Assembly (NCBI GenBank): GCA_947627505.1
Contig: CANQWG010000001.1
Coordinates: 9,216 to 73,215, forward strand
DNA from: an uncultured Bacilli bacterium
GTDB taxonomy: Bacteria; Bacillota_I; Bacilli_A; RFN20; CAG-449
Direction: 5' to 3'
Length of the DNA stretch: 64,000 bases
Shown here: positions 1-64,000 of the stretch, in pieces
How positions within the stretch are numbered: position 1 is the stretch's first letter
How the letters are laid out: every line of letters begins with the position of its first letter
Program-made: the position numbers and the translations under genes
The notes under the pieces: model-generated
Told to the model about the DNA's origin: nothing
What the model saw: only the letters and a program-made list of their open reading frames with translations
The model's database searches: none

Positions 1-1076
1 ATTATAAAAGAACATTTAATATTGAAAAAATCCTAGAACGTAATGTTTATAGTGGGAAAACTTTGGTTTATGAATATCCTAATACCTTACAAAAAGTGAA
101 AAAGCAGATATTTACTAGATTTGATATTTTAGTTACTAAGCGGCAATATGTAGGAAATAAATTATTTGAGCAAATCAGTATTCAACCTGCGGCTGAAGGT
201 TTATATCCTTTGAAAGCATCGGATAATCGATTGTTAGATACTGCTAAATATGGTGGTTATAACCATTTGGCTAATGGATTTTACTGTTTGGTTAAATCAC
301 TTGATAAAAAAGGTAAAGAATTTGTGTCGATTGAAGCGATGCAAAATATTTATGTTAAACCTACCGATTCAATAGAAAAGAAAAAAGAGTACTTAATCAA
401 AATAAAGAAGTTAAACAATCCGCAAATAATAAATGAATTATTACGGATCAATATGGTTATAGAGCAAGATCATAAAAAATTTTGTATTACCGGTAAAACA
501 AATGAAAGTCTTTTAATTCAAAATCTTAAACAAATTACTTTTGCTGAAAAAGAAATTAATTTATTTAAAAAGCTTTCAAAATTAAATAAAATTTGTATGG
601 AAAAAGGCTTAAAACTTAATAATAAAGATGATTCAAAAATAAAATCATATTTTAAAATAACCGAAGATCTTTCAAATCATGATAGTGAAATCGTGATAAG
701 TCCTGCAAAAAATGATAAAGTCCAAAAAATTACCTTAAAGGATTCGGAACTTATCGAAATGTATAAAATAATAGTCACAAAATTGAATAAAAATGTCTTA
801 AGCGAATATTCAAATTTAAATAAGATAAAGATTAATTTAGAAGATGAAAATTCTTTTGAAAAATTTAATAATCTAAATATCTTTTTAAAGGCTTATGTCA
901 TTACGGAAATGCTCAATTTAACTAAGTGTGATCGAGTTACTTCTGATTTATCTTTAATTGGATTATCTGCTAATTCAGGTGTATTAGTCATAAATAAAAA
1001 AATAACTGCGGGTATGCGAATAGTGAACGAATCTATAACCGGTTATTATCGAAAGGTAATCTATGAGGCAAAATAG
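1..1076 (+). CDS. cas9: Cas9 C-terminal portion (type II-A), truncated at the window edge. The frame is open from nt 3 to the stop at 1076, so the annotated TTG start at 63 is an artefact.
   Basis: Frame 0 has no stop from position 3 onward. A large protein immediately precedes cas1-cas2-csn2 and a CRISPR array. The C-terminal region is K/N-rich, consistent with a PAM-interacting domain. Confidence 0.7.
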   Translation, partial: YKRTFNIEKILERNVYSGKTLVYEYPNTLQKVKKQIFTRFDILVTKRQYVGNKLFEQISIQPAAEGLYPLKASDNRLLDTAKYGGYNHLANGFYCLVKSLDKKGKEFVSIEAMQNIYVKPTDSIEKKKEYLIKIKKLNNPQIINELLRINMVIEQDHKKFCITGKTNESLLIQNLKQITFAEKEINLFKKLSKLNKICMEKGLKLNNKDDSKIKSYFKITEDLSNHDSEIVISPAKNDKVQKITLKDSELIEMYKIIVTKLNKNVLSEYSNLNKIKINLEDENSFEKFNNLNIFLKAYVITEMLNLTKCDRVTSDLSLIGLSANSGVLVINKKITAGMRIVNESITGYYRKVIYEAK

Positions 1077-1949
1077 ATGAGTTTTAGAACGGTAGTAATA
1101 AAAAACAGATGTAAGTTAGAATATTCTTTAAATCAATTAATTTATCGAGGAGAGAATGAACTAAAAATAAATATAAATGAAATCACTAGTTTAATCATTC
1201 AAAGTTCCCAAGTAGCGATTACTAGCGCTCTTATTTCTAAATTGATTGAAAATAAAATAAAGGTTATATTTTGTGATTCCTATCACAATCCTCAATGTGA
1301 ATTAATACCTTATTATGGCAATTATAACGTAAAAGAAAAAATTACTACACAAATGTCGATTACAAAATCTTGTGCTGACATCACATGGAAAGAGATTGTT
1401 TATCAAAAGATTTTCAATCAATTACAAAATTTACAGTATAAAGGCTATGAATTGGCAAGCGAAAAACTTAAAGTATATTTAAATGAAATTGAAGTAGGAG
1501 ATATCAGTAATCGCGAAGGTCATGCAGCGAAAGTTTACTTTAATGCACTTTTTGGCAATACATTTTCTAGAGATCAAAAAAATGACATCAATGCTTTTTT
1601 AGATTACGGATATGCTATTTTGCTCTCTGCAATAAATCGTGAAATTAAAAACTTAGGATATTTAACTGAAATTGGTATTCATCATATTGGCAATACTAAT
1701 CCATTTAATCTCTCTTGCGATTTTATTGAACCTCTTCGACCTTTGGTTGATTTTTATGTGATTGCGGGAAAATTGAATATTGATAATTTCAAAAAAGAAT
1801 TAGTAAATTTATTGAATGTCAATGTCTTCATAGATGATAAAACAATGATATTGGATAACGCAATTAGGGTATATGTACAGTCCCTTTTTCAAGCATTAAT
1901 TAAAGAAGACATAAAGGAAATAAAATTTATTCAATATGAACGAGTATAG
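1077..1949 (+). CDS. cas1: CRISPR-associated endonuclease Cas1 (type II)
   Basis: 290 aa. The N-terminus (MSFRTVVIKNRCKLEY...) and overall length are typical of type II Cas1. The start abuts the cas9 stop, and the gene precedes cas2-csn2 and the array. Confidence 0.85.
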   Translation: MSFRTVVIKNRCKLEYSLNQLIYRGENELKININEITSLIIQSSQVAITSALISKLIENKIKVIFCDSYHNPQCELIPYYGNYNVKEKITTQMSITKSCADITWKEIVYQKIFNQLQNLQYKGYELASEKLKVYLNEIEVGDISNREGHAAKVYFNALFGNTFSRDQKNDINAFLDYGYAILLSAINREIKNLGYLTEIGIHHIGNTNPFNLSCDFIEPLRPLVDFYVIAGKLNIDNFKKELVNLLNVNVFIDDKTMILDNAIRVYVQSLFQALIKEDIKEIKFIQYERV

Positions 1950-2259
1950 ATATATGAGAATCATTTTGTTTTTCGATTTACCGGTAGAAAATAGTAAGCA
2001 ACGGAAAAATTATCGACTTTTTATTAAAACCTTAAAAATGAATGGATTTTTTCAAATGCAAAAATCTGTGTACTGCAAAATGAGTATTGATCCGCAAAAT
2101 GCTGAAAGTACTATCAATAGAATAAAAAGCAATATTCCTTCTGAAGGAATTATCACAGCGTTAACAGTCACTGAAAAACAATTTTCAAACATTAATTATT
2201 TATTGGGCGATTATAAGACAGAAGTACTGCAAACCGACGAAAGGTTGGTTGAGCTATGA
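1936..2259 (+). CDS. cas2: CRISPR-associated endoribonuclease Cas2
   Basis: 107 aa. Overlaps the cas1 3' end and sits in the cas1-cas2-csn2 position. Sequence is Cas2-like (MRIILFFDLPVENSKQRKNYRLF...). Confidence 0.8.
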   Translation: MNEYRYMRIILFFDLPVENSKQRKNYRLFIKTLKMNGFFQMQKSVYCKMSIDPQNAESTINRIKSNIPSEGIITALTVTEKQFSNINYLLGDYKTEVLQTDERLVEL

Positions 2260-2915
2260 TATATTTAAGATTTAAACAAATTGATTATCAATTTGTTATA
2301 AATAATAACATTTGCCATTACTTGGTTGTTGAAAACCAACATTTATTTGCTGAATTATTGAATAATCTCATGATGTATGATGAAGAAAGTATCTTTCTTT
2401 CAGATAATTATCAAATTATTAATTTAAAAAAAGAAATGTTTATTATAGAAAACATTTTAAATTTTGAAATAAATAATAAAAAGTATATAAACCAATTATA
2501 TAATTATATTGATAAAAGCAATTCTAATCAAAATATGGCTCAAAAGCTTGCTGCAGTTAATGTGTTATTGTCAGAAATAATTGCGGAGGTTAAGTTAGAT
2601 ACTAACATCACTTTAGAATATAAAGAAGTAATTAATTTAATTGATATTTTACAAATGTTTGATATAAAAGTTGATCTTGATAATACCGATTTAATCCATA
2701 AATTATTGATTTATATCAAATTTATTGGACTAATTTACAATACAAAGGTTATTATTATCCCATTTTTAGATTCTTTTTTAACTCCTCAAGAAATTCTAAC
2801 TCTTATTCAAGAAGTTTCTTTGCTAGAAATATGCATTTTTATACTTAGTCCATATGATAAATCGTTATTAAATGTAAATAGAGTAATTGTTGATAATGAT
2901 TTATGCTTAATATAG
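2256..2915 (+). CDS. csn2: Csn2 (type II-A specific adaptation protein)
   Basis: 219 aa, the short Csn2 class. The motif ICHYLVVENQHLFAELLNNLMMYDEESIFLSD resembles the S. thermophilus Csn2 N-terminus. It is the last cas gene before the leader and array. Confidence 0.75.
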   Translation: MIYLRFKQIDYQFVINNNICHYLVVENQHLFAELLNNLMMYDEESIFLSDNYQIINLKKEMFIIENILNFEINNKKYINQLYNYIDKSNSNQNMAQKLAAVNVLLSEIIAEVKLDTNITLEYKEVINLIDILQMFDIKVDLDNTDLIHKLLIYIKFIGLIYNTKVIIIPFLDSFLTPQEILTLIQEVSLLEICIFILSPYDKSLLNVNRVIVDNDLCLI

Positions 2916-2982
2916 AATAAAATTGATTAGATATTTTATTTAATAACTAGAAAAAGTTTGTACTAAAAGCCTTTAATTTGAG
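2916..2982 (+). promoter_or_regulatory. CRISPR leader (AT-rich, 67 bp) between the csn2 stop and the first repeat
   Basis: Called from its position. The terminal degenerate repeat is at the far end, so this end is leader-proximal. Confidence 0.4.
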
Positions 2983-5332
2983 GTTTGAGAGTAATGTTAA
3001 ATAAGGTATCTAATTAACTAGCCATTTCTAGGCAACAAGAAAAGAAGTGTTTGAGAGTAATGTTAAATAAGGTATCTAATTAACTATATTATTAGCAGAT
3101 ATGCACCACGTATCTGTTTGAGAGTAATGTTAAATAAGGTATCTAATTAACTCAAACGGGGGGGGACGCTTCCAGAATTTCGTTTGAGAGTAATGTTAAA
3201 TAAGGTATCTAATTAACTGACTCTATTTTTGTTTTTTACTACTCATCGTTTGAGAGTAATGTTAAATAAGGTATCTAATTAACTGTGGTTTTCATTCCAC
3301 ATATAAGGAGGATGTTTGAGAGTAATGTTAAATAAGGTATCTAATTAACATCTTTTGGCGGGTCCGCGTTGCCTGAATTGTTTGAGAGTAATGTTAAATA
3401 AGGTATCTAATTAACAAGCGCCACCAATATTCTAGCGGATACGTCGTTTGAGAGTAATGTTAAATAAGGTATCTAATTAACGATAAATATAACTATGATG
3501 TTTTAAGGCCTGTTTGAGAGTAATGTTAAATAAGGTATCTAATTAACTAAATACGCAGGACGTCCACCTTATCAAGAGTTTGAGAGTAATGTTAAATAAG
3601 GTATCTAATTAACATTTTCAAAAATTAAAAGCTTCAAGAAAAAGTTTGAGAGTAATGTTAAATAAGGTATCTAATTAACATTCCACCTCCTAAAATAGCA
3701 TCCAACGAAGTTTGAGAGTAATGTTAAATAAGGTATCTAATTAACATTTGCGACATATTGTTCGCCTTGCTCATTGTTTGAGAGTAATGTTAAATAAGGT
3801 ATCTAATTAACCAAACGGGGGGACTGATTCCAGAATTTTAGGTTTGAGAGTAATGTTAAATAAGGTATCTAATTAACGATATTAGCGGTATTTCGATTAT
3901 TAGGTGGGTTTGAGAGTAATGTTAAATAAGGTATCTAATTAACTTATTTATTCCTACTTAGTTAATAAGTCTTGTTTGAGAGTAATGTTAAATAAGGTAT
4001 CTAATTAACTGATTTTGTCGACGTTAGTAAACATTTTTCTGTTTGAGAGTAATGTTAAATAAGGTATCTAATTAACCCTAAGCGCCTTTAATCGCTCCAC
4101 GTTTGCGTTTGAGAGTAATGTTAAATAAGGTATCTAATTAACTCAGAGTCCCATATTGTCGCGACTTTAGTCGGTTTGAGAGTAATGTTAAATAAGGTAT
4201 CTAATTAACAAATATTTTATTTTTAATCATGCATACCTCGTTTGAGAGTAATGTTAAATAAGGTATCTAATTAACTCAAACGACGAGCTAGACGAGTTAT
4301 ATTACGTTTGAGAGTAATGTTAAATAAGGTATCTAATTAACAAGTAAGTAGATAAAACATCACTACCGGCGGGTTTGAGAGTAATGTTAAATAAGGTATC
4401 TAATTAACATGAATCCTCTAACAAATCGAATGAATCCAGTTTGAGAGTAATGTTAAATAAGGTATCTAATTAACAGAACTAAAAGAAGTTTCATTGTCAT
4501 TCATGTTTGAGAGTAATGTTAAATAAGGTATCTAATTAACATATTTGAGCGCGATAACTAATACCATACAGTTTGAGAGTAATGTTAAATAAGGTATCTA
4601 ATTAACCGTTAACAAAAACATCGCCTCAGACGCGCAGTTTGAGAGTAATGTTAAATAAGGTATCTAATTAACTGATAAACTTCAGAGCAAACCAAAGCAT
4701 TAAGTTTGAGAGTAATGTTAAATAAGGTATCTAATTAACCTTAACGATGACTTTTAACGATGTCACGTTGTTTGAGAGTAATGTTAAATAAGGTATCTAA
4801 TTAACAAACGACGATTCAGAGCGGAGGATAAGGAGGTTTGAGAGTAATGTTAAATAAGGTATCTAATTAACCCTCACTATATCCATCTCCTTTACCGAGA
4901 CGTTTGAGAGTAATGTTAAATAAGGTATCTAATTAACATTTCTAAATGAATAATAATAATCATCGATGTTTGAGAGTAATGTTAAATAAGGTATCTAATT
5001 AACAAAAGAAATTATATAAAGAAAATTTTATCTGTTTGAGAGTAATGTTAAATAAGGTATCTAATTAACGAGGTGGAATATGCAAGCAATAATTAATTTG
5101 TTTGAGAGTAATGTTAAATAAGGTATCTAATTAACGATGTTCAACGCGACAAAGTAATCAGGACAGTTTGAGAGTAATGTTAAATAAGGTATCTAATTAA
5201 CCTCCACGTGTAGCGTTGTAAGAAAGAATATGTTTGAGAGTAATGTTAAATAAGGTATCTAATTAACTGGTGTTAATTCTTCACAATGGCTATGTAGTTT
5301 GAGAGTAATGTTAAATAAGGTAATTAAATTAT
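2983..5332 (+). CRISPR. CRISPR array: 36 direct repeats of GTTTGAGAGTAATGTTAAATAAGGTATCTAATTAAC (36 bp) with 35 spacers of 30-31 bp. The last repeat is degenerate (…GGTAATTAAATT).
   Basis: Perfect ~66-bp periodicity read directly in the sequence. The repeat starts GTTTGAGAG, as type II-A repeats do. Confidence 0.97.
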
Positions 5333-5363
5333 AAAGAAATAAATTTAGATTGAGAACATATGT

Positions 5364-6287
5364 ATGATTATTAATACTGGTCAAAGAACAGACATTCCGG
5401 CATTTTATGCAAAATGGTTTATCAATCGGATTCGTGATGGTTATGTTTATGTACGAAATCCATATTATCCAAATCTTGTAACTAAATTCATTTTAGACCC
5501 TAAGATTGTTGACGTTATTGCTTTTTGTACAAAAAATCCTCGACCGATGTTTTTGTATCTAGATGAATTAAGCCGTTATGGTCAATTATGGTATGTAACT
5601 ATAACAGGATTTGAAAAGGATATAGAGCCAAATGTTCCATCAATTAATGAAGTTATCCAAGATTTTCAATATTTATCAAAAAAAATCGGAAGCGATTCTA
5701 TTGGGTGGAGATATACTCCGATTATCATTAATGAAAAATATACTATTCAATGGCATATCGAAACTTTTGAATATATCGCTTCTCATTTAGAGGGTTATAC
5801 TTCTTTAGTGGTTTTCGGATTTGTTGATCTTTATGATAAGGTTAAAAAAAGACATCCGGAATTTAAAGAGTGTTCTTCTGAAGATAAAATTTATCTAGCA
5901 AAAGAATTTTTACGAATCGCTCAAATGCATCATTTTTCTTTAAGGTTATGCTCCAAAGAGAAATGGTTAAGTGAGTATGGAATTGATGTTGATGGGTGCA
6001 TGCGAATCGAAGATTACGAAAGGGCCATTCATAAACATTTAAATATCAAAAAAAAGATGCAAGCAAGAAAAGGATATTGTGCATGTTATCTTTCAAATGA
6101 TATAGGGGCGTACAATAGTTGCCCACATTTTTGCCAATATTGTTATGCTAATTGTGAAAAACAAATAGTATTAGATAACTATAAAAAGCATGATGACAAT
6201 TCATCATTTTTAATTGGTAATTTAAAGAAAGACGATCGTATTACTGAAGCTAAACAAGAAACTTTTATAGAAATTTCATTGTTCTAA
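5364..6287 (+). CDS. DUF1848-like protein (N-terminal RTDIPAFY motif, C-terminal Cys cluster CxxxxC…CxYCYANC)
   Basis: 307 aa. The N-terminal motif and C-terminal Cys-rich region match my recollection of the DUF1848 family. Function unknown. Confidence 0.5.
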   Translation: MIINTGQRTDIPAFYAKWFINRIRDGYVYVRNPYYPNLVTKFILDPKIVDVIAFCTKNPRPMFLYLDELSRYGQLWYVTITGFEKDIEPNVPSINEVIQDFQYLSKKIGSDSIGWRYTPIIINEKYTIQWHIETFEYIASHLEGYTSLVVFGFVDLYDKVKKRHPEFKECSSEDKIYLAKEFLRIAQMHHFSLRLCSKEKWLSEYGIDVDGCMRIEDYERAIHKHLNIKKKMQARKGYCACYLSNDIGAYNSCPHFCQYCYANCEKQIVLDNYKKHDDNSSFLIGNLKKDDRITEAKQETFIEISLF

Positions 6288-6453
6288 AATATTTTTAGAT
6301 TGATAGTAAAAAAGCAGAATAACTATTATAAGGCTATTTTGTTTTTTTTTAGCTTTAATTAGTGTGCTAAGGTTAATTGCTTTTTCTTTATAAAAAATGT
6401 GTTAATTGAAACTGTAAAAAAACTTTACTTTGCTTATTGCTATAACGTTATAG

Positions 6454-7656
6454 TTGTTTTATACTGAGATTATGGAGAAAGTATTTATGAAAAAAACACT
6501 TGTAAATGTAAGCGCTATCATATTCCTCCTGCTGTCGTTTATGGTTTCATGCACTAACAATGTTAGTAGTGAAGAAGTAACAACATCGATAGGATCTACA
6601 CCCGAAGAAACGATTAGGGTTAGTACTAAAAATTCTTATAGTAATCCGACTTATCAGTTAGCAAATGGTATTAAAACTCCAACATATACAGCGGATCCGT
6701 TTGTGGTTCGTGATAGTGATGGAACATACTATTTGTATTGTACTCAAACTGATGCTTATACTCCAAATCTAACATTTCAAAGAGGACCTACATGGAAATC
6801 TATAAATCTCGTTGATTGGGAATATGTGAGTGATGTATTTGCCGATTATAACCCTACGTGGGGAACTATGGGTGCCGGTGTATGGGCGCCGACTGTAGTT
6901 AAGATTAATGATACTTGGAATTTCTATTACTCTTTATCAACCGGAGGTGATGCAAATCCGGGAATCGGAGTAGCGACAAGTCCTACTCCATATGGTCCTT
7001 GGACCCACTATGGGAAGTTATTTAATTCTGAAGAAATAGGCGTCACTAATTCTATTGATCCATATGTATTTTTGGATGATGGAAAAGTTTATATGGTTTT
7101 TGGTTCTTTTGGAGGATTAATTACTTTAATAGAATTGACTGCTGATGGACTTGGTTTAAAAAACGGAATCGAATATCAAAAAGAAAATAAAATTGCCATA
7201 GCGGGTTATGAAGTCTTTGATTTAAATAATTACGAAGGAACCTTTATTTTAAAAAAAGACGGTTATTATTATCTATTTTTATCAACCGGTTCATGTTGCA
7301 GTGGAGTAAACTCGACCTATAAAGTTGTTGTTGCACGTAGCGAAAAATTAGAGGGACCTTATATTGATAGTAATGGTAAAGGTATGTTTAAACCGAATTG
7401 TGGCGATCCGGTTGTCGTTCCTTCTTTAAGTGGGGCTATGGGAACAGGCCATTGTGCGATTATAAATGACGATAATGATAATCTTTGGATGTTGTACCAT
7501 GGCTATGATACGACAAGTGCGACCAAAGATTCGCGAGTTTTATATCTTGATCGATTGATTTTCGACGAAGATACCAAAATGCCGCATGTAGAAAATTACA
7601 AAGCTTCTAACCATGAAGTTTTAGATGGTCCTTATATACGACAATTGGAGGAATAG
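6454..7656 (+). CDS. Glycoside hydrolase family 43 lipoprotein (arabinanase / xylosidase-like)
   Basis: Signal peptide with lipobox (…FMVSCTNN). GH43 motifs ADPFVVRD…YYLYCT and WAPTVVKINDTWNFYYS. Confidence 0.75.
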   Translation: MFYTEIMEKVFMKKTLVNVSAIIFLLLSFMVSCTNNVSSEEVTTSIGSTPEETIRVSTKNSYSNPTYQLANGIKTPTYTADPFVVRDSDGTYYLYCTQTDAYTPNLTFQRGPTWKSINLVDWEYVSDVFADYNPTWGTMGAGVWAPTVVKINDTWNFYYSLSTGGDANPGIGVATSPTPYGPWTHYGKLFNSEEIGVTNSIDPYVFLDDGKVYMVFGSFGGLITLIELTADGLGLKNGIEYQKENKIAIAGYEVFDLNNYEGTFILKKDGYYYLFLSTGSCCSGVNSTYKVVVARSEKLEGPYIDSNGKGMFKPNCGDPVVVPSLSGAMGTGHCAIINDDNDNLWMLYHGYDTTSATKDSRVLYLDRLIFDEDTKMPHVENYKASNHEVLDGPYIRQLEE

Positions 7657-7657
7657 T

Positions 7658-8833
7658 ATGAAAATAAAAGGATATATTTCCCTATTTGTTTTGATGATGT
7701 TGATGGTGGGGTGCAGTCAAATAACAACGGATAGTGCAACTACGGAGATGACTTCTTCTGAAGATAGTTCAATTCAAGATAAGATTATCCATAAAACTTA
7801 TCAAAATCCATTAAGGTTTTATAAGCAAGATGGTAGTGAATATTTTGTCGGAGCCGCTGATCCCGATGTGCTTAAAGGAGATGACGGATATTTCTACATG
7901 TATTGTACAAACACTTATTGCGAAATGGGTAATAAAGGAATGAATTATGACCGCGGACCAATTTTCAGAAGTGAAGATTTAATAAATTGGAGCTGGGTTG
8001 GAAGTGTTTTTGATGGTTATAGTAACGCGCTGGATTGGGGTGATAAAGATGCGGGTGTATGGGCGCCATCAGTGATAAAAGTCGGTGATAAATACAATTA
8101 TTATTATTCGTTATCTTTATGGGGAGATCCTAATCCGGGAATTGGAGTAGCGACAAGTCCTACCCCATATGGTCCTTGGACACACTACGGGAAGTTGCTT
8201 GATTCAACTCTTTCGGGTGTCAGCAATTCTATTGATCCACAGCCTTTTTATGACAATGGTCAATTGTATATTTTATGGGGCTCTTTTTATGGTATTGGAA
8301 TAACTGAATTGACTGATGATGGTACTGAAGTATTTTATGGATTAGACGATCTTAAAAATCATGTACATTATCTCGTTGCCGATAATTCGGGCGGTAGTAT
8401 GGACATTGAAAAAAATTACGAAGGCTCTTATGTCATAAAAAAGGATAATACCTATTACTATTTTGGTTCTCAAGGTGTGTGTTGCGGAGGAAGAACTTCT
8501 ACGTACCGCGTAAAAGTAGGAAAATCCAGTAATTTGTTTGGTCCATATTATGATTCTTCAGGAGAGACACTAGATAAAGGTAATTATGGAGATCTAGTGA
8601 TTGGTCCAAGTGATTTAGTGGCCGGAGTTGGTCATAACACTGTTGTCCAAGATTACGAAGGCGAATATTGGTTATTTTATCACGGATATGACGTAAATGG
8701 AGAATACCCCGATGAAAGAACCATATTAATGGATAAATTATTGTGGGATGAAAATACAGGGATGCCATATGTAAAAGATCATAAAGCATCGATTTATGAA
8801 GATTTAGTAGGTCCGGCAGTTAAAGAATTTTAG
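7658..8833 (+). CDS. Glycoside hydrolase family 43 lipoprotein, tandem paralogue of 6454-7656
   Basis: Lipobox MLMVGCSQ. Shares the NPGIGVATSPTPYGPWTHYGKL block with the upstream gene. The ATG at 7658 is preceded by GGAGGAATAGT. Confidence 0.75.
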   Translation: MKIKGYISLFVLMMLMVGCSQITTDSATTEMTSSEDSSIQDKIIHKTYQNPLRFYKQDGSEYFVGAADPDVLKGDDGYFYMYCTNTYCEMGNKGMNYDRGPIFRSEDLINWSWVGSVFDGYSNALDWGDKDAGVWAPSVIKVGDKYNYYYSLSLWGDPNPGIGVATSPTPYGPWTHYGKLLDSTLSGVSNSIDPQPFYDNGQLYILWGSFYGIGITELTDDGTEVFYGLDDLKNHVHYLVADNSGGSMDIEKNYEGSYVIKKDNTYYYFGSQGVCCGGRTSTYRVKVGKSSNLFGPYYDSSGETLDKGNYGDLVIGPSDLVAGVGHNTVVQDYEGEYWLFYHGYDVNGEYPDERTILMDKLLWDENTGMPYVKDHKASIYEDLVGPAVKEF

Positions 8834-8845
8834 GAGGTAAAAAAA

Positions 8846-10342
8846 GTGAAAAGAAAAGCTTACTCATTGTTTGTTTTAGCGGCTGTTTTAAGTTTAATGG
8901 GCTGTAACAATAGCAACAATGAAATTTCATCAGTCAATCTTAGTGACGAAGGCGATTTAGTTCGCGATGAGAATGGAAACATTGTCTATGAAAATGTCAA
9001 ATTGAAACTTTGGTCAGTTACAACCGGCGATGATGCTGCAGTACAAGATACGATTATTAATCGATTTAATCAACTTTATAACGGAATGATTAATGTTGAA
9101 GTAACCCATCATTCTCGTTATGACATTGAATCGTTATTGGCCAACACTATGAATTTTGATAAAGACAATGCTCCGAATTTAATTTTCAATCATGGTAGTA
9201 AGGCGGTTGAATATGCTAATAATAAGTGGATTTATGATGTAACTCCATTTTTCGAAAAATCGGAGATTCAATTTGATAAAGAGGATTTTGCCAGTTCTTT
9301 ATTAGATGCGGTGACTTTAGATGGAGCGACATATGGAATGCCGATCGATTGTCATAGTGTAATGATGGAAATGCGACTAGATATTTTAGAAAAGAATAAT
9401 CTAAAAGTTCCGACCAACTATTATGAATTAGTGGAAGTTTGTGATGAAGCTGCAGAATTGGCACAAAACAATAATTTATGGATTCGCGGTGAAAATTCAC
9501 AAGGTTATGATGCTATAACATGGCGAAAAGCCTCAAATGCAGAAGAGTACACAGCCTTTCCGATATCGTTTGGTGATATGTGGGTACATGAATTTTTCGG
9601 ATATACGGCGGCAATTCAAAATGGCGGTTCTTTAGTGAATCCCGAAAATCAATATCCGGGATGGTACTCTCAAGAATCGGTTAATGGTTTACAAGTTTTG
9701 AAAGATTGGATTTTCCCGACTGAAACAAGCGTAAATAAAAATCCGCTTTCAAAGGATTATGGTTCTTCCTACGATGTTGGCGATGAACCATTTAGAAATG
9801 GCTCGGCAATTTTTAAATTACAAGGACCTTGGTCTTATCAAAATGACTTAAATGATTTTGATCGTACGTTAGCTAAAGATGGTGGAAGCGATAATATTAC
9901 AACTCGCAATATCGGTAAAATGCTAGCGCTCGATGATTCCAAACCATATGCAAGTAAAATCAAAGGCGAAGGTCACGCTTTGATGATGGTCAGTACGACA
10001 ACATCTTTAACTAAATTATGCGCTGAAACAGTATTTATGGATTATATTGCATATTCAAGTGGCATTGAATGGGCTAAACGCGGCCATATTCCGGCAGTTA
10101 ATTCGGTTGCTCAATCGGAAGATTATCGAAATGATCCTGAATACGATAAATACATCAAATATTGGGGTGCACCAGAAGATTATGTGGTCGTGCCACCGAC
10201 AAAATTTTACACCCATATCGACAATTATTTTAAAGGAGCATTACAAAAGATTTTAGCTGCTTCTTTCAAAGATCAATCGATCGATTCGATTTTAAAACAA
10301 GAATATGAAGATTGTATTGCATATATCAACCTTTATTCATAG
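8846..10342 (+). CDS. ABC transporter extracellular sugar-binding lipoprotein (SBP family 1)
   Basis: 498 aa with lipobox LSLMGCNN. It is followed by two permeases and an ATPase. Confidence 0.75.
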   Translation: MKRKAYSLFVLAAVLSLMGCNNSNNEISSVNLSDEGDLVRDENGNIVYENVKLKLWSVTTGDDAAVQDTIINRFNQLYNGMINVEVTHHSRYDIESLLANTMNFDKDNAPNLIFNHGSKAVEYANNKWIYDVTPFFEKSEIQFDKEDFASSLLDAVTLDGATYGMPIDCHSVMMEMRLDILEKNNLKVPTNYYELVEVCDEAAELAQNNNLWIRGENSQGYDAITWRKASNAEEYTAFPISFGDMWVHEFFGYTAAIQNGGSLVNPENQYPGWYSQESVNGLQVLKDWIFPTETSVNKNPLSKDYGSSYDVGDEPFRNGSAIFKLQGPWSYQNDLNDFDRTLAKDGGSDNITTRNIGKMLALDDSKPYASKIKGEGHALMMVSTTTSLTKLCAETVFMDYIAYSSGIEWAKRGHIPAVNSVAQSEDYRNDPEYDKYIKYWGAPEDYVVVPPTKFYTHIDNYFKGALQKILAASFKDQSIDSILKQEYEDCIAYINLYS

Positions 10343-10351
10343 AGGAAAAAA

Positions 10352-11326
10352 ATGAAACAAACAACAACGCTTATTGAATACGCTACAAAAAAAGAACATC
10401 GGAAAAACAATATCAACAAAGCAGGTATTGTCGGATTCTTTTTAGGACCATATGGAATATGTTTTGCTTTATTCTTTATATTTCCATTGGTTTTTGGAAT
10501 CATCATGTCTTTGTGTTCTTTTGATGGCAGCTCAATCTATCCTTCTCAATTTGTTGGGTTTGACAATTTTACAAAATTATTCACAAATCCGATTTTGGCA
10601 AGAGATTTTTGGAAAAGCGTTTGGGTGACGATTCGTTTTGATTTAATCATTGTTCCGCTTTCTATTTTGATTCCTTTGGGCTTAGCTTTGTTAATATCGA
10701 TGAAACCACCCGGATATAAATTTTTTCGCTCGTGCATTTACCTTCCAGGAATATTCCCGCTAACAGCTACAGGTCTAATTCTGTTAAAGATGTTTGACTA
10801 TCGTAACGGATTTATCAATGCCTTTTTTAACGTCAGTATCGATTGGTTTGGTCAAACAAATACCGCATGGTTTATGATTGGATTATTTTGTTTGTGGTGC
10901 GGTATGGGTGGCAATTTCATAATCCTATGTGCGGGATTAGAAAATGTAGATAAAACCTTGTTTGAAGCTGCTAGTGTTGATGGATGTAATAAAATCGATA
11001 AATTCTTTCATATAACTTTACCCGCTATAAAGCCACAATTATTTATATGTTTGTTTACAACTTTCATCGGATATATGAATCTATATGGACAATTGTTAAT
11101 TCTAGCTTCGAATACTCCTGATCAAAGTGAAATGAAAAGTGCTGTATTCCGCATTCAAGATATGTTAATTGGAAACTCGAAAGGGTATGGTTATGCGGCG
11201 GCTATGGGAATCTGTCTCGGTCTTATCATCATTGTAATTGCTGTCGTCCAATTAGTAGTTACAAAAGAACGGAAAGGAGGTAGCAAACATGAAGAAAAAT
11301 TCATGGCTTGGAAAAAATCTCGGTAA
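10352..11326 (+). CDS. Sugar ABC transporter permease (MalF/UgpA-like)
   Basis: Multi-TM protein in an operon with the binding protein, second permease and ATPase. Confidence 0.8.
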   Translation: MKQTTTLIEYATKKEHRKNNINKAGIVGFFLGPYGICFALFFIFPLVFGIIMSLCSFDGSSIYPSQFVGFDNFTKLFTNPILARDFWKSVWVTIRFDLIIVPLSILIPLGLALLISMKPPGYKFFRSCIYLPGIFPLTATGLILLKMFDYRNGFINAFFNVSIDWFGQTNTAWFMIGLFCLWCGMGGNFIILCAGLENVDKTLFEAASVDGCNKIDKFFHITLPAIKPQLFICLFTTFIGYMNLYGQLLILASNTPDQSEMKSAVFRIQDMLIGNSKGYGYAAAMGICLGLIIIVIAVVQLVVTKERKGGSKHEEKFMAWKKSR

Positions 11327-12179
11327 ACTTATCGCCTTTATCGTTTTGCTTCTCGTATCGCTATTAATGCTTACTCCGATCATTTGGGGCATTTTGGGAT
11401 CATTTCGCCATTATCGTGATTTTCAAAGCAACTCTAGTCATTTCTTTCCGTCGTGGGATGCCTTTACATTTGATGGATATCAGGAATTGTTTTCTAAAAC
11501 CACATATGTCGAAGGTCAAGGTAATAATTGGTTTCCCATTTGGAATTGGCTGTTTAATTCCTTGATCGTCGCTCTTGGAGGTACGTTATTATATTTGATT
11601 ATCGCTGCTTTTGCCGCTTACGCTTTTGTGTTTTTGGATTTTAAATGGCGAGATAAAATATTTTATTTTCTGATTGGAACCATGACCATTCCCGGAATTA
11701 TTTCTACCGCACCGCAGTTGATCAATATGTCGATGATGGGATTTTATAAAAGTTTATTAGGTCTTATCGCTCCGACACTCGGAGGGGTATATGGAGTTTT
11801 CTTAATAAGGCAATTCTTTGTGAATATTCCTAGCGATTTAATTGAAAATGCGCGTATGGATGGAGCAAGCAATTTAAAAATCTTTTTTAAAATCGTTTTG
11901 CCACTTGGAAAATCAGCATTGTTTGTTCAAGGGTTATTTGGATTTATGGGGGCTTGGAATGATGTTCAATGGGCACAACTTATTATAGGTAATGCTCCAC
12001 GATCAACTTGGACGCTAGCTTATGGGTTAAAAGTCATTTCGGATAATTCCGAGGCTTACGAATCAATCACATTGGCACTTGCAAGTGCCGTAATTTCAAT
12101 GATTCCGATCTTAATTGTCTATTTAGTTGCACAGTCAAAGATTATCGAAGGTGTGGCTAATACCGGAATCAAGCGATAG
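11289..12179 (+). CDS. Sugar ABC transporter permease (MalG/UgpE-like)
   Basis: Multi-TM protein with a MalG-like loop (…NARMDGAS…). Confidence 0.8.
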   Translation: MKKNSWLGKNLGKLIAFIVLLLVSLLMLTPIIWGILGSFRHYRDFQSNSSHFFPSWDAFTFDGYQELFSKTTYVEGQGNNWFPIWNWLFNSLIVALGGTLLYLIIAAFAAYAFVFLDFKWRDKIFYFLIGTMTIPGIISTAPQLINMSMMGFYKSLLGLIAPTLGGVYGVFLIRQFFVNIPSDLIENARMDGASNLKIFFKIVLPLGKSALFVQGLFGFMGAWNDVQWAQLIIGNAPRSTWTLAYGLKVISDNSEAYESITLALASAVISMIPILIVYLVAQSKIIEGVANTGIKR

Positions 12180-12190
12180 GAGGGTTTACG

Positions 12191-13630
12191 ATGAAAGAAC
12201 AAGTTACACCTAAAGAAGCTAAGCAAATATTAAAAGCTACCAATAACAAATTAGTTGATGAAACATTAGATTCTTTTGTTACATTGCGAAACATTAATAA
12301 GATCTTTCCTAATGGTGTTCACGCAGTATATGATTTCAATTTAGAACTTAACAAAAATGATTTTGTTGCGCTTGTAGGTCCTTCTGGGTGTGGTAAATCT
12401 ACGACTTTACGTATGATTGCAGGTCTTGAAGAGATAACTTCAGGCGAACTCTATATCAACAAAACATATAGCAATTACCTGCCATCAAAAGATCGAGACA
12501 TCGCAATGGTTTTCCAAAGCTATGCACTATATCCGCAAATGACAGTTTTTGATAATATCGCCTTCGGTTTAAAAATCCGGCATATCGATAAAAAAGAAAT
12601 CGAGGAAAGAGTCTTTAAAGCGGCGGACATTCTCGACCTTGGACCTTATTTAGATCGGAAACCGAAAGAATTGTCGGGTGGTCAAATGCAACGGGTGGCA
12701 CTTGGAAGAGCGATTGTAAGACAAGCCGATTTATTTTTAATGGATGAACCATTATCGAACTTAGATGCAAAGTTACGCGTACAAATGCGAAGCGAAATCG
12801 TAAGAATTCATAAAGAAATCGGCGCTACTACAATTTATGTGACTCACGATCAAGTCGAAGCCCTTACTATGGCTAATGTTATCGTGGTCATGAATAAAGG
12901 TTTTATTCAACAAGTGGGAAGTGCCATGGATGTCTATAATCATCCCGCAAACTTATTTGTCGCGACCTTTATCGGATCTCCGTCGATGAATATTATATTA
13001 GGATCCTATAAAGACGGAATTTGTTATTTATCACCGCAGTATAGCTTTAATTTAGGCGATGAATTTAAAAAGAAAATATTTGATTTTCGCTTGAAGAAAA
13101 TAAATGAGTTGCAAGAGATGTTAGAAAAAATAGATGAAATAAATTACGAAGAGATTCTAAAAATGGAATCAAGGCAAATTTATAAACGCGGACAAGATAA
13201 ATCTAACTTACAAATTAAATCTAAAAAGACGAATATATTTACTGCTTTGAAAGAGAAATTTACTAAGAAAGGAAGTGAGCAAGAACAAGACGATCGAGCA
13301 GAAATCAAGCAAAAAATTACGGAACTCTTAAAATCTTATCAGACATCTTCCCTAGAGAGTATTCCACTTAAATTTGGCATTCGCCCTGAGGCTTTCTATT
13401 TGGCCGATTCATTTCGCGGGAAAATGAAGTCTCCGATTATTGAAGCCAAACCTTCAATGATTGAATTGTTGGGTAATGAATACATTGTCCACTTCAATTT
13501 ATTCAATGAAGATATTCAAATTAAGTTAGAAAACACTGAGGAAGTCTCAAATGAGCAAATTATGAAAATTGTTTTCGATATCGATAAACTGCATATCTTT
13601 GATGTCGAAAGCGGATTAACAATTAGATAG
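12191..13630 (+). CDS. ABC transporter ATP-binding protein (MalK/MsmK-like) with a ~100-aa K/E-rich insertion in the C-terminal regulatory domain
   Basis: Walker A GPSGCGKST, signature LSGGQMQRVALGRA and Walker B LFLMDEPLSNLD. It is 479 aa, versus ~370 aa for a typical MalK. Confidence 0.85.
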   Translation: MKEQVTPKEAKQILKATNNKLVDETLDSFVTLRNINKIFPNGVHAVYDFNLELNKNDFVALVGPSGCGKSTTLRMIAGLEEITSGELYINKTYSNYLPSKDRDIAMVFQSYALYPQMTVFDNIAFGLKIRHIDKKEIEERVFKAADILDLGPYLDRKPKELSGGQMQRVALGRAIVRQADLFLMDEPLSNLDAKLRVQMRSEIVRIHKEIGATTIYVTHDQVEALTMANVIVVMNKGFIQQVGSAMDVYNHPANLFVATFIGSPSMNIILGSYKDGICYLSPQYSFNLGDEFKKKIFDFRLKKINELQEMLEKIDEINYEEILKMESRQIYKRGQDKSNLQIKSKKTNIFTALKEKFTKKGSEQEQDDRAEIKQKITELLKSYQTSSLESIPLKFGIRPEAFYLADSFRGKMKSPIIEAKPSMIELLGNEYIVHFNLFNEDIQIKLENTEEVSNEQIMKIVFDIDKLHIFDVESGLTIR

Positions 13631-13638
13631 GAGAAAAA

Positions 13639-15465
13639 ATGAAAAAGAAATTTCTATTATTAGCCACCTGTCTATTATTCACTGCACCATTAATAAGTGG
13701 ATGTAATCAAGGTGGAACGTCAAGCAGTGAAACAACGAAAGTTGAAAGCCCGTATCAAATAAAAATTACCGCGATCGGTAATACAACGATTCGTGTTTCA
13801 CAAACATTGCAACTTCGTTCATCGGTTACTGGAACAACCCAAAAAGATGTTTCTTGGTCTAGTTCTGATGAAACGCTAGCCACAGTTTCAGATAAAGGAC
13901 TTGTCACAGCTTTAAAAGCCGGAGAAGTTGAAATTAAGGCTACTTTAGACATAGATGTTAATTGTGTCGAAACTATTAAAATTAAAATTGAAGCGGCGGC
14001 AATGCCTACAAAGTTAGAAATTAAAGGATATGACAACTTAACTCAATGGGTCGGTGAAAGTATCAGTTTAAGCGTGGAAGTAACCCCGTCAGATGCTTCT
14101 AACTTAGTAGATTACTCATCTTCAAATGAAAATATCGCCACTGTTTCTAATGCTGGGCTTGTGACCTTTTTAGATTCGGGTAATGTCACCATCACCGCGA
14201 CAAGTAAAGAGGATTCAAATGTTAAAGCATCGGTTACATTTAATGTCAAAAATGGAGTATTTCGTTCTGAAGTAGGTTCTCCATATTGGAATTTAGAGCA
14301 TCAAGCCGATGATGAAAATGCCTATATCGAAATTGATGATCAAACTCCAGCCGGCTATCATTCAGCTTATTTTTCCCATGTACTAGGGACTAAGTACTAT
14401 GCTGAAGCGACATTTAAAATTACCAAGCAATTATCGACTTGGGTATGGCAAGGGGTCGGTATCGGAAGTGGACTTTCTGAAACGGACACTAGATATTATC
14501 TATTTTCACCTCGCGTAGAAAATCAAGGTAACAATTACAATAAGACAATCGTCAAAGATTTACCTAATGAAACATGGCCGGCGATCACTTCGCGTAGCCA
14601 AGTTTGGGGTGAAAATGATTTGGATTATATCGATTGGCAAACAAGTACCATTAAGTTAGGAATGATTCGTAATGGTAATGAACATTATTGGCTTATAAAT
14701 GATCGAGTCATGTGGTACGATAATTCAACTAAGTATGAAGATATACCGACAATGCCGATAATTTGTGCGATCGATGTCGCCGCGAAAGTCACTGATTACA
14801 AAGTGATCACAAATAGTGATGAGATCGATAGCATGCTCCAAGAAGATGAATATAAAAAATCATTTTTCCCGGCAAATACCGACAATTGTACCTATACAAA
14901 TGATAGTAATTTTACCTTTAATACAATCAATACCTTAAGTAAAGATCATAAAGTGCGAAGCATCGGTGATAAAGCCAAATTAATCGGAAATTTCGAAGTT
15001 AACTTCGATGTTTCGGATTTGGTTTTCAATGGAGCACACACTAATGGTTTTACCGGTATGACTTGTAATTTTTCAAGATATGATTCTGCTGATACTGTTG
15101 AATCTTTCATGGTAGGAAAGAGTATTGTTCAAGATCACGATAACATCGTTTCACGATTTGCTTCATGGAATTACGTTTTATCAATGGATGATCCTTCTGC
15201 GGTGATGAGTTATTTGGAAACAAGTGCGACAGCATTTGAAAATCCTTCCGAAACACATCACATTAAAATTACAAGAACCATCAACAATAATCAATCGACA
15301 TTCCAAATGTGGGTTGATGATAATGAATGTAACTTTGATGTTAAATCGACACAATACGTGACGATGAATTCAAGATATACCGGAGCTTATTTGATTTGGG
15401 TTGGCGGAGAATATACTTCCGGGGCAATTTCGAATTTTACCTTCAGTTCAACATTAGCACAGTAA
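13639..15465 (+). CDS. Surface lipoprotein with Big_2 (bacterial Ig-like) domains and a C-terminal domain of unknown function
   Basis: Lipobox LISGCNQ. Two Big_2-like segments (VSDKGLVTALKAGEVEI…, VSNAGLVTFLDSGNVTI…). Confidence 0.55.
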   Translation: MKKKFLLLATCLLFTAPLISGCNQGGTSSSETTKVESPYQIKITAIGNTTIRVSQTLQLRSSVTGTTQKDVSWSSSDETLATVSDKGLVTALKAGEVEIKATLDIDVNCVETIKIKIEAAAMPTKLEIKGYDNLTQWVGESISLSVEVTPSDASNLVDYSSSNENIATVSNAGLVTFLDSGNVTITATSKEDSNVKASVTFNVKNGVFRSEVGSPYWNLEHQADDENAYIEIDDQTPAGYHSAYFSHVLGTKYYAEATFKITKQLSTWVWQGVGIGSGLSETDTRYYLFSPRVENQGNNYNKTIVKDLPNETWPAITSRSQVWGENDLDYIDWQTSTIKLGMIRNGNEHYWLINDRVMWYDNSTKYEDIPTMPIICAIDVAAKVTDYKVITNSDEIDSMLQEDEYKKSFFPANTDNCTYTNDSNFTFNTINTLSKDHKVRSIGDKAKLIGNFEVNFDVSDLVFNGAHTNGFTGMTCNFSRYDSADTVESFMVGKSIVQDHDNIVSRFASWNYVLSMDDPSAVMSYLETSATAFENPSETHHIKITRTINNNQSTFQMWVDDNECNFDVKSTQYVTMNSRYTGAYLIWVGGEYTSGAISNFTFSSTLAQ

Positions 15466-15488
15466 AAATTTTATAAAGGAGTAAAAAA

Positions 15489-17150
15489 ATGAAAAAAATA
15501 AAAGTATTATCAACAGCTCTATTATTGAGTGTTCTTAGTTTAGTCTCTTGTAATGGAGATAATTTAATTCAGTCGTCGTCTCAAAATCCAAGTTCCGGAG
15601 CGTCGACATCGGAAGCAACAAGCGAAACGATAACATCATCAGAAGCGACAAGTGAAAAAGCAAGTGATGAAGGAAGCGAACAGGCAAGTGAACAAGTTAC
15701 TTCATCAGAGTCGACTTCTGTTCAAGAAGAAACGTCAGAAGAACAAAAAACGATTGCCATTACAACAGCAACAGATGAAGTGTTTTTAGGCAAAACGTTA
15801 CAAATGGAATATGAAAGTAATCCAGTAGATGCCGATGTCGTGTGGACGGTAGATAGTGATAAAGCCACGATAAGCGATGATGGATTATTAGAAGCGGTGA
15901 CTCCAGGAAAAGTGAATGTCACCGTCACCCTAAAAGATGATGAAGAAGTTTCTGATAGTAAAGAGATAACCATTAAAGATACATTGCTTGATCTTAGTGT
16001 GAATGCATCCTCATGGGACTTCACCGGTGTTTATAGCGATGATAATGTTTCCTTTAAATCGGTAGATGACCTTGGTAATGACTTGAATAGTTATGCAAAT
16101 ATCAAAAATGTAAAAAGTGAACACTACGCTTTCAGCGCAACAGTAAGTTTAACTAATCCTAAAGGTGACGATACTTGGAGTAGAGTTTCTCTTGGACATT
16201 TAGATGATGACAATGTGTTCCATGGAATGTTTGTTTCGCCAGGACCAAACTTTACTGCTAGAAAACAAGTTGTAATGGATATCACTAATGGTGGTGTCGG
16301 TTGGGGTGTTGTCACCGATCGTTCACAAGTTTGGAATCTTCACGATTTAGATTCATTAGATATGTCTAATATGGTTTTAACCACAATCCGTGATGGATCT
16401 AATTATTACTATTTAGTTAACGGAGAGTTGTATTGGTTTGAAATAATGGATAAAGGTGCCACTACTCCTTCGTTTATGGCAGCACAGTTACAAGCCTCAT
16501 TTAGCAACGTTAAAGTAGAATTGGATCAAACCAAGATTTCAGAAATGATTTCATCGGTTGAAAATCAAAAATTCTATCCAGGACATAAAGAACATGTTGA
16601 GATTGCCGACGATGGTACGATTACCTTTAAAAATGCTAGCGCAGGTGCTCCGTTAAATGCTAAAGATCAAAGTGCTAAATCTATCGGCCAACGGGCTTTA
16701 TTACCTGCTAATAAAGAAACGACAATTACATTTGATTATACAATTACAGGATACGGAGCAACGGATGGTATGCCGGGACTTGCAGTTACCATGAATCGAT
16801 ATGACGAATCACCGGCAGAAGCACGTTCGGTATTGTTATGCGAATTTAAATCCGGATTTACAGGTTGGAACTCAAATGGTGATTTAAATAGCGGTATCGG
16901 TAGCGGAGGCGTTAGTTATGCTGAGGAAGCACCTTTATTGGAAAATACCTTATATCATGTTACGGTTACAAGATTAATGACAGCAGAAGGACAAGACATG
17001 GCTTATAAAGTCACTGATGCTGAAGGAAAAGTCTTGGTTCAAGAAGAACATGGATGGAAAGATGGTTATTCCGGTAACGCTGTATTATCATTCTTAGTTC
17101 GCGATTTAAACTGTGTGTTATCAAATATTGTATTGACAGTTAGCGAATAA
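15489..17150 (+). CDS. Surface lipoprotein with an S/T/E-rich linker and a Big_2 domain, paralogous to 13639-15465
   Basis: Lipobox LVSCNG followed by a low-complexity SSE linker. Shares a block with the upstream gene (SQVWN/GE.DLD…IRDGSNYYYLVNG vs IRNGNEHYWLIND). Confidence 0.55.
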   Translation: MKKIKVLSTALLLSVLSLVSCNGDNLIQSSSQNPSSGASTSEATSETITSSEATSEKASDEGSEQASEQVTSSESTSVQEETSEEQKTIAITTATDEVFLGKTLQMEYESNPVDADVVWTVDSDKATISDDGLLEAVTPGKVNVTVTLKDDEEVSDSKEITIKDTLLDLSVNASSWDFTGVYSDDNVSFKSVDDLGNDLNSYANIKNVKSEHYAFSATVSLTNPKGDDTWSRVSLGHLDDDNVFHGMFVSPGPNFTARKQVVMDITNGGVGWGVVTDRSQVWNLHDLDSLDMSNMVLTTIRDGSNYYYLVNGELYWFEIMDKGATTPSFMAAQLQASFSNVKVELDQTKISEMISSVENQKFYPGHKEHVEIADDGTITFKNASAGAPLNAKDQSAKSIGQRALLPANKETTITFDYTITGYGATDGMPGLAVTMNRYDESPAEARSVLLCEFKSGFTGWNSNGDLNSGIGSGGVSYAEEAPLLENTLYHVTVTRLMTAEGQDMAYKVTDAEGKVLVQEEHGWKDGYSGNAVLSFLVRDLNCVLSNIVLTVSE

Positions 17151-17177
17151 TTAAAATATCTATAAGGAGGCACAAAT

Positions 17178-19355
17178 ATGCCTATCACATTTGATCAAGA
17201 ACAAAAATTATTTCATCTTCAAACAAATAACTTTTCTTATTATTTTATTATCAATGAAATCGGAATGTTGCAGCATGTCTATTTTGGATCACCACTTGAA
17301 GAAATTCATCTTGAGACTTTATTGAATTTAGGTATGGATTGGTCTAAAACGTATTTTTCAAGCACTGAGCAAAAAGAGAAAATTTATGAAGGTAATCTAT
17401 ATACTACGCATTCACTTTTTGAAGTGCCTACTTTTGGATATGCCGACAAACGAATATCGCCGATTATAATGGAAACAAACATTGATCATAAATGTGATTT
17501 CCGATATGTCTCACATAGAATTTATCAAGGTAAACCTTCATTAAAAGGACAGCCTCATTTTAAAGATTCAAAAAATGAGGCTTCCTCTTTGGAGGTTACT
17601 TTACGTGATCTTACCAAAAATGTCACTTTGATTTTAACCTATTCGATTTTTGAAAATAGTGGAGTGTTATTACGCAACACGACACTTATCAATAATACGA
17701 ATCAATCTATCTTTTTAAAGAAAGTATCATCCGTAACCTTGGATTTACCAAAAAAAGAGTTAATTTTAACTCATTTTCCAGGCGGGTGGAGTTTTGAAAG
17801 AATGGTGCGTCAGGATGAATTAAGCGAAGGTATAAAACGCATCGTTTCAAATTCAGGTCGTTCTTCGCACGAACATAATCCGTTCTTTTTCTTAAGTGAA
17901 AAAACAAGTGATGAAAATCAAGGTGAGGTATATGCCTTTTCACATGTTTATAGTGGATCTTTTGAAGCGGAATTTGAAGTAAATCAATGGGGGCAAACTC
18001 GCGTTAATCTTGGAATTAATGAAGAAGAATTTTCTTTTGAATTAAAACCAAATGATATCTTTGATTTTCCCGAAGGGTTATTGGCTTATTCATCGAAGGG
18101 GTTTGGCCATTTATCACGTCAACTTCACGATGTAATTCGCGATCATCTGATTAAAATACCTTCGATGGAGTTGAAAGAAAAGATCATTCTCAATTCTTGG
18201 GAAGGGTGTTATTTGGATTTTAATACTGAGAAAATACTTTCGTATATTGACCAAGCAAAACTTATCGGAACGGAATTATTCGTCTTAGATGATGGGTGGT
18301 TTATTAACCGTAATGATGATAGCAACGGACTTGGAGATTGGATAATCGATGAAGCGAAAATCGATTTAAAAAAGATTATAAACCATTGTCATGACTTAAA
18401 CATGAAATTTGGAATTTGGTTTGAACCGGAAATGATTAATCCAAGAAGTAATTTATATGGTGAACATCCGGAATATTCGGTAGGGAATTTAAACATTGAC
18501 AGAGCTTTATCACGACATCAATTTCCCTTAGATATGACCAATCCTCAAGTCGTGGATACGATATTCGCTAAAATGACCGCGATTTTAGACCATTATGATA
18601 TCGACTATGTCAAATGGGATCACAATCGATCGATTGATTGTGCATATTCATCATATTTGAAAGAACGTAATGGCGAATTTTATCATCGAATGGTCCTTGG
18701 TTATTATCATTTGGCGGAGTTATTGACAAAAAGGTATCCGCATATCTTATTTCAAGGTTGTGCAAGCGGCGGTGGTCGGTTTGATTTAGGTAGTTTATTC
18801 TATTTCCCGGAAATATGGACTAGCGATGAAACAGATCCGATTCAAAGGTTATTTATCCAATATGGTACCAGTTATATGTATCCACTTATCTCTATGGGTG
18901 CTCATGTAAGCAAAAATGCCATTACATCTTATGCCACGAAAGGCATGATTGCTTTATTTGGTACTTATGGCTTTGAGTTTGATCCCAATACGTTAAATGA
19001 AAAAGATCGAAGTGAATTAAATGAAATTAATGAAATATTTCATAACTATCATCAAAAAGTTATTGCGGAAGGTGATTTTTATCGCTTGAGTTCACCTTTT
19101 ACGAGTAATCATTTTGCCATTGCTTCTATCAGTAAGGACAAAAGTTTAGGACTCGTTTTATTTGTAAATTTATTAAAAGAACCAAGAGAGTACAGATTTT
19201 TGAAGATTGAAGGTTTGGATCAAAACAAGCGATATTACAATAGTTTTGACAAACAAATCTATAGTGGCGATTATTATCATAAAATCGGTCTTAATTTTAC
19301 TAGGTGGTTCAATGAATTCGAAGCCATTTTAGTCATTTTAAAAGAGGTTAAATGA
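17178..19355 (+). CDS. Alpha-galactosidase, glycoside hydrolase family 36
   Basis: 725 aa. The N-terminus MPITFDQEQKLFHLQTNNFSYYF is typical of GH36 AgaA-type enzymes. Found in a galactoside locus with galT and galK. Confidence 0.8.
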   Translation: MPITFDQEQKLFHLQTNNFSYYFIINEIGMLQHVYFGSPLEEIHLETLLNLGMDWSKTYFSSTEQKEKIYEGNLYTTHSLFEVPTFGYADKRISPIIMETNIDHKCDFRYVSHRIYQGKPSLKGQPHFKDSKNEASSLEVTLRDLTKNVTLILTYSIFENSGVLLRNTTLINNTNQSIFLKKVSSVTLDLPKKELILTHFPGGWSFERMVRQDELSEGIKRIVSNSGRSSHEHNPFFFLSEKTSDENQGEVYAFSHVYSGSFEAEFEVNQWGQTRVNLGINEEEFSFELKPNDIFDFPEGLLAYSSKGFGHLSRQLHDVIRDHLIKIPSMELKEKIILNSWEGCYLDFNTEKILSYIDQAKLIGTELFVLDDGWFINRNDDSNGLGDWIIDEAKIDLKKIINHCHDLNMKFGIWFEPEMINPRSNLYGEHPEYSVGNLNIDRALSRHQFPLDMTNPQVVDTIFAKMTAILDHYDIDYVKWDHNRSIDCAYSSYLKERNGEFYHRMVLGYYHLAELLTKRYPHILFQGCASGGGRFDLGSLFYFPEIWTSDETDPIQRLFIQYGTSYMYPLISMGAHVSKNAITSYATKGMIALFGTYGFEFDPNTLNEKDRSELNEINEIFHNYHQKVIAEGDFYRLSSPFTSNHFAIASISKDKSLGLVLFVNLLKEPREYRFLKIEGLDQNKRYYNSFDKQIYSGDYYHKIGLNFTRWFNEFEAILVILKEVK

Positions 19356-19813
19356 AACGCTGTTTTTTGATTTTCTGTGGGCTAATGCTTTTAAACTCTT
19401 GTGTTAACGATAACCTTTCAAACACTTTTAGTTTACGTAGCTATAATGATTATGAAGAATATTTTATTGAAACCGAACAGATATTTAATCAAGAAGAAAA
19501 TGATTATTTGATTTACTTTTTTTCGATGTATTGCAATGCTTGTTACGATTTAAAACAAAAAGTTTTTGATTATATCGATAACCAACATCCGTTGTATTTT
19601 GTCGATTGTTCTAAACAAGATATTTATCGATTTGTGCAGGATGGTACGAATATCCCTGACGAAGTAATAAAGAATAGCAATTTTCATGCCACTAGTGTTC
19701 AAGCAATTACTATCTCATCAATTCCATGTTTATTAAAGGTTAAAGAGCATAAAGTTGAAAACACTTGGATTGGATTTCAGGAGTGTAATGAAATTTTGAA
19801 GGAGACAACATGA
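19352..19813 (+). CDS. Small thioredoxin-like lipoprotein (CNAC motif)
   Basis: Lipobox LLNSCVND. The segment YLIYFFSMYCNACYDLK resembles a thioredoxin-fold CxxC. Confidence 0.4.
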   Translation: MKRCFLIFCGLMLLNSCVNDNLSNTFSLRSYNDYEEYFIETEQIFNQEENDYLIYFFSMYCNACYDLKQKVFDYIDNQHPLYFVDCSKQDIYRFVQDGTNIPDEVIKNSNFHATSVQAITISSIPCLLKVKEHKVENTWIGFQECNEILKETT

Positions 19814-20679
19814 AATTAAAAGAAATTTATATCCGAGATCCGTTTGTTCTAGCGGATCCGAATAGCAAAATGTATTATTTATACGGCACAACTCCAAGTT
19901 ATGAAGGACAAGGCTTTTATTGTTTTAAAAGTCAAGATTTAGTTGATTGGAGTGGTCCTATAAAAGTATTTACACCACCAAGTGATTTTTGGGGAACAAA
20001 GGATTTTTGGGCACCTGAAGTGCACATGTATCGTGGAGAATATTATATGTTTGCGACGTTTAAAGGTGATAATACTTGCCGTGGCACACAAATCTTACAC
20101 GCCACTTCACCAGAGGGTCCGTTTAATGTTCATAGCGACATTATTACTCCTAGTGATTGGGAATGTTTAGATGGGACTTTCTATGTAAATGAAACTGGTA
20201 ATCCATATATGATTTTCTGCCATGAATGGTTGCAAATAAACGATGGCACGATTTGCGCATTGGAGCTATCGGAAAATTTAAAGCATCGTTTAGGTGATCC
20301 CATCACTTTATTCAAAGCGAGTGATGCTTCTTGGAGTAAAAAACCATCGTGGCACGAAAAAGATATCTATGTTACTGATGGGCCGTTTGTTTTCGAACGG
20401 GAGGGTAAAAAGTTTTTGTTATGGTCATCTTATGGTGAAACAGAATATTTGATTGGTGTAGCTCGCCCGGAAAATTCGTTTATCGACTCTCATTACATAC
20501 AAGCCAATCATCCGCTTGCTATCACTTCGGCGGGACATGGAATGATTTTTACTACTTTTGCAGGAAAAGATAAATTAATTGTTCATGTCGACAATGAAAA
20601 AGGCGGAAAAGAACATCCGGCTTTATTTGACATAAAAATTGTCAATGAAGATTTAGAGGTAGTATTAAATGAAAATTAA
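19810..20679 (+). CDS. Cytoplasmic glycoside hydrolase family 43 (alpha-L-arabinofuranosidase / beta-xylosidase-like)
   Basis: No signal peptide. Motifs IRDPFVLADP…YYLYGTT and DFWAPEVHMYRGEYYMFAT. Confidence 0.75.
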   Translation: MKLKEIYIRDPFVLADPNSKMYYLYGTTPSYEGQGFYCFKSQDLVDWSGPIKVFTPPSDFWGTKDFWAPEVHMYRGEYYMFATFKGDNTCRGTQILHATSPEGPFNVHSDIITPSDWECLDGTFYVNETGNPYMIFCHEWLQINDGTICALELSENLKHRLGDPITLFKASDASWSKKPSWHEKDIYVTDGPFVFEREGKKFLLWSSYGETEYLIGVARPENSFIDSHYIQANHPLAITSAGHGMIFTTFAGKDKLIVHVDNEKGGKEHPALFDIKIVNEDLEVVLNEN

Positions 20680-21574
20680 ACCATGGCTATTAGCTCTAGT
20701 GCCACTTTTTGGCTCATGTGCACAAAATGTTTCTTCTGAAGTCAATTCATCTATAGAAGATGAGATCAACAATAAGGTACAGGTTGTAGTTATGCTTGGT
20801 CAATCAAATATGGAAGGCCATACATTTAGTCAGTATTTATTAAACTCAGTCGGTCAAGAAAAGATGAAAGAGTACATCGCCGGTTATGGAAATGTGCTCA
20901 TTTCCTATGAGTGCCTTTATTCACAAAATTCTTCAAACGGACAATTTGTACCGGTAAAATTAGGACAAGGTAACACTCCTAATCATTTTGGACCGGAAGT
21001 AGGAATGGCTGAAGTTTTAAGTTCCAGTGACATCCAAGACAAGGTATATTTTATTAAATTTACTCAAGGCGGAACCACTCTTTCAAGTCAATGGCGGTCA
21101 CCATCGAGCCGCGCGACTGGACAATTATATTCCGAAGCGGTAAAATATATTCATAAGCAAATCGAAGCTTTGGAAAATATGGGATTGTATCCTGAAATCA
21201 GTGCATTTTGTTGGATGCAAGGCGAAAGCGATGCTTCCGGTAATGGGTATGCTTCTTATTATGAATATGAAAAAGCGTTGATTAAAGACTTAAGACAAGA
21301 GTTTTTATATTATTCTAATCCCAATGGTATAGGATTCATCGATGCCTATATTTCAAATGCTGAGCAATGGACTCACTATCAAGAGATCAATGATGCCAAG
21401 CAGCGAATCGCAAAAGAAGACGATTTAAATGTCGTTATTGACACGATTTCCGAAAATTTGGAATATGGTAATGAACCACCGGGTAGTGTCGACACAAATC
21501 ACTATGATTCGGCTTCCATGATTAAATTAGGTAATTTATTTGCTCAAAAATTATTAGAAGGGTTTATAAAATAA
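20669..21574 (+). CDS. SASA-family carbohydrate esterase lipoprotein (sialate O-acetylesterase-like / DUF303)
   Basis: Lipobox LFGSCAQ. SGNH-like motifs VVVMLGQSNMEGH and WMQGESD. Confidence 0.6.
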   Translation: MKIKPWLLALVPLFGSCAQNVSSEVNSSIEDEINNKVQVVVMLGQSNMEGHTFSQYLLNSVGQEKMKEYIAGYGNVLISYECLYSQNSSNGQFVPVKLGQGNTPNHFGPEVGMAEVLSSSDIQDKVYFIKFTQGGTTLSSQWRSPSSRATGQLYSEAVKYIHKQIEALENMGLYPEISAFCWMQGESDASGNGYASYYEYEKALIKDLRQEFLYYSNPNGIGFIDAYISNAEQWTHYQEINDAKQRIAKEDDLNVVIDTISENLEYGNEPPGSVDTNHYDSASMIKLGNLFAQKLLEGFIK

Positions 21575-21576
21575 AT

Positions 21577-22554
21577 ATGAACAGAAGAGTATCAATGAGA
21601 GATATTGCCTTAGAGTTATCAATCAGCGTTGATGCGGTTTCAAAAGCATTGCGGGATTCTAAAGAAATAAGCGAGGCAACAAAGAAAAGAGTTCGAGAAA
21701 CAGCTCGTAAAATGGGCTATGTCAAAAACTCTTTGGCGGTTTCTTTACAGGCTGGAAAAAGCAACAATATCGCTATTTTTATGAACGGACTATTGAATCC
21801 GTATTTTGCCATTATGTGCGATAAAATTATCCGTGAGTTAGCTAATCATGACTATTTGGGAATGGTATTTGTTGTTAACGGCTTTACATTACAGCCAAAC
21901 GAGATCGTCTCGGTCTTTTCTAATCAATGCTCGGCGGTTATTTCTTTGGTTGAACCGACTGAAGAAGTCGCCGAAACCTTGATCGCCAATCATATCCCTT
22001 TGTATTTAATCGGAATCAAGCCGAATAAAGAACATATCAATTATGCGATCACCGATGATTACATGGGTGGTAAAAAAGTCGCACAATTTTTCTTGGAGAA
22101 TGGATATAAAAAGGCTATTTATGTGACAAATTCCCCTTCGGAAACTTCAACACGTCGTTTTAATGGTTTTATGGATGAAGCTAAAAAAGATTCGACGCGA
22201 GAGTTATTTTCTATTTCAATTGAAGATAGCGAAGAACAAGTTTCGAATGTTATAGACATTATCGTTAAAAATAACATTGATTTCGTTTTCTGTTTCTCGG
22301 ATTATCTAGCTTTATTTTTACGTAATAATTTAGAAAAAAAGCATTTTTATAAAGATATTATGATTTTCGGTTTTGATAATATTTCTGAGATCATTCATAT
22401 TTATGAACCGATTAATTCGGTTTCTTCAAATATCAATCTTATTATAAAGGATGTTGTCGAAGATTTAGATATCGGGCAAAAGGCACAAGATTATACGAGA
22501 AGGATGGAAAAAGAATATTCGGTAGAATTATCAATATACACTAGAAGTAGATAA
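21577..22554 (+). CDS. LacI-family transcriptional regulator
   Basis: N-terminal HTH MRDIALELSISVDAVSKALRD followed by a periplasmic-binding-protein-like domain. Confidence 0.8.
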   Translation: MNRRVSMRDIALELSISVDAVSKALRDSKEISEATKKRVRETARKMGYVKNSLAVSLQAGKSNNIAIFMNGLLNPYFAIMCDKIIRELANHDYLGMVFVVNGFTLQPNEIVSVFSNQCSAVISLVEPTEEVAETLIANHIPLYLIGIKPNKEHINYAITDDYMGGKKVAQFFLENGYKKAIYVTNSPSETSTRRFNGFMDEAKKDSTRELFSISIEDSEEQVSNVIDIIVKNNIDFVFCFSDYLALFLRNNLEKKHFYKDIMIFGFDNISEIIHIYEPINSVSSNINLIIKDVVEDLDIGQKAQDYTRRMEKEYSVELSIYTRSR

Positions 22555-23930
22555 TGAGTTTACGAGGTAAGATGATGAAGGACATTAAAAAAATCGTCAA
22601 TAAATTTATAGCATACGCTGATAAATATTTGGAATTGAATAAAAATGATGAAATTTTTGTTAAGAATCGTGTCTTGGAAATATTATCAAAAAGTACGGGA
22701 GAGAAATTAACTTTAGAGGAAAGAGATGAAATATTCTCAACGCTAAGTTTAATGCCAAGTAAAATTCAAGAGAAATTTTCTTCGTTATTAGCCACTGATG
22801 GTAAAGCAGCCATGGATTGGTTTTATAATTATTGTGTTCACAATGATTATGTAAAATTGTCGCAATTAAATAAAAACCCACGATTCAATAGAAATGGTTT
22901 GATTATCACCATCAATAAAGCCAAACCAGAGTTTAAAAATCCTCAAAAAGCCAAGCAAGAAAATAGTGTTGAAGGAGGATTTGCCGAATGTGTTATTTGT
23001 CGGGAAAATGAAGGTTTTGGTTTAAGAAATAAAAGAAATCTTCGCACGGTCGAAATAACTCTCGGTGGCGAAAAATGGTTTTGGCAATTTTCACCATATG
23101 GATATTTCAAAGAACACGGAATCGCCGTGAATTGTAAGCATATTCCGATGCATATTGACAAAACCACGTTTATAAATCTTATGGATTTCGTAGATTTATT
23201 TCCGCATTATTTTATCGGGAGCAATGCGGCGTTACCGCGAATAGGGGGAAGTGTTCTTGCTCACGATCATTATCAAGGCGGAAGAGAAATATTGCCGATG
23301 CATCAAGCAACAGCGGCTTATACACTTTATCACAAAGACTACCTCGATATTATCGCTGAAGTTGTTTCTTGGAATGGTTCGGTTATTCGCTTAGTTTCAA
23401 AAAATCGTAATAGCATAAGTGCTTTAAGTGAAATTATTTTTAATGCTTGGATAAATTACGAAAATGTCGAATTAGGAATAATTGCTAAAGACGATGAAGG
23501 CTTTCATAATGCGATTAGTCCTACTTTAAGAAAAACCGAACGCGGATATGAAATGAATATTATTTTACGCAACAATGTTGTCAGTAAGGAATTTCCCGAT
23601 GGAGTATTTCATGCTCACCCTCAATATCACATGATAAAAAAGGAAAGCATCGGTTTAATTGAGGCTCAAGGTTTGTTTATTCTTCCGGGTAGACTTGAAA
23701 AACAATTAAATTATCTTGAAGAACTTATTAAAAATAATATCGCTTTACCTAAAGAATATGCTGAATTTAAAATGGTCTATGATCATGTAAAAATAATGAA
23801 GGGCGATGTTCATGAAGCGATGCAAAATGAAATTGCTAGAATATGTAATTGCATTTTGAAAGATACCGCGGTATTTAAAGATAAAAAACAGATGGTAAAT
23901 TTTTTAATCGATTTAGGATTTAATTTATGA
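22554..23930 (+). CDS. galT: Galactose-1-phosphate uridylyltransferase (GalT family 2, Firmicute type)
   Basis: Motifs FIGSNAALPRIGGSVLAHDHYQGG, FPDGVFHAHPQYHMIKKE…GLFILPGRL and DTAVFK match the ~500-aa Gram-positive GalT. It lies directly upstream of galK. Confidence 0.8.
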   Translation: MSLRGKMMKDIKKIVNKFIAYADKYLELNKNDEIFVKNRVLEILSKSTGEKLTLEERDEIFSTLSLMPSKIQEKFSSLLATDGKAAMDWFYNYCVHNDYVKLSQLNKNPRFNRNGLIITINKAKPEFKNPQKAKQENSVEGGFAECVICRENEGFGLRNKRNLRTVEITLGGEKWFWQFSPYGYFKEHGIAVNCKHIPMHIDKTTFINLMDFVDLFPHYFIGSNAALPRIGGSVLAHDHYQGGREILPMHQATAAYTLYHKDYLDIIAEVVSWNGSVIRLVSKNRNSISALSEIIFNAWINYENVELGIIAKDDEGFHNAISPTLRKTERGYEMNIILRNNVVSKEFPDGVFHAHPQYHMIKKESIGLIEAQGLFILPGRLEKQLNYLEELIKNNIALPKEYAEFKMVYDHVKIMKGDVHEAMQNEIARICNCILKDTAVFKDKKQMVNFLIDLGFNL

Positions 23931-25048
23931 TGAAAGAAAATTATGAATATAAAATCTCTGCTTCAGGCAGAGTAAATATCATTGGTGAACACATCGATTA
24001 TTGTGGTGGTAAAGTTATGCCGGCCGCCATATCTTTAAAAAATACGATATATGTTAGAGATAATGATTCTAATATGATCAATATCAGTTGGACAACTTTA
24101 AATGATAAAGTTTCTTTGCAGATTGATAAACTTGAAGAGTATCGAAACTTAAAATATGGTAATTATCAAGCCGGAGCGGCCTTGATGTGGCAAAGGGCGG
24201 GGCATCTTGTAAAAGGATGTGATATGCTTTTTGATTGTAATATCCCTTTTGGTAGCGGTCTTTCAAGTTCAGCGGCTATTGAGGTTTCAACAATTGTAGC
24301 TCTTGCTACTATCGCTAAAGAAAAAATTGATAAGGTTGAAATAGCCCTTATCGCTCAAAAAGCGGAGAAAGAATATGCCGGCGTTAATTGTGGTATCATG
24401 GATCAATACGCATCTGCTTGTGGAAAAAAAGGTAATTTATTATTGCTTGATTGTAGCACGTTAGAATGTGAGTATTTGCCGTTAAATCTAGGTGACTATT
24501 CTTTAGTTATCACAAATTGCAATAAACCGCATAGCTTAATCGAAAGCAAATATAATGAACGAAGATTAGAAACTTCCAAAGCATTAAAAATATTGCAACA
24601 AGTTCTCGATATTAAATCTCTTTCGGAAGTAACTAATGATCAATTTATAAAATATGGTTATCTATTAGAACAACCATTAAGAAAGAGAGTAGCGCATATC
24701 GTAAGTGAGTGTGAACGTGTTAATTTAGCGATTCGTGCATTAAAAAAAGGAAATATTAAGCTTTTAGGAAATTTATTAAATGAATCACATACATCATTAA
24801 AAGATAATTACGAAGTAACGGGTAAAGAGCCGGATGCATTGGTTTTAGCGGCACAAACTCATAGTGCATGCATTGGTTCAAGATTAACAGGAGGTGGCTT
24901 TGGAGGATGTACGATTTCTCTTGTAAAATCGTCGGAAATTGAAGATTTTAAAAAACATGTCTTTGACACTTATTATAAAGCGACGGGTTATAAAGCGGAG
25001 TTTTATGATTGTGAAATTTCAGATGGAATAAAAATAGAGAAAATATGA
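23927..25048 (+). CDS. galK: Galactokinase
   Basis: GHMP kinase signatures GRVNIIGEHIDYCGG and PFGSGLSSSAAIEV. Confidence 0.85.
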   Translation: MMKENYEYKISASGRVNIIGEHIDYCGGKVMPAAISLKNTIYVRDNDSNMINISWTTLNDKVSLQIDKLEEYRNLKYGNYQAGAALMWQRAGHLVKGCDMLFDCNIPFGSGLSSSAAIEVSTIVALATIAKEKIDKVEIALIAQKAEKEYAGVNCGIMDQYASACGKKGNLLLLDCSTLECEYLPLNLGDYSLVITNCNKPHSLIESKYNERRLETSKALKILQQVLDIKSLSEVTNDQFIKYGYLLEQPLRKRVAHIVSECERVNLAIRALKKGNIKLLGNLLNESHTSLKDNYEVTGKEPDALVLAAQTHSACIGSRLTGGGFGGCTISLVKSSEIEDFKKHVFDTYYKATGYKAEFYDCEISDGIKIEKI

Positions 25049-25111
25049 TTGTAAATTGTTGATGATATTTTTAACCATTTTTAATAATTTGTGATATGAT
25101 TATAAAGAACC

Positions 25112-25188
25112 GCTCCAATAGCTCAAGTGGATAGAGCACAGGTCTTCGAAACCTGGTGTTGTAGGTTCGAGTCCTATTTGGAGCGCCA
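25112..25188 (+). tRNA. tRNA-Arg (anticodon TCG)
   Basis: Manual cloverleaf: acceptor GCTCCAA/TTGGAGC, U8, D-stem GCTC/GAGC, anticodon stem CAGGT/ACCTG, loop CTTCGAA, T-loop TTCGAGT, encoded CCA. Confidence 0.75.
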
Positions 25189-25630
25189 AAAGAGTATAAT
25201 CCGAATTGTTTACTTGTTATGAGTGAATATCTCGGATTTTTTTGCTTCAAATAATAGCCATATGCAGACAAATAGCCGACGAAGTGCAAGGCTTTGTCGA
25301 CAGATCATTAGTTCTGCATTGAAATCACCTCTTGAAAATCATTTTGCATTCAGCTATATAGGAAAGTTGCCGCAGATAATTAGGGTTCGAAAAGAAAAAT
25401 TTTTCTCGGCGTATTCAAAAAAGGTATAAAAAACTGTTGACGTTCTCCACAAATCATCGACATCGACCATATTTATCAAAGTGACGGCCAACCTTTCTAT
25501 CAAGTTAAAGAGAATTGTACTTGCTTTTATAATACATATTAATTTTCAATATGGTTATTCACTTGATTTTTTACCGAAAATTGTTGTACCATTTATTTGC
25601 TATTAATAAGTTGATTAAAGAGATTAGAAA

Positions 25631-27442
25631 ATGAAAAATGCAAGGCGAATATATTCAGTATACGGATTATCTATTATTTTAATATTAATTTTTACTCTTT
25701 TGACGGGTTGTCAAAGCACCGATAAAAGTAATTCCTTTATAGATACTTCTAGTTTGCAATATACAGAGTTTATCTATGATGCAAATAAAGATCAAACAAA
25801 GGTAGTATGGGAAGCTACTTTAACCAATGATACAATATTTAATTTTGATAATTTTTCTATAACTTTCAAATTGTATAATCAATCTAATCTTGTAAAAACC
25901 GATACATATCATTACAACAGAGGAGTAAAGCATGGTGAGGAATATACTGGCTCTTTTAATTTTTATGTTGATGGCAAGATTGATTCGATAGAGTATGTTT
26001 CTTGGACAGCGAATTATATTTCTTTTTGGGATACATATAAAATCTGGATTATCGCTATGAGTGTCGTGGCGGGAGTTGCTACACTTATTTATATTATTGT
26101 AATGATAGTCAAAGATCTTGAGTTTGAAGATATATGGGATGCGACCGTGGAGTTTTTTTCAAATCTCGTATGGGTAGCTATTGATTTTTCGATTTTGTTT
26201 GCCGGCATTATTTTTGGAATCATCACCTCATATTGGGTGCCGATCCTAATTGTGTTGGGCGGAATAGTTGCGTTTATTGTTTTGGTTTTATTGGCACAGT
26301 TAATCAAATTTATTGTAGTCGCGATAGCCGATACGATAGCCGATAATATCGATTTCGGCATCTGTGGCGGTGATATTCAAAGCGTTGTTGAGGAAAATAA
26401 GTATTTCGACTCTTCGCGCGAAAATATAGCAGATTATATTGATGATGAAAATGCTTTAATGCTCTTTACTGTCGAACAGCTAAAAGAATATTGCAAAAAC
26501 AATGAAATAAAGGGATATTCATCATTAAACAAACCCGCGCTTGTAGATTTGATAATCCATTCTAAAAAATCGGAAACAGAACCCCTAAAAAGCAAAAAAA
26601 ACTGTCAAACGACTCCGAAAAAAATCAGTAAATTAACTTTTGATGATATCGCAGGGCTTGATGAAGCAAAAAACGCTTTTCGGGAAAAGGTTGTATATGC
26701 ATTTTTACACAAAGATTTATATGAAAAATACGGCAAAAAAGTTGGAGGCGGATTGTTGCTATATGGATTGCCCGGCACGGGTAAAACAATGTTTGCGGAA
26801 GCTGCTTCAAACGAAACCGATTCCCTATTTATCCCGATTAAGTGTTCCGACATCAAGTCAAAATGGTATGGCGAATCGGAAACAAATGTCAAAAGCATTT
26901 TCTTAAAGGCAAGAAAAGCAAAGAAGGCGATTATTTTCTTTGATGAGTTCGAGGCAATTGGTGCAAAAAGAACCGACGACGGCAATAATCTCGATAATAA
27001 TCTTGTGCCGCAAATTTTGGCTGAGATGCAAGGCGTTGGCTCGAATGATCAAAATTGCGTGATATTAGTGATAGCGGCAACAAATAAACCATGGATGATC
27101 GATAGTGCTTTTTTGAGACCAGGACGCTTTGATGAAAAAATATATATTCCTTTGCCTGATTTTGCAGCGAGGAAAAAACTTTTTCAATTAAAATTGCAAT
27201 CTGTGCCACAAGAAGAATTAGATTACGACTACCTTGCCAACATTACCGACGGATTCAACTGTGCAGATATCGGAGCATTTTGCGATAAACTGAAAATGCT
27301 TGCAATCAAAAAAAGCATTGCAGACAATATTGAATATCCGATAACTATGCAGTATGTCAAAGAATTGGAAGGCACGGTGAAATCAACTGTTTCCGACGAA
27401 GATATCGTTAAACTTTTGGAATTTAAGGAGCAATACAGCTAA
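25631..27442 (+). CDS. Membrane-anchored AAA+ ATPase. It has an N-terminal lipoprotein / extracytoplasmic domain, three TM helices, a SAP/Rho-N-like motif and a C-terminal AAA domain.
   Basis: Lipobox LLTGCQS, hydrophobic segments, LKEYCKNNEIKGYSSLNKPALVDLI (SAP/Rho_N-like), Walker A GLPGTGKT and Walker B IIFFDEFE. Confidence 0.6.
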   Translation: MKNARRIYSVYGLSIILILIFTLLTGCQSTDKSNSFIDTSSLQYTEFIYDANKDQTKVVWEATLTNDTIFNFDNFSITFKLYNQSNLVKTDTYHYNRGVKHGEEYTGSFNFYVDGKIDSIEYVSWTANYISFWDTYKIWIIAMSVVAGVATLIYIIVMIVKDLEFEDIWDATVEFFSNLVWVAIDFSILFAGIIFGIITSYWVPILIVLGGIVAFIVLVLLAQLIKFIVVAIADTIADNIDFGICGGDIQSVVEENKYFDSSRENIADYIDDENALMLFTVEQLKEYCKNNEIKGYSSLNKPALVDLIIHSKKSETEPLKSKKNCQTTPKKISKLTFDDIAGLDEAKNAFREKVVYAFLHKDLYEKYGKKVGGGLLLYGLPGTGKTMFAEAASNETDSLFIPIKCSDIKSKWYGESETNVKSIFLKARKAKKAIIFFDEFEAIGAKRTDDGNNLDNNLVPQILAEMQGVGSNDQNCVILVIAATNKPWMIDSAFLRPGRFDEKIYIPLPDFAARKKLFQLKLQSVPQEELDYDYLANITDGFNCADIGAFCDKLKMLAIKKSIADNIEYPITMQYVKELEGTVKSTVSDEDIVKLLEFKEQYS

Positions 27443-28037
27443 ATTTTAAGAAACCGAGTTAGTACTAAATAATGCTAACTAGTTTTTTGGATGACGGGCA
27501 GTCATATATCTAGGATTAAAGTTCCGAAAGGTGTAGTTGTCAACGAACTCGATAACTACTTGCATAGTATAAATTCAATTAGGCAATGCTTAGATTGTTT
27601 TCGGATATAAAATTGTTTGTGTATTTCTCTCTTTTTCTTTCACCGACAAACCTCGCCATTTTTTCAACTAAAAATTCTATTTCAAGGGTGCGATCCAACT
27701 TTTTGTAATAATGCAAAGTGTAACCATTTTTTATGATCATTTCGCAATCAAATTTTCGTAGGTGCTGCATTTTCGACCATCTAATCAATAATTTTTGCAT
27801 ATTTTTGGACATATCAATAGCAAAAAAATGCATATTTTTGGACTATAGTATGGTTTAAATTGAACTTGTCAACAAAAGTAGACACAAATAATGAAAGTAA
27901 TTTTTACGTAAGACCTTAAATTACTAAATTTACGATAAAGTTCATCTTCATTCATTAAAAAAATTTTTTAGATTACAAACTATTAAATTGTTGACAAAAC
28001 AACAAAAAATTAATATTATATCGCCAAGAGGTAATCT

Positions 28038-28490
28038 ATGGAACAACGTTATACGACATTTTCTTTACTGCTTATAAATATTTCAAGGTGTGTTCAAAAA
28101 ATCAAAAACGCTGAGATGGCAACACTTGGACTTAAAGGAAAACAAGTGCAATGTTTATTTGGACTTTACCTTTGTGAAGAAGGGGTAAGTTTAACAAAGC
28201 TCGGTCAAATGTGTGGCGAAGATAAGGGAATGATGTCTAGAACTATAAAAGAACTCACTGAGGAAGGATTGGTTTACGTCGATGTAAAGAGCAATCGAAA
28301 ATATAAAAATCCGATCCGCCTCACTGAAAAAGGTGAACGCATCGCTGGCATTGTCGCTGAAAAAATATCAGTTCTCCTTGAAGAAGGTAGTTCCGGCATC
28401 ACCGAAGATGAACGTACGCAACTCTATCATTCACTTGGAATAATTTCCGACAATTTGATTGAAATTTGTAAAAGATACGACTCAGAGTAA
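28038..28490 (+). CDS. MarR-family transcriptional regulator
   Basis: 150 aa with a winged-helix region (…MSRTIKELTEEGLVYV…). Confidence 0.65.
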   Translation: MEQRYTTFSLLLINISRCVQKIKNAEMATLGLKGKQVQCLFGLYLCEEGVSLTKLGQMCGEDKGMMSRTIKELTEEGLVYVDVKSNRKYKNPIRLTEKGERIAGIVAEKISVLLEEGSSGITEDERTQLYHSLGIISDNLIEICKRYDSE

Positions 28491-29213
28491 ATGATAAATA
28501 ATTTTATATGGAGGGATTTAGTTATGTGTAAAAATCTTGTAACGCAACTTATATATCGCGTGGTGTTATGTGTTGTTTCTGCATTTGCTTGTCTATTGTC
28601 GCTTGGCATCTTTTATATCGGCAAAAACGCCGGAAATGAATTCTCATGGAATTTTTTAAAGTATTACACCAATGTAAGCAATTATTTTGTCTTAATTGTC
28701 TCGATTATTGTTTTGGCTGATACAGTAAAACGAGTGAAAGCGGGTGAAACTGAAGGATATAACCGAAAGTTAAGGACATTTAAATTCATGACAGTCGTCA
28801 TGATTCTTGTCACATTTCTTGTCGTCATCTTTTTGCTTGAATCGCCTTTGCAAGCGGATTATTGGCGAAATGTTGGAAATATGTCTTATCATTTTCTAGC
28901 GCCACTTCTTTTTATTCTTGACTATGTTCTTTTTGAAAAAAAGCGAACGATCTCTGTTTTTGCGCCACTTTATAGCCTTATTATTCCGCTTATTTATGTA
29001 GCGTATATCTTGATTCTTGGAGTTTGTATTCCTGATTTTAGCTATCCATACTTTTTCCTTGATGTAAATGAAATCGGTTATGGTGGAGTTCTTCTTTGGG
29101 TGTTAGGTCTTATGGGCGTATTTGTCGTTCTTGGCTATATGCTTTGGTTATGGAACCGATTTGATAAAATCGACGGAAAGTGGAAATTTGATTTAAAGAG
29201 ATTAAAAGCGTAA
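28491..29213 (+). CDS. Integral membrane protein of unknown function (6 predicted TM)
   Basis: Hydrophobic profile only. Start overlaps the MarR gene's stop codon by 2 nt. Confidence 0.45.
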   Translation: MINNFIWRDLVMCKNLVTQLIYRVVLCVVSAFACLLSLGIFYIGKNAGNEFSWNFLKYYTNVSNYFVLIVSIIVLADTVKRVKAGETEGYNRKLRTFKFMTVVMILVTFLVVIFLLESPLQADYWRNVGNMSYHFLAPLLFILDYVLFEKKRTISVFAPLYSLIIPLIYVAYILILGVCIPDFSYPYFFLDVNEIGYGGVLLWVLGLMGVFVVLGYMLWLWNRFDKIDGKWKFDLKRLKA

Positions 29214-29238
29214 TGCATACAAAAGGATGAAATGAAAA

Positions 29239-30099
29239 ATGATAAAAATTTTGATTGATAGTGCTTCGGATATCGAACAGATAGAAGCACAACAGATGGG
29301 ATTATATTTGATTCCAATAGAGGTTATGTTTGGCAATGAGACTTTTTATGATGGAGTCGACCTTTCCCATACACAATTTTTCGAAAAACTGATTGAAAAC
29401 GATATATTTCCAAAAACCAGTCAAATTAACGAATATAGATGGAAAGAGGCATTTAAAGAATTGACGCAAAATGGTGATCAAGTGATTGCAATCACGATCT
29501 CGTCAAAACTTTCCGGAACGTTCGCTTCCGCTCAAGCAGCCGCTAAGCAATTTCCAGGGCAAGTTTTCGTCATCGATAGTTTAAACGCTGCCGCTGGAGA
29601 AAGAATTCTTGGTGAATATGCATTGAGGCTTTTGAAAAATGGAATGGATGTCGAAACAGTGGTTAATGAATTAAACAAAAAGAAAAAGAAAATTCAAGTT
29701 ATCGCCGTCGTCGATACCTTGAAATACTTAAGGAAAGGCGGAAGAATTTCAAGCGTCGTCGCTTTTGCGGGTGAAATGTTTTATGTCAAGCCTGTCGTTT
29801 CGGTTGTTGACGGAGAACTGAAACTCGTGGGTAAGGCAATCGGCAGCAAGCGAAGCAATAACTTATTGATGCAACTTGTAGAAAAATGCGGAGGAATCGA
29901 TTTTTCATTGCCATACGCACTCATGTATTCGGGACTTTCTGACGAATATCTCCAAAAATATTTGCGTGATAGTGAAAAACTTTGGAAGCAACATATCGAT
30001 GATTTGGACAAAATTCCGTCTTATTTGATTGGAAGTACCATAGGTGCCCATATCGGACCCAATGCTATTGGTGTCGCTTTCTTTTCTAATGAAAAATAA
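29239..30099 (+). CDS. DegV-family fatty-acid-binding protein
   Basis: MIKILIDSASDI… and overall length (286 aa) are typical of DegV. Confidence 0.75.
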   Translation: MIKILIDSASDIEQIEAQQMGLYLIPIEVMFGNETFYDGVDLSHTQFFEKLIENDIFPKTSQINEYRWKEAFKELTQNGDQVIAITISSKLSGTFASAQAAAKQFPGQVFVIDSLNAAAGERILGEYALRLLKNGMDVETVVNELNKKKKKIQVIAVVDTLKYLRKGGRISSVVAFAGEMFYVKPVVSVVDGELKLVGKAIGSKRSNNLLMQLVEKCGGIDFSLPYALMYSGLSDEYLQKYLRDSEKLWKQHIDDLDKIPSYLIGSTIGAHIGPNAIGVAFFSNEK

Positions 30100-30262
30100 T
30101 TTTAAATAGTAAATAATAGATTCTTATCTTTTTTTCGATGCAAAAAATGTAATTATATACTATTATTCGGCGTAAAAAATGTAGTATAGTACGAAAATTC
30201 GCTGTAATTTGTGTAAAACAAGTGCTATACTATATTTGAAAATCGAATAGGAGGAAAAGCCT

Positions 30263-31558
30263 ATGTATCGTATTGCTATTGAAAAATTGTTGAAATGGAA
30301 AGAGAGTAAGCATCGGAAACCATTAATTATTGAAGGAGCCCGGCAAGTTGGAAAAACTTGGCTGATGAAAGAATTTGGAAAACAAGCATATGGTGATGTA
30401 GCATATATTAATTTTGACTCCAATTCGAGAATGGCAGAGTTATTTGCGTCCGATTTGAATGTTGAGCGTTTGATTATGGGACTAGAAATTTACATTGGTC
30501 GGAAAATAGATTCAAAAAATACACTTATAATTTTTGATGAAATACAGGAAGTTCCAAGAGCCTTAGCATCGTTAAAATATTTTTATGAGAATGCACCTCA
30601 ATATCATATTGTTTGTGCTGGATCTTTGCTAGGTATTGCCTTGCATCACGGCACTTCTTTTCCGGTTGGTAAAGTAGATTTTTTAAAACTAAATCCTCTT
30701 TCTTTTCAAGAATTTTTAATGGCAATAGGCAAACAGCAATTTGCGGAACTATTAATCAAGCATGATTATGATATGGTTACAAAGTTTAAGCAAATTTATA
30801 TTGATGCGTTAAAACAATATTATTTTGTTGGTGGAATGCCTGAAGCAGTACAAAGTTTTACTGAAAGCGCTGATTTTAATGAAGTTCGAAAAATACAAAA
30901 AAATATTTTGACTGCTTACGAACAAGATTTTTCAAAACATGCACCTCATGAGATTGTTCCAAAACTTCGTATGATATGGAACAATATTCCATCACAACTT
31001 GCAAAAGAAAACAAAAAGTTTATCTATGGTCTCATTCGAGAAGGAGCACGAGCAAAGGAATATGAAACAGCGATTATGTGGCTAACTGATTGCGGATTAG
31101 TTCATAAAATCAGTCGTGTAAATTCTATTGGACTACCTTTAAAAGCATACGAAGACATAAAAGCATTTAAATTGTTTTTGGTAGATGTGGGGTTACTTAG
31201 TTGTATGACAGGATTACAGCAAGGCACTTTGCTTGATGGAAATAATCTTTTCACCGAATTTAAAGGAGCTCTTACAGAACAGTATGTTTGCCAACAATTA
31301 AAAACACTAGAAGATATTGGTATATACTATTACACCAATGACAGAGGCTCTTGTGAAATTGATTTTATTCTAGATGGAGGAAAACGCATTATTCCTGTAG
31401 AAGTAAAGGCAGAAATTAACCTCAAATCCAAAAGCTTGAAAACTTACAAAGATAAATTTAATCCTGAAATTTCTTTACGCACTTCAATGGCAAACTATAA
31501 ACAAGAAGAATGGCTTTTAAATCTTCCATTATACGCAATAGAACAAATTGAAATATAA
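30263..31558 (+). CDS. AAA-family ATPase with a DUF4143 C-terminal domain
   Basis: N-terminus KLLKWKESKHRKPLIIEGARQVGKTWLMKEFG; 431 aa. Confidence 0.7.
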   Translation: MYRIAIEKLLKWKESKHRKPLIIEGARQVGKTWLMKEFGKQAYGDVAYINFDSNSRMAELFASDLNVERLIMGLEIYIGRKIDSKNTLIIFDEIQEVPRALASLKYFYENAPQYHIVCAGSLLGIALHHGTSFPVGKVDFLKLNPLSFQEFLMAIGKQQFAELLIKHDYDMVTKFKQIYIDALKQYYFVGGMPEAVQSFTESADFNEVRKIQKNILTAYEQDFSKHAPHEIVPKLRMIWNNIPSQLAKENKKFIYGLIREGARAKEYETAIMWLTDCGLVHKISRVNSIGLPLKAYEDIKAFKLFLVDVGLLSCMTGLQQGTLLDGNNLFTEFKGALTEQYVCQQLKTLEDIGIYYYTNDRGSCEIDFILDGGKRIIPVEVKAEINLKSKSLKTYKDKFNPEISLRTSMANYKQEEWLLNLPLYAIEQIEI

Positions 31559-31589
31559 AAAGATAAAAATTTTCAAGAGGTGACCATAA

Positions 31590-32342
31590 ATGAAAATTGA
31601 GCAATTCGAAACAATTGTGCCTGCTCCATCGGGTAAACAAAAAAGAAAAGTGTATGTTTATTTACCACAAAAATATGATGGTAAAAAAAGATTTCCGGTT
31701 CTTTATATGTTTGATGGACAAACGGTCTTCTTTGATAAAACAGCTCCTTACGGCGATAGTTGGCGAATGGGAGAAACTTTAGATCGACTTAAGGGTGAAC
31801 TTATAGTCGCGGCAGTTGAATGTGACAAAAAGGAACGCCTAAGCGAATATTCTCCGTTCCCGTTTGATTGTGAAGGATATCATTCTGATGGTAAAGGTGA
31901 ACAATATCTTCAGTGGTTGGTAAATGATTTTAAACCAATGATCGATAAAAAATATTGTACTTTATCCGATAGAGCGAATACTTTCATTGCCGGAAGTTCA
32001 ATGGGAGGATTGATGACAGTCTTTGCATTGTGCCGCTTCCCTACAATATTTATAGGTGGAGCTTCCCTTTCACCGAGTTTTTGGGTTGATGAACAAGCTT
32101 CGTTAAATATGATTAAGTCGATAGAATCGTGGGTAGATAATACACTTTATCTTGATATGGGTGAGTTGGAACTTGCTCAACTTGGTGGTAAAGTCCAAAG
32201 TGCGCTTGAATCATGTCTTGCAGCATTACGGGAAACAAACATAAAGTTAACTTATAAATTAATTCCGGGTGGAAAACACAATGAAAAGAGTTGGCGTAAG
32301 CAAGTGCCGTCTTTTTTACGCGTCTTAGGTCTTATTAAATAA
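31590..32342 (+). CDS. Alpha/beta-hydrolase esterase (putative esterase family)
   Basis: GxSxG motif FIAGSSMGG. Confidence 0.6.
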   Translation: MKIEQFETIVPAPSGKQKRKVYVYLPQKYDGKKRFPVLYMFDGQTVFFDKTAPYGDSWRMGETLDRLKGELIVAAVECDKKERLSEYSPFPFDCEGYHSDGKGEQYLQWLVNDFKPMIDKKYCTLSDRANTFIAGSSMGGLMTVFALCRFPTIFIGGASLSPSFWVDEQASLNMIKSIESWVDNTLYLDMGELELAQLGGKVQSALESCLAALRETNIKLTYKLIPGGKHNEKSWRKQVPSFLRVLGLIK

Positions 32343-32385
32343 TATTTATGCTGATTAATAGAATTGGAAAAATCTTGATAAGATT

Positions 32386-33684
32386 TTATTTTTTATCATG
32401 CTCTCCGGGATTATAAATTACTTTGCCGTTTAAATCATACTTACTCCCATGACATGGGCATTCATAGCATTGTTCTTTATCATTAAAATACAGAGCACAA
32501 CCTAAATGAGTGCATCGTTTTTTGAATTTAAGAAGATTAAGTGTCGCAGTTTTAATATTTTGAAGTAATTTTAAAAGAGGTGTTTTTCTTTTAGGCGAAA
32601 AAAGTTTAGCATACTGATTAGATTTATTAAATATATCGTCTTTAATGATTAAGGCACTAATCATTGAACCGGTCATTCCCCAAAGATTGAAACCGGTCGC
32701 TACATAAACATTTTGAAAATGACCATATTTACCGATATAGGGTAATCCATCAGCGCTACAAGTGTCTTGATTAATCCATTGACAAGAAGGAGTAGGAAGA
32801 TTATTTTCTTTTAAGTATTTTTCAAGTGGTGCATAACCATCGCTAGGGTGACCTGTTTTTTGATCGTTTCCACCTAAAAGCAATAACTCATGATAATTTC
32901 TAAAGTAAAGATCTGATGAATTTTCTCCGATTGCACTAGGATATTTTTTTGAGGTTTCAATAGCCATCACATACGATTTAGATTGAGTGAGTTTCGTAAA
33001 AAAGAGACCTCTGAATCTTAAGAATGGATATCCGGTACAAACGATTATATGTCGTGCGTAAATTTTATTTTTAGGAGTATAAGCGATGCCATTATTTAAT
33101 TTTATAATTGGCGTATGTTCATAAATTTCTAATCCTTCAATGAGATTTTGAATAAGCATTAAAGGATGAAATTGACATTGATGGGGAAATTCAATAGCTG
33201 AAAATTGCGAGTTGTTCCATGTATCGTGAGCCTTAAATTCGCAATTGATTTTTTTTAAAGTGTTTTGTTCATTTAAATATTTTTGTTTATCACTAAAGTA
33301 TTTGAAAGTTGAAACTTCTTGATAGTCAAAATCATAGTGGTTAGATAACTTTTGATATTCTTCAATCGCAAGTTGATTGATTTCATAAAACTGTTGTGCG
33401 ACTTTTAAACCGAAATGTTTTTCAATGTCACTATAATAGAGGTCTTGCAAAGACGTAGCGACTGCGGTTGTTTTATGGGTCCGTTGTTGAGATAGGCGAT
33501 CTTTTTCAACTAAAATGACTTTTTTTCCGGTTTGTGCAAGCATATGAGCACAAAGGATCCCACAGATCCCGCCACCGATAACTAAAACATCGGCACTTAA
33601 ATTTGAATCTAGACGAGGAAATTCTTTTAATGTTACGTTATCCCAAATAGTTTTCATGTTAATCACTATATTTAGAGTTAACAA
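32386..33684 (-). CDS. FAD-dependent oxidoreductase with a C-terminal Rieske [2Fe-2S] domain
   Basis: N-terminal dinucleotide fold VLVIGGGICGILCAH…VILVEKD. Rieske motif CTHLGC…CPCHGS. Confidence 0.65.
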   Translation of the reverse strand: MLTLNIVINMKTIWDNVTLKEFPRLDSNLSADVLVIGGGICGILCAHMLAQTGKKVILVEKDRLSQQRTHKTTAVATSLQDLYYSDIEKHFGLKVAQQFYEINQLAIEEYQKLSNHYDFDYQEVSTFKYFSDKQKYLNEQNTLKKINCEFKAHDTWNNSQFSAIEFPHQCQFHPLMLIQNLIEGLEIYEHTPIIKLNNGIAYTPKNKIYARHIIVCTGYPFLRFRGLFFTKLTQSKSYVMAIETSKKYPSAIGENSSDLYFRNYHELLLLGGNDQKTGHPSDGYAPLEKYLKENNLPTPSCQWINQDTCSADGLPYIGKYGHFQNVYVATGFNLWGMTGSMISALIIKDDIFNKSNQYAKLFSPKRKTPLLKLLQNIKTATLNLLKFKKRCTHLGCALYFNDKEQCYECPCHGSKYDLNGKVIYNPGEHDKK

Positions 33685-33718
33685 ATGAAAAATAATTATT
33701 CAAAAGATTGAATCGAAG

Positions 33719-34048
33719 TTATTTTTTATTTTGTCCTTCTTCGTTAATTCCGACCACATTGGTAACCGGAATCGAAAATGCGATACCTTGTCCGGGTGTT
33801 TTTAATCCGACGGCTTGATACAACGAATGTAAAATATCATCTTTTATTTTAGAGGGGACTAAAATCATGACGATTTCTTTTTCCGGTTGAATGCTGATGT
33901 TGAATAATTTTTGAGCTTCTTGCGCTGCGGTACCTCGAGCGTGAATTACTGTGCCGCCTGAAGCTCCGTGTTCTCTTGCGGCATCCATGACGGCATCAGA
34001 GAAGCCGGCGTTAACGATGCAAAGTATGGTTTCGTATTTAGTTTCCAT
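33719..34048 (-). CDS. P-II-like (GlnB-fold) small regulatory protein
   Basis: 109 aa with a GlnB-like fold signature. Paired with a second P-II-like gene and a DUF1538 membrane protein, an arrangement I recall as conserved. Confidence 0.55.
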   Translation of the reverse strand: METKYETILCIVNAGFSDAVMDAAREHGASGGTVIHARGTAAQEAQKLFNISIQPEKEIVMILVPSKIKDDILHSLYQAVGLKTPGQGIAFSIPVTNVVGINEEGQNKK

Positions 34049-34051
34049 TAT

Positions 34052-34471
34052 TTATTCCTCCGTGGTGGTTTGATTGTTGCTTAAAAATTGATAGATTAAA
34101 ACTCCAATAACGCTATTCAATGGAACCGAGTAAGCGATGCCTTTTCCGTTTCTCGTGTTTTCAAAGCGGAGCGCTAAAGCATTTAAACAATTAGAAAGAT
34201 TTTTTTCGCTGATCAAACTAAAGATAATCGCTTTTTCAGAGTTACCGAGACCAAGAAATTTTTTTACTTCGCTAGGCGCGGTTCCACTTCCGTAAATGAT
34301 GGTTTGAAAATTGGCTTTAAATCCTTCAATAAGATCGATAAAAAAATCAGACTTTGAGCGATTTACTATCGTAATCAACATCACAAGTTTACTAGGTGCT
34401 TTAAGTCCATTAGGGCTTTCTTTTTGTGACTTTTCACGATGAATCGGTAAATGGGGTCGTTTAATTTCCAT
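34052..34471 (-). CDS. P-II-like small regulatory protein (second copy)
   Basis: Paralogue of 33719-34048 in the same operon. Confidence 0.5.
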   Translation of the reverse strand: MEIKRPHLPIHREKSQKESPNGLKAPSKLVMLITIVNRSKSDFFIDLIEGFKANFQTIIYGSGTAPSEVKKFLGLGNSEKAIIFSLISEKNLSNCLNALALRFENTRNGKGIAYSVPLNSVIGVLIYQFLSNNQTTTEE

Positions 34472-34482
34472 AGTTTTTCACC

Positions 34483-36009
34483 TCAATCAAAATAGATAAT
34501 TTGTTCATCGTCGCTTGCTAAGATTTGCTTCATCCGTTGTTTTTCGTGAATTCGCGACAGCATGATGGCTTTAAAGCCTAATGTTTGAATCGAAATCAGG
34601 GGTGTCATCGCCACCATTGCGATAATACCAAAAGCATCGGTCAAAACATTGGCTTCTCCTTGAATAGTCAAACATACACCGATTGCAAAAGGCAATATGA
34701 AACTTGAAGTCAAAGGTCCGGAGGCGACACCACCGGAATCAAAAGCGATCGCGGTGTAAAGTTTCGGAACAAAAAACGATAATCCAAGAGAAATGAAATA
34801 TCCGGGAATTATAAAGTAAAGAATTGAAAAATCGTAGACAATTCTTATCATCGACAATCCGATAGAAACTCCAACACCGATAGAAAGAGCGATAAGCATG
34901 GAACGTTTAGTGACACCGCCATTGGTGATTTCTTCCACTTGCTTGGTTAAAACGTGAATGGCAGGTTCTGCTAAAACGACTACTAAACCTAGAATAAAAC
35001 CGAACAAAATTACTAGTTGGTTATTATCTGCTGCGATTTGTTGTCCCATTTTAAAACCGATCGGTAAAAATCCGACGGTCGCAGCAGTGAGAAATAATAC
35101 CAAACCGACAAAAGTATAGATTATTCCAATGAATATTTGGATTAATTTCTTTCGTGGTAACTTTAAATAAATGCATTGAATGATTATAAAAAAGATGACT
35201 ATCAAAGATAACGATACCCCAACTTCTTTCATTGTAGATAAAGATGTTTCTAAAAAGCTTAGTGCAATATTATCGGCAATGCCATAATTAGGAACACTAT
35301 ATGTAAGAGTTCCATTTGTGAAAAGACCGAGAATTAAAATGGCTAAAATCGGCCCAACAGAGCAAAGTGAAATCAAGCCGAAACTATTTTCTGAAGCATG
35401 GCGTCCGCCGATTGTCGCGGCAATTCCAATGCCTAATGTCATGATAAATGGAACGGTGATAGGTCCTGTTGTAACGCCACCTGAATCAAATGATAGGGCA
35501 ATTAAATTTCCTTTGCCGTTAATAACTATTAATGAAACCAAAGCAAAAAGAATCATATAAAAAAACATCAATAAGGTGGAGAGATCTTTTTTAAAAATGA
35601 TTTTAGTTACTGCAATAACTAAGAAAATGCCAACTCCGATTCCAATCGAAGCGATTAAAAGAGAACTATTGATGACATCTTGCACTTGCATTGCTAGCAC
35701 TGATAAATCTGGCTCCGCAATGGTTATCAATATTCCGATAATTAAACATACTGGAAGAATAATCGACAATTTTTTTGTTTTCATTAACGAAGAACCGATT
35801 TGTTCTCCGATTGGTTGCATAGCAATATCGGCCCCTAAGTTAAATAATGCAATACCTAAAATTAAAAATATAACTGAAATACAAAAAACAATAACTTCTT
35901 GATCGGTTAAATTAATTAATGGAGTAAATTGTAAAATGACTACAATAAAAGATATCGGTAACACTGAAAAAAGAGCTTCTTTTATTTTAATAAATAAAGA
36001 ATTTTTCAT
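34483..36009 (-). CDS. DUF1538-family polytopic membrane protein (putative transporter)
   Basis: 508 aa, very hydrophobic, with internally duplicated halves. Operonic with the two P-II-like genes. Confidence 0.55.
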   Translation of the reverse strand: MKNSLFIKIKEALFSVLPISFIVVILQFTPLINLTDQEVIVFCISVIFLILGIALFNLGADIAMQPIGEQIGSSLMKTKKLSIILPVCLIIGILITIAEPDLSVLAMQVQDVINSSLLIASIGIGVGIFLVIAVTKIIFKKDLSTLLMFFYMILFALVSLIVINGKGNLIALSFDSGGVTTGPITVPFIMTLGIGIAATIGGRHASENSFGLISLCSVGPILAILILGLFTNGTLTYSVPNYGIADNIALSFLETSLSTMKEVGVSLSLIVIFFIIIQCIYLKLPRKKLIQIFIGIIYTFVGLVLFLTAATVGFLPIGFKMGQQIAADNNQLVILFGFILGLVVVLAEPAIHVLTKQVEEITNGGVTKRSMLIALSIGVGVSIGLSMIRIVYDFSILYFIIPGYFISLGLSFFVPKLYTAIAFDSGGVASGPLTSSFILPFAIGVCLTIQGEANVLTDAFGIIAMVAMTPLISIQTLGFKAIMLSRIHEKQRMKQILASDDEQIIYFD

Positions 36010-36155
36010 CGTATTACCTCCTTTTACTAAACCATTGTCTATTATAGCAAAAGTGGATATCTCTTTTAATAAAAAATATCAAACAAGGATTTATTTATAC
36101 GTTAACATTGAAAAATTAAAAGTGATAAGTTAAAATCTTTTTGCTTAGATATTTT

Positions 36156-36232
<77 letters not shown>

Positions 36233-36258
36233 GTTTAAATTATTAAATAGTCAATTTT

Positions 36259-36335
36259 GTCCCAGTAGCTCAGCTGGATAGAGTACCGGTTTCCGAAGCC
36301 GTTGGTCGTAGGTTCGAATCCTATCTGGGACACCA
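36259..36335 (+). tRNA. tRNA-Arg (anticodon CCG)
   Basis: Cloverleaf: acceptor GTCCCAG/CTGGGAC, anticodon loop TTCCGAA, CCA. Confidence 0.85.
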
Positions 36336-36522
36336 ATCCCAATCTCTGGTAAATTACATAGGTTGGGATTTTTATTTATAAAAAATCTATATAAATTAAA
36401 AACACTTGTACAATTCATTGCCAAAATCTTAAGATTACCTAATTAACGTTATATTAACATTTATAATACTCGGGCTTGGAATTTTAATTTTTTTTTGTTA
36501 AAATCTATTTTGTTAAAAATAT

Positions 36523-36605
36523 GCCCTCTTGGCGGAACTGGCAGACGCGCTAGACTTAGGATCTAGTTCTCACGAGTGCGGGTTCAAATCCCGTGGAGGG
36601 CACCA
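36523..36605 (+). tRNA. tRNA-Leu (anticodon TAG), long variable arm
   Basis: Acceptor GCCCTCT/GGAGGGC, anticodon stem CTAGA/TCTAG with loop CTTAGGA, long variable arm, CCA. Confidence 0.85.
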
Positions 36606-36618
36606 TTTGTTATTAAAT

Positions 36619-36640
36619 GCCCTATTTCTAGGGTTTTTTT
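36619..36640 (+). terminator. Rho-independent terminator downstream of tRNA-Leu(TAG)
   Basis: Hairpin GCCCTATTTCTAGGGT followed by T7. Confidence 0.6.
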
Positions 36641-36890
36641 ATTCTCACGTAAAGGAATTGTAAGGGAAAATTTTAATGGTTCAAATTTTTAGATTTGTAA
36701 AATACATCTCACACTTATGTTATAGCCTTGGTGGTTTGCATTCTTTTGACATTTATTAAAAACGAATAGATTCACCTAAAAATAGGATTTTTTGAAATTC
36801 GTTTTTAATATCAAAACTATCTTAATTTGACAAAAAGACTTAACAATAATAAAATTGAATTACTAATTTTAATAAAAACTAGGAGATTTT

Positions 36891-37157
36891 ATGGATTATA
36901 TATACTATACAAAAAATACTTGTTCTAAAAGAATTCAAGTATCACTAGATGGTAATGTTGTTAGTAGCGTGAAATTTTTAGATGGTGGATGTCCTGGAAA
37001 TTTACAAGCTCTTCCTCGCTTGGTTGCCGGTATGACTGTGACTGTAGAGGAGGTTGAAAAAAAATTAAGTGGTATTAACTGTGGATATCGTGGCACTTCT
37101 TGCGCTGATCAATTATCAAAAGCGGTAAGAGAAGCATATCAAAAACTGCATTCATAA
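36891..37157 (+). CDS. TSCPD-domain small protein (TIGR03905-like, 4-Cys)
   Basis: 88 aa with GGCPGNLQAL and GYRGTSCADQL motifs. Confidence 0.5.
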   Translation: MDYIYYTKNTCSKRIQVSLDGNVVSSVKFLDGGCPGNLQALPRLVAGMTVTVEEVEKKLSGINCGYRGTSCADQLSKAVREAYQKLHS

Positions 37158-37177
37158 ATTTAAAATTTGGTGTCATT

Positions 37178-37618
37178 ATGGAAGAGTATTTAAAATTAGA
37201 AGGCCAAATTTGCTTTCCGCTTTATGTTTGTTCAAAAGAAATTATTAGAAAATATAAACCATTTCTAGAAGAATTAAATTTAACATATACCCAATATATT
37301 ACGATGTTGGTGCTTTGGGAAGTTGAAAGCATCAATGTTACAGATTTAGGTGAAAGACTTTACCTTGATTCAGGAACATTGACACCCTTGTTGAAAAAAC
37401 TTGAAACTAAAGGTTATATAACTAGAAAAAGAGGCAATGTCGATGAGCGGAATTTGATTGTGACAATCACTGAAAAAGGTTTGGCTTTAAAAGAAAAGGC
37501 AAAGCCGATTCCATGGCAACTTGCTTCTTATGTAAAACTAGAAAAGGAAGAGGTTGTTGCGTTATATAAAATTTCACGCAAATTGATGAATGCTTTGCAA
37601 GATAAAAAAAGGGACTAA
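37178..37618 (+). CDS. MarR-family regulator (OhrR-like)
   Basis: LTYTQYITMLVLWE…LTPLLKKLETKGYITRKR is a classic MarR/OhrR wing-helix. Confidence 0.7.
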   Translation: MEEYLKLEGQICFPLYVCSKEIIRKYKPFLEELNLTYTQYITMLVLWEVESINVTDLGERLYLDSGTLTPLLKKLETKGYITRKRGNVDERNLIVTITEKGLALKEKAKPIPWQLASYVKLEKEEVVALYKISRKLMNALQDKKRD

Positions 37619-37685
37619 CTTGAGTCACCTTTTTTTATAAAAGCATCTATAATAAAAAAAGCCTATTTACTAGGCGATTAATAAT

Positions 37686-37771
37686 TGGTGCCGCTGGTCG
37701 GACTCGAACCGACAAGGATGCACTCCGCTCGATTTTGAGTCGAGTTTGTTTACCAATTTCAACACAGCGGC
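37686..37771 (-). tRNA. tRNA-Leu (anticodon CAA), long variable arm
   Basis: The reverse complement gives acceptor GCCGCTG/CAGCGGC, anticodon stem CTCGA/TCGAG with loop CTCAAAA, a long variable arm and CCA. Confidence 0.85.
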
Positions 37772-37874
37772 ATTTCGCAATGAGCATTCATATTTTACCA
37801 TATTCTATTTTTAAATCAATAAAATTTCTAGGATTCTATTAGATTACTTTGATGAGGAGACGAGGTGATATAGT

Positions 37875-38813
37875 ATGAGCAAGCATCGAATTATTTTAAA
37901 AGAAATCGCTGAAGAAGTAAACTATTCCATTAACACCGTTTCAAGAGCGCTTCGCGATTGTGTCGACATTAGCGATCGAACTAAAAAGATCATTCGCGAA
38001 AAAGCAATCGAATTAGGATATTACATTGAAAAAAAACCACTTTATACGCGTATAAAGAATCGTCCGCTTATCGCCTTTGTTTATAATAATTTTTTCGATT
38101 ATTATTTTATCAAAATGTCAGATATAATACTTAAATATTTTGAAGATAAATATGAGTCGGTATTTATCTTTAGGCAAATCAAGAAAGAAAAAATCGGTTT
38201 GGATGATTTGAAATTTTTAATGGATAATGATGTAGAAATCATCATATCTTATATTAATTTTGAAAAAGATGTTTTGAATTTTGTTGAATTATATGGTCTT
38301 ACAGTGGTGCTAATCGGTTTTAATTCGCGCTTTTTAAAATGTAATTGTGCTTATTGTGACGAAAGGAAAAAAATAAATTTGGCAGTCGACTATTTCCTAA
38401 AACAACGTATTCACAAAGTGTATTATATTTTGGATTCTGATCTTTTGAAAGCAAAAGAAATGAAAGATCTATTTAATAAAAAATATTTAAAAAAAACTTT
38501 GGGAACAAGTGTGGAATATATTGATCTTAATCATTTTGAAGATCAACTTAATGAAAACACACTGCATTCTAAAGATGGCTTTTTATGTTCAAGTAGCGTT
38601 AGTGTTGAAAAAATAAAAAAATTGAAAAGTATAAAAAATAATCTTATCTTTATTATAAACGATAATTTTGAATGTGCGGATTTTAATGTAGTTAGTGTTA
38701 CTTTAAATTATGAAGAAGTTGCAGAAGAAATATGCAATATTGTGTATAAACTTTTAGAAGGTAAAAAAGATATTTATCATAAAATAATATATGATGTTTA
38801 TATAAAAGAATAA
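37875..38813 (+). CDS. LacI-like transcriptional regulator
   Basis: N-terminal HTH IILKEIAEEVNYSINTVSRALRD. The C-terminal domain is divergent. Confidence 0.55.
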   Translation: MSKHRIILKEIAEEVNYSINTVSRALRDCVDISDRTKKIIREKAIELGYYIEKKPLYTRIKNRPLIAFVYNNFFDYYFIKMSDIILKYFEDKYESVFIFRQIKKEKIGLDDLKFLMDNDVEIIISYINFEKDVLNFVELYGLTVVLIGFNSRFLKCNCAYCDERKKINLAVDYFLKQRIHKVYYILDSDLLKAKEMKDLFNKKYLKKTLGTSVEYIDLNHFEDQLNENTLHSKDGFLCSSSVSVEKIKKLKSIKNNLIFIINDNFECADFNVVSVTLNYEEVAEEICNIVYKLLEGKKDIYHKIIYDVYIKE

Positions 38814-38888
38814 GAGCGAAAAGATTTAGCAAACTAATCGAAACACTTGATTTTTCTTTTTATAAAAATTATTATAAAAAAGCCTTTT

Positions 38889-38964
38889 GCCGACATAGCT
38901 CAATTGGCAGAGCAATTGATTTGTAATCAATAGGTTGGCGGTTCGATTCCGTTTGTCGGCACCA
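38889..38964 (+). tRNA. tRNA-Thr (anticodon TGT)
   Basis: Acceptor GCCGACA/TGTCGGC, anticodon stem ATTGA/TCAAT with loop TTTGTAA, T-loop TTCGATT, CCA. Confidence 0.8.
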
Positions 38965-38976
38965 TTAAGCAACATT

Positions 38977-38999
38977 AGCCCTAGAAATAGGGCTTTTTT
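38977..38999 (+). terminator. Rho-independent terminator downstream of tRNA-Thr
   Basis: Hairpin AGCCCTAGAAATAGGGCT followed by T6. Confidence 0.6.
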
Positions 39000-39166
39000 A
39001 CTTCTATGTAAGGGAATTGTAAGAGAAAACGTAAGGTAAAAATTTTCTAATGGTGCAATTTTTAGTGTTTGTGTAATACGATTTAAGTAACAAAAAAATA
39101 AAAAAGGGATTATAAGCTTTTTTGTCTTCTTAATAATCCCTTTCATAAATATTTAACAAGTATACT

Positions 39167-40321
39167 TTATTTAAAAATTTTATCAATGAGACCAACGGTT
39201 TCGTTAGGAAATATATGTGAATAAGTATCTAAAGTTTCTTTAACAGAACTGTGCCTTAAATGCTTGCTTACAATTAAAGGAGATATACCTGCATTTATCA
39301 TTCGTGAAGCGCAACTATGTCTTAAGCCATGAAATTTTATATGCGATATATTAGCATCTTTAGCGTGCTTATCCATTATTCTTCTAATAGTTGTTCTAGA
39401 AGTGTGTTTATGACCGAAAAACATATAATCATCATCTGTGGCATACATATCTTCTTTTAGTTTTATTAAATCATTTGTTAGATCTTCGGACATAGAAACT
39501 GTTCCGTGACTACTAGCGGTTTTAGCATCATCTAAATTTCCGCTGCTATCCATGCTTTTGTTTATATTGATTGTTTTTGCTATTGGATTAAAATCACTCC
39601 ACTTAAGTGGTATAAGTTCACCAATTCTTAAACCGCAAACATATGTCGTTTTAAATAATAATCTCCAAATATCATCTTTTTCGAAAGTAGCGTAGAATTT
39701 ATCCCATTCTTCGTTGGTCCAAAAAGATAATGATTCTTTACTTGATGAAATAGATTCCCTAATAGGTTTAATCAATACTTTTAATTTTCTATATAGTTCA
39801 TAAGATATATATTCATGGTCGGATGCATATTCTAACATATTTTTTAATAGTAAGAGTATTCGATTTTTTCTTTTTGACTTAATTGTTTTAATGTTTATAA
39901 TTTTAGCTTTAAAATTTTCTATTGTATTTATCGTAAATGCTTTTTCTAACGATAAAGAAATTGAAAAGTTAGGCAAAATATATTTCTTAATCATTAAATT
40001 TTTATTGTAAGTAGTTTGTGTTTTTAGCATTGATTTGCACTCGGTTATAAATAATTTAGATAATTCATAAAGCGTTATAGAAGCTTCAGAGTGCAAATAT
40101 AATTTCCTTCTTTTTTTATCTTTTTCTATTTCTTCAGCTTCTATTGCTTGGACAAACTTTTTGCCACGTTCTTTTGTCCATTCTTTATTGTATATACTAA
40201 TTGTTTTAAACGTTCCATCTGGTAATTTTAAATTATAACATATAAAATATCTTTTTCTTGATTTGTTGTAGCAAATACTCATTGTTTTTTCCTCCTTATT
40301 TTTGTTATAATAGAGGAGCAA
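39167..40321 (-). CDS. Phage tyrosine integrase (site-specific recombinase)
   Basis: 384 aa. The C-terminal catalytic region HGLRHSCASRMINAGI…LRHSSVKETLDTYSHIF carries the R-H-R-Y signature. It sits next to tRNA-Thr. Confidence 0.85.
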   Translation of the reverse strand: MLLYYNKNKEEKTMSICYNKSRKRYFICYNLKLPDGTFKTISIYNKEWTKERGKKFVQAIEAEEIEKDKKRRKLYLHSEASITLYELSKLFITECKSMLKTQTTYNKNLMIKKYILPNFSISLSLEKAFTINTIENFKAKIINIKTIKSKRKNRILLLLKNMLEYASDHEYISYELYRKLKVLIKPIRESISSSKESLSFWTNEEWDKFYATFEKDDIWRLLFKTTYVCGLRIGELIPLKWSDFNPIAKTININKSMDSSGNLDDAKTASSHGTVSMSEDLTNDLIKLKEDMYATDDDYMFFGHKHTSRTTIRRIMDKHAKDANISHIKFHGLRHSCASRMINAGISPLIVSKHLRHSSVKETLDTYSHIFPNETVGLIDKIFK

Positions 40322-40489
40322 AAAGGGTCCTTCCTTTTTGCTTCTATTGTTGAGCCTACTTTACAAACTTTGGTCGGTTGGAAAAGTAGGTTCTTTTTTA
40401 TTGGTCGATTTTATCACGATAATTTTGTTTTGATCTCTCACCTTTGATAACATCATCTCCTTTCTAAGTTTATTTTAGTTTAAAATTTA

Positions 40490-41128
40490 TCACTTTATAT
40501 CGCTTTGAAAAGCGATTGCCTTTCCTATAATTCTTATATCATTTAGTTCCTCGCCGATATAAACTAAAGGAGCGTATTTTGGATTCTCGGCTTGCAGAAT
40601 CAGCTTTCCTTTGTCTGGATAATAGTAAACGCGTTTTAATGTAGCTTCATTGTCAATGATTACAACTGCTATATCACCATTGTTAACCATGGATGCACTT
40701 TTGATAAATACTATATCACCATCATAAATTCTTGCACCAACCATGCTATCGCCTCTTGCAATTAGGCAAAAATCAGCGTGAATTTTTGTTCCTAATTTAA
40801 CATAGGATTCTCTGTCTTCGTTAGCAAACTTTGGTGTTCCACAAGATATTTCGCCCAAGCAAGGAAGACTTTGTTTGTCAATTTGGTAGAAGTTGTCAAA
40901 GTTTTCGATATATTCTTCGTTTGCATTATCTTCCCATCCCATAATTTTTGCTGGAGAAACCAATAAAGCATCGGCTAATAATTTAATCTTATCTCTTTTC
41001 ATATTTGAGATATTTCCTGATTCCCATCTTGAAATAGTTGCTTCTGATACATTAACCTTTTCAGCTAGTTGCTTCATAGTCAAACTCAGTTCAATTCTTC
41101 TATTTTTAATAAATTCTCCAATTGTCAT
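40490..41128 (-). CDS. cI-like phage repressor (XRE HTH plus S24 LexA-like peptidase)
   Basis: HTH LSLTMKQLAEKVNVSEATISRWESG and S24 motif GDSMVGARIYDGDIVFIK. Start chosen at MTIGEF, which has AAAGGAGG 6 nt upstream. Confidence 0.8.
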   Translation of the reverse strand: MTIGEFIKNRRIELSLTMKQLAEKVNVSEATISRWESGNISNMKRDKIKLLADALLVSPAKIMGWEDNANEEYIENFDNFYQIDKQSLPCLGEISCGTPKFANEDRESYVKLGTKIHADFCLIARGDSMVGARIYDGDIVFIKSASMVNNGDIAVVIIDNEATLKRVYYYPDKGKLILQAENPKYAPLVYIGEELNDIRIIGKAIAFQSDIK

Positions 41129-41165
41129 AGCAACGCCTCCTTTCATAATTATTATTAGCAAATGA

Positions 41166-41268
41166 CTTGCTTTTTTGCAAGCATTACTAAAAAAAAAGGA
41201 AAAAAACTTGCATTCGCGTATTGACAACAGATTTTTTTAATAGTAATATGTACTTGCGTAAATGCAAG
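41166..41268. promoter_or_regulatory. cI/cro divergent control region
   Basis: Two 16-bp palindromic operators, CTTGC-N6-GCAAG, at 41166-41181 and 41253-41268. A sigma-70-like promoter lies between them (TTGACA 41221-41226, 17-bp spacer, TAATAT 41244-49). Confidence 0.55.
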
Positions 41269-41281
41269 AAAGGAGAGAGAT

Positions 41282-41515
41282 ATGTTCGATTTAAATTTGT
41301 TTAATTCGGTATTAGCCTTCAGGGGAATTTCAAAAAAAGAATTAGCTTCTAAAATCGGTTTATCAGAAACGACAATCTATAAGAAAATCAACAGAAATGG
41401 CGATTTTAGTAGAGAAGAAATTCAAAAGATTGGAAATATCATTGGAAAAGAAAATGCAAAAGCAATTTTTTTTGCAGACGAACTTACGCAAATGCAAGAA
41501 ACGGATGCACACTAG
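41282..41515 (+). CDS. Cro-like HTH regulator
   Basis: 77 aa. The segment ISKKELASKIGLSETTIYKKIN is an XRE-type HTH. Transcribed divergently from cI. Confidence 0.6.
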   Translation: MFDLNLFNSVLAFRGISKKELASKIGLSETTIYKKINRNGDFSREEIQKIGNIIGKENAKAIFFADELTQMQETDAH

Positions 41516-41556
41516 CGTATTTATGATCGAAAAATTACGAAAAGAAAGGAGGAACT

Positions 41557-41826
41557 ATGAGACAGCAATTTGGAGATCTAACAATAGAAAAGAAAGAGCA
41601 ATTACTGTCGAAGCCATGTATTAGAGTTGAAGACGTTATGGTTCTAACGGGATATGGCCGTAGTATGTGTTATCAATTGATGAATGAATGCAGACAAAAT
41701 TTTAACGGCCGCGCTGGTATCAGAACTGATGCAATAACACCTAAATCATTATGTTTGGCCCTAGGCACAACAATAGAGGCAGAAATGAGACTCATCGGAA
41801 TAGCAAAAGGATATATACAGCTATGA
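41557..41826 (+). CDS. Small phage DNA-binding protein (putative HTH)
   Basis: 89 aa, in the early-operon position. Confidence 0.3.
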   Translation: MRQQFGDLTIEKKEQLLSKPCIRVEDVMVLTGYGRSMCYQLMNECRQNFNGRAGIRTDAITPKSLCLALGTTIEAEMRLIGIAKGYIQL

Positions 41827-42503
41827 AAAAAATGTATAAAAGAGAGATTTACTCGACCAAAGAAGAATGGCTCAACAATAGAGGTTTTGGGGGTAGTTCT
41901 GCAAGTGCAATCTTGGGAAAAAACCCTTATATGACAATAATCGAATTGTACAAACGTATTGTTCATGGTGGTTCACCAAAGAATGATTCTAATGAATCTA
42001 TGCAATATGGGACATTATGTGAACCACTTATGAGAAAACTGTTTGCGCTCGACTATAAGGACAAATACAAAGTTAAAGCTCCTTGCAAGTATGAAATGTA
42101 TCGACGAAAAGACAAACCTTATTTAACTGCAACTCTTGACGGAAGATTAACCGACCTAATCAGTGGAGTTAAAGGAATATGGGAATGTAAAACACATGAT
42201 GTTAGAAACAAAGCGGATGATGAAATGTGGCAATTAGGATTACCGGATAATTATTTCATCCAATGCTTACATTACCTTGTAGTAATGAATGATTGTGATT
42301 TTGTAATTTTAACCGCTAAATTAAGATATTTTGACTATTACCACGAAGACGGAAAGAAATTACTTTATCAAAAAATTATCTATCACATGATCTGGCGTGA
42401 TGATGTCAAAGATCAATTAGATTACTTAGAAAAGCAAGAAACGGACTTTTATGAAAATAACGTCCAAAAAAAAATTATGCCAAATTATTCAATTAAATTT
42501 TAG
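41823..42503 (+). CDS. YqaJ-like viral recombination exonuclease
   Basis: …NRGFGGSSASAILGKNPYMTIIELY is the YqaJ N-terminal motif. Paired with RecT downstream. Start at MKKMYK, which overlaps the upstream stop (ATGA). Confidence 0.7.
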   Translation: MKKMYKREIYSTKEEWLNNRGFGGSSASAILGKNPYMTIIELYKRIVHGGSPKNDSNESMQYGTLCEPLMRKLFALDYKDKYKVKAPCKYEMYRRKDKPYLTATLDGRLTDLISGVKGIWECKTHDVRNKADDEMWQLGLPDNYFIQCLHYLVVMNDCDFVILTAKLRYFDYYHEDGKKLLYQKIIYHMIWRDDVKDQLDYLEKQETDFYENNVQKKIMPNYSIKF

Positions 42504-42511
42504 GAGGAAAT

Positions 42512-42964
42512 ATGGAAAAAGAATTGAAACTTGTACCTGTGCAAGACAAAGAAACAGGCGTCTATCAAATAGAAAATTTTGAGGAAAACAAAAAAATAGT
42601 TAAGGATTTCTTGGCCAATGAATGCCATGTTGAAATGGAAATAAATTCGGCTGAAGACTACAAACTTATCAAGAACACTAGAACGGATATTCGCAAAAAG
42701 AGAGAGACGATAAAAAATATTCGTATCCAAGTGTCCGAAATGTTAATTGGTGTCTTCGAATCTCAATTAAAAGAAATTGAAAGAGAAATCGATGCGACAG
42801 ATTTAATCTTGAAGGAAAAAATTGATGCTTACGATAAATTGATTAACAACAAGCAAGACAAGCCTTCGAAGATTACTTTAACCGTTAAAGGTTACGATAT
42901 GCAAAAAATTCAAAAAGTCAAAGATTATGCCATTAAGCAAGGCTTAGAGGCAGCAATTAAATAG
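42512..42964 (+). CDS. Hypothetical phage protein
   Basis: ORF with an RBS; sits between the exonuclease and RecT. Confidence 0.4.
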   Translation: MEKELKLVPVQDKETGVYQIENFEENKKIVKDFLANECHVEMEINSAEDYKLIKNTRTDIRKKRETIKNIRIQVSEMLIGVFESQLKEIEREIDATDLILKEKIDAYDKLINNKQDKPSKITLTVKGYDMQKIQKVKDYAIKQGLEAAIK

Positions 42965-42976
42965 GAGGAAATAACA

Positions 42977-43876
42977 ATGGCAAATGAACTTTCAAAAAAT
43001 CTAAAAAACGAGGTTAGTGCTGCTATTAGCAATACTACGATAGCAGATTCAATATTAAAAAACTTCAGTCAACTTGTGGAGGCAGAACAATTAAAATTTC
43101 CGGAGAATTATAACGTAGGTAACCAGTTAAAACTAGCATATTTAACCATTATTCAAAACCCAGATTTCATAGGGTGTACATCCACTTCAATTGGACAAGC
43201 ATTAACTGAATTTGCGCTTCAAGGTTTAGAGGTAGATAAAAAGCAAGTTTATTTCATTAAATATGGAAATCAGCTAAAAATGTTTAGATCTTACTTTGGC
43301 GACGTGGCAGTTGCTTATAGAACCGAATTGGTAAAGGACATTAAAGCAATGGTCGTTTACAGCGGAGATAAGTTTGAAACAACCATTTCTAATGATGAAG
43401 AAGTTGTTGCATATCACAAAACATCTTTTGTCAATCGAGACAATGAAATTATTGGAGCATACGCTGTAGCCACTTTACCAGATGGAGCAAAAAGATATTG
43501 CATAATGACTAAAAAAGAAATTGAGGCCAACTGGAATAAATCGCGTTCACAAAAAAGAGAAGTACAAAAAGAGTTCCCACAGGAAATGGCCAAAAGGACT
43601 GTTATCCGCCGTCTAGTTAAGATGTTATTTAACACTGCCAACACAAGCGACAACTATATCGCGGCAACAATTGCTTCGTACAACAGAACAACCGAAGAAG
43701 AATACGAAAATAGTATAGAAAACTCTCCGACTCCAAGAAAAACAACGGTGCATAATTCTATTTTACCAGAGGCGAATCCATCATCTGAAGAATTAGTCGC
43801 GGATCCGGTGGAAGATGTTGTTGAAACTGCCGAGCCGTCAGTTGAATCAGTTGCAGATGAAGTTGTAGATGAATAG
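42977..43876 (+). CDS. recT: RecT-family single-strand annealing protein
   Basis: 299 aa with an acidic C-terminal tail. It sits in the standard position after YqaJ. Confidence 0.65.
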   Translation: MANELSKNLKNEVSAAISNTTIADSILKNFSQLVEAEQLKFPENYNVGNQLKLAYLTIIQNPDFIGCTSTSIGQALTEFALQGLEVDKKQVYFIKYGNQLKMFRSYFGDVAVAYRTELVKDIKAMVVYSGDKFETTISNDEEVVAYHKTSFVNRDNEIIGAYAVATLPDGAKRYCIMTKKEIEANWNKSRSQKREVQKEFPQEMAKRTVIRRLVKMLFNTANTSDNYIAATIASYNRTTEEEYENSIENSPTPRKTTVHNSILPEANPSSEELVADPVEDVVETAEPSVESVADEVVDE

Positions 43877-43889
43877 GTGGTAAGTAATT

Positions 43890-44057
43890 ATGCTTTTAAA
43901 AGAGACGCGTAAAATTGATTCTAAGGGAAGAATTATTCTTCCCCCACCTTTATTAAGACAATGCAAATTAAAACCTGGCGATGTTGTTTTTTTCGAAAGT
44001 ACTAAATCTGGATCAATTATTATTCGGAAAGACAAGAGCGATGAACAACAAAAATAA
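43890..44057 (+). CDS. AbrB/SpoVT-type small DNA-binding protein (55 aa). It is missing from the ORF track because it is under 60 aa.
   Basis: Translation MLLKETRKIDSKGRIILPPPLLRQCKLKPGDVVFFE… matches the swapped-hairpin AbrB/MazE motif. RBS AGGTGG upstream. Confidence 0.5.
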   Translation: MLLKETRKIDSKGRIILPPPLLRQCKLKPGDVVFFESTKSGSIIIRKDKSDEQQK

Positions 44058-44967
44058 AGCCCAAAAATATTATTGGTTCAAGCTAAAATTATCCTTTTTG
44101 GATAGTCCCAAAGTAGATTTTCTAATGTCGCAAAATGGTGGAGCTAATTATGTAGTGATTTACCAAATGCTTTGTTTGAAAGCGATTAACACAAACGGTA
44201 AATTAGAAACATCTGTGAAAGAATGTAGAATCAAATGGGACGACGCTAAAATACAGCGTGAATTAAAGTACTTTGAAATAGACACAATACGAATCGCCAT
44301 GACTCTATTCCTACAACTCGGTTTAATCGTTCCTGATGAAGAAGGTATACTTCAAATTCAAGATTTTAGCGAGCTTGTCGGTTCTGAAACCGGTGCTGCT
44401 ATTGAAAAAAGAGAGCAAAGAAAAAGAATAGACAAAGGGATAGACAAAGGGATAGACAAAAGAATAGACAAAGGGATAGACAAAGGGATAGACAATGTCT
44501 ATCCAGAGTATAGAGATAAGAGTATAGAGTATAGATATAAGAATATAGAGAATATAGATAATATAAATAATATATATAATACTTTAGAAGATAAAAAAGA
44601 TAAAAAAGATAAAAAAGATAAAACCCCTGACGAGGTGTCAAAAAATCCCTTCATAATATTTCTTTTGTCGAAAAATTTTTTTACCAAAAAAGATTATATC
44701 GAAATTCCACTCATCGAAGAGTTTTACGATTCACTGCTTGAGGGCTATTCGTTAAAATCACCTGAATGGATACAACAATATAAAAATATTTTCATAGCAA
44801 CCAAATATATGGTTACCTATGCTTCTAACCCAGAGATTATTGAAGATAAATTAAGTTACATTAAAACCGCAATTAGCGATTCACTTAATAGAAATTACAA
44901 TAATTCGGATTGGATGGAAGAGTGCGAACGCTATTTCGAAACTCATCCGGAACTAAAACGTTATTAA
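44041..44967 (+). CDS. Phage replisome organiser / replication initiator with internal iterons (origin of replication)
   Basis: The N-terminus MNNKNKAQKYYWFKLKLSFLDSPKVDFL resembles phage_rep_org_N proteins. The coding sequence holds 12-bp tandem repeats that translate to DKGIDKGIDKRIDKGIDKGID. Confidence 0.55.
   Translation: MNNKNKAQKYYWFKLKLSFLDSPKVDFLMSQNGGANYVVIYQMLCLKAINTNGKLETSVKECRIKWDDAKIQRELKYFEIDTIRIAMTLFLQLGLIVPDEEGILQIQDFSELVGSETGAAIEKREQRKRIDKGIDKGIDKRIDKGIDKGIDNVYPEYRDKSIEYRYKNIENIDNINNIYNTLEDKKDKKDKKDKTPDEVSKNPFIIFLLSKNFFTKKDYIEIPLIEEFYDSLLEGYSLKSPEWIQQYKNIFIATKYMVTYASNPEIIEDKLSYIKTAISDSLNRNYNNSDWMEECERYFETHPELKRY
44428..44626 (+). repeat. Iteron cluster and AT-rich unwinding element. 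There are about 5.7 copies of ATAGACAAAGGG (44428-44499), then TATAGAG-type AT-rich repeats, then 3 copies of GATAAAAAA (44591-44626).
   Basis: Tandem repeats are directly visible, in a lambda-O-like arrangement with the origin inside the initiator gene. Confidence 0.7.
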
Positions 44968-45004
44968 AACCGACCAAATAAAAAAACAATAGAGGCAAAA
45001 AGAA

Positions 45005-45451
45005 ATGAATAATGCACAATGGAGATTATATAATCTTTTGAAAAAGAAAAATCAAGAAAATCCAAATCACTGGGTTACTCACGAAGAAATATGCAAAGAA
45101 TTGCCGGATTTATTTTCATTAAATCATAAAGCAATCAATAAAATGTGTTCGTCGCATATTCAACAGCACATTTTAAAAATCAATGAAGATAATAAAATTG
45201 AAAAAATAATCATGTATAAAAATCAAAGTTACCGTTTGGCAAAAGATTCGGTCGAAGCTTTCGATTTTATTCGCAATAAGTTATTTATTCGCGGATTAAG
45301 ACATTTAAAACGTTATTGGACCTTATTAGACAAAATACGAAGCGACGGTCAAATGAAATTACTCTCAAATAGAAGTGAAATCATAGATAAAGATTCTCGT
45401 GCCAGAGATTATTTTGAAACTTATTTACCGACGGGAAAAAATCAAACATGA
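45005..45451 (+). CDS. Hypothetical phage replication-module protein
   Basis: ORF only. Confidence 0.4.
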   Translation: MNNAQWRLYNLLKKKNQENPNHWVTHEEICKELPDLFSLNHKAINKMCSSHIQQHILKINEDNKIEKIIMYKNQSYRLAKDSVEAFDFIRNKLFIRGLRHLKRYWTLLDKIRSDGQMKLLSNRSEIIDKDSRARDYFETYLPTGKNQT

Positions 45452-45837
45452 AAAAAACTTTTGCTATTTTCAATGAATTTAATCTTATTGGGCGACTGTG
45501 TAATACTCCTCAAAAGGAATTTACCAAAAATCATCAACTATTTACACGCATTACTTTAAAAACCCGATTTCGAGACGAAATATTTATTCCAATAATCATG
45601 TTTGGAAAAGAAGTCGATGTTGTATGCACTAAATTTCAAATTGGCGACGTTGTGGCCATTAAAGGTCAAATCTCTTCGCGAGAAAAACAAGACGGGAAAT
45701 TGATGATAGATTTTGTTGCAACAGAAATGCAATTGATTTCTAAAACAAATCTTGAAATCGTCCAAGAAGATAAATTCTTGAAAGTTATTGAATTATATGA
45801 TCCTGAAAAAGTGACCAAAAGAATGATGAAAAAATAG
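45448..45837 (+). CDS. SSB-like OB-fold protein (no acidic tail)
   Basis: FNLIGRLCNTPQKEF…ITLKT resembles the SSB N-terminal OB fold. Confidence 0.45.
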   Translation: MKKTFAIFNEFNLIGRLCNTPQKEFTKNHQLFTRITLKTRFRDEIFIPIIMFGKEVDVVCTKFQIGDVVAIKGQISSREKQDGKLMIDFVATEMQLISKTNLEIVQEDKFLKVIELYDPEKVTKRMMKK

Positions 45838-45846
45838 GAGGCAAAT

Positions 45847-46218
45847 ATGGCTTTAAATAATTCTTTTCGACTAATAGGCACAATTATTACTCCTTTCAAC
45901 AAAGTTAAAAGAGGTAAATATAATGTCTACGAAGTTGAAATCGAAGTTCAAAATGGTAAGTCGATTCAAACAATTCCACTTACATTTTACGCTAAAACGG
46001 CGAACCCTGTTACCGATTACACTCGAGATTTAACCGGCATGCAAGTAGCGGTCGGAGGATACATCCAGGGCAATCGCTACAGCTTGCAGGACAAAGTTAT
46101 TCACTACATTTATATGGTTGTCAATGAATTATCAATCATATCTAAAGGATTTGACGATATGAACACCGGTGTTAGTGCACAAGGAATCTTAATTCCTGAC
46201 GATGATTTACCATTTTAA
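45847..46218 (+). CDS. ssb: Single-stranded DNA-binding protein
   Basis: OB-fold start FRLIGTI… and the canonical acidic C-terminal tail DDDLPF. Confidence 0.65.
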   Translation: MALNNSFRLIGTIITPFNKVKRGKYNVYEVEIEVQNGKSIQTIPLTFYAKTANPVTDYTRDLTGMQVAVGGYIQGNRYSLQDKVIHYIYMVVNELSIISKGFDDMNTGVSAQGILIPDDDLPF

Positions 46219-46241
46219 AAAACAATAAGGAGAAAAATAAA

Positions 46242-47090
46242 ATGAAAAACGTTAAAAACTTAACTCTAGAAGAAAGAGTAACACTCTTAGAAAAGCAAAT
46301 GAGCAACTTAGTTGCAAATAAAGAATTAACAACGGAATTTGCATTGAATGTCAAAAACCTTAAAAGCAGTGGCGAACCCAAAGGAGTAGATTTCTTGAAT
46401 TATGTAGAATCGCTTTCAGAAAAGATTGAAGATGAACACAAGAACATCTATGTAAAATTACCTACAATTTATGTCAATGTAATGAGTAGAATTATTTACT
46501 TCTCGTTTAACGAGATCGATGGCTATATCAAATTACAGCCTCAATTAGTTTCTAAATATAAAAACTCATTAGTAGATGGAAAGATAAGATCTATTCCAAA
46601 TGTCGCTCCAAACTTCTCGCAATTCTCATTTAACAAAGCTACGAAATTTTGCAAGTGGGTTGATGGCGAACAACTGAATTGGCGTACCGTTCTTTACTTC
46701 CAAATAATGTGGGCGTACGCATACGGAACCAAAAATAATAACTCCATTTTGCCAAATGAAAAATATAATTGGAGTAGTGAAAGAGATTGTGCTTTTGGTG
46801 ACACAGGTAAAGGAATAGGCGAGTTTTTGGGCGTTGAGCAATTATTTACATCAGGTCGAAATTTTGTTGATCTTAGCGACCATGAAACAGAACTGTGGAA
46901 AATATATAAAGAATGGAATTTTAATGAACAATTTGATCCTAACGCAAAATTCGCTGAATGGGGCGATTATGATCCTGACGAAAAGTCAAAAGGGGTCTTC
47001 TTCTCGGATTGGAATAATGGGTTCAACCGCTGTTGGAACGCCGGCGACCGCGCCGTCCGCCTTTGCAAAAAGCCTTATGAAGGGTGTTAG
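46242..47090 (+). CDS. Hypothetical phage protein
   Basis: ORF only. Confidence 0.4.
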   Translation: MKNVKNLTLEERVTLLEKQMSNLVANKELTTEFALNVKNLKSSGEPKGVDFLNYVESLSEKIEDEHKNIYVKLPTIYVNVMSRIIYFSFNEIDGYIKLQPQLVSKYKNSLVDGKIRSIPNVAPNFSQFSFNKATKFCKWVDGEQLNWRTVLYFQIMWAYAYGTKNNNSILPNEKYNWSSERDCAFGDTGKGIGEFLGVEQLFTSGRNFVDLSDHETELWKIYKEWNFNEQFDPNAKFAEWGDYDPDEKSKGVFFSDWNNGFNRCWNAGDRAVRLCKKPYEGC

Positions 47091-47111
47091 GATTATCTTT
47101 AATTTATCAAT

Positions 47112-47558
47112 ATGGCAAAACAAGAAAACAAGGTAATTAAAACAGCCGCAGATTCGGTCAGAAAAATTTTATTTAACTTTGATCTGGAAATGACTGCAAG
47201 TGTTGGGGAGTTGAAACTCGCAAGAGCAAAAACTCTCCGCTATAAAAATCCTAAAAATAATCGAGAAAAAGAGATTTACACAAACGCTCGCATCGATGAA
47301 GAGAAATTAAAAGTATTTATTCAACAATTGACGGCCGGGAAAAATGAAACGTGGCAGTCCTTAGAACAAATTTTAGAAATCTATAATCCAAAATACAAAA
47401 AGATTTGGTTAATGTATTTTATCAGCCAATATACTTACGAAGAAATCGCCCAAAAAACTAATTATTCCGTAGATGGTGTTAATTTTATAATTCAAAAATT
47501 AAAAAAAGACTTAATTGATTTAAACCTAATTGCAAAGGAGGATAACGCAAGTGAGTGA
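47112..47558 (+). CDS. Sigma-70 region-4-like / ArpU-like late transcription regulator
   Basis: …YTYEEIAQKTNYSVDGVNFIIQKLKK is a region-4-type HTH. Confidence 0.4.
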   Translation: MAKQENKVIKTAADSVRKILFNFDLEMTASVGELKLARAKTLRYKNPKNNREKEIYTNARIDEEKLKVFIQQLTAGKNETWQSLEQILEIYNPKYKKIWLMYFISQYTYEEIAQKTNYSVDGVNFIIQKLKKDLIDLNLIAKEDNASE

Positions 47559-48132
47559 TTGTTTGAAAAATGTAAAATTTAAAATTATTAGTCCGATTGT
47601 TACAAAAGCAAGACCTAAAGCAAGAGTAGTTAACGGACAATACGCTCAAATGTATACACCTAAAAAGACTTCTGTTTATGAAAATTTTATCAAACTAAAT
47701 TATCAAGAAAAAGTGAATTACTTTTTTGACGAAAGGCCATTAGAAGTTGCGATTGTTGCCTACTTCAAATGCCCAAATGCTCTTAAAAAATATATACCAT
47801 TCGATATCAAGTGTGTTAATCATAAAGATCTTGATAATATTGCAAAAACAATTTTGGATGCCTTAAATGGTATAGCTTATAAAGACGATAAACAAGTTCA
47901 AAAATTGCATGTTACTAAGAAATATTCCGAAACCGACTATGATTATGTCGAGGTATCAATCAGCGATGTTGTGGGAACTCTTGAAGAGGTTAAACAAATG
48001 TATGAATATGAGAAATTAACGCAAGAAATCTCAAAATTAGAAAGCAAAGGCACTTTAAATGCAAAAGACAAAGAACGGCTTATAAAACTAAAGGAAAAAA
48101 CTAATAGTTTTAGTACTCCGTTACCGTTTTAA
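47548..48132 (+). CDS. rusA: RusA-family Holliday junction resolvase (with a C-terminal extension)
   Basis: DLDNIAKTILDALNGIAYKDDKQV is the RusA catalytic signature. Start at GTG 47548, which has AAGGAGG upstream. Confidence 0.6.
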   Translation, partial: QVSDCLKNVKFKIISPIVTKARPKARVVNGQYAQMYTPKKTSVYENFIKLNYQEKVNYFFDERPLEVAIVAYFKCPNALKKYIPFDIKCVNHKDLDNIAKTILDALNGIAYKDDKQVQKLHVTKKYSETDYDYVEVSISDVVGTLEEVKQMYEYEKLTQEISKLESKGTLNAKDKERLIKLKEKTNSFSTPLPF

Positions 48133-48148
48133 AGGAGATGAAAGCAAA

Positions 48149-48538
48149 ATGACAATAGAACAATTAAGAACCCAAGACAAAAAACATGCGCAAGTAATTG
48201 CAAATTATCTAATAAAAAGAATTGAAACCGACCAATGCTTAAAAGAAAAAATTGAAACAACAACTAAAACATTAAAAGGATGTGTTAAATATTGTAAAAA
48301 TGAGGCGCGTAAACAAGCTGAAGATGGATGTGCAATGATTCCTGATGATGAAGTGTTTAAGTGGGCAGTTCATTATTTTCTTGAAGATTCAATCAAAGAA
48401 AATGAAATACCATCTATTCCTAATTCTAAAATTAACAATGAAAAAAATAATACTCAAAAATTTACTTCTGATACTAAAAAAGATAAAGATGTAAAAAAGA
48501 AACTTATCGAGCAATTAACATTATTTGACTTAGGTTAA
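48149..48538 (+). CDS. Hypothetical phage protein
   Basis: ORF only. Confidence 0.35.
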   Translation: MTIEQLRTQDKKHAQVIANYLIKRIETDQCLKEKIETTTKTLKGCVKYCKNEARKQAEDGCAMIPDDEVFKWAVHYFLEDSIKENEIPSIPNSKINNEKNNTQKFTSDTKKDKDVKKKLIEQLTLFDLG

Positions 48539-48539
48539 T

Positions 48540-49865
48540 ATGGAACCATTTGATTACAATCCAATACTAGAACTTGTTGACTATCCAATTACGCTAGAAG
48601 ATAAGATTAAAGAATTGGGATATTATTTTTCAAGTTATTTAGAATATGATGCAAAGAAAAAAGAATTTATACGACATGTTTATGCAAGTCGAACCACGAA
48701 AAAAAATGGTTTTGAGTGCATGGAAATTTTTAGAGAATATGAAAGCGGCTTAAAAATAGGAAAAAATTTTTATTATTGCTCATACGGAAATGCTGCAGGG
48801 ATGCACGTTGTTTGGAAAAACACAAATTCATTTTATTACGGAAATAAAGAAAGGATTAAAAAATTTGTTGAATGTGATGATTTTATAAATATTGGAATGT
48901 TTCGGTCGTTTCAAATGACTACATTAGAGGAAATTGTAAGTAATGATTTAAATTTGAGATTTTGTCGATGGAACAATCACGTTGATGCTTTAAATTATAT
49001 TAAAATTTACAAAAGATATCCGATTGTAGAAATGCTAATGAAACTTGAATTATATCACTTAGTCTTTAATGAAAAATGCCTTTTGTTAATGATAGAAAGT
49101 AAACAATTTTGCAGATGGCTTTTTAAAAATAGAGATGCGATAAAAAAAGATCAAATTTCTTTTCCAGCTTTAAAATCTGCGTTTAAAAACGGGCAAGATG
49201 TTGCTAAATATAATGAGAAAATTATTAAAAAAAGATTGGATGCTAAAAGAATATCAGATGAGTTAGGCACTCAACTTTATCATCTTATAAAAGATGTATG
49301 TAAAGATTTTAATAAGGCGCAAAAATATGCTCAAATGGTTGGTAAAGAAAATTATCGAGATTATTTAGAAGCTTGCAAATTTTTGAAATTAGATTTATCT
49401 GATACAAAAGTTTTATATCCAAAAAATTTTAAATACTGGCATGATTTTTACGTTAATCAAATGACCTCAGCAAAAAACACAATAATAGATCAAAATATAT
49501 TAAAACAGGCCAAGCGATATAAATATTTGCTTTTAGATTTAGAAAAATTAGTTTTAATTTTTCCTTCAAAAACTCAAGATTTTATCGATGAGGGCAACGC
49601 ATTACATCACTGTGTAGGTCGTATGAATTATAACGAAAAGATGGCTAAAGGTGAATCGCTAATTATTTTCATTAGAAAAAAAACAGCACCAAACAATCCA
49701 TTTGTTACGATGGAATATAATCCTAAAAAAAAGAACATACAGCAAATTTATGGCAATCATGATGAACCACCTACTGCAGAAGTTAAAAATGAAATTTATA
49801 ACTTTTGGCTTCCAATGGTGCAACAAATAAAAAATAAGAAGTTAAAGGAGAAAAAAATAATATGA
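48540..49865 (+). CDS. PcfJ-like protein
   Basis: 441 aa; a weak resemblance to plasmid and phage PcfJ-domain proteins. Confidence 0.4.
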   Translation: MEPFDYNPILELVDYPITLEDKIKELGYYFSSYLEYDAKKKEFIRHVYASRTTKKNGFECMEIFREYESGLKIGKNFYYCSYGNAAGMHVVWKNTNSFYYGNKERIKKFVECDDFINIGMFRSFQMTTLEEIVSNDLNLRFCRWNNHVDALNYIKIYKRYPIVEMLMKLELYHLVFNEKCLLLMIESKQFCRWLFKNRDAIKKDQISFPALKSAFKNGQDVAKYNEKIIKKRLDAKRISDELGTQLYHLIKDVCKDFNKAQKYAQMVGKENYRDYLEACKFLKLDLSDTKVLYPKNFKYWHDFYVNQMTSAKNTIIDQNILKQAKRYKYLLLDLEKLVLIFPSKTQDFIDEGNALHHCVGRMNYNEKMAKGESLIIFIRKKTAPNNPFVTMEYNPKKKNIQQIYGNHDEPPTAEVKNEIYNFWLPMVQQIKNKKLKEKKII

Positions 49866-49934
49866 GAGCTGATGAATTAGTAGACAAAGAACGAGGAATA
49901 AGTATTTTTTCGGTTTTAATTAAAAGGAAACAAA

Positions 49935-50692
49935 ATGTTTGAATTAAACAAAATTTACCTAGGAGACGCTTACGAGCTTATTAAAAAAATTCCCGACAAA
50001 AGCATTGATTTGATTGTTACTGATCCACCATATGAGATAAATACGATGACAGGCGGTGGAAATTGCATTATCAATGGAACGTTGGCAAAATGGAGCCAAA
50101 AAACTTGTTTTAAAGACTTGGGAGAAAACAAATTAAATATCGGAATAGATGAAAGTATTTTAAATGAATTTATGCGAATTTTAAAGTTACCAAACATTTA
50201 TATATGGTGTAATACAAAGCAAATATATAAATATTTAAAGTTTTTTGTAGGGAAACACAATTTGAATTTTAAACCTATAATTTGGAACAAAATAAACGCT
50301 ATGCCATTATGCGGAGGAAAATATCTTGATGATTGCGAATATTGCTTATATTTTTACAAAGGTATTCGCTTAAATGCTTCTTACGATACGGCAAAAACTG
50401 TTTATTATGAGCCGATAAATTATAACGATAAAAAACTTTTTTCACATCCGACAATTAAACCATTAAATATTATTAAGAATCTTATTATCAATTCTTCTAA
50501 CGGGGGGGGGGTATAATTCTAGATCCGTTTATCGGAAGCGGAACTACAGCAGTAGCGTGCAAGGAGCTTGGGCGTAACTATCTAGGTTTTGAAATCAATG
50601 AAAAATATTATCAAATCGCCGTTGATAGGATTAACGGTACAACTCAAAAAGAAAAGAAACAAGGAATAAAACAATTAACATTATTTGATTAA
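49935..50692 (+). pseudogene. Beta-class DNA methyltransferase (N4-cytosine or N6-adenine) interrupted by a frameshift in a G10 homopolymer (50502-50511)
   Basis: The upstream frame has DPPY motif IV (IVTDPPYEIN) and ends …SSNGGGV*. The downstream frame continues GIILDPFIGSGTTAVACKELGRNYLGFEINEKY (motif I, FxGxG). The frame is restored by +1 G or -2 G. Confidence 0.75.
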
Positions 50693-50705
50693 AAAAGGAG
50701 GAAAA

Positions 50706-50888
50706 ATGGATTACGAAAAAATTATTGACGCGTTAAAAACAATTAAAGAAGTATGCAAGAAATCAGACTGCACTGATGACAATTGTCCTTTTTGCGAAGA
50801 GGCAACTTGTTGTATTCAAAAAGTGGCGCCAGAGTATTGGGAAATTAAAGATATTGAAGAAATAGAACAAATTAAGGTTTTTAAATAA
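50706..50888 (+). CDS. Small Cys-rich phage protein (two CxxC motifs)
   Basis: Contains SDCTDDNCPFCEEATCC. Start MDYEK has AAGGAGG upstream. Confidence 0.4.
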   Translation: MDYEKIIDALKTIKEVCKKSDCTDDNCPFCEEATCCIQKVAPEYWEIKDIEEIEQIKVFK

Positions 50889-50894
50889 GTATGG

Positions 50895-51128
50895 GTGGTT
50901 AAAAAAATGAAGAGTAAATTATTATCATCGCCAAAAAAGGGTGCTTCAATCAAAGAAAAATTAGATTTTTACGATCATTTAATGGAACAAGGCGATTTAA
51001 CTTTAAAGCAGTTAAAAGTGCTAAGACAAAGATTGTATAAAATCGACACTTACTTCCAAGATTGCGAAATCATAATTCAAAAAGGCGTTCTGTTGGAATG
51101 TGTCAACGAACTAATTAAGGAGTATTAA
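50895..51128 (+). CDS. Hypothetical phage protein
   Basis: ORF only. Confidence 0.3.
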   Translation: MVKKMKSKLLSSPKKGASIKEKLDFYDHLMEQGDLTLKQLKVLRQRLYKIDTYFQDCEIIIQKGVLLECVNELIKEY

Positions 51129-51130
51129 AT

Positions 51131-51490
51131 ATGTTAACCGATGAATTGAGACAGCAAATAAAAGAATCAAATCTTACTAAAGAAGATTTAAAAGTTATTT
51201 TTTTAGATAACTTTATTAACAAGTATAAAGACGGATCATTGTATTTAAATTTAATCGATTTAGACTTTAGTGATTTTAATGGTGATATTTATATTTCAGG
51301 AATGAAAGTTAAGAAAAATTTATATCAATCTTGTCAAGAAGTTAAAGGTGATTTATTTCAAGATAATCAAGAAGTAAAAGGTGATTTATTTCAAGATAAT
51401 CAAGAAGTAAAAGGGGATTTATATCAAGATAATCAACAAGTACAAGGAAATATACGTTCATCCAAAAGCAAAATAAGAAAGGATAAATAA
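51131..51490 (+). CDS. Hypothetical phage protein with three 33-bp tandem repeats (QDNQEVKGDLF x3)
   Basis: The repeat CAAGAAGT(T/A)AAAGGTGATTTATTTCAAGATAAT occurs three times between 51331 and 51430. Confidence 0.4.
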   Translation: MLTDELRQQIKESNLTKEDLKVIFLDNFINKYKDGSLYLNLIDLDFSDFNGDIYISGMKVKKNLYQSCQEVKGDLFQDNQEVKGDLFQDNQEVKGDLYQDNQQVQGNIRSSKSKIRKDK

Positions 51491-51507
51491 ATTAAGGAGA
51501 AAAAACT

Positions 51508-51918
51508 ATGGGATTAACTATGAGAGCGTGCTATAAAGGTGCACTAGAATATGACTTTGGCTATGGAAGAATGTTTAGTTTGCGAGAAACCATTGCAAAG
51601 GAGGTATTAAAAGATAAATTCTACGTTTATACAGAGTGGTTAAAAACAAATCATAAAACACCAAAAGATGAATTATCAAAAATATGTGAAAATTTAAGAA
51701 AAGCGGTTGGATTATCAGTTTATTCATTTTTAACGCAATCTGATTGTGATGGTAAACTTACTCTTAAAGAAGTTAAGGACATTTACGAAAAGATTAAAGA
51801 TAGTAAAGCAAATCTATCCTTATGTTACGGGGCTTGGTATGACGAAGAAAGTGATAAAGACTTTATAAATTTGTTAGAAGATTGTATCGAACATAAACGT
51901 GGTTTGAAGTGGTTTTAA
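51508..51918 (+). CDS. Hypothetical phage protein
   Basis: ORF with an RBS. Confidence 0.35.
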   Translation: MGLTMRACYKGALEYDFGYGRMFSLRETIAKEVLKDKFYVYTEWLKTNHKTPKDELSKICENLRKAVGLSVYSFLTQSDCDGKLTLKEVKDIYEKIKDSKANLSLCYGAWYDEESDKDFINLLEDCIEHKRGLKWF

Positions 51919-51936
51919 AAAAAAGAAAGAAAAATA

Positions 51937-52134
51937 ATGATTGACAATATAACGTTTTGTGAACTTTGTAAAAAGCAATTACAAAAAGAATTAGGATTTA
52001 AAGCAGATGAAATAATGCTTATGGAAACAGAGCAAAATGCTGATAAACAAGACGAATTACCATATTATTATCTATTTGTTTATAAAGGAAAACGATATAG
52101 ATATATATTTGGTAAATTAACAGAACAAAAATAA
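51937..52134 (+). CDS. Hypothetical small phage protein
   Basis: ORF only. Confidence 0.3.
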   Translation: MIDNITFCELCKKQLQKELGFKADEIMLMETEQNADKQDELPYYYLFVYKGKRYRYIFGKLTEQK

Positions 52135-52150
52135 GAGGAGAAAAAAATAA

Positions 52151-52486
52151 ATGAAACATAATCAACTTTTGAAATCATGGCAAAAACGCCTTAGACTCAA
52201 CGATTGGACATTTAAAGTCATAGATTTATGCTCACCAGAAGATTTTAAATTAAGTGGTGTATGTGGTGAATGTGATTATCAAGAGGTAAACAAGAGTGCA
52301 ATTATTCGTATTATTTCTCCTGATTTTTATGGAGATCGCCTTATTCCGTTTAATTACGAAAAAATATTAGTGCATGAACTATTACATGTAAAATTTGCTC
52401 TTTTAGAGAATAGTGAAAACGAACTTCAAAATAGGATTGCTCATCAACTTATCGAAGATTTATCTCGAGCGTTTGTAGGAATGTAA
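52151..52486 (+). CDS. Hypothetical phage protein
   Basis: ORF only. Confidence 0.35.
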   Translation: MKHNQLLKSWQKRLRLNDWTFKVIDLCSPEDFKLSGVCGECDYQEVNKSAIIRIISPDFYGDRLIPFNYEKILVHELLHVKFALLENSENELQNRIAHQLIEDLSRAFVGM

Positions 52487-52498
52487 GGAGGAAAAGAA

Positions 52499-53068
52499 AT
52501 GAAAGCAGACGAATATTTAGTAGAAATGTTAGAAAACATTAAAGCAGAAAACGAGAAACTAAAAAAAGAAATCAAAGAATTAAAAGAAGAACGATACAAT
52601 TTATTAGGACAAAGGGATACTCTTACTTCTGGTGATGATACAAATATGACGATAATTGAGAAAACAGGAAATATTTTTGAAATATCTTATTTTCAAGATT
52701 ATGAAATTATATCTGCAATAAACGATAATAAAATAACAATAAGAGACTTAGGAGAAGCTTTGTTAGATGATAATAAAATATTACAAAAACTTGAGGAAAA
52801 TTTAGGTGTTAATAAAAAATATTATTTAGCTCATGTTGATCCATTTCAGTATGAGTATTTGATAAAATTTTTAGGCAGAACAATAGCAGTTCCTAGGAAT
52901 GCGTTTCGTCAATCATTAGATTGCGAATACAGCATTGTTCATTGTTATAATATCGATAATAAAAGTTATTTTTTAGATTATGAACAAGCCAAAAAAGCAG
53001 TTATTGAAAAAGCAAGAGACGAAATTAGAAAAGCTTTAGATATATTCACAGGGGTTGAGGAACAATGA
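52499..53068 (+). CDS. Hypothetical phage protein (N-terminal coiled coil)
   Basis: ORF only. Confidence 0.35.
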   Translation: MKADEYLVEMLENIKAENEKLKKEIKELKEERYNLLGQRDTLTSGDDTNMTIIEKTGNIFEISYFQDYEIISAINDNKITIRDLGEALLDDNKILQKLEENLGVNKKYYLAHVDPFQYEYLIKFLGRTIAVPRNAFRQSLDCEYSIVHCYNIDNKSYFLDYEQAKKAVIEKARDEIRKALDIFTGVEEQ

Positions 53069-53655
53069 AATCAGTTTTAATTCCTATTCACCCTAAATGG
53101 TGTGAATTTATCGCAAATGGCAAAAAAACTGTAGAAGTAAGAAAAAACAAACCCAAATTAGAAGTTCCGTTTAAGTGTTATATTTATTGTACAAAAGGGG
53201 GAAATCTACTTCGACTGATTGATGTATATGCCCTTTGTCAAAAACATATTAAAGACAAAAATAAGTTTGATGAGCATTATAAAACAGTTCGAATTTCTCA
53301 ATCTCATTATTGTACTAATCCCATTGTAAATGGCAAGGTTATTGGCGAGTTTGTGTGCGACCAAATAGACGAATTTCACGATTGGCAACTAAAACCATAC
53401 GGCAAGTTTAGAGACAACGAACAAAAGGAATTGGAAAATTTCTTGAAAAAAAGCTGTTTGTCATATGATGAAGTGTTGGAATATCGCAAAAATTTGGAGT
53501 ATTATCAACCCATTTACGGCTGGCATATCTCTAATTTTAAGATATATGAAGAATCCCGAGAATTAAGTGGGTTTACCAATTTACAAGGTAAAAAAATAAT
53601 GAAAGCACCACAAAGTTGGATGTATGTAATAAACAAAGGAGATAAAAAACTATGA
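53065..53655 (+). CDS. ASCH-domain protein
   Basis: MKSVLIPIHPKWCEFIANGKKTVEVRK is an ASCH-like start. Confidence 0.45.
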   Translation: MKSVLIPIHPKWCEFIANGKKTVEVRKNKPKLEVPFKCYIYCTKGGNLLRLIDVYALCQKHIKDKNKFDEHYKTVRISQSHYCTNPIVNGKVIGEFVCDQIDEFHDWQLKPYGKFRDNEQKELENFLKKSCLSYDEVLEYRKNLEYYQPIYGWHISNFKIYEESRELSGFTNLQGKKIMKAPQSWMYVINKGDKKL

Positions 53656-53990
53656 AAAACTTTTATAACATCGGCGAATCTACAAAATATGCAATGACAG
53701 AATATGAAAAATATTTGGAAGCAAAGCGCCAAACTGTATTAGATACTATAAAGCCTATTTGTGAGGCATTTGGCATAACGAATTATGATTATATTGTTAA
53801 AACATCAGGGCAACGAGAAACGCTCGTTGTAGAAAACACCAAAATAGGCTGTTCCGATGATTCTATTGGAGCAATAGTGCAAGAACTTGTCAACTACATT
53901 TGGATCCAGTGTGGCTGTATTAACCGATTATCCCAATATAGAAAATATATCAAAAATACACTTACAGGATATTGGTTAAAAGGAGAGTAA
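53652..53990 (+). CDS. Hypothetical phage protein
   Basis: ORF only. Confidence 0.35.
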   Translation: MKNFYNIGESTKYAMTEYEKYLEAKRQTVLDTIKPICEAFGITNYDYIVKTSGQRETLVVENTKIGCSDDSIGAIVQELVNYIWIQCGCINRLSQYRKYIKNTLTGYWLKGE

Positions 53991-53993
53991 ACA

Positions 53994-54659
53994 ATGAAAA
54001 AAACAAAAATAGATTGGTGCGATGTAACGCTGAATCCGGTTGTGGGTTGTAAAAATAATTGCCCATATTGCTATGCAAAGAAACTTAACGATAGATTTCA
54101 TTTTGTTGAAAATTGGAATGAACCACAATTTTTCCCCGAAAGATTAAAAGAATTAAATTCTAAAAAACCAAAATCAATCTTTATGAATAGCATGAGCGAT
54201 ATAGGATTTTGGAAAGAAGAGTGGTTAAGTGCCACATTTGAAGCTATGCAAAAGAATCCTCAGCATAAATACATTTTCTTGTCAAAATGTCAAAACGGCT
54301 TTTTAGGGAAACTAAAATTCTATATGGGGTTAGAAGATATAGCGTTCTTTGGTTTATCTATTACTACGGCACAAGATTGGCAAAAACTGCAAGGTAGCCA
54401 CTTTGATTTTGTCAGCATAGAGCCGCTTTTGGAAGACTTAGGCTTGCACAGATACAGCTATCATCCTTTGTCGTTAGAACAAATTATTATCGGTGCTGAA
54501 ACAGGCAACAGAAAAAACAAGATCGTTCCTAAAAAAGAGTGGGTAAACAAGATCGTTGAATTTGCAGACGAACATAATATTAGAGTGTTTATGAAATCAA
54601 GCTTAAAGGATATTATGGGCAAAGATTTTAGGCAAGATCCATTGCTTTGGAACAAATAA
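53994..54659 (+). CDS. Phage Gp37/Gp68-family protein (DUF5131)
   Basis: TKIDWCDVTLNPVVGCKNNCPYCYAKK is the characteristic N-terminus. Confidence 0.6.
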   Translation: MKKTKIDWCDVTLNPVVGCKNNCPYCYAKKLNDRFHFVENWNEPQFFPERLKELNSKKPKSIFMNSMSDIGFWKEEWLSATFEAMQKNPQHKYIFLSKCQNGFLGKLKFYMGLEDIAFFGLSITTAQDWQKLQGSHFDFVSIEPLLEDLGLHRYSYHPLSLEQIIIGAETGNRKNKIVPKKEWVNKIVEFADEHNIRVFMKSSLKDIMGKDFRQDPLLWNK

Positions 54660-54670
54660 AAAAAAGAGGA

Positions 54671-54910
54671 TTACTCCTCTTTTTTAATGTCATTAAGTAT
54701 TAACTTTCTTATATAATCGGCTTTGTTTGGAACACTATCAAGTTTATTGAGAATTTCTATGTCGTTTATAAGATTATATCTCACGCTGATGCAACGAGTA
54801 TTCGCTTGGTGCCAATGGTTGATTCGGGTTAAAATAGCTTTTTTCCTTTGCTTTTCAGTTTTGTACTTAACGTTATGTGCTCCGCCTCTAGTTTCCTTTT
54901 TTTGGGGCAT
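54671..54910 (-). CDS. Small basic ribbon-helix-helix-like DNA-binding protein; last gene of the antisense island
   Basis: Basic N-terminus plus DSVPNKADYIRKLILNDI (RHH helix 2-like). Confidence 0.3.
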   Translation of the reverse strand: MPQKKETRGGAHNVKYKTEKQRKKAILTRINHWHQANTRCISVRYNLINDIEILNKLDSVPNKADYIRKLILNDIKKEE

Positions 54911-55166
54911 ATTTTTCTTGTCTCCTTAGTAATTTTTGTTTTGCTTCGTCAAGTTGTTCTTGTTCTAATTCGTAAGGCGGTCTACTTACGAAAATTTGTT
55001 TAACAAATTTTTTACCTTTTTTTGGCACCCAATGGCAACAAGAGCAAATATTATGTATTTCAATTATTTTCTCTGCATATTCCCTAGAGCGCGAGTAAAT
55101 AGTCATTCCTAATTTTGATGATTCGTCTATAAAACTATAGGCATTTATTTCAAATAATTCTTCCAT
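54888..55166 (-). CDS. Hypothetical protein with a CxxC…H cluster
   Basis: ORF in the antisense island; contains ICSCCHW. Confidence 0.3.
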   Translation of the reverse strand: MEELFEINAYSFIDESSKLGMTIYSRSREYAEKIIEIHNICSCCHWVPKKGKKFVKQIFVSRPPYELEQEQLDEAKQKLLRRQEKYAPKKGN

Positions 55167-55263
55167 AGCATATTGTCCTTTATTAGTTTAGCATTTTTAT
55201 TTTTTATTTACTACTTAATTTGTTTAATGCTTTAGTTGCATTTTCTTATCCTCCTTATAATGA

Positions 55264-55443
55264 TTATCTTTTTTGTTCTTTATTTAACTTGTCTGCGTAT
55301 TCTTGTGCTTCTTGATATGTATTAAAGATTCCTCCGCTATATTCCACGTTTCCAGAATGTATAGTTTTATTTGTATCCTTGATTCTTTGTACTTGATAGA
55401 CATCGCGTCCAATATAATTAGTTGTAACTTTCCACTCACTCAT
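55264..55443 (-). CDS. Small hypothetical protein (59 aa), not in the ORF track
   Basis: Read by hand: MSEWKVTTNYIGRDVYQVQRIKDTNKTIHSGNVEYSGGIFNTYQEAQEYADKLNKEQKR, with RBS GGAGGA upstream. Confidence 0.4.
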   Translation of the reverse strand: MSEWKVTTNYIGRDVYQVQRIKDTNKTIHSGNVEYSGGIFNTYQEAQEYADKLNKEQKR

Positions 55444-55467
55444 TTACTAATCCTCCTTATAAAATTC

Positions 55468-55638
55468 TTAAATGGTCGTAATGCTTGTTAGTGTTATTTC
55501 ATCAGATTCGCAGTCCCTAGAAGTATTTATTAGTAAAATACATTCATTATTGTATGTTTGATCCGGACAGTTTTGCGCGATCCATTCGTCGTACTCTTTT
55601 TGATTTTTAAAAGTTTTATCAATAATATATTCATTCAT
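55468..55638 (-). CDS. Small hypothetical protein (56 aa), not in the ORF track
   Basis: Read by hand: MNEYIIDKTFKNQKEYDEWIAQNCPDQTYNNECILLINTSRDCESDEITLTSITTI, with RBS GGAGAAATAG upstream. Confidence 0.35.
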   Translation of the reverse strand: MNEYIIDKTFKNQKEYDEWIAQNCPDQTYNNECILLINTSRDCESDEITLTSITTI

Positions 55639-55653
55639 CTTTCTATTTCTCCT

Positions 55654-55923
55654 TTACACCATAATATTTACTATTATTAAATCTTTGCTTGATTCATATT
55701 CGATACATGTAAGATACACTTCAAAACCTTTGATAAATAAGTGAATATCATCAGCAAATGCTTTTTTTTTCACGTCAACTTTAAATCCGTTTTTTTTCAG
55801 GGCTTCAAAGACTTCTCCGTTATATTTAGAGTATGAATATTCTTTTTTTAAAGAATAATAACCATCATCTTCTTTGAAGCCTTTATATCGCTTTAAATAA
55901 TTCTTTAAATCTTTTCTTTCCAT
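55654..55923 (-). CDS. Small hypothetical protein (89 aa; start at MERKD)
   Basis: The internal Met has AAAGGAG 8 nt upstream. The longer annotated start would overlap the neighbouring gene. Confidence 0.4.
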   Translation of the reverse strand: MERKDLKNYLKRYKGFKEDDGYYSLKKEYSYSKYNGEVFEALKKNGFKVDVKKKAFADDIHLFIKGFEVYLTCIEYESSKDLIIVNIMV

Positions 55924-55945
55924 CGTTCTTGCTCCTTTAGACTTG

Positions 55946-56572
55946 CTAATAAACTCGGCTAATGCCACCGTTTTTTGCGACAATACCGATTTTGCCAAGA
56001 TCGCTAAAATCTGGAACATCAAGATTATAAACGTAAGAGTAGGGAAACATCATTCCTTCGCTATCTGCTTTTAAGTCTTCTTGCTCCATTTCCCATTCTT
56101 CTGGATATTGAGAGATGAACAGAAGGGATAAGCAAAGACCAAAATTAAATCTTGTCAGTTGCGCATGATAGACTAGCGCGTGTCTTTGATCTTCAAATTT
56201 TTTGATGATATCTACAAACACTTGTTTATTTTTTACCAAATAAAGAATCCCATCAAAGATTTTATTTTGGCGTTCAGAGTAATAAACGGTGTTATCCGTT
56301 TCAAATTCTTTAATAACATTTGGAAGTAATTTTAAAGATTTCATTCTATTGATTGCTTCCGCTTTCTGAAAGATTTTCAAAATTTCATAATACTTTTCGC
56401 CATCCAAAGAGGGAATATAAATTCCCTCGATTTCGTCATTGTCTAAATAGTGAATCTTTAATTCTTTTGTTTCGCAATTCAATTCGGCAAAAATTATTTG
56501 TTCGTTCTCTTCGAAGTCAAAATAATTATATAAATCATTTGATTGGTCGGTCGTTAAAAAAATTGTTTCCAT
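55946..56572 (-). CDS. Hypothetical acidic protein (208 aa)
   Basis: ORF in the antisense island. Confidence 0.45.
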   Translation of the reverse strand: METIFLTTDQSNDLYNYFDFEENEQIIFAELNCETKELKIHYLDNDEIEGIYIPSLDGEKYYEILKIFQKAEAINRMKSLKLLPNVIKEFETDNTVYYSERQNKIFDGILYLVKNKQVFVDIIKKFEDQRHALVYHAQLTRFNFGLCLSLLFISQYPEEWEMEQEDLKADSEGMMFPYSYVYNLDVPDFSDLGKIGIVAKNGGISRVY

Positions 56573-56598
56573 TGTTGAGTCTCCTTTCTTTTAGCGAG

Positions 56599-56943
56599 TT
56601 AATCTATGAAGTCCTTTTCGACAACTTCGATTTTATCGCCACAATAGATCATGGGCTTTTCATTTTTAAACCAATTAAGCAAAACTTGTGTTTCATTGAA
56701 GCATTCATAAATTTCGGTGCTATAGAAGCATTCGCCGTATTCGTTAGTAATTTTAACTTGATAAGGTCTAGTTACTTCGTAAATATCGATTGTAATGTCT
56801 TCGTCTTCATAATGGATTGGCTTATGCTCTAGATCATCTTCATATTTATCTTTAAGATCTTCGATCAATCCTTCAAATAACCAAGGATTTTCTTTGTAAA
56901 ATTCCTCATATTTTGGGGCTACTTTAATATCAATTTTTCTCAT
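56599..56943 (-). CDS. Hypothetical acidic protein (114 aa)
   Basis: ORF in the antisense island. Confidence 0.45.
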   Translation of the reverse strand: MRKIDIKVAPKYEEFYKENPWLFEGLIEDLKDKYEDDLEHKPIHYEDEDITIDIYEVTRPYQVKITNEYGECFYSTEIYECFNETQVLLNWFKNEKPMIYCGDKIEVVEKDFID

Positions 56944-57022
56944 TTTAATTTCTCCTTTTTTCTTTCTTATAATTCTTTCTTTTAAAGTGGTGTTTTTAGT
57001 GTTATCGCCTCACTTTTGATGA

Positions 57023-58132
57023 TTATTCTTTTATGTCTAGAATTAAATTAGTTGCTTTTCTGGATTGGCCAATGGTGCTTAAAATGTTGTGCTTGATTCC
57101 TTCCTTTAGTCCTTGACCCCAACTCTTTAAATAAGCGATGCTGTTGTTAAGTAGATCATCGGTCATTATTTTTAGTGAAATCATGGAATAAAGGCTGGAT
57201 AACTCTGCGACAAGTTCTTCTTTGCTGTAAGTAGTAGAAGCGAATCCACAACTGCTAGTCAGGGTTTTCCGATTCAGAAGCGAGTGATGCCCTGTTGAGT
57301 GGGCGAACTCATGCAACATCGTTTGGTAGTAATTTTCAATCGATTCAAATTGGTTTTTAGTCGGAATTGTGACGCTATGATCAGAAGGGCGATAGAACGC
57401 GCAATTTTGTGCGACTTCTTTAAAAGTTAAGTGGGCTCTTTCAATGTAAGATTCTTTAATTTTTTCCACTTTTTGAATGCGCTTTAAATCATTCTCTGGC
57501 TGTTCTGCCTCATCTTCAATCTTCCACAACTCTTTAACATTCAAGCCGCAATCTTCCGCTTTGAATAAATATTCCAATACATATTGAAATTTTCGATATT
57601 TAAATTGTTGCTTGATATTATCCCATTCTAAACTTTCATTAAATTCTTTTTCGTTGCCTTTAGAATCGGTGTATTTGAATTTAACTTTGACTTCTAATTT
57701 TACACCGGCGATAAGTTGTTCTATTTCTTCTTTTAATTCTTCTTTGTCTTTCATTTCTTTTTCTAGTGCTTCTCGCTCGATAGTTGTTAAGTATTTGTAA
57801 AATTTACATGCTTTGTAGTTTGGCGTGCCTTTAGCGCCTTTGTTTAGATGCAATTTGTGCTCTTTGATTTGCTTAAAAGTGACATAGAATCCAGCCGGCA
57901 CAAAGAGTGGATCATATTCTTTCATCGTGTAAGTGTTAATTGCCAGCATGTCATCCATTACTAGGTCGTAAATACTTCTTGTTGTCTGATTGGTTGTAGT
58001 GGTCCAAGTCTTGCGCCACGCTTTAACGTTGCCAGATTCAATTATTTCGATAATTTTTTCGGCAGTTGCAACGTTCATTTGGTAGTCGTTCTTGACCGCC
58101 GGATTTTTAGATTTTAAATTTTCTTTCTTCAT
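57023..58132 (-). CDS. ArdC-like anti-restriction protein (N-terminal ssDNA-binding domain plus C-terminal HExxH metalloprotease)
   Basis: N-terminal …ESGNVKAWRKTWTTTT (DUF1738-like) and C-terminal MLHEFAHSTGHHSLLNR zincin motif. Start at MKKENLK. Confidence 0.55.
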   Translation of the reverse strand: MKKENLKSKNPAVKNDYQMNVATAEKIIEIIESGNVKAWRKTWTTTTNQTTRSIYDLVMDDMLAINTYTMKEYDPLFVPAGFYVTFKQIKEHKLHLNKGAKGTPNYKACKFYKYLTTIEREALEKEMKDKEELKEEIEQLIAGVKLEVKVKFKYTDSKGNEKEFNESLEWDNIKQQFKYRKFQYVLEYLFKAEDCGLNVKELWKIEDEAEQPENDLKRIQKVEKIKESYIERAHLTFKEVAQNCAFYRPSDHSVTIPTKNQFESIENYYQTMLHEFAHSTGHHSLLNRKTLTSSCGFASTTYSKEELVAELSSLYSMISLKIMTDDLLNNSIAYLKSWGQGLKEGIKHNILSTIGQSRKATNLILDIKE

Positions 58133-58183
58133 TTGGGTTTCCTCTTTCTTTCTGGCGTTTGTTTTGGTAGAATAGAGGCACAA

Positions 58184-59508
58184 ACGCCGTAAGGCCTTTG
58201 GGAATAGTCTTTTAATTGCTGGCAGGCATTTTAAGGCTATTTTTTAATTTAAGAAATATATATAAAACGCTATATAAAGCGTGTAAATATCCTAATTACA
58301 CAGGGGGACGATTTATTCTATTAGGTTTTCGCCTCTAATATTTGGCGCCGTCCGCGTCTATCGTGTCGTTAATTTCATTTGGCAGTGAAACGATATAACA
58401 TCTACCAAATATACAAGTTTGCAAAGAACGATTTTTTTGTTGTGTCTCCACAATTTGTTAAAGTCCCTTGCAATTCAGGGACTTATTGATTATAATTTAT
58501 TTGTGTTTTAGATAGGGCGATAAGTTATTTATCGTATCTATCTTTTTTTACTTCTACAATAATTTTTAGAAGTATAAACAAAGTAATAATAGTTATAATA
58601 CTATCCATACTCTGATTTACTCCAATAAATCAATAAGTGTAAATTGCAAAGAACCGTTAACGAGATTAACATTTTGCAATGCCTTTCTCATCGCTAGGTT
58701 GCCCTAACGACAAACACATCTTAATTGACTTTGAAATATTAGTCAAGCACAATTTTTCAATAATCGCTTTTTTGCGCAAAATTATATTACATGTAATATA
58801 AAAAAATTAAAAAATTTTTTCTTTTCTTTATTTATTTCTTTTACTTTTTATGGTTTTTTCTTCTTTCGATTTTTGGCTTCTGGAAGCAATCAGAGCGAAC
58901 AAAGAGCACAATAAAAAGCGCATTAGAAGCAACAGTCACAACGCGCCAAAGTTATAATTTTTTATATATTTCTTATCTTTAGATAATCTATTACTTAGTC
59001 TTTAAGTTTACTTAATCTATTAGTTATTTAATTATATAAATATATTTTAATTATTATTAAATATATAATACTTACTTTAGATACTATAAATGTATAGAGA
59101 ATATTATAAAAGCCGGAAATAGACATCGCTTGAAAAAGTAAAAAAAAAGAAATTAGTTATTATTAAATAACTAAAAGTTTTTAACGTGCACAATCTCTAT
59201 GAATTGCTCCAAAACAATAAAAAGCCCTAAAAATAAGCACTTTTTAAAAAGTGTAAGGGAATTTTTAAGAATTTACTAGTTGCAAGGGTATTAAATAGTA
59301 CTAGTAATATAAGACATCTATCAATCAACCAAGACCAACACCCACCCCCCATACCGGCGACAAAGGGGGAGGGTGGCAAAAATAAAACAATGTCTCAAAA
59401 TAAATTTTTTTCATTTTTAAGAGAAACATAGGAGGGTGTCTTACTACCTTTTTTCTACCTAGCACTTAGAATGGAGCGAATTTTAAAATTAAGTTGAGGT
59501 GAAGTGTC
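58184..59508. other. 1.3-kb AT-rich non-coding region between the antisense island and the terminase genes. It contains hairpins and short repeats and is a candidate pac/cos and promoter region.
   Basis: No ORF over 60 aa on either strand. Hairpins at 58465-58490 (AAGTCCCT…AGGGACTT) and 59340-59380 (CCCACCCCCC…GGGGGAGGGTGG). TTACTTA-type repeats at 58990-59040. Confidence 0.5.
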
Positions 59509-59871
59509 ATGAGCAAAAAGATCAAAAGTCAATTGAATATGTTGCCGAACTATGAGCAAAACATGTATAGAGGCATTAAAAATAGTACAGTTGATGAATT
59601 AAAAGAAAATTCTCTTATTAGGCGTTCTTTATGTATGGCACTTGGGTCACCTGTAGACATGAAGCTAGAAACAGGAGAAATAGCTAGTGTTACGGTTGCA
59701 GATGTAGTTGTTGCGCGCACGCTTCAAGACGCAATTCAAAAACCCAGCGCATCCAAATTAAAAGATTTAGCTTTAATTACCGGCGAATTAAAGGAAAAGG
59801 CGGAAGTTACATTTAATTCACCCGAAAAACTATTTGGAGACATTGTAATTCATAATGACAGCAATAACTAA
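59509..59871 (+). CDS. Putative terminase small subunit
   Basis: 120 aa, directly upstream of and overlapping the large terminase gene. Called on position only. Confidence 0.35.
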   Translation: MSKKIKSQLNMLPNYEQNMYRGIKNSTVDELKENSLIRRSLCMALGSPVDMKLETGEIASVTVADVVVARTLQDAIQKPSASKLKDLALITGELKEKAEVTFNSPEKLFGDIVIHNDSNN

Positions 59872-61618
59872 GACATTGGCAGAAAGGGAATTATTCAATT
59901 ATGATTCAGATTTGGTTATACACACCTCGATAGGCGATGTACCGGTATATAAATTTATCGAAAGATTTCTTTACATTAGAACAAAGGAAGGATCAATCGT
60001 TCAATTTATTCTTAATGATGAACAAGTGGACTTATACAAGACTATTTGTTTGCAAAGGAGAAAAAAGCAACCGGTTCGAATTAACATTTTAAAGGCAAGA
60101 CAAATTGGATTCTCGACATTTATTGCGGCGATATACTTTTGCTTAACGATATTTTCGCCAAACAAAAGAGCTCTTATAATTGCTGACACTCAAGAGCATG
60201 CCACGAATTTGTTTAGCAAGTACAAGCTATTTTATGCAAGATTACCTGAGGAATTAAAAATTCCAAAAAAAGCAAGTAACGCAAAGGAACTGATTGTCGA
60301 TTATGGAGAAGGCAGCACTAGTGAAATAAAAATTGTATGTGAGGGCGAAAACGCTGCACGTTCAGATACTGCACAGTTCTTGCATAATTCAGAAGCAGCC
60401 TTTTGGAAAGACTTGAAAGGAACGATGGCGTCACTAAACCAAGTTGTCGATATTACAAATCCGGATTCATTTATCATATTTGAGACGACCGGTAATGGAT
60501 ACAACGATTACAAGGTAAAGTGGGATCGAGATTTCAGTGGTATATCGGATTATTTAGCAAGATTTTATCCTTGGTTTGGCAATCCAAAGTATTCAACTCA
60601 ATATCATGGCTTTACGTTATTACCACATGAAGAAGAGTTAGTTAGTAAGTTCAATCTCTCGCTTAATCAAATTGCATGGTATAGGCTTCAATATAATGCG
60701 GTCGAAGGTGATATTGATTTATTAAGACAAGAATATCCTTCCACGCCTACTGAAGCTTTTAGATCCACTGGAAATTCGGTGTTTGATTTGGCGCTGATTC
60801 AAAGAAGAAAAGATGAGCTATTAAATGAACAACCGCTTCTTATAGGAAGATTTGTTTATGAACATCAACACTCAATTGATGGAATGAAAATTACGTTATT
60901 GAATAATGGTTTGGAAGATTTTGTGCAATCCAAATTAGGAGAGATCCGAATTTACAAAAAAGTTGATCCGACACATTTCTATGTAATAAATTGCGATCCC
61001 GCGATGGGCGGTGAAGATTTCTATGCTATTCAAGTAATGGACAATATTACCGGGGAACAAGTCGCGGTTTATCATCAGAACAAAGCTAATGACGATGATG
61101 TCGCCTACAACATGGTTTGCTTGGGTAGATATTATAACAACGCACTAGTGTGTGCCGAAACAAACACAAACTCCTATGTTCTTCAAATTGTGGATAAATG
61201 CGGCTATAAGAACATTTATCAGGATAAAGATTTTGATGCACTTACAGATCGTTACCAAGATCGATTCGGATATAAAACAAAAACGACCAATCGAAACGGA
61301 ATGATAGCCATGTTCAAGGAAGCCTTTAGAGATAATTACAAAATAATCAACGACTACGATACTTTATGTGAAATGGAGGCATTTCAAATTATTAGAAATG
61401 AAAATACACAAAAAGAGAAGGCTGTTGCATTATCGGGATTCCATGACGACTTAGTAATGGCGATGTGTGGGCTATTTCTAATTAGAAGTGAACAAAAATT
61501 TATCCCTAGTAAAAGCAAGGAATATGTGAATAAAGAGATGGACAATCCATTCCGTAAGGTTAAAAAAATAGAAAGAGAGGTTTATCAAAAATGGGATCAA
61601 GAAAAATTCTCAATATAA
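59855..61618 (+). CDS. Phage terminase large subunit
   Basis: 587 aa. Typical size and position before the portal, with an ATPase-like N-terminus and a nuclease-like C-terminus with acidic residues. Confidence 0.6.
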   Translation: MTAITKTLAERELFNYDSDLVIHTSIGDVPVYKFIERFLYIRTKEGSIVQFILNDEQVDLYKTICLQRRKKQPVRINILKARQIGFSTFIAAIYFCLTIFSPNKRALIIADTQEHATNLFSKYKLFYARLPEELKIPKKASNAKELIVDYGEGSTSEIKIVCEGENAARSDTAQFLHNSEAAFWKDLKGTMASLNQVVDITNPDSFIIFETTGNGYNDYKVKWDRDFSGISDYLARFYPWFGNPKYSTQYHGFTLLPHEEELVSKFNLSLNQIAWYRLQYNAVEGDIDLLRQEYPSTPTEAFRSTGNSVFDLALIQRRKDELLNEQPLLIGRFVYEHQHSIDGMKITLLNNGLEDFVQSKLGEIRIYKKVDPTHFYVINCDPAMGGEDFYAIQVMDNITGEQVAVYHQNKANDDDVAYNMVCLGRYYNNALVCAETNTNSYVLQIVDKCGYKNIYQDKDFDALTDRYQDRFGYKTKTTNRNGMIAMFKEAFRDNYKIINDYDTLCEMEAFQIIRNENTQKEKAVALSGFHDDLVMAMCGLFLIRSEQKFIPSKSKEYVNKEMDNPFRKVKKIEREVYQKWDQEKFSI

Positions 61619-61875
61619 AAATGATTGAACTATTCAAGGCAAAAAAAATAATGAAGGCACTTGAAATTTTAGGCATTTCTGAAGATGACCTCTTATTGAT
61701 TAAAGAGATTCCGACTATGATGGCCGAATTAAATGAACTAAAGCAGTTTAAAGAAGATTCTATAAGAACTGCAAGAAATGAAAATATAGCAGAGCAAGAT
61801 TTGTTTCCAACGATTAAGCAAATGAAAAAAATGTATACTCAACCAATAGAGGAGTTTAATCCAAATGGAAAGTAA
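61591..61875 (+). CDS. Hypothetical small phage protein
   Basis: ORF only. Confidence 0.3.
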   Translation: MGSRKILNIKMIELFKAKKIMKALEILGISEDDLLLIKEIPTMMAELNELKQFKEDSIRTARNENIAEQDLFPTIKQMKKMYTQPIEEFNPNGK

Positions 61876-63997
61876 AGGAACTCTTAATTATAGGCTTTAT
61901 CAATTAGATAAAGCATTTAAAGAAAAGTCTAACTTCAACAATTATGTGAAAGAAGCCCAAAATTTTTATAATGGAGATCAATATCCGAATGAAAATTACA
62001 AAAATATGCTTCGAGTAACCATGAATTTATGCTCGTTTTCTTCGAATTTAAAAGCCGCTAAAATTGTTGGAACGCCGAGATACATTCGATTTGTCAGCGA
62101 TTCAGATGATGTTGATTGCACAGCATTGCAAAGATTTGACGAATACAACATTTCGAAATTAAATGAAAAAACAGAAGATTTTCAAGCTACTTTGGATTCG
62201 TTAAACAACGGAACTGCGATTACTTTTTATCGTTGGGACGAAGATGATACGTCCTACAAAGGCATTTATAAAGGTGGTTTAGTTATTGAACAATTAGACG
62301 TTACTAGATTCGCTGTTGCTAACCCACGTATTGATGACATTCAAAATCAAAAATGGGTAATGTATTGGAAAGATGAAGAAGTAATGGCGTTAAAAGAACT
62401 TGTCGAACGTTATGATGAAAAAGAAAGAGAGCGCGTACAAGAAAGTATAGTTCCAGATAACTTTGATGATGAAAATGGAGATAAGGAAAACATAAATCAT
62501 GGTCTAGCTACCTTATATACAAGATATTTCAAAATTTCTGGCGAAGTTTATTTTATGTGTTCTACCAAAGATGTGGATTTGTTTGAATATCCACACGCAT
62601 TGTCGCCTATTGCTAATAAAGCACTTGATAAACAAGTAAGAAAGATTATTGACGATTACAAGAAAAAACAAAAAGAGGGCGTTGATGAATTTACTTACGA
62701 AAAAATTGTTGATTATGATATCGATTATGAAGATGTAATGATTCAATTTCACGATAATAAAAAACTTGATGACAAAGAGTACAAGAACATTAAGGAAAAA
62801 TTTTCATTATATCCTTTTGCAGATCTCAAATTATTTAAGATTAACAATTCATTCTATGGAAGAAGCGATATAAAATCCTTGATTCCAACACAAAAAGGGA
62901 TAAATTTTGCTCTTTCGATGATGCTTAAGTGTATTGAAAATAATGCTTACAACAAAATTTTTGCTAAAGATGGCGCTTTACAGGGCCAAGAAATAACGAA
63001 TGATCCCGGTCAAGTAATTTTTGATTATTCTAGGATGACAAATGGTTGGGGAATTAAGTTTGCAGAGTCTCAACCAATGCCTAATGGAGTAATAGATTTT
63101 ATCGATAAATTTATTGGCATGGCTAGAGTTTTTGGTGGTTTTAATGACGTAATGGATGGAAGTGTGTCGAATCAAGATATTTCCGGTTACGCAATCCAAC
63201 AGATGATTAAACAAGCTAATTCTTCTATTGAACAGCAACAACAAATATTTTGGAAATATTGCAAGGATAAAGCGGCAATACGTCTAACATTCTATAAGTT
63301 TTATGTCGATGAAGCTAAATACACTTATGAATTACCAGATTATGAGGTCGATAAAGAGGAAGATTCAAGAAAGCGATTAGAAAAACGTCAAAAACAATTG
63401 GCCGAAGAAGGAAAATCGCTGGAAGTCGGAAATGTCGATGTATCAGTTCCTACAAAGAAAATAAGAGTAGAAACTTTTGCTAAAGAAAAAATATATGGCG
63501 CTAATTTCGATATTAACATTGATGTTATGCAAGGACTTGTAGATAGCAAACTTGCCGAATCTCAAATGTGGGATACCTTAATTCTTAATGGTGGTATTCA
63601 AAACATGGATCCAGAAATGTTGGAAATGTACATTCAAGTCAATCCAACTGTAAGCGAACATACTAAACACGCTTTAAAAGCAATTATTGAGAAACAAAAA
63701 CGTGGCGAAAATTATCAATTAAAGCAACAACTTAGTCAAGCATTGGAATATTTACAAAAATTGATGAGTTATGCAAAAGAGTTGGAAGCACAGAACGGCT
63801 ATAAAACAAATTATATCGATAATTTAACCAAAGAATTTGTTAACAAAATTAGTGTTGCAAATAAAACTATAAATGCACAAAATCAAGCTCTTAGTCAACG
63901 GAACAAAAACGCCGTAAGTGAAGGAGAGGCAAAATCTCTTAACTCACAAGGAATCAGTGGTTCAAGCATTGATAACACAAATTCAAATTCTCCTTAA
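61865..63997 (+). CDS. Putative portal protein (710 aa)
   Basis: A large protein immediately after the large terminase subunit. Called on position. Confidence 0.45.
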   Translation: MESKGTLNYRLYQLDKAFKEKSNFNNYVKEAQNFYNGDQYPNENYKNMLRVTMNLCSFSSNLKAAKIVGTPRYIRFVSDSDDVDCTALQRFDEYNISKLNEKTEDFQATLDSLNNGTAITFYRWDEDDTSYKGIYKGGLVIEQLDVTRFAVANPRIDDIQNQKWVMYWKDEEVMALKELVERYDEKERERVQESIVPDNFDDENGDKENINHGLATLYTRYFKISGEVYFMCSTKDVDLFEYPHALSPIANKALDKQVRKIIDDYKKKQKEGVDEFTYEKIVDYDIDYEDVMIQFHDNKKLDDKEYKNIKEKFSLYPFADLKLFKINNSFYGRSDIKSLIPTQKGINFALSMMLKCIENNAYNKIFAKDGALQGQEITNDPGQVIFDYSRMTNGWGIKFAESQPMPNGVIDFIDKFIGMARVFGGFNDVMDGSVSNQDISGYAIQQMIKQANSSIEQQQQIFWKYCKDKAAIRLTFYKFYVDEAKYTYELPDYEVDKEEDSRKRLEKRQKQLAEEGKSLEVGNVDVSVPTKKIRVETFAKEKIYGANFDINIDVMQGLVDSKLAESQMWDTLILNGGIQNMDPEMLEMYIQVNPTVSEHTKHALKAIIEKQKRGENYQLKQQLSQALEYLQKLMSYAKELEAQNGYKTNYIDNLTKEFVNKISVANKTINAQNQALSQRNKNAVSEGEAKSLNSQGISGSSIDNTNSNSP

Positions 63998-64000
63998 GGG

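Follow-up and report, generated by a model that had tools for sequence, protein, structure and literature searches.

The window analysed here (the whole stretch of DNA, 64 kb in length) contains a CRISPR-Cas locus at its left end and a resident prophage that runs beyond its right end (Table 1). A complete Cas9 of 1403 amino acids, with RuvC, HNH, REC and PI domains, is encoded on the same contig (L004). The cas9, cas1, cas2 and csn2 operon adjoins the CRISPR array, and the 36-nt repeats start with GTTT.AGAG, the spacers are ~30 nt and the last repeat (5297–5332) is degenerate, which are the gene order and repeat form of a type II-A system. The leader lies on the csn2 side and, together with the position of csn2 and the degenerate last repeat, gives the array its polarity. 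The array was also detected in L004 and, in part, in L005, with no matches to the repeat in JGI metagenomes, and the array of another strain (L128) carries new spacers that had no match among the sequences gathered in the analysis.

Table 1. Features of the CRISPR-Cas locus and the resident prophage, in window coordinates.
Feature	Position	Strand	Remarks
cas9, 3' part (PAM-interacting domain)	1..1076	+	Pfam Cas9_PI, E = 9.6e-40; gene extends past the left end of the window
cas1	1077..1949	+	Pfam Cas_Cas1, E = 5.9e-26
cas2	1936..2259	+	Pfam CRISPR_Cas2, E = 2.9e-16
csn2, type II-A signature gene	2256..2915	+	Pfam Cas_Csn2, E = 8.6e-13
CRISPR array	2983..5332	+	36 repeats of 36 nt (GTTTGAGAGTAATGTTAAATAAGGTATCTAATTAAC), 35 spacers
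Spacer 3	3152..3181	+	TCAAACGGGGGGGGACGCTTCCAGAATTTC; contains G8; leader-proximal
Spacer 13	3812..3841	+	CAAACGGGGGGACTGATTCCAGAATTTTAG; contains G6; older; variant of the protospacer of spacer 3
Resident prophage	39167..64000		Pfam and PHROGs matches; continues beyond the window (extension in L107)
Orphan beta-class N6A/N4C DNA methyltransferase (PF01555)	49935..50692	+	Frameshifted in the window; ORF as read stops at 50516
Hypermutable G10 tract	50502..50511	+	OFF state; G11 or G8 in frame

An earlier note on this DNA had singled out spacers 3 and 13 within the 35-spacer type II-A array as length variants of one protospacer, and its coordinates and sequences for both were exact. Each has the modal length of 30 nt and they have in common CAAAC-Gn-AC-(GC/TGA)-TTCCAGAATTT, with a run of G8 in spacer 3 and G6 in spacer 13. 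Their relatedness is real, as the local alignment score of the pair was 19, compared with 10 for the next-best pair of spacers and a maximum of 14 in 3000 shuffles. The two differ in run length, by 4–6 substitutions and by indels, with one base net, while the repeats of the array are 100% identical, which argues for independent acquisitions and against drift within the array. The claim that one site had been sampled twice from two variants was thus borne out, and, judged by their sequences, spacers 3 and 13 are separate acquisitions from two variants of one G-run site, with the leader-proximal spacer 3 being the newer.

The different run lengths could also have arisen after acquisition, by replication slippage inside the array, and would then not stem from differences among the phages. 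Runs of G8 are by nature prone to slippage, and had spacer 3 been acquired with G7 it would have been 29 nt long, a length that occurs once in the array. However, the G8 of spacer 3 is identical in three independent assemblies, both spacers are at the modal length, and the substitutions and a second indel between them mean that two source variants are required anyway. We therefore consider slippage within the array an unlikely source of the difference.

The resident prophage carries genes for an integrase, a cI-like repressor, RecT/YqaJ, a replication module, a methyltransferase, a terminase and a portal protein. Once the frame of the methyltransferase gene is repaired, its product matches Pfam N6_N4_Mtase with E = 2.4e-29, and a full-length version of 252 amino acids (P0138) is encoded in L003. 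Motif IV (DPPY) precedes motif I (DPFxGSGTT), with the DPPY and DPF.GSGT columns invariant, and by domain and motifs this is a putative beta-class N6A/N4C DNA methyltransferase. The same order, with motif IV N-terminal to motif I, is seen in the solved beta-class enzymes (DpnA-type 5hek/5hfj, M.MboIIA 1g60, CcrM 6pbd and N4C 8s9m), and PDB relatives were matched with E-values of 1e-21 to 1e-14, although identity is low and neither base nor sequence specificity can be inferred from them. None of these solved enzymes has been reported with a homopolymer switch. The earlier reading of motif I across the poly-G tract holds for a G8 or G11 tract but not for the gene as it stands, where G10 shifts the frame.

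It had further been proposed that spacers 3 and 13 derive from a diverged allele of this methyltransferase gene in related phages, at the poly-G site upstream of motif I. Several features drew the two together: both share TC(A/T)AAC-Gn, the G runs in both sequences are exceptional, the frame N-G-G-T-D-S-R-I-L-(D) has no stop and could run directly into DPF, and the homologue P0011 has a linker of equal length, GGGNSSIIL. The identity counts given for the two flanking blocks, 10/11 and 8/10, are also arithmetically correct. That the spacers line up with the methyltransferase site does not follow, as 6 of the 11 positions in the left block are the G run itself, and the right block requires a 4-nt indel and competes with an equally good alignment of ATTCCAGA with ATTCTAGA that excludes it. 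When the test was conditioned on the G run, the right (3') flank, and with it the seed region, was at chance level (P = 0.50 for spacer 3 and P = 0.31 for spacer 13). The left flank of 5–6 nt alone stood out (5/6, P = 0.008; 4/5, P = 0.02), these two P values being mutually dependent and without strand correction. With the G runs collapsed, the site scored 10 and 13, which is background, and it was absent from the top matches in a gapped scan of the window with spacer 13.

Likewise, homologous genes gave no sign of a spacer-like allele. The one real diverged allele (L002, ~80% nucleotide identity) has the same flanks as the window for ~25 nt to the left and right of its G9 tract. Among 120 protein homologues (at least 52% identity), NGGTDSRIL, NGGDASRI and other spacer-encoded peptides were absent at both glycine-triplet sites, and the invariant DPF is preceded throughout this family by L or F, where the frame of spacer 3 would give Ser. 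No spacer similarity was seen at the methyltransferase site in the DNA of 17 genomic relatives, and the homologues in IMG/VR were uninformative, as all have 45% identity or less. The earlier note had itself named a likeness explained by the G run, with flanks not conserved in homologues, as the outcome that would tell against its reading, and this is what we found. Near-identity extending into the PAM-proximal half, as expected of derived spacers, was also not observed; essentially no complementarity exists there to start with, which makes the suggested escape of the resident prophage through mismatches moot. Spacers 3 and 13 thus do not appear to derive from the methyltransferase allele, a derivation that we now regard as highly improbable, and the acquisition of host immunity at this gene is not supported. 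Had it been, the host CRISPR system would have been aimed at a phage epigenetic switch, a picture that does not hold.

We also searched for the true protospacer. None of the 35 spacers matched ~35 kb of the resident prophage, and BLASTN of all of them against a phage set of 50,697 records and a plasmid set of 72,556 returned chance matches only (E >= 0.6), although the low-complexity filter of BLAST may mask G runs in the spacers. The pattern CAAACG6-N{3,12}-TTCCAGAATTT had 0 matches in IMG/VR, GTDB genomes and JGI metagenomes, and in IMG/VR neither G6ACN{1,4}TTCCAGAATT nor the 3' 19-mer of spacer 13 had any. AAACG6N{0,4}ACN{2,3}TTCCAG had 2 matches in IMG/VR, both by chance and in contigs of 58–61% GC, and the 3' 17-mer of spacer 3 had 9, eight of them plain chance. 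With no protospacer for spacers 3 and 13 found in any collection searched, their origin is established by exclusion only.

The ninth match to the 17-mer, L109, was the best lead, and would place the protospacer in the N-terminal part of a myovirus gene for a T4 gp2-like 'DNA end protector', with the G run as inserted Gly codons (N-[GG]-D-A-S-R-I-S). The L109 sequence, AAACG-ACGCTTCCAGAATTTC, equals spacer 3 once the run is collapsed (21/21; spacer 13, 19/21), and the site is in frame within a phrog_429 ORF (E = 5e-49), in the reading frame that had been chosen in the earlier note, with LNDA.RIS conserved in that gp2-like subfamily. However, nine matches to a 17-mer in IMG/VR is roughly what chance would give, P for the 4-base extension is 0.04–0.15, and a peptide match of 6–7 residues is insignificant at such a database size. 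Relatives of L109 differ at synonymous sites (18–19/21), and L109 is therefore simply the matching codon combination in a large family. An NGG insertion or poly-G was present in 0 of the 120 closest homologues, and we found no G-run homologue from a setting that would suit the host: among annotated phages the family is limited to T4-like ones that infect Gram-negative bacteria and cyanobacteria, and the relatives of L109 come from other, aquatic-looking studies and pipelines and not from the rabbit-gut series. The match to this gp2-like gene, of an apparently aquatic phage lineage, is probably a coincidence, and we consider it very unlikely to mark the protospacer.

Spacer 20 has a near-protospacer in the tape-measure gene of a viral contig of 150–159 kb, which indicates that the array targets other phages; its 3' flank is AATCATAG, a single case that is too little to define a PAM. 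Spacers 3, 13, 20 and 28 all begin with (TC)AAACG, the reverse complement of the start of the repeat. The idea that these four sample one locus or a foreign array was dropped because (TC)AAACG is ordinary coding DNA in the tape-measure source of spacer 20, and the generic statistic for 5-mer sharing was not significant. A separate suspicion of stop-codon recoding in L088 was also set aside, as the apparent gap is a giant ORF that runs past the end of the locus.

Spacers 3 and 13 would therefore come from the same ~30-bp site in a mobile element, most probably a phage, of which two variants were sampled and which is absent from public databases. A phage of the spacer 3 type would mismatch spacer 13 in the PAM-proximal seed (…TTTTAG vs …TTTC) and through indels, and would therefore be expected to escape it, with immunity restored on acquisition of spacer 3. 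Cas9-dependent priming near the old target may have helped this acquisition, and in S. pyogenes acquisition primed by Cas9 cleavage has reportedly been observed. Repeated or primed acquisition near an existing target is described for the type II-A system of S. mutans P42S (PMC8265633). Spacers 3 and 13 resemble the primed type II-A cases in being 30 nt long and in the newer lying at the site of an older, now imperfect one. In the published cases, however, new spacers lie hundreds of bases to kilobases from the old target in a phage whose genome is known, whereas here the overlap is near-complete and priming is a possible mechanism.

The methyltransferase tract itself has the sequence features of a contingency locus. 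It is a long homopolymer within an ORF and rare for the base composition, with 2 G runs of at least 8 observed in the window compared with 0.09 expected. Over 20,582 bp a single G separates L001 (G10) from L003 (G11), giving out-of-frame and in-frame states in otherwise identical DNA, although these assemblies are at ~7x coverage and the difference, instead of being fixed, may reflect a mixed population or consensus noise. The G8 of spacer 3, invariant in three assemblies, argues against generic homopolymer assembly noise. The tract is also kept in the diverged allele L002, as G9, and in another member of the methyltransferase family it is the other GGG motif that holds a G10, in frame. Of this allele, the protein collection has the products of G10 and G11 only; the hypothetical ones that the window allele would give with G7, G8, G9, G12, G13 or G14 are absent from it. 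The occurrence of two runs of at least G8 in one window of 33% GC is itself unusual and, like the 5/6 match of the left flank, counts against treating the spacers and the tract as unrelated.

We propose that the tract, which occupies the Gly codons leading into motif I, is an ON/OFF switch operated by strand slippage, in which G11 encodes the full 252-amino acid enzyme, and G10 (as in the window) and G9 encode truncated products without the AdoMet-binding motif I. It would probably serve to bet-hedge the methylation of phage or host DNA in the face of restriction systems. The view that the homopolymer is length-variable in the phage population is thus upheld, directly for the methyltransferase tract (G9, G10, G11) and by implication for the spacer target (G6 vs G8). 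We think it probable that these are two separate things with the G run alone in common, namely a pair of spacers against an absent mobile element and a slippage switch in the methyltransferase gene.

DNA methyltransferases switched by simple sequence repeats are known as phasevarions, with the Mod enzymes of Haemophilus, Neisseria, Helicobacter and Moraxella as examples (PMC5149525, PMC6902483, PMC5700931). As in these, slippage alters the length of the tract within the prophage ORF and thereby switches the frame, with ON (G11) and OFF (G9, G10) states observed in otherwise identical or related DNA. The phasevarion counterpart, however, is a type III mod gene on the chromosome of a mucosal pathogen, whereas here the gene is an orphan beta-class PF01555 member in the early/replication region of a temperate phage, in a Clostridia-type metagenome-assembled genome from rabbit gut, and the tract is in the Gly codons directly before motif I. 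Likewise, the poly-G contingency loci of Campylobacter and Helicobacter (PMC6321876, PMC8355987, PMC2823697) are intragenic G/C homopolymers of 8–11 nt that are very rare for the base composition and differ in length between near-identical isolates; unlike those, the present tract is phage-borne, in a low-GC Firmicutes-type host, with one such tract visible in 64 kb.

It is conceivable, although we hold it only tentatively, that what spacers 3 and 13 target in a phage of this host is likewise a hypermutable contingency locus of the poly-G type, and that the array has archived two of its states. If so, the G6 state would be in frame (N-G-G-T-D-S-R-I-L) and the G8 state one base out, slippage with nearby substitutions would provide both a phage gene switch and a cheap escape from Cas9, with the host re-acquiring at the site, and poly-G switches would be recurrent in the phage community, the prophage methyltransferase tract being a second example. 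A type II-A array in which two spacers overlap and stem from variant copies of a single site is consistent with escape followed by re-acquisition, and such spacers are a known category, anecdotal at present. Homopolymer phase variation of a DNA methyltransferase is likewise a known category, of which this example is new and so far anecdotal. As a homopolymer ON/OFF switch in an orphan enzyme that a phage carries in an uncultured gut Firmicute, the methyltransferase tract is a clean example from nature, and it bears on the question of whether temperate phages bet-hedge their methylation state.

The CRISPR-Cas system is type II-A, and another assembly (L004) shows the full 1403-aa Cas9 on the same contig. 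The leader adjoins csn2 and the degenerate repeat lies at the opposite end of the array, and therefore spacer 1 is the newest and spacer 3 is newer than spacer 13. Spacers 3 and 13, whose coordinates and sequences agree exactly with those of the earlier note, form the sole related pair of the array, with a local alignment score of 19 compared with 10 for the next-best of 1190 comparisons and a maximum of 14 in 3000 shuffles. They have in common CAAAC, a G run (8 versus 6), AC and TTCCAGAATTT, and differ by a few substitutions and one base net. Since the repeats are all identical while these spacers differ, they represent two acquisitions from two variants rather than one drifted spacer, which supports the view that one site was sampled twice.

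Features of the window, with positions
Feature	Position	Details
cas9 3' end (PAM-interacting domain), then cas1, cas2 and csn2	1-2915	Pfam
CRISPR array	2983-5332	36 repeats of GTTTGAGAGTAATGTTAAATAAGGTATCTAATTAAC, final repeat degenerate; 35 spacers of 29-31 nt
Spacer 3	3152-3181	
Spacer 13	3812-3841	
Prophage	from integrase, 39167-40321 (minus strand)	extends past window end
In-frame tandem repeats	44422-44623	units of 12, 36, 7-21 and 9 nt; within replication-organiser gene (43981-44967)
Predicted N6A/N4C DNA methyltransferase	49935-50692	PF01555; motif IV (DPPY) precedes motif I (DPFIGSGTT)
In-frame tandem repeat	51318-51447	33-nt unit, 3.9 copies; within ORF 51131-51490

All four AAACG words in the spacers fall at spacer positions 1-3 (spacers 3, 13, 20 and 28, at 3152, 3812, 4276 and 4806), the first six bases of the repeat, reverse-complemented, read TCAAAC, and spacers 20 and 28 additionally share AAACGACGA. 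A generic test of 5-mer sharing was not significant and spacer 20 traces to ordinary tape-measure coding DNA, and the pattern is probably coincidence.

We then considered the proposal that both spacers derive from a diverged allele of the resident prophage methyltransferase. When the window was scanned by gapped local alignment, the methyltransferase site ranked first for spacer 3, solely through TC-AAC and the G run (13/14), with no matching sequence 3' of the run, and was missing from the top matches for spacer 13. With the G run taken as given and 20,000 anchor points drawn at random from this prophage as the comparison, agreement in the left flank was 5/6 positions (P = 0.008) or 4/5 (P = 0.02), and that in the right flank was at chance (P = 0.50 and 0.31). 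The 8/10 right-hand block reported previously requires a 4-nt indel, and an alternative alignment, ATTCCAGA against ATTCTAGA, is equally good and incompatible with it. When G runs were collapsed in all sequences, the methyltransferase site scored 10 and 13, which is background. A true diverged allele, with ~80% nucleotide and 66% amino-acid identity to the window, is carried by L002, a locus of the rabbit-gut MAG 'uncultured Clostridia bacterium Lapin-005 bin96'; ~25 nt on either side of the allele's G9 are exactly as in the window, and thus the site is conserved at positions where the spacers differ. In the 120 protein homologues closest to the enzyme (52-100% identity), NGGTDSRIL, NGGDASRI, QTGG, SRI and LIPEF are absent both from the tract position and from the other glycine triplet, which follows DPPY. 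In this family, L or F always stands directly before the invariant DPF, where the spacer 3 frame would give Ser, and in 17 relatives taken from GTDB genomes the DNA at the site does not resemble the spacers (scores ≤16). With the right flank at chance and no flank conservation in homologues, the G run accounts for the similarity, and the methyltransferase origin of the spacers is not upheld.

All spacers were compared by BLASTN with annotated phages and plasmids, which gave chance matches only, and no spacer matched the ~35 kb of readable resident prophage. A 16-nt exact match of spacer 4 (positions 5-20 only) to prophage 53998-54014, at the start of a DUF5131 gene, is T-rich and of low complexity and was judged to be chance. 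Anchored and relaxed DNA patterns gave no credible protospacer for spacers 3 and 13 in IMG/VR, GTDB genomes and JGI metagenomes, the latter two sets not including the host itself. Only for spacer 20 was any protospacer relative found (21/21 at the 3' end, 25/30 overall); it belongs to a tape-measure gene on IMG/VR contigs of 150-159 kb that are not related to the resident prophage. Public coverage of this host's phages is clearly poor.

One lead came from a 5-kb IMG/VR contig (L109), in which AAACG-ACGCTTCCAGAATTTC equals spacer 3 once the G run is shortened to a single G (21/21; 19/21 for spacer 13), within a T4 gp2-like 'DNA end protector' ORF (phrog_429, E = 5e-49) reading N-D-A-S-R-I-S compared with N-G-G-D-A-S-R-I-S in spacer 3. 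We consider this match probably coincidental, because the count of 17-mer matches was about that expected by chance, with P = 0.04-0.15 for the 4-base extension; relatives of L109 match at 18-19/21, differing at synonymous sites; an NGG insertion or poly-G was found in 0/120 of the nearest homologues of its gp2-like protein; the annotated phages that have a member of this family are all T4-like and infect Gram-negative hosts or cyanobacteria; and the relatives come from other studies, none from the host's sample series. L109 is simply the codon combination that matches, within a large family.

The claim of a variable-length homopolymer was borne out independently for the methyltransferase tract. 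Its G10 (50502-50511) breaks the frame, the ORF ending at a stop at 50516, and frame analysis allows the full protein only with G8 or G11. Two metagenome assemblies from a single series contain the same prophage, with G10 in L001 and G11 in L003; this one G is the sole difference across 20,582 bp, and G11 restores a complete 252-aa methyltransferase (P0138). The window and 3-4 contigs have G10, while G9, likewise out of frame, occurs in L002 and one second contig; no window-allele products of tract lengths other than G10 and G11 are on record. Runs of at least 8 are ~20-fold over-represented (2 observed, 0.09 expected), GGG is encoded at the tract position in many family members, and the G8 of spacer 3 is unchanged across three assemblies, which counts against generic homopolymer noise. 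By sequence-level criteria, the tract would qualify as a slipped-strand contingency locus.

Elsewhere, in a homologue from a Lachnospiraceae MAG, the other glycine-triplet motif contains an in-frame G10 (DPPYVLDPIAGGGM; L095:8477-8486), and a C7 run lies in a TSPPY motif of another gene adjoining a more distant homologue (L100:9511-9517); phage methyltransferases may repeatedly carry homopolymers in the codons of Gly or Pro motifs. In another rabbit-gut MAG (L096:10001-10780) a homologue of 59% identity is split across two frames near residue 81; the junction lacks any homopolymer of ≥5, and the split may reflect either a pseudogene or an error of assembly. The tandem repeats of the prophage are possible further length-variable sites. 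PcfK- and PcfJ-like genes, typical of conjugative plasmids, lie directly upstream of the methyltransferase, and the prophage also has an ArdC-N / MPTase-PolyVal anti-restriction-type gene (these genes at 48149-49865 and 57023-58183, minus strand), consistent with an anti-restriction toolkit around a switchable methylase.

The CRISPR locus itself varies among strains. Compared with window 2916-5363, related strains L125 (8744-9026), L126 and L127, including MAG GCA_947588815.1, have the 395-aa gene and DUF1848 that flank the locus in the window but lack cas9, cas1, cas2, csn2 and the array; their sole CRISPR element, one degenerate terminal repeat directly upstream of DUF1848, is either a deletion scar or the pre-insertion state. 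Another strain (L128:1-587, sample ERZ27249206) shares the window's repeat and degenerate terminal repeat, with at least nine spacers that differ wholly from the window's, even at the old trailer end, and match neither the resident prophage nor any locus compared. At spacer 22 (4409-4438), L005 has a single-base variant (…GAATGAGTCCA versus …GAATGAATCCA) at the very end of its contig, which may be a real polymorphism or a contig-end error.

The array thus contains a newer and an older variant of one site. A spacer-3-type target would mismatch the PAM-proximal seed of spacer 13 (…TTTTAG versus …TTTC) and carry indels, so that such a phage would escape spacer 13; the host may then have acquired a spacer from this site again, possibly helped by type II-A priming (PMC8265633). 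Separately, the methyltransferase tract exists in ON and OFF lengths, and this switch may allow a phage or lysogen population to hedge between methylated and unmethylated DNA against restriction systems. Phase variation of DNA methyltransferases through homopolymers or repeats is well documented (PMC5149525, PMC6902483, PMC5700931, PMC6321876), and the tract would therefore be one more case of a known phenomenon, unusual in that the gene is an orphan methyltransferase of a phage and the host an uncultured gut Firmicute.

Follow-up and report, generated by a model that had tools for sequence, protein, structure and literature searches.

An open reading frame of 603 amino acids in the window (the whole 64,000-nucleotide stretch of DNA analysed here) codes for a membrane protein of gut bacteria that is rare and uncharacterised and whose architecture is both real and unusual. 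The protein is a fusion of two independent units, a family of lipoproteins with three transmembrane (TM) helices and an AAA module, and by analogy with characterised AAA proteins we give about even credence to its being a membrane-anchored hexameric unfoldase or extractase that acts on polypeptides. The gene and its domain architecture (a lipoprotein domain, three TM helices, a SAP/Rho_N-like motif and an AAA module) are as an earlier note on this DNA had described them. The identical 603-aa protein was found on 8 metagenome contigs (ENA and Logan assemblies), together with >100 full-length homologues of 53–68% identity, and the full-length architecture is shared by >100 sequence clusters from independent assemblies. 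No paper describing this architecture was found in the literature. The features of the locus are as follows.

25112–25188, + strand: tRNA-Arg(TCG), 442 bp upstream of the open reading frame (ARAGORN; Rfam tRNA, 65 bits)
25631–27442, + strand: complete open reading frame, 603 aa plus stop codon
25631–25711, + strand: lipoprotein signal peptide, aa 1–27, with lipobox LLTGC (translation)
25712–26035, + strand: extracytoplasmic Ig-like beta-sandwich, aa 28–135 (predicted structure)
26039–26305, + strand: membrane anchor (hydropathy, AF2 helices, translation)
26351–26455, + strand: acidic linker, aa 241–275, 10 D/E against 2 K/R, poorly conserved
26456–26566, + strand: helix-extended-helix (HeH; Rho_N/SAP-like) motif, aa 276–312 (sub-threshold Pfam match, AF2)
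26567–26635, + strand: basic linker, aa 313–335, 7 K/R against 2 D/E, poorly conserved
26636–27160, + strand: AAA large (alpha/beta) subdomain, aa 336–510 (PF00004, E 1e-34)
26765–26788, + strand: Walker A, GLPGTGKT (coordinates checked by translation)
26861–26872, + strand: pore loop 1, KWYG (coordinates checked by translation)
26930–26953, + strand: Walker B, IIFFDEFE (coordinates checked by translation)
27074–27133, + strand: SRH with Arg fingers (coordinates checked by translation)
27161–27439, + strand: AAA lid subdomain and C-terminal helix, aa 511–603 (AAA_lid_3)

A lipoprotein membrane module fused to an AAA ATPase

The N-terminal unit begins with the lipoprotein signal MKNARRIYSVYGLSIILILIFTLLTGC, whose lipobox LLTGC ends at Cys27 and agrees with the pattern [LVI][ASTVI][GAS]C for bacterial lipoproteins. 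Cys27, the predicted lipidated N-terminus, is invariant in 24 full-length homologues and 51 relatives of the N-terminal module (75 aligned sequences in all). Residues 28–135 are predicted to fold as a beta-sandwich (pLDDT 92) with a conserved N-x-T-I-Y/F motif around N66; this Ig-like outer domain belongs to no described family, has a mean pairwise identity of 54% and is variable at 0/108 and 2/108 sites within two clades. The membrane anchor that follows consists of TM1 (aa 137–161), an acidic juxtamembrane loop and a TM2/TM3 hairpin (aa ~178–225), with TM2 at ~178–200 and TM3 at ~201–225 according to hydropathy and AF2. Variants with extra helical hairpins have 5 or 7 TMs as judged from their hydrophobic stretches; the number of helices is odd in these as well, which fits an N-out/C-in topology. 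The N-terminal module also occurs as genuine stand-alone genes of ~220 aa. Neither a Pfam match among the 51 members of its sequence family nor a PDB match to its profile was obtained; the ~220-aa lipoprotein–3TM unit is an undescribed family. The AF2 model of the full-length protein was only a moderate one (pLDDT 74.5, pTM 0.40).

The two units are joined by two linkers of 21–24% mean pairwise identity (pLDDT <50 for the acidic linker in AF2) that flank a conserved HeH motif (58%). AF2 places helices of a helix-loop-helix at residues 281–290 and 301–310, and the same segment (aa 276–312) aligns with Pfam Rho_N below the cutoff (15 bits against 24.9; E 0.02–0.025). Precomputed PF07498 matches are present in many homologues, with PF02037 also matching in two. 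The motif occurs twice in homologue P0087 and is missing from five members that are otherwise intact (P0135, P0167, P0199, L050 and L051).

The AAA module is complete (PF00004, 120 bits against a cutoff of 21; AAA_lid_3, E 7e-7), with a weak Vps4_C match (14.5 bits against 21.3). It has the sequence hallmarks of a classical AAA ATPase, namely Walker A, a Walker B of the form hhhhDE, the sensor-1 Asn and two Arg fingers. Across the 24 homologues, Walker A and B, the KWYG pore loop, the sensor-1 Asn and the two SRH arginines do not vary; likewise invariant in the family alignment are ATN...LRPGRFD and the SRH sequence ATNKPWMIDSAFLRPGRFD. The large subdomain retains 87% mean pairwise identity across the family, and the ATPase is under strong purifying selection. 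Scans of Pfam and NCBIfam returned no peptidase or other enzymatic domain, and no known signalling domain was found in the Pfam scan.

The earlier note had called this module Vps4/katanin-type, which holds in part; models of Cdc48-D2, PAN, CdvC and FtsH score alike, all far below their cutoffs. Assignment specifically to Vps4, Cdc48 or PAN was considered and rejected, as the model and PDB scores are too similar. Among solved structures, residues 327–598 align with p97 D2 at 38% identity. The AAA module has its closest relatives in soluble ATPases from gut Firmicutes, with 41–51% identity over the AAA domain and C-terminal helix, a helical N-terminus and, in 7/16 loci, a Snf7-like gene directly upstream. 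Their N-terminus has no Pfam match to the MIT domain; we infer that it is MIT-like from inspection by eye and because the CdvC model aligns, below threshold, over the full length. The presumed substrates of these soluble relatives are membrane-bound polymers. A tblastn search with their Snf7-like partners was negative for Snf7- and PspA-like genes across the window and the 45 family loci. Transfers of Vps4-like AAA+ proteins into bacteria, with a 'membrane proximal action', have been noted previously (PMC11237479).

Distribution, mobility and genomic surroundings

The family is known only from gut and rumen metagenome-assembled genomes (MAGs), and full-length relatives are present in only ~45 of 185,579 species genomes. 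Carriers turn up sporadically in Clostridia, Erysipelotrichaceae, Anaeroplasma/Acholeplasma-like Bacilli and even Gastranaerophilales bins, and gene contexts vary between loci. Clustering of the ±4 genes at 45 loci by blastp revealed no conserved operon partner, and the family is a lone gene. Neighbours were scanned at 44 loci, with Pfam for all 248 within ±4 genes and with PADLOC for the 131 within ±2 genes. Most of those within ±4 genes are housekeeping or miscellaneous genes, including aminoacyl-tRNA synthetases, CTP synthase, IMPDH, DnaB and SmpB. The 131 closest neighbours include regulators (5 HTH_26, 4 HTH_3 and 3 TetR_N proteins) and, among defence or mobile-element genes, one type IIG restriction-modification (RM) system, two UvrD/GajB-like proteins, one Schlafen-type helicase and three resolvases; a SWI2_SNF2 match at ±3–4 genes corresponds to the R subunit of the type I RM system at locus L006. 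By this coarse test, applied among the top families listed, neighbours of the homologues were not enriched in defence or mobile-element genes, with the exception of the clade formed by loci L004 and L006.

In that clade, an Xre-type HTH_26 gene lies upstream of the AAA gene in a 2,463-bp cassette, which is 99.96% identical between the type IV secretion system (T4SS) region of an integrative conjugative element (ICE) and a type I RM island. The RM copy adjoins an IS, a resolvase, type I RM genes and other defence-like genes. Elsewhere, one homologue adjoins a large serine recombinase. Mobility at the level of the family is thereby shown in one clade. Carriage by phages or plasmids was not seen in tblastn searches of 50,697 phage and 72,556 plasmid records, which returned only matches at the level of the AAA domain (≤37% identity, FtsH/Cdc48), or in IMG/VR, which gave 6 distant matches only (≤32%).

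At the locus in the window, the tRNA-Arg(TCG) is a neighbour of the gene: no direct (att) repeat of its 3' end was found downstream, and the locus has no anomaly in GC content or skew. The possible transposase remnant of the earlier note was not confirmed: the flanking 84-aa ORF has no Pfam match, neither it nor a 68-aa ORF upstream has relatives at the other loci, and gene calls over ~8 kb to each side included no transposase or integrase. The 442-bp leader contains no Rfam element and no convincing terminator or promoter. A MarR-like gene lies 600 bp downstream. An exact look-up with GalK for empty-site or strain variants recovered nothing but an unchanged arrangement or contigs that break off at the tRNA, and an exact junction pattern had 0 matches in JGI metagenomes.

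The proposal of horizontal acquisition is therefore supported for the family, which is found in ~45 genomes of scattered taxa with shifting contexts and one mobile cassette, but not for the window locus, which lacks a transposase or integrase, a tRNA repeat and a GC anomaly. The homologues did not prove to be core housekeeping genes in a conserved, non-mobile context, which the earlier note had named as the observation that would speak against its reading, and among Firmicutes of the gut and rumen the gene is an accessory trait that has spread horizontally rather than a core function. The suggested association with defence islands is weak, given the few RM, helicase or recombinase genes within ±4 genes of the 44 loci and the lack of att repeat, GC anomaly, transposase and integrase at the window locus.

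Proposed function and alternative readings

If the protein works as a membrane-anchored unfoldase or extractase, six copies would assemble into a ring just beneath the membrane, as in every characterised member of the clade, and ATP hydrolysis would drive the aromatic KWYG pore loops to draw a polypeptide through the pore at its centre. Since there is no protease domain, the machine would unfold, extract or disassemble its targets and not degrade them. The ring would face the membrane with its N-terminal side, across a linker of ~100 residues bearing the HeH motif, so that the likely substrates would be proteins or polymers that are embedded in the membrane or associated with it, gripped by their cytoplasmically exposed parts. 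The HeH motif, placed like the helical N-terminus of the nearest soluble relatives, may serve as an adaptor or in the docking of substrates, but its absence from some members means that it cannot be an essential adaptor. The Ig-like lipoprotein domain and the TM bundle form an independent module, older than its fusion to the motor, which would position the machine and possibly couple the motor to events at the cell surface. The stand-alone N-terminal modules indicate that the membrane part functions without the ATPase, and the motor could serve that function rather than a generic extraction. Secretion ATPase is the least likely of the functions proposed in the earlier note because no secretion genes are among conserved neighbours.

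The principal alternative, which we regard as possible though doubtful, is that of a single-gene immunity or exclusion factor directed against phages or incoming conjugative elements, in which proteins that the invader inserts into the membrane or delivers through it (tape-measure or ejection proteins, holins or T4SS substrates) would trigger the motor or be its targets, with blocked entry or aborted infection as the result. The patchy, HGT-like distribution, the L004/L006 cassette in an ICE T4SS region and beside type I RM, the homologue next to a large serine recombinase and the presence of HTH_26 (5) and Resolvase (3) proteins among the commonest of the 131 neighbours are all consistent with this, as are the match of the AAA domain to the PADLOC IetA models (E 5e-34) and the proven defence function of Tmn-type membrane P-loop NTPases (PMC13001434). 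However, most of the 44 species-level loci lie amid housekeeping genes with few defence matches, the family was not found on sequenced phages or plasmids or in IMG/VR, the window locus is without hallmarks of mobile elements, and the IetA/IteA match, at 95 bits against a cutoff of 510, reflects a general resemblance among AAA domains and comes with no IetS partner. The near-absence of microdiversity in the surface domain within two clades also argues against an external sensor engaged in an arms race. A more specific form of this explanation, a one-gene mobile immunity or entry-exclusion machine in which the lipoprotein–3TM module is hard-wired to a Vps4/Cdc48-like unfoldase that extracts or unfolds proteins of the invader, or else its own partners in the membrane, at the crossing point of phage or conjugative DNA, seems to us unlikely.

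Less probable again is a transmembrane signalling device, in which the Ig-like domain would bind a ligand or envelope component and the AAA ring would unfold or release a cytoplasmic regulator, by analogy with the regulated proteolysis of anti-sigma factors but without the protease. A sensor outside, a membrane segment and an enzyme inside would suit such a role, and transcription regulators are common nearby, including the MarR-like gene in the window; against it, these regulators vary by locus with none conserved, the stand-alone N-terminal modules have no output domain of any kind, and known signalling domains are lacking. We consider it slightly more improbable still that the HeH motif and basic linker hold DNA of the chromosome, of plasmids or of incoming elements at the membrane, with the AAA ring working at the DNA–membrane interface, for example in segregation, uptake or exclusion. 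This explanation would account for the Rho_N/SAP Pfam matches of homologues at the motif, the 7 K/R in the 23 aa alongside it, the two copies in P0087 and the location of one clade in an ICE, but the motif is missing from five otherwise intact members and sub-threshold in the window copy, no DNA-processing partner is conserved, and AAA proteins of the classical clade with KWYG-type pore loops translocate polypeptides, not nucleic acids. That the gene is decaying or chimeric and without function, or a fusion artefact of assembly or annotation, is suggested only by its rarity and its presence solely in MAGs; this very improbable reading is already effectively refuted by conservation, with the same full-length architecture in independent assemblies, invariant catalytic motifs, a highly conserved large subdomain and an identical protein on 8 contigs.

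To our knowledge, no membrane-anchored machine of the classical AAA type other than FtsH, which is a protease, has been characterised in Firmicutes. A lipid-anchored AAA ring that lacks a protease and carries an Ig-like domain outside the cell, if confirmed, would represent a new coupling of the bacterial cell surface to an ATP-driven unfoldase, and the occurrence of its nearest relatives in Snf7-like operons links it to the question of bacterial Vps4-type partners for ESCRT-III-like membrane remodelling. An immunity machine would constitute a previously unrecognised bacterial counterpart of Msp1/Vps4-type membrane surveillance, whereas a merely generic envelope-maintenance factor would be a modest addition to the AAA catalogue. 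The family is a tractable target, being a single 1.8 kb gene that offers clear catalytic mutants and lends itself to screens for defence or exclusion and to cryo-EM, with an undescribed N-terminal module that also stands alone and one clade that moves as a small ICE cassette.

Comparison with known systems

Two known defence systems share some properties with the family. The AAA domain matches IetA/IteA of the Iet/IetAS anti-phage or toxin-antitoxin systems (PADLOC IetA, E 5e-34; NCBIfam IteA, NF042959, E 4e-27), but at 95.5 bits against 510 it falls short of the equivalog level and the similarity is that of AAA domains in general; moreover, IetA is soluble, whereas the window gene product is membrane-anchored. 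No IetS-like S8 subtilase was found beside the window gene or among the listed families of ±2-gene neighbours. Giant surface S8 proteins occur near loci L012 and L101, with a size and position that are not IetS-like. The transmembrane P-loop NTPases of the Tmn/KAP family are likewise single-gene, membrane-embedded and accessory, an analogy of function only (PMC13001434, PMC12632615), but their NTPase class is a different one, in which TM helices interrupt the P-loop domain, and the window protein has no match to Tmn in PADLOC. An AAA ATPase with weak defence activity has also been described (PMC12632615).

The highest-scoring solved structures are those of Cdc48/p97/VAT D2 (185 bits for the single D2 chain 6g2w), with the same SRH and lid type; the RPGRFD of the window protein is that of Cdc48, PAN and FtsH. 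However, Cdc48/p97/VAT have tandem D1–D2 modules and a double-psi-barrel N domain in place of a single, membrane-anchored AAA module, and the Cdc48 model TIGR01243 (211 bits against 803) is matched only at profile positions 448–685. The Vps4/CdvC model (NF041006) aligns to residues 321–595 with 194 bits against a cutoff of 650. The Snf7-linked soluble Firmicute AAA proteins share the IIFFDEFE and PW-IDSA motifs with the window protein, IIFFDEFE being itself one of the two search patterns by which they were retrieved. In contrast to the N-terminal MIT domain of Vps4/CdvC, the window protein has a signal peptide, beta-sandwich, TMs and HeH motif, and the pairing with ESCRT-III (Snf7/CdvB) has no counterpart in the window or the 45 loci.

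FtsH resembles the window protein in layout, with an N-terminal anchor and small extracytoplasmic domain followed by a single classical AAA ring under the membrane, although the score of its model is low (TIGR01241, 179 bits against 600). It differs in its M41 zinc-metalloprotease (HEXXH), where the window protein has nothing beyond its AAA lid and C-terminal helix, in an anchor of 2 TMs as opposed to a lipoprotein with 3 TMs and an Ig-like sandwich outside, and in being essential and core where the window gene is accessory. Msp1/ATAD1 is anchored by a single TM helix at its N-terminus and lacks an extracytoplasmic domain, a lipobox and an HeH motif; no specific sequence relationship to it was demonstrated. 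Nonetheless, it is likewise a membrane-tethered, protease-less, single-ring classical AAA protein, its pore loop 1 also has a Trp-Tyr aromatic pair, and it is the best functional analogy for a machine that pulls proteins out of or off the membrane.

Architecture and conservation of the membrane-anchored AAA protein

The position and domain architecture proposed in the earlier note for the gene beyond tRNA-Arg are borne out.

25631..27442, + strand: AAA-module gene, complete ORF, 603 aa

The translation opens with a lipoprotein signal, MKNARRIYSVYGLSIILILIFTLLTG, and the lipobox C, followed by a hydrophilic domain of ~108 residues, three hydrophobic helices (about 137-161, 178-200 and 201-225), an acidic linker, LMLFTVEQLKEYCKNNEIKGYSSLNKPALVDLI, a basic linker and an AAA module with the motifs GLPGTGKT, KWYG, IIFFDEFE and ATNKPWMIDSAFLRPGRFD. 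Pfam matches above threshold are AAA (E 1e-34) and AAA_lid_3, with Rho_N (15 bits) and Vps4_C (14.5 bits) sub-threshold. The full-length AF2 model, of moderate confidence (pLDDT 74.5), predicts a beta-sandwich (30-130), three long helices (137-239), a helix-loop-helix (281-310) and then an AAA fold of normal type.

Eight contigs from ENA and Logan metagenome assemblies encode an identical protein, and more than 100 full-length homologue clusters (53-68% identity, ~580-630 aa) have the whole architecture in common. The lipobox Cys and all catalytic AAA residues are invariant in an alignment of 24 homologues, and identity varies by region as follows.

Mean pairwise identity by region
AAA large subdomain: 0.87
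Lid and C-terminus: 0.63
Helix-extended-helix (HeH) motif: 0.58
Outer domain: 0.54
TM region: 0.50
Linkers: 0.21-0.24

These alignments indicate very strong purifying selection on the AAA motor, which rules out a decaying fusion. The extracellular domain is nearly static within clades, with variable sites at 0 of 108 positions in the ICE clade (25 near-identical variants) and 2 of 108 in the P0080 clade (14 variants), which speaks against an external sensor shaped by an arms race; linkers are the most variable regions in both. The otherwise near-identical ICE-clade proteins (P0002-P0035, 608 aa) are recurrently multi-allelic at site 186 (H/Y/L) in the juxtamembrane loop and near the C-terminus (Q/H/K and E/K at 585/586).

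Some members carry one extra hydrophobic hairpin (L047, P0137, P0173, P0186) or two (P0187); the TM count, by reading of the sequences, remains odd, as needed for an N-out lipoprotein with a C-in ATPase. The HeH motif is missing from P0135, P0167, P0199 and L050 and doubled in P0087, and the L051 member has a poly-Asp/Glu stretch in its place. Window positions 27431-27439 encode a C-terminal QYS, and many family members share a penultimate aromatic residue (EQY[S/R/G], ELYC, NQFG), which is not universal, others ending KKF or FMN. These tails recall the HbYX tails through which Cdc48, PAN and Mpa dock to the proteasome.

The membrane module and the relatives of the motor

A HMMER search with residues 1-330 against 1.84 billion representatives returned 175 relatives, many of them only 215-235 aa long, matching residues ~13-229 and ending just past TM3. 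These stand-alone genes are genuine, with their own stop codons and ordinary chromosomal contexts, and no AAA gene lies near them in the loci inspected.

Stand-alone ~220-aa lipoproteins (lipobox, beta-sandwich, 3 TM; homology to residues 13-229)
L099:169-840
L100:314-979
L101:8001-8663
L102:168-839

Across 51 aligned membrane modules the lipobox Cys, an N-x-T-I-Y/F motif, Y136 and W202 are kept, and neither Pfam nor PDB yields a sequence match to this alignment. Judged from sequence, the N-terminal half is thus a separate, undescribed family, which in the window protein is fused to an AAA motor. Giant surface proteins (Peptidase_S8/PA/fn3_5/LRR_5, >2,400 aa; L012:15257-17809 and L101:11400-16663) are encoded a few genes away from a fused family member and a stand-alone module, respectively, which may be shared synteny or coincidence.

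The motor matches the NCBIfam models for Cdc48, PAN, CdvC and FtsH at 180-210 bits, all far under cutoffs, and the IteA model at 95 bits (cutoff 510); p97/Cdc48 D2 heads the PDB matches. In direct comparison, the closest AAA sequences are soluble proteins of 375-430 aa from gut Clostridia and Anaeroplasma MAGs (41-51% identity, 211-257 bits), followed by archaeal proteins of ~365 aa (42-47%) and p97 D2 (38%). Several soluble bacterial relatives begin with a helical region that is MIT-like by eye, although Pfam detects no MIT domain, and one can be aligned along its full length, sub-threshold, with the CdvC model. In 7 of 16 loci the gene immediately upstream of the soluble AAA gene encodes ~195 aa and matches Snf7 weakly over almost the full length (E 4e-5 and 0.01); next to the pair are a further coiled-coil gene and one for an SPFH/Band_7 plus zinc-ribbon protein.

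Soluble AAA and Snf7-like loci
L054:897-3661
L057:7352-10840
L081:1993-4730
L056, L062, L068, L091

We regard these loci as a putative ESCRT-III/Vps4-like operon of bacteria; associations of this Vps4-like/Snf7 kind are already on record for bacteria (PMC11237479). Neither the window nor 45 membrane-anchored family loci contain a Snf7-like gene. Two tandem relatives (L053:9968-11947 and L059:9704-11677; 657-659 aa) have a helical N-terminus and then two copies of the same AAA module, by sequence a Cdc48-like duplication inside this bacterial clade.

Distribution, genomic context and mobility

A full-length relative was found in about 45 species (one genome each, 185,579 species scanned), all MAGs from gut or rumen, among Clostridia, Christensenellales, Erysipelotrichaceae, Anaeroplasma/Acholeplasma-like Bacilli and, with short contigs, two Gastranaerophilales/Vampirovibrio bins. 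Only ~10 more relatives came from JGI metagenomes, and phage, plasmid and IMG/VR collections held nothing nearer than generic AAA similarity. Clustering of ±4 neighbours in 45 loci gave no conserved partner gene, the gene always being alone. Neighbours (Pfam on 248, PADLOC on 131 within ±2 genes) are mixed, mostly housekeeping and miscellaneous; the 131 include Xre-type HTH (5 proteins), resolvase, AAA_14/DUF4143 and TetR (3 each) and isolated RM or helicase matches.

The P0016 clade, 67% identical to the window protein, occurs as a two-gene cassette in two copies of 99.96% identity.

Cassette, 2,463 bp (67-aa HTH_26 gene and 608-aa AAA gene)
L004:7524-9986
L006:1643-4105

One copy is inside an ICE, where T4SS genes flank it on one side and an adhesin/VirD4 region on the other; the second has an IS, a resolvase and a cluster of type I RM genes beside it. 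From these contexts the clade is clearly mobile. Another homologue directly adjoins a large serine recombinase gene, and the P0080 homologue occupies the same fixed chromosomal site in many samples.

The window gene follows a tRNA gene in the order LacI, GalT, GalK, tRNA-Arg, AAA-module gene, 84-aa ORF (-), MarR-like, membrane protein, DegV, AAA_14/DUF4143.

25112-25188: tRNA-Arg(tcg), 442 bp upstream of the AAA-module gene

The locus contains no transposase or integrase and no duplicated tRNA 3' end, and its GC (0.31-0.37) is like its surroundings. The 84-aa ORF has no Pfam match, and neither it nor the upstream 68-aa ORF has relatives elsewhere in the fetched loci. The transposase remnant and tRNA island suggested earlier are therefore unsupported here, and the accompanying idea of horizontal acquisition is supported for the family, given its patchy taxa and the P0016-clade cassette in ICE and RM island, but not for the window locus, which bears no mobile-element hallmark. 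In three runs (ERR10663711-13), Logan contigs stop or start within 25190-25215, immediately past the 3' end of tRNA-Arg, and one ENA assembly reads through; the breaks could reflect a tRNA repeat or strain-level junction polymorphism. The AAA_14/DUF4143 ATPase (30263-31558), found 2.8 kb downstream, also matches NERD weakly; its family recurs in 3 of 131 ±2 neighbours of other loci, which may be due to chance or to an accessory neighbourhood that the loci share. Five further tRNA genes cluster at 36156-38964 (Arg-CCT, Arg-CCG, Leu-TAG, Leu-CAA on the - strand, Thr-TGT).

Possible mechanism and comparison with known systems

Members of the classical AAA clade (FtsH, Cdc48, PAN, Vps4, Msp1) are hexamers with an aromatic pore loop that pulls polypeptide through the ring. 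The sequence of the window protein supports a membrane-anchored, protease-less, single-ring classical AAA ATPase, and by analogy we put about even odds on its threading membrane-associated polypeptides. It would form a hexamer with the N-face of the ring turned to the membrane and the HeH motif at the adaptor position, and polypeptide would pass through the aromatic pore loop; with that orientation, membrane-associated proteins or polymers would be the likely substrates.

A role in immunity or exclusion would fit the mobile cassette, its Xre partner gene and the patchy distribution, but we consider it doubtful, as the surface domain is static and the defence-island association raised in the earlier note proved weak across homologue neighbourhoods. 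Signalling seems a good deal less probable, and DNA-directed action slightly less so again, the HeH motif being dispensable within the family.

The combination of lipobox, external Ig-like domain, HeH motif and AAA module appears undescribed, as does the membrane-module family, and a literature search for this architecture found nothing. The window protein belongs to the classical AAA superfamily, but unlike FtsH it lacks the M41-type protease part, unlike Vps4/CdvC it has neither MIT nor ESCRT-III partner and scores sub-threshold with the model, unlike Cdc48 it has a single AAA module instead of a tandem, and relative to IetA it is sub-threshold and without IetS. As a working analogy, it would be most like Msp1, or FtsH minus its protease.

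Follow-up and report, generated by a model that had tools for sequence, protein, structure and literature searches.

Why should a repeat of about 90 bp occur twice behind tRNA genes, once directly beside the integrase gene of a prophage? This question was raised by a window of 64,000 nt (the whole stretch of DNA that was analysed) from contig CANQWG010000001.1 of an uncultured Bacilli bacterium (assembly GCA_947627505.1). The positions of the two copies given in an earlier note on this DNA, and its claim of a match above 80%, were borne out (Table 1). Global alignment gave 74 matches, 11 mismatches and 20 gap columns (87% identity over aligned pairs), and the local alignment score was 56 compared with 18.0 ± 2.8 (maximum 33) in 2000 dinucleotide shuffles (z = 13.5). 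As had also been described, a terminator-like hairpin opens both copies, and their similarity in the global alignment stops completely past AATAC. These two copies are the total for the window: the best non-self match of copy A on either strand of the 64 kb was copy B, the exact 17-mer GGAATTGTAAGRGAAAA occurred there only at the two copies, and no third copy was found. A 12-mer at 59252 is an isolated single unit of the kind listed in Table 1, and unit-like matches across the window (9, against 6.9 expected by chance) were not in excess.

Table 1. Features of the repeat-bearing region (positions are those of the 64,000-nt window)
Feature	Start	End	Strand	Remarks
tRNA-Leu(TAG)	36523	36605	+	3′ end GGGCACCA then TTTG; matches the GGCACCATT junction of this integrase family
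Repeat copy A	36619	36705	+	3′ of tRNA-Leu(TAG)
Copy A terminator hairpin	36619	36641	+	GCCCTA-TTTC-TAGGG(T) + T run
Chromosomal segment between copies	36643	38965	.	97.3% identity to prophage-free L032
Copy A tandem units (2)	36649	36670	+	GTAAAGGAATT, GTAAGGGAAAA; candidate integrase arm-type sites, relic
Copy A distal conserved block	36671	36705	+	TTTTAATGGTTCAAATTTTTAG..TTTGTAAAATAC; likeness to copy B ends at 36705
TSCPD gene	36891	37157		
MarR gene	37178	37618		
tRNA-Leu(CAA)	37686	37771	-	
LacI-like gene	37875	38813		
tRNA-Thr(TGT)	38889	38964	+	Integration target
Left prophage junction	38965	38966	.	End of homology to L032 empty site
Repeat copy B	38977	39079	+	3′ of tRNA-Thr(TGT)
Copy B terminator	38977	39000	+	AGCCCTA-GAAA-TAGGGCT + T run, -11.1 kcal/mol
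Copy B tandem units (3)	39008	39041	+	GTAAGGGAATT, GTAAGAGAAAAc, GTAAGGTAAAA; candidate arm-type sites, int-proximal arm
Copy B distal conserved block	39042	39079	+	AATGGTGCAA at 39049-58, TTTTTAG, TTTGTGTAATAC
Hairpin + T run 3′ of integrase stop codon	39104	39145	-	Probably int terminator
Tyrosine integrase, 371 aa	39167	40282	-	Catalytic domain, SAM-like core-binding domain, N-terminal module (residues 2-60)
CI/LexA-like repressor (HTH + S24 peptidase)	40490	41146	-	Start of prophage body

The most probable answer is that copy B is the int-proximal arm of a phage attachment site, placed behind tRNA-Thr by integration, and that copy A, behind tRNA-Leu(TAG), is what remains of an earlier integration by a related phage. 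A prophage-free genome of the same species (L032, GCA_947591215.1) matches the window from 36643 to 38965, and this homology stops 1 base beyond tRNA-Thr(TGT). Past that point L032 continues with TATGATTATAAAGAGCCTAAATTTAGGCTTTTTTT, a different terminator and then NYN, DUF2207 and LemA genes, and copy B and its units are absent from its unoccupied tRNA-Thr site. Given that the homology ends there and that copy B is missing, the comparison shows that copy B is inserted DNA, forming the first ~115 nt of the prophage. Relative to the unoccupied site the insertion begins at the tRNA gene, as expected of a tRNA-targeting element. The earlier note had placed copy B within attL beside the integrase, which agrees with the end of homology at 38965 and the position of the integrase gene; its junction at AATAC is displaced from that point. 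In the comparison with a prophage-free strain, of the kind that it had proposed, copy A was present in L032 and copy B absent, leaving an attB without the repeat.

The terminator of copy B is phage-supplied, serves the rebuilt tRNA-Thr and takes the place of the native terminator seen in L032. Unit 1 begins 44 nt past the tRNA CCA, and 2 of the 3 units depart from the consensus given below. Copy B had been said to carry a 12-bp internal duplication; it does have ~11-15 nt more than copy A, but this is a third tandem GTAAGnnAAAA unit, common to most relatives and not private to copy B, and because most relatives carry three units copy A more likely lost one. L055, L103/L143 and L052 have the distal block in their arms too, and the phage arm of the window extends on through the hairpin that follows the integrase gene. 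Scored against copy B, the arm of another phage (L055, 68) is a closer match than copy A (37). From comparison with relatives' attP, the core is presumed to be the 3′ end of tRNA-Thr(TGT) (about 38946-38964, ATTCCGTTTGTCGGCACCA). No second copy of this fragment, as a displaced core, was found within the window, and the prophage right end lies beyond it.

The integrase gene spans 39167-40282, not 39167-40321 as had been given. Its catalytic domain was assigned to PF00589 (E 2.9e-24), and R219, H318, R321, H344 and Y354, which complete the R, H-x-x-R, H, Y set, were invariant in 46 homologues. The N-terminal domain was unrecognised by Pfam. An AlphaFold model (pLDDT 88; 83-89 in the N-terminal domain) assigned residues 2-6, 11-19 and 25-36 to strands and residues 41-60 to a helix, and its top Foldseek matches were full-length lambda Int (1Z1B, 1Z1G; ~374 columns aligned). 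The integrase is thus predicted to have a lambda-Int-like N-terminal arm-binding fold, a three-stranded sheet plus a helix. Among named solved structures the best sequence matches were the Tn916/Tn1549-type integrases 6EN0, 6EMY and 6EMZ (E about 1e-20). These would be alike in being heterobivalent and in binding arm sites through an N-terminal domain, whereas Tn916 and Tn1549 are conjugative transposons with relaxed target choice and the integrase of the window phage is specific for tRNA genes. The closest solved structures also included an unnamed S. aureus integrase.

The prophage is ~49 kb long and leaves the window, reaching about 88 kb when window positions are continued past its end; its sequence was examined to about 84.1 kb on that scale, and its last gene (2364 aa) runs to about 87.6 kb. 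In IMG/VR, the 17-mer of the repeat and the pattern of the units gave chance matches only, and no relatives of the integrase were found. GenBank phages gave DNA matches at the tRNA only and integrase identities of at most about 31%. A candidate second integrase at 57023-58183 is actually an ArdC/zincin-like protein. A separate, unrelated element of ~190 nt was considered as a DGR template repeat and rejected, its mismatch spectrum being without adenine bias.

Relatives of the integrase (51-84% identity) were accompanied by a copy-B-type arm at tRNA-Thr(TGT), tRNA-Thr(GGT) and tRNA-Gly, in agreement with the earlier suggestion that tRNA genes are integration hotspots here. The layout is fixed, with units beginning 42-44 nt past the tRNA CCA. 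The unit consensus is GTAAGGGAAww (11-12 nt), two or three in tandem; the unit sequence varies by integrase clade (GTAAGGGAA, GTGTAAAAA, GTATGTAAA) and the position is constant. A block AATGGTKCAA is also conserved among arms. The integrase P0002 (84% identical) has an identical arm at tRNA-Thr(TGT) in L040/41 and at tRNA-Thr(GGT) in L042, which shows that the arm travels with the integrase. These two junctions have only GGCACCA in common. The crossover lies at the tRNA 3′ end, and the proposal that the integrase targets a post-tRNA sequence was not upheld.

Three unintegrated phage types displayed the attP itself. L076-79 (integrase 51%) carry, in order, a giant gene, a terminator, 2 units, ~170 nt, a terminator, 3 units and int; L073 (72%) has a P arm with 1 unit, a 19-nt tRNA-Thr 3′ fragment, a terminator, 2 units and int; and L080 (68%) has a 16-nt tRNA-Thr(GGT) fragment, a terminator and 3 units. 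A short core consisting of a tRNA 3′ fragment of 16-19 nt was thus seen in 2 of the 3 phages examined. Repeated arm-type sequences stand on both attP arms in relatives (2 + 3 units in L076, 1 + 2 in L073), and L081 and L126 have 2 units on the P arm. For the window phage the int-proximal arm, with its 3 units, is in view, and the two-armed arrangement comes from the relatives. Units flanking a short core on both sides are the signature of lambda-type arm sites. The units may be bound by the integrase, and the co-variation of unit sequence with integrase clade lends indirect support to such binding.

It is highly improbable that both copies are bacterial attB-like targets behind tRNA genes, with the phage crossover on the AATAC side of copy B. 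Such a crossover would account for a likeness that stops exactly at AATAC, on the integrase-facing side, and copy A is indeed chromosomal; but the unoccupied tRNA-Thr of L032 is without copy B and its homology ends at 38965, the native tRNA-Gly flank at the L081 attR likewise has no units, identical arms accompany one integrase to two tRNAs, and the attP sites of free phages include the terminator and units. Because of the empty site in L032, the arm at two tRNA-Thr genes and the attP of relatives, the repeat is read as phage DNA with a crossover at the tRNA 3′ end, and the earlier description of it as an attB-like bacterial target is abandoned.

Descent in the opposite direction is quite unlikely as well. 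Copy A would then be the native flank of tRNA-Leu(TAG), picked up by aberrant excision ("chromosome jumping", a model discussed for other phages; PMC8074189) and now present as copy B. In its favour, copy A is shared by the two strains of the species, the model has that precedent, and native terminators here have a like form (GCCTA-loop-TAGGC-T7). Against this, units are also seen in phages from other hosts and behind other tRNAs, they stand on the P arm, where the tRNA flank is absent, their sequence co-varies with integrase clade, and copy A is a more distant match to copy B than the arm of another phage is.

The segment between the two copies is conserved at 97.3% in L032, therefore the repeats do not delimit a mobile unit. 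No units were found between 36671 and 39007, and no second tRNA-Leu 3′ fragment was found at the other end of the 2.3-kb segment. A CIME-like element (integrase-less and att-flanked) over this segment was accordingly rejected, there being no second att site and the segment being conserved chromosome in L032.

Copy A is built like the relatives' arms, with unit 1 beginning 44 nt past the tRNA CCA and a hairpin whose form equals that of the phage-supplied terminator of copy B. Its likeness is mosaic: the segment right after tRNA-Leu(TAG), TTTGTTATTAAATGCC, resembles the arm of the phage with the 84%-identical integrase, and the distal part resembles copy B. It is chromosomal, with TSCPD and MarR as neighbours and no adjacent integrase or phage gene, and is carried by the window strain and by L032, differing between them (GGG vs GAG). 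This homology to a phage att arm without neighbouring phage genes agrees with the relic-like second site proposed earlier. Most likely, a related phage once integrated at tRNA-Leu(TAG), which likewise has GGCACCATT as its 3′ end, and left copy A behind as a scar; the direction of descent is the parsimonious one. No phage with an integrase beside tRNA-Leu(TAG) was found, and a JGI scan for arms there gave no matches.

The repeat is extremely improbable as a small RNA or as a promoter or operator of adjacent genes. Copy A has a minus-strand promoter-like match (TTGAAC-16-TACAAT), and the conserved AATGGTKCAA block could be taken the same way; yet that spacing is broken in copy B by the third unit, the match is missing from other arms, and promoter-like matches in the region (18, against 16.8 in shuffles) were not in excess. 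Rfam covariance models returned tRNAs only, at the gathering threshold and at E<=1, so the small-RNA alternative in the earlier note found no family to support it.

Copy A is not the only arm of its kind. L053 has an arm and a ~100-nt integrase 3′ stump without an integrase; in L052, L057 and L060 cellular genes (TetR, GNAT, isochorismatase, Ham1, NUDIX) come after the arm; and L050, of the same species, has an arm without integrase or phage genes inside ~4.5 kb. In L126 the attR of a newer prophage abuts an arm-only copy and for this reason resembles a full attP. Many of these relics have similar extents, which random deletion does not fully explain. Copy A and similar copies might be a retained functional cassette that terminates the tRNA and/or forms a "pre-armed" site, by which later integration or excision is altered or integrase titrated. 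This we regard as quite unlikely. Arm-only copies do lie at several tRNAs beside ordinary genes, the L126 arrangement looks like a full attP, and the copy A hairpin is the sole terminator of tRNA-Leu, but copy A is without the third unit and varies between strains, and the apparent conservation is an ascertainment effect because the arm search pattern required two intact units.

On the reading of phage arm and scar, a temperate phage of ~49 kb would have entered tRNA-Thr(TGT) by recombination at the very 3′ end of the gene, copy B being the P′ arm of its attachment site. After the tRNA-derived core, the phage brings its own rho-independent terminator, supplanting the native one, then units at 42-44 nt past CCA and the conserved block. 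The GTAAGGGAAww units are most likely arm-type sites to which the integrase, as a heterobivalent tyrosine recombinase of the lambda type, would bind with its N-terminal domain; because matching units stand on the other attP arm in relatives, it may bridge arms and core into a recombination complex. A related phage would once have entered tRNA-Leu(TAG) and later lost its integrase and body by deletion, the surviving scar now supplying the tRNA-Leu terminator. At the prophage right end, a short tRNA-Thr 3′ fragment (ATTCCGTTTGTCGGCACCA) would be expected, then TATGATTATAAAGAGCC / TATGATTATAAAGAGCCTAAATTTAGGC; the exact core and P arm of the window phage are here modelled on those of relatives.

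In lambda, arm-type sites P′1-P′3 lie next to int and P1-P2 on the other arm. The window phage is comparable in its predicted three-domain tyrosine integrase, in tandem direct repeats apart from the core (3 on the int-proximal arm, 1-2 on the other arm in relatives), and in an int-proximal arm that remains in attL beside int after integration; the three candidate units of copy B would be analogous to P′1-P′3. It differs in that the core is a tRNA gene 3′ end and not an intergenic 15-bp site, a terminator hairpin stands between core and candidate arm sites, int lies beside the other arm in some relatives (L074, L081, L126), and the candidate units are unrelated in sequence to lambda's.

Prophages and genomic islands that target tRNA genes are covered by the Islander definition (PMC4383910), and phage mv4 integrates at a tRNA-Ser 3′ end (bioRxiv 10.1101/2023.11.06.565760). 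Here too the element enters a tRNA gene and makes it whole again from the 3′-end copy that it carries, the integrase adjoins the regenerated tRNA, and relatives' attP carry a 16-19-nt tRNA 3′ fragment. The shared junction, in contrast, can be as short as GGCACCA, so that one phage can use two tRNA-Thr isoacceptors. In Oenococcus oeni, prophage remnants and degenerate att sites occur at tRNA loci (PMC8074189); there as here old scars persist at tRNA sites and can adjoin newer prophages, and the direct repeats of attP arms correspond with integrase N-termini. The O. oeni remnants are islands of 5-20 kb; copy A, of about 100 nt and devoid of genes, is a minimal scar by comparison.

For annotation, the left prophage boundary is 38965/38966, not 39085, and the tRNA-Thr terminator in the lysogen is phage DNA. 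There is a small chance that the cassette of terminator and units does more than mark an old integration and that this lineage routinely overwrites native tRNA 3′ flanks. Arm-only copies would then persist as tRNA terminators and "pre-armed" attB sites, later integration would make attR a complete attP-like site, as in L126, and excision directionality could be altered, re-integration favoured or integrase titrated. On the preferred reading, nothing here goes beyond ordinary phage biology, seen in an uncultured gut bacterium, and a new mechanism is not implied. The arrangement of tRNA CCA, about 43 nt and tandem GTAAGGGAA is a usable signature that finds attL, attP and scars, and it serves an uncultured gut-phage lineage absent from IMG/VR and GenBank phages. 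One integrase family hops among tRNA-Thr, tRNA-Gly and probably tRNA-Leu, with the short core swapped and the arms kept.

The direct repeat behind tRNA-Leu(TAG) (copy A) and tRNA-Thr(TGT) (copy B) was confirmed by global alignment, which gave 74 matches, 11 mismatches and 20 gap columns (87% over aligned pairs), and by local alignment, with a score of 56 against 18.0 ± 2.8 in dinucleotide shuffles (z = 13.5). Copy B was the best match to copy A anywhere in the 64 kb, the longest conserved word of the repeat occurred in the window only in these two copies, and no third copy was found in the window. Both copies open with a terminator-like hairpin and its T run, followed by tandem 11–12-nt units, two in copy A (GTAAAGGAATT and GTAAGGGAAAA) and three in copy B (GTAAGGGAATT, GTAAGAGAAAAc and GTAAGGTAAAA), and then by a distal block of AATGGTKCAA, TTTTTAG and TTTGTnnAATAC. 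As the earlier note described, the copies diverge after AATAC, beyond which all similarity is gone; the extra sequence that it took for an internal duplication in copy B is present but is the third tandem unit.

Four tRNA terminators, three in the window and one in a prophage-free strain (L032), are built to a common pattern, GCC(C)TA-loop-TAGG(G)C-T7-ATT. On the opposite strand AATGGTKCAA reads TTGMACCATT, which resembles an inverted tRNA 3' end with its first flanking bases (GCACCATT); this block also occurs, at varying distance from the units, in the att-site flanks (arms) of the related loci L055, L052 and L103/L143.

Positions of the repeat copies, neighboring features and related sites (window coordinates unless a locus is named)
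Feature	Position	Strand	Remarks
tRNA-Leu(TAG)	36523-36605
Copy A	36619-36705		direct repeat after tRNA-Leu(TAG)
Shared-form terminator, copy A	36619-36641		loop TTTC
AATGGTKCAA, copy A	36675-36684
Shared-form terminator, tRNA-Leu(CAA)/MarR	37661-37684		bidirectional; minus strand
tRNA-Thr(TGT)	38889-38964
Copy B	38977-39079		direct repeat after tRNA-Thr(TGT)
Shared-form terminator, copy B	38977-39000		loop GAAA, complement of copy A loop
AATGGTKCAA, copy B	39049-39058
Second hairpin			downstream of copy B
Tyrosine integrase, 371 aa	39167-40282	-	stop codon faces copy B
Shared-form terminator, native tRNA-Thr	L032 2408-2430
~150-190-nt segment	L032 2712-2888		downstream of empty tRNA-Thr site
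~150-190-nt segment	L053 5568-5691, 6099-6252		twice in remnant
~150-190-nt segment	L069 19632-19816
attP, integrase 72%	L073		giant gene, one-unit P arm, 19-nt tRNA-Thr 3' fragment ATTCCGATAGACGGCACCA, terminator, two units, int
attP, integrase 68%	L080		16-nt tRNA-Thr(GGT) fragment, terminator, three GTATGTAAA units
attP, integrase 51%	L076-79		giant gene, terminator, two units, ~170 nt, terminator, three units, int

L032 (NCBI GCA_947591215.1, "uncultured Bacilli bacterium Lapin-005__bin97"), of the same species, was reached through exact-protein look-ups with the MarR gene. L032 matched window positions 36643-38965 at 97.3%, and past ...GGCACCAT it continued with a different terminator (TATGATTATAAAGAGCCTAAATTTAGGCTTTTTTT) and then NYN, DUF2207, LemA and GtrA genes; copy B and the units were absent from this locus. 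Given that L032 lacks copy B and that homology ends at 38965, everything to the right of 38965, copy B included, is inserted DNA. On this comparison of sequences the crossover lies at the tRNA 3' end, and not at AATAC. The interpretation of the repeat in the earlier note was partly right.

Beyond the integrase lie a CI/LexA-like repressor and then the early genes YqaJ, RecT, SSB and RusA, and the prophage extends past the window end. Its sequence was followed in two hops to 84.1 kb in window-equivalent coordinates, where a 2364-aa gene was still running. The counterpart of this gene in relatives directly adjoins attP, the phage attachment site, so the prophage is about 49 kb (38966 to ~88 kb); its core (the tRNA 3'-end fragment) and P arm (the flank across the core from copy B) we infer from these relatives. 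Across the lineage the terminal gene is 2058-2364 aa and abuts attP (L069 17234 onward; L076 4001-10177), with a PBECR3 domain in L076. A 386-aa ORF (57023-58183, minus strand), considered as a second integrase on size and strand, was rejected as an anti-restriction-like ArdC-N plus zincin metallopeptidase. An ORF-free 1.3-kb stretch (58200-59500) separates this gene from the first ORF of the late region, at 59509, and contains hairpins, a single isolated GTAAGGGAATT unit (59253-59263) and a segment (58440-58556) resembling L053 5740-5830; no Rfam family was found there at the gathering threshold. An intergenic segment of ~150-190 nt, which has ~75% identity to a stretch inside the 2364-aa gene and includes an RBS-plus-ATG-like motif, is not in Rfam. 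A reverse transcriptase is encoded nearby in relatives (L076 1491-2501), and a DGR reading of the segment was rejected because its mismatch spectrum is not DGR-like.

The window integrase has many homologues in metagenomes. An integrase 84% identical to it (P0002) has one and the same arm, GGCACCA/TTTGTTTTAAATGCC...GTAAGGGAAAA GTAAGGGAATTT GCTAGGGA (slash, junction), behind two different targets, which are tRNA-Thr(TGT) in L040/L041 and, in L042, tRNA-Thr(GGT); only ...GGCACCA is common to the two junctions. Loci with integrases 70-71% identical (L036-39) have the same arm layout with another unit, GTGTAAAAA. The attP was read directly from unintegrated phage contigs (L073, L080 and L076-79). 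In L074, L081 and L126 the integrase gene adjoins the other arm, the order of core, terminator and units being unchanged; L143 and L103 are lysogens of this reversed-integrase type. In all these loci the first unit begins 42-44 nt past the tRNA CCA. Both arms carry the units in direct orientation, their distance from the core is fixed and their sequence varies with the integrase clade; these are hallmarks of lambda-type attP arm-type sites.

Conserved catalytic residues are present in the window integrase, and in a confidently predicted model (pLDDT 88) three N-terminal strands and a helix precede the SAM-like domain. Its best fold matches were structures of full-length lambda Int, with alignments spanning the whole protein, and its closest solved relative by sequence, apart from the Staphylococcus aureus integrase 3NKH, was Tn1549 Int. 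The modeled fold fits an integrase of the heterobivalent type, and we infer that it binds the units.

Copy A is chromosomal: in L032 and L033 the stretch from 36643 onward runs directly into the region upstream of TSCPD, and L054, a second contig of the same MAG, carries tRNA-Arg, tRNA-Arg, tRNA-Leu(TAG) and the whole of copy A. No integrase or phage gene lies beside it, and the 2.3-kb segment between the copies holds no att-like partner site. The tRNA-Leu(TAG) 3' end, GGGCACCA/TTTG, has the same junction string as the integrase family. Within copy A, the opening bases (TTTGTTATTAAATGCC) are similar to the P0002 phage arm and the distal part to copy B. Arm-only copies elsewhere are clear precedents. 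In L053 (5311-5560), the arm behind tRNA-Thr(GGT) and the arm of the P0002 phage are identical, and the integrase gene, next in order, is reduced to its final ~100 nt; other phage fragments are kept but no integrase, and the locus is clearly a deletion remnant. L052, L057 and L060 have arm-only copies behind tRNA-Gly genes, with ordinary cellular genes next. In L050 (3380-3460; CANQCZ010000011.1, same species), tRNA-Gly(CCC), a terminator and three perfect GTAAGGGAA units are followed by two small ORFs and a gene of the GNAT family, and neither an integrase nor phage genes lie within ~4.5 kb; the species thus has at least two arm-only copies and, in the window strain, one live attL (left prophage end). 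In L126 (960-1180), the attR (right end) of a newer prophage, with int, two P-arm units and a 19-nt tRNA-Gly fragment, adjoins a scar: what the bacterial side already holds, a terminator plus three units, is identical to the L060 copy, and its attR therefore resembles a complete attP.

Given its chromosomal context, the lack of an adjoining integrase, the family junction string and these precedents, we read copy A as a scar left at tRNA-Leu(TAG) by a related phage that integrated earlier. Less likely is the opposite course, a native copy A that the phage captured from its host, since phages of other hosts also carry the units, as does the P arm, and the arm of another phage (L055) is nearer to copy B than copy A is.

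The prophage-free lineage has an element with an IS91-type transposase gene (Zn_Tnp_IS91 and Y2_Tnp domains; L033 120-1830, L032 1-76) in place of the part of copy A that holds the tRNA-Leu terminator. This element ends in ...TTTTGTTC, directly left of TCTCACG and the units, where it adjoins the position equivalent to window 36643. The prophage-free MAG thus has ~100 nt of copy A on two contigs (L054 carrying the full copy), which could be a duplication or strain mixture.

The phage belongs to an uncultured lineage that neither IMG/VR nor the GenBank phage set contains. An element integrating at a tRNA 3' end restores the tRNA (PMC4383910), and tRNA sites are well known to hold prophage remnants (PMC8074189). 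The design here is the standard lambda-type attachment site with tRNA 3'-end targeting; its particulars are the terminator between core and arm sites, the strict 42-44-nt spacing, a shared junction short enough for several isoacceptors, and the abundance of arm-only scars.

Follow-up and report, generated by a model that had tools for sequence, protein, structure and literature searches.

A poly-G tract in a prophage DNA methyltransferase gene as a candidate slipped-strand ON/OFF switch

A run of ten G residues, GGGGGGGGGG, splits a prophage gene for a beta-class DNA methyltransferase of the PF01555 family, with motif IV (DPPY) before the run and motif I (DPFIGSGTT) after it. The gene lies on the forward strand of the 64-kb stretch of DNA that was analyzed here and that we call the window. 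From the reading frames and from related sequences, we consider it probable that this run is a slipped-strand contingency tract that toggles a phage orphan methyltransferase between an ON state (G8 or G11) and an OFF state (G10). The earlier note on this DNA had proposed a candidate slipped-strand ON/OFF tract at this site, and the proposal is now backed by an isogenic G11 allele, by conservation of the tract at the nucleotide level, and by off-frame tract lengths in 5 of 22 tract-bearing homologues.

The tract is the longest homopolymer of the window. G/C runs of at least 6 nt occur four times in the 64 kb (the G10 tract, a G8 and a G6 within CRISPR spacers, and a C6 at 59345), and G8 has four overlapping matches, compared to ∼0.2 expected by chance in shuffled sequence. 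The N-terminal frame includes motif IV DPPY (50022 to 50033), the target-recognition part, and the HPTIKP helix; its 193-aa product ends in SSNGGGV at a premature TAA (50514 to 50516), two codons past the tract. The C-terminal frame holds motif I DPFIGSGTT (50522 to 50548) and the rest of the AdoMet-binding fold and runs to a TAA at 50690 to 50692. When the gene was rebuilt with other tract lengths, G11 gave a single open reading frame (ORF) of 252 aa and G8 one of 251 aa, while G9, G10, and G12 were out of frame; the length of an intragenic repeat toggles the frame, as it does in contingency loci. Both the position of the run between the DPPY and DPFIGSGTT frames and the frame arithmetic of the earlier note are correct: adding one G or removing two does restore one ORF, which is slightly shorter (252 or 251 aa) than the ∼255 aa that had been estimated. 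The features of the gene and of its prophage surroundings are collected in Table 1.

Table 1. Features of the prophage and of the split methyltransferase gene, in window positions
Feature	Position	Strand	Basis
Integrase	39167-40321	-	Pfam of the identical locus L003; PHROGs, E 1e-51
CI-like repressor with S24 peptidase domain	40490-41227	-	Pfam of L003; PHROGs, E 3e-43
Same-strand early/replication block, including the methyltransferase gene	41751-54659	+	Pfam, PHROGs
Ribosome-binding site AAGGAA, 5 nt upstream of the ATG at 49935	49924-49929	+	Read from the sequence
N-terminal methyltransferase frame at G10, 193 aa	49935-50516	+	ORF list; Pfam PF01555 on the repaired protein
Poly-G tract G10, proposed slipped-strand switch	50502-50511	+	Frame rebuild, G11 allele, homologous tracts
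C-terminal methyltransferase part, other frame (+2 offset)	50512-50692	+	Frame translation

We also considered a split, two-subunit methyltransferase and rejected it. The C-terminal frame contains no ATG, GTG, or TTG start and has a stop directly upstream of RGGGIILDPF, and no ORF of at least 40 aa is listed in this frame. Because it has no start codon of its own, the C-terminal part would not be translated at G10, which makes an enzyme of two pieces implausible.

The repaired protein matches Pfam PF01555 (N6_N4_Mtase) with 108.1 bits (cut-off, 26.7; E 8.4e-31) over profile positions 1 to 220 of 221 and PHROG phrog_67, “DNA methyltransferase,” with an E value of 1.8e-56. In the 252-aa form, DPPY occupies residues 30 to 33 and DPFIGSGT residues 197 to 204, which is the motif order of the beta class. 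The closest solved relatives by sequence are DpnA (5hek), CcrM (6pbd), N4-cytosine methyltransferases (8s9m), M.MboIIA, and M.RsrI; the matches to the beta-class enzymes DpnA and CcrM and to the N4-cytosine methyltransferases are full length. By these sequence criteria, the gene is a phage orphan beta-class amino-DNA methyltransferase, whose activity and target motif we infer. DPPY instead of SPPY favors N6-adenine specificity in this family, and the motif suggests that the prophage enzyme may be an N6-adenine methyltransferase.

In an AlphaFold (AF2) model, built from 15 homologues with a mean pLDDT of 78.7, the Gly run falls within a loop (188 to 193) between a helix (177 to 187) and a strand (194 to 197) (pLDDT, ∼86 to 88); this strand leads into the FxGSG turn. 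The Gly-rich loop that the tract would encode comes after the helix ending in LIINSS and before the AdoMet fold's first strand, with motif I. Homologues differ in loop length at the Gly run, indicating that 3-nt changes are tolerated, and the 193-aa G10 product lacks the entire AdoMet motif I region. In the mechanism that we propose, slipped-strand mispairing during replication, presumably the cause of the length changes, would alter the number of G residues. A tract of G8 or G11 would then give the full 251- or 252-aa enzyme (ON), while G10 would bring translation to a stop two codons past the tract, leaving a 193-aa protein without motif I and a C-terminal part that could not be translated (OFF).

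Alleles of both kinds are found in otherwise identical sequences. The 193-aa truncated product (P0001) is on record on four contigs in NCBI and ENA, and its 90% cluster has one other member only, the 252-aa protein P0121 encoded on ENA assembly ERZ27249481 (L003). Aligned with window positions 39935 to 60692, this assembly has 0 mismatches over 20,759 nt and a single gap, the eleventh G, which puts the 252-aa frame in the ON state. Another assembly, ERZ27249483 (L001), carries G10 and matches the window without a difference over 6,582 nt. The shared 20.7 kb contain 44 A/T runs of 7 to 9 nt, and each of them has the same length in both assemblies. Since G11 in L003 and G10 in the window and L001 come with no other difference, we conclude that these are ON and OFF alleles in otherwise identical genomes, the kind of length polymorphism that marks contingency loci, as seen here in one pair at low coverage, from samples that are perhaps not independent. 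The isogenic contigs have a coverage of ∼6.7× each and adjacent accession numbers; it is possible that a single sample, or related samples, gave rise to both assemblies and that G10 and G11 differ through stutter of the PCR or of the sequencing at so long a G run.

These observations bear on the possibility of a homopolymer sequencing or assembly error, in which the gene is really intact with a fixed G11 or G8, and both the G10 recorded here and the off-frame lengths from other metagenomes are artifacts of assembling short reads at low coverage. Assembly errors, too, appear as homopolymer frameshifts, and the isogenic contigs, at their low coverage, disagree solely at the longest homopolymer. 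On the other hand, the truncated G10 product has been recorded on four contigs from two archives. Even if the call was wrong, polymerase errors at the tract in vitro would mean that it is prone to slippage in vivo as well. The homologues described below weigh further on this explanation, which we regard as unlikely.

Species-representative genomes, IMG/VR viral contigs, and metagenome contigs provided 241 homologous loci, among which there are 194 distinct site sequences. The closest match to the methyltransferase among species-representative genomes is 54% identical. The commonest form at the site is NSSxxGDxVLDPF, without a G run. Among the 194 distinct site sequences, 22 that are not from the gene itself, found in other phages and metagenome-assembled genomes (MAGs), have G7 to G10 at the same loop. 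According to the earlier note, homologous methyltransferases that lacked a homopolymer at this place would have pointed to a simple assembly error; these 22 distinct homologues keep one. The gene is in frame in 17 of them and is frameshifted exactly at the tract in five: L035, L141, L148 (G10), L090 = L212 (G9), and L156 (G8). None of the ∼170 tract-less homologues is frameshifted at the tract position; apparent frameshifts in tract-less L036, L137, L138, and L177 turned out to be artifacts of tandem paralogous methyltransferase genes.

The frameshifted homologues all come from metagenome, MAG, or viral-contig assemblies, as might be expected if the off-frame lengths were errors. Judging by Illumina error rates, however, off-frame consensus sequences in 5 of 22 homologues are far more than short-read consensus errors would produce, and these homologues are independent and come from different projects.

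A single G suffices to cross the ON/OFF boundary. L089 with G8 is ON and L090 with G9 is OFF, while L182 with G9 is ON and L156 with G8 is OFF; phages on opposite sides of the boundary are related at 87 to 93% DNA identity. Four other loci (L194, L196, L205, and L207), which are 95 to 98% identical, all have an in-frame G9, suggesting that the consensus tract length can be stable. The nearest relatives of tract-bearing sequences are other tract-bearing sequences, down to 60 to 66% amino-acid identity.

The distribution of reading frames also bears on the possibility of recoding, in which transcriptional slippage or ribosomal frameshifting would be programmed at the G run and G10 would yield some full-length enzyme together with the 193-aa form. 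RNA polymerase slippage at long homopolymers is established for A/T runs in bacteria, and a stop just two codons past the tract fits such recoding. However, genes with programmed frameshifting conserve the need for the shift, and these homologues do not: 17 of the 22 tract-bearing homologues and all of the tract-less ones are in frame, and L003 is an in-frame allele of the same gene. Because most relatives and one allele of the same gene are in frame, we consider recoding very improbable.

Codon usage at the loop suggests that the run is maintained. In the 24 distinct sequences with at least two consecutive loop glycines, 52 of the 60 loop Gly codons are GGG; the others are run-terminal GGT codons, plus GGT GGT in L075. 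By contrast, the invariant glycines of motif I, ∼10 codons downstream in the same sequences, are encoded by GGG in only 3 of 48 cases. Elsewhere in the tract genes, GGG makes up 12% of the Gly codons; for the genes of the window, the share is 7% in those of the host and 17% in those of the prophage. The difference between the loop and motif I indicates that the homopolymer itself is conserved, not the glycines alone. Synonymous breaks of the run, neutral for the protein, are possible yet have not accumulated, which points to selection for the run. Thus, as in contingency loci, the repeat appears to be kept against synonymous interruption, by raw codon counts in which the sequences are treated as independent. 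Self-perpetuating slippage in a tolerant loop could add to GGG retention. Error at homopolymers leaves the retention of this rare codon at the loop unexplained.

Alternatively, the gene may simply be decaying, with the tract being the mutational weak point of an unselected prophage gene on its way to one-way inactivation and not a maintained switch. The gene lies in the early block of a repressed prophage, where its loss costs the host nothing; the OFF alleles of the window and of L035 sit in genome bins (MAGs); and in L064, L070, and L151 the homologues are disrupted by simple repeats or indels that have nothing to do with the tract. Yet both halves of the gene are intact and, the tract aside, identical to the ON allele, and the remaining prophage, as far as it lies within the window, looks intact, with integrase, repressor, terminase, and portal genes present. 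In addition, the tract persists across the 60 to 66% amino-acid identity noted above, even though GGA, GGT, or GGC codons would remove the weak point and leave the protein unchanged. Given these observations, decay seems a distinctly unlikely explanation, and we favor a maintained ON/OFF tract.

Other repeats interrupt, or lie within, methyltransferase genes of this family. A second poly-G tract is found in a different loop (around residues 137 to 149, YFxKGGG). At this site, a G9 run accompanies a frameshift in L074 (471 to 479) and L080 (2280 to 2288), two Lachnospiraceae MAGs, while a G8 run is in frame in L026 (1227 to 1234) and L091 (1901 to 1908). In L064, a (TA)n run within the NIYIW codons, at about 3235 to 3255, disrupts the gene. 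In the cultured Enterococcus phage 156 (L164, LR031359.1), the homologue is split at an A8 run (820 to 830) and annotated as two coding sequences; we rejected this split as an instance of the same switch, since it is at a different site and in an A8 run. Three PHROGs families, phrog_8769, phrog_18293, and phrog_23148, consist of short C-terminal methyltransferase fragments that match residues ∼167 to 241 of the repaired protein. PHROGs families of C-terminal fragments match this protein from about residue 193, near the tract, suggesting that deposited phage genomes may often contain methyltransferase ORFs that are split about there. When pipelines discard or “repair” phage methyltransferases frameshifted at G runs, real biology may be lost.

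The window also carries a type II-A CRISPR-Cas locus (63 to 5332), with Cas1 (1077 to 1949), Cas2 (1936 to 2259), Csn2 (2256 to 2915), and an array (2983 to 5332) with 35 spacers, in which a 36-nt repeat occurs 36 times, the final copy being degenerate. Spacer 3 (TCAAACGGGGGGGGACGCTTCCAGAATTTC, 3152 to 3181) has a G8 run and spacer 13 (CAAACGGGGGGACTGATTCCAGAATTTTAG, 3812 to 3841) a G6 run. Their alignment over 27 bases has 24 identities and two indels, of which one falls inside the G run, and by their sequences they clearly appear to be independent acquisitions from variants of one locus. The earlier note had read them as showing different G-run lengths at a site homologous to the methyltransferase tract. 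The runs do differ, but the match to that site is no better than that of shuffled sequence: the likeness is confined to TC(A/T)AACG(n), and controls with a shuffled 3′ flank scored at least as high as the real spacer in 1,000 of 1,000 cases for spacer 3 and in 425 of 1,000 for spacer 13. With the likeness at the level of the controls, spacers 3 and 13 do not bear on the methyltransferase tract, and we rejected them as evidence on it; at most, their difference indicates that the targeted element has a variable G run of its own. None of the 35 spacers had a convincing match in the rest of the window, including the resident prophage, or in the 244 fetched loci, and neither exact nor degenerate searches detected a protospacer of spacer 3 or 13 in viral or metagenome contigs.

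The position of the gene within the prophage provides clues to its role. The left end of the prophage, with its lysogeny module, is recognizable from the integrase and CI-like repressor genes, both on the reverse strand. The early block that follows encodes a YqaJ exonuclease, RecT, a replisome organizer, SSB, RusA, PcfK, PcfJ, the methyltransferase, small ORFs, and DUF5131; beyond it are an ArdC-like anti-restriction gene on the reverse strand, the large terminase, and the portal. The block is downstream of the CI-like repressor, and its first terminator-like site is at 54660 to 54685, with none ahead of the methyltransferase gene. A promoter scan near the gene found 42 sites, compared to 40.9 expected from shuffled sequence, i.e., at chance level. 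The gene context argues for expression of the methyltransferase together with the phage early genes.

No restriction partner (res/hsd or other) was found in Pfam or PHROGs matches among the neighbors of the methyltransferase gene, PcfJ upstream and the small ORFs downstream. These neighbors match no nuclease or restriction family in either collection, so the adjacent cognate endonuclease of a type II restriction-modification (R-M) system was not detected at the site, although one of the small unknown ORFs might conceivably encode it. The ArdC-like gene (57023 to 58183, reverse strand) has the Pfam domains ArdcN and MPTase-PolyVal and matches the PHROG “anti-restriction protein” with an E value of 1e-38; with it, the phage has a second counter-restriction function beside the methyltransferase.

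Since the methyltransferase is encoded in the early/replication block, its main substrate is probably replicating phage DNA, and the likely effect of switching is mixed self-methylation of the phage. Switching would leave a phage population mixed for this trait, in which methylated genomes would be protected from classical restriction, while unmethylated genomes would escape methylation-dependent restriction or be spared the cost of the methylase. We infer the reversibility and the rate of switching at the tract. Bet-hedging of phage DNA methylation, with a presumed selective benefit, is a more likely role than that of a phasevarion, and a phasevarion-like effect on host gene expression is less likely than the earlier note had implied. 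As it stands, the locus, at which no R-M partner was found, does not qualify as a phasevarion.

More tentatively, a poly-G tract at one loop of an anti-restriction methyltransferase might be kept throughout a clade of temperate phages that live on gut Firmicutes, and a second tract at another loop in a sister group, so that their lysate and lysogen populations would be a deliberate, bet-hedging mix of self-methylating and non-methylating phages. This broader proposal is possible, although we would not yet bet on it. If it is true, hosts with classical restriction and hosts with methylation-dependent restriction would be the two sides of the hedge, and the epigenetic state of phages would be a phase-variable trait of the gut virome.

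Methyltransferases switched by repeats, including those that control phasevarions, are known as type III mod genes in Haemophilus, Neisseria, Helicobacter, and Moraxella and as the type IIG gene cj0031, with a polyG tract, in Campylobacter jejuni. The locus described here resembles these systems in that the length of an intragenic repeat sets the frame, in a poly-G length of ∼8 to 11 that is typical of them, and in having ON and OFF alleles in otherwise identical genomes. Unlike them, it encodes a small, orphan, type II-like enzyme of the beta class in a temperate phage, has no detected res/hsd or restriction partner, and lies in a phage early block and not in a chromosomal R-M locus. In Mycoplasma agalactiae, type II and type III methyltransferases are switched by poly(G) and poly(GA) tracts (PMC9465063). 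Unlike the pathogens with classical contingency loci, the host here is a gut commensal, placed among the uncultured Clostridia by its galactokinase, whose nearest relatives are MAG proteins of that group with 72 to 74% identity. A few bacterial pathogens have well-known phase-variable methyltransferases, and contingency loci of phages have been recognized only recently.

Among phages, those of the Campylobacter Fletchervirus group reportedly have hypermutable polyG tracts in their receptor-binding genes (Sorensen et al. 2021); the gene studied here encodes a methyltransferase and not a receptor-binding protein. Hypermutable polyG tracts in Campylobacter phages and contingency loci in T2/T4 have been reported (bioRxiv 10.1101/2025.10.21.683753). 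As in those loci, where reversible frameshifts lead to a mixed phage population, a homopolymer lies within a phage gene; for the prophage studied here, reversible frameshifts and a mixed population are what we propose. A polyG tract in the methylase gene of Bordetella phage BPP-1 was noted but not studied, according to the account of Liu et al. 2004 in the same preprint (bioRxiv 10.1101/2025.10.21.683753), and as far as that account goes, a polyG tract within the methylase gene of a phage has a direct precedent there. Relative to BPP-1, as described there, the present locus adds codon-level conservation of the tract across a clade at one structural loop, as well as natural ON/OFF alleles.

Stand-alone methyltransferases are common ground with other phages: phage orphan enzymes include Dam-like methyltransferases and PamA of a Staphylococcus aureus prophage, which alters host adhesion and biofilm (review, PMC13076061). 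The enzyme described here is likewise a stand-alone protein of a temperate phage (phrog_67). Unlike it, the phage Dam-like enzymes and PamA are not reported as switched by repeats, and PamA-like effects on the host would require expression in the lysogen. What is new here is the natural isogenic ON/OFF pair and the finding that, in gut Firmicutes phages, the tract is conserved at the codon level throughout a clade; the type of switch is already known. If confirmed, the locus would be a natural and easily assayed gut-phage example, with ON and OFF alleles on record and the tract in about two dozen relatives, and would make it possible to test directly if phages use methylation of their own DNA as a hedge against the mix of restriction systems that they meet.

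Two further repeats were observed within the early block. The ORF of the replisome organizer (43981 to 44967) contains 5.7 copies of the tandem 12-nt repeat ATAGACAAAGGG, followed by several AG-rich repeats of 7 to 21 nt (44428 to 44623), which look like iterons of a phage replication origin. A small phage ORF (51131 to 51490) has an in-frame 33-nt tandem repeat in 3.9 copies (51318 to 51447; peptide QEVKGDLFQDN), possibly another length-variable site. The host also carries sugar-utilization genes.
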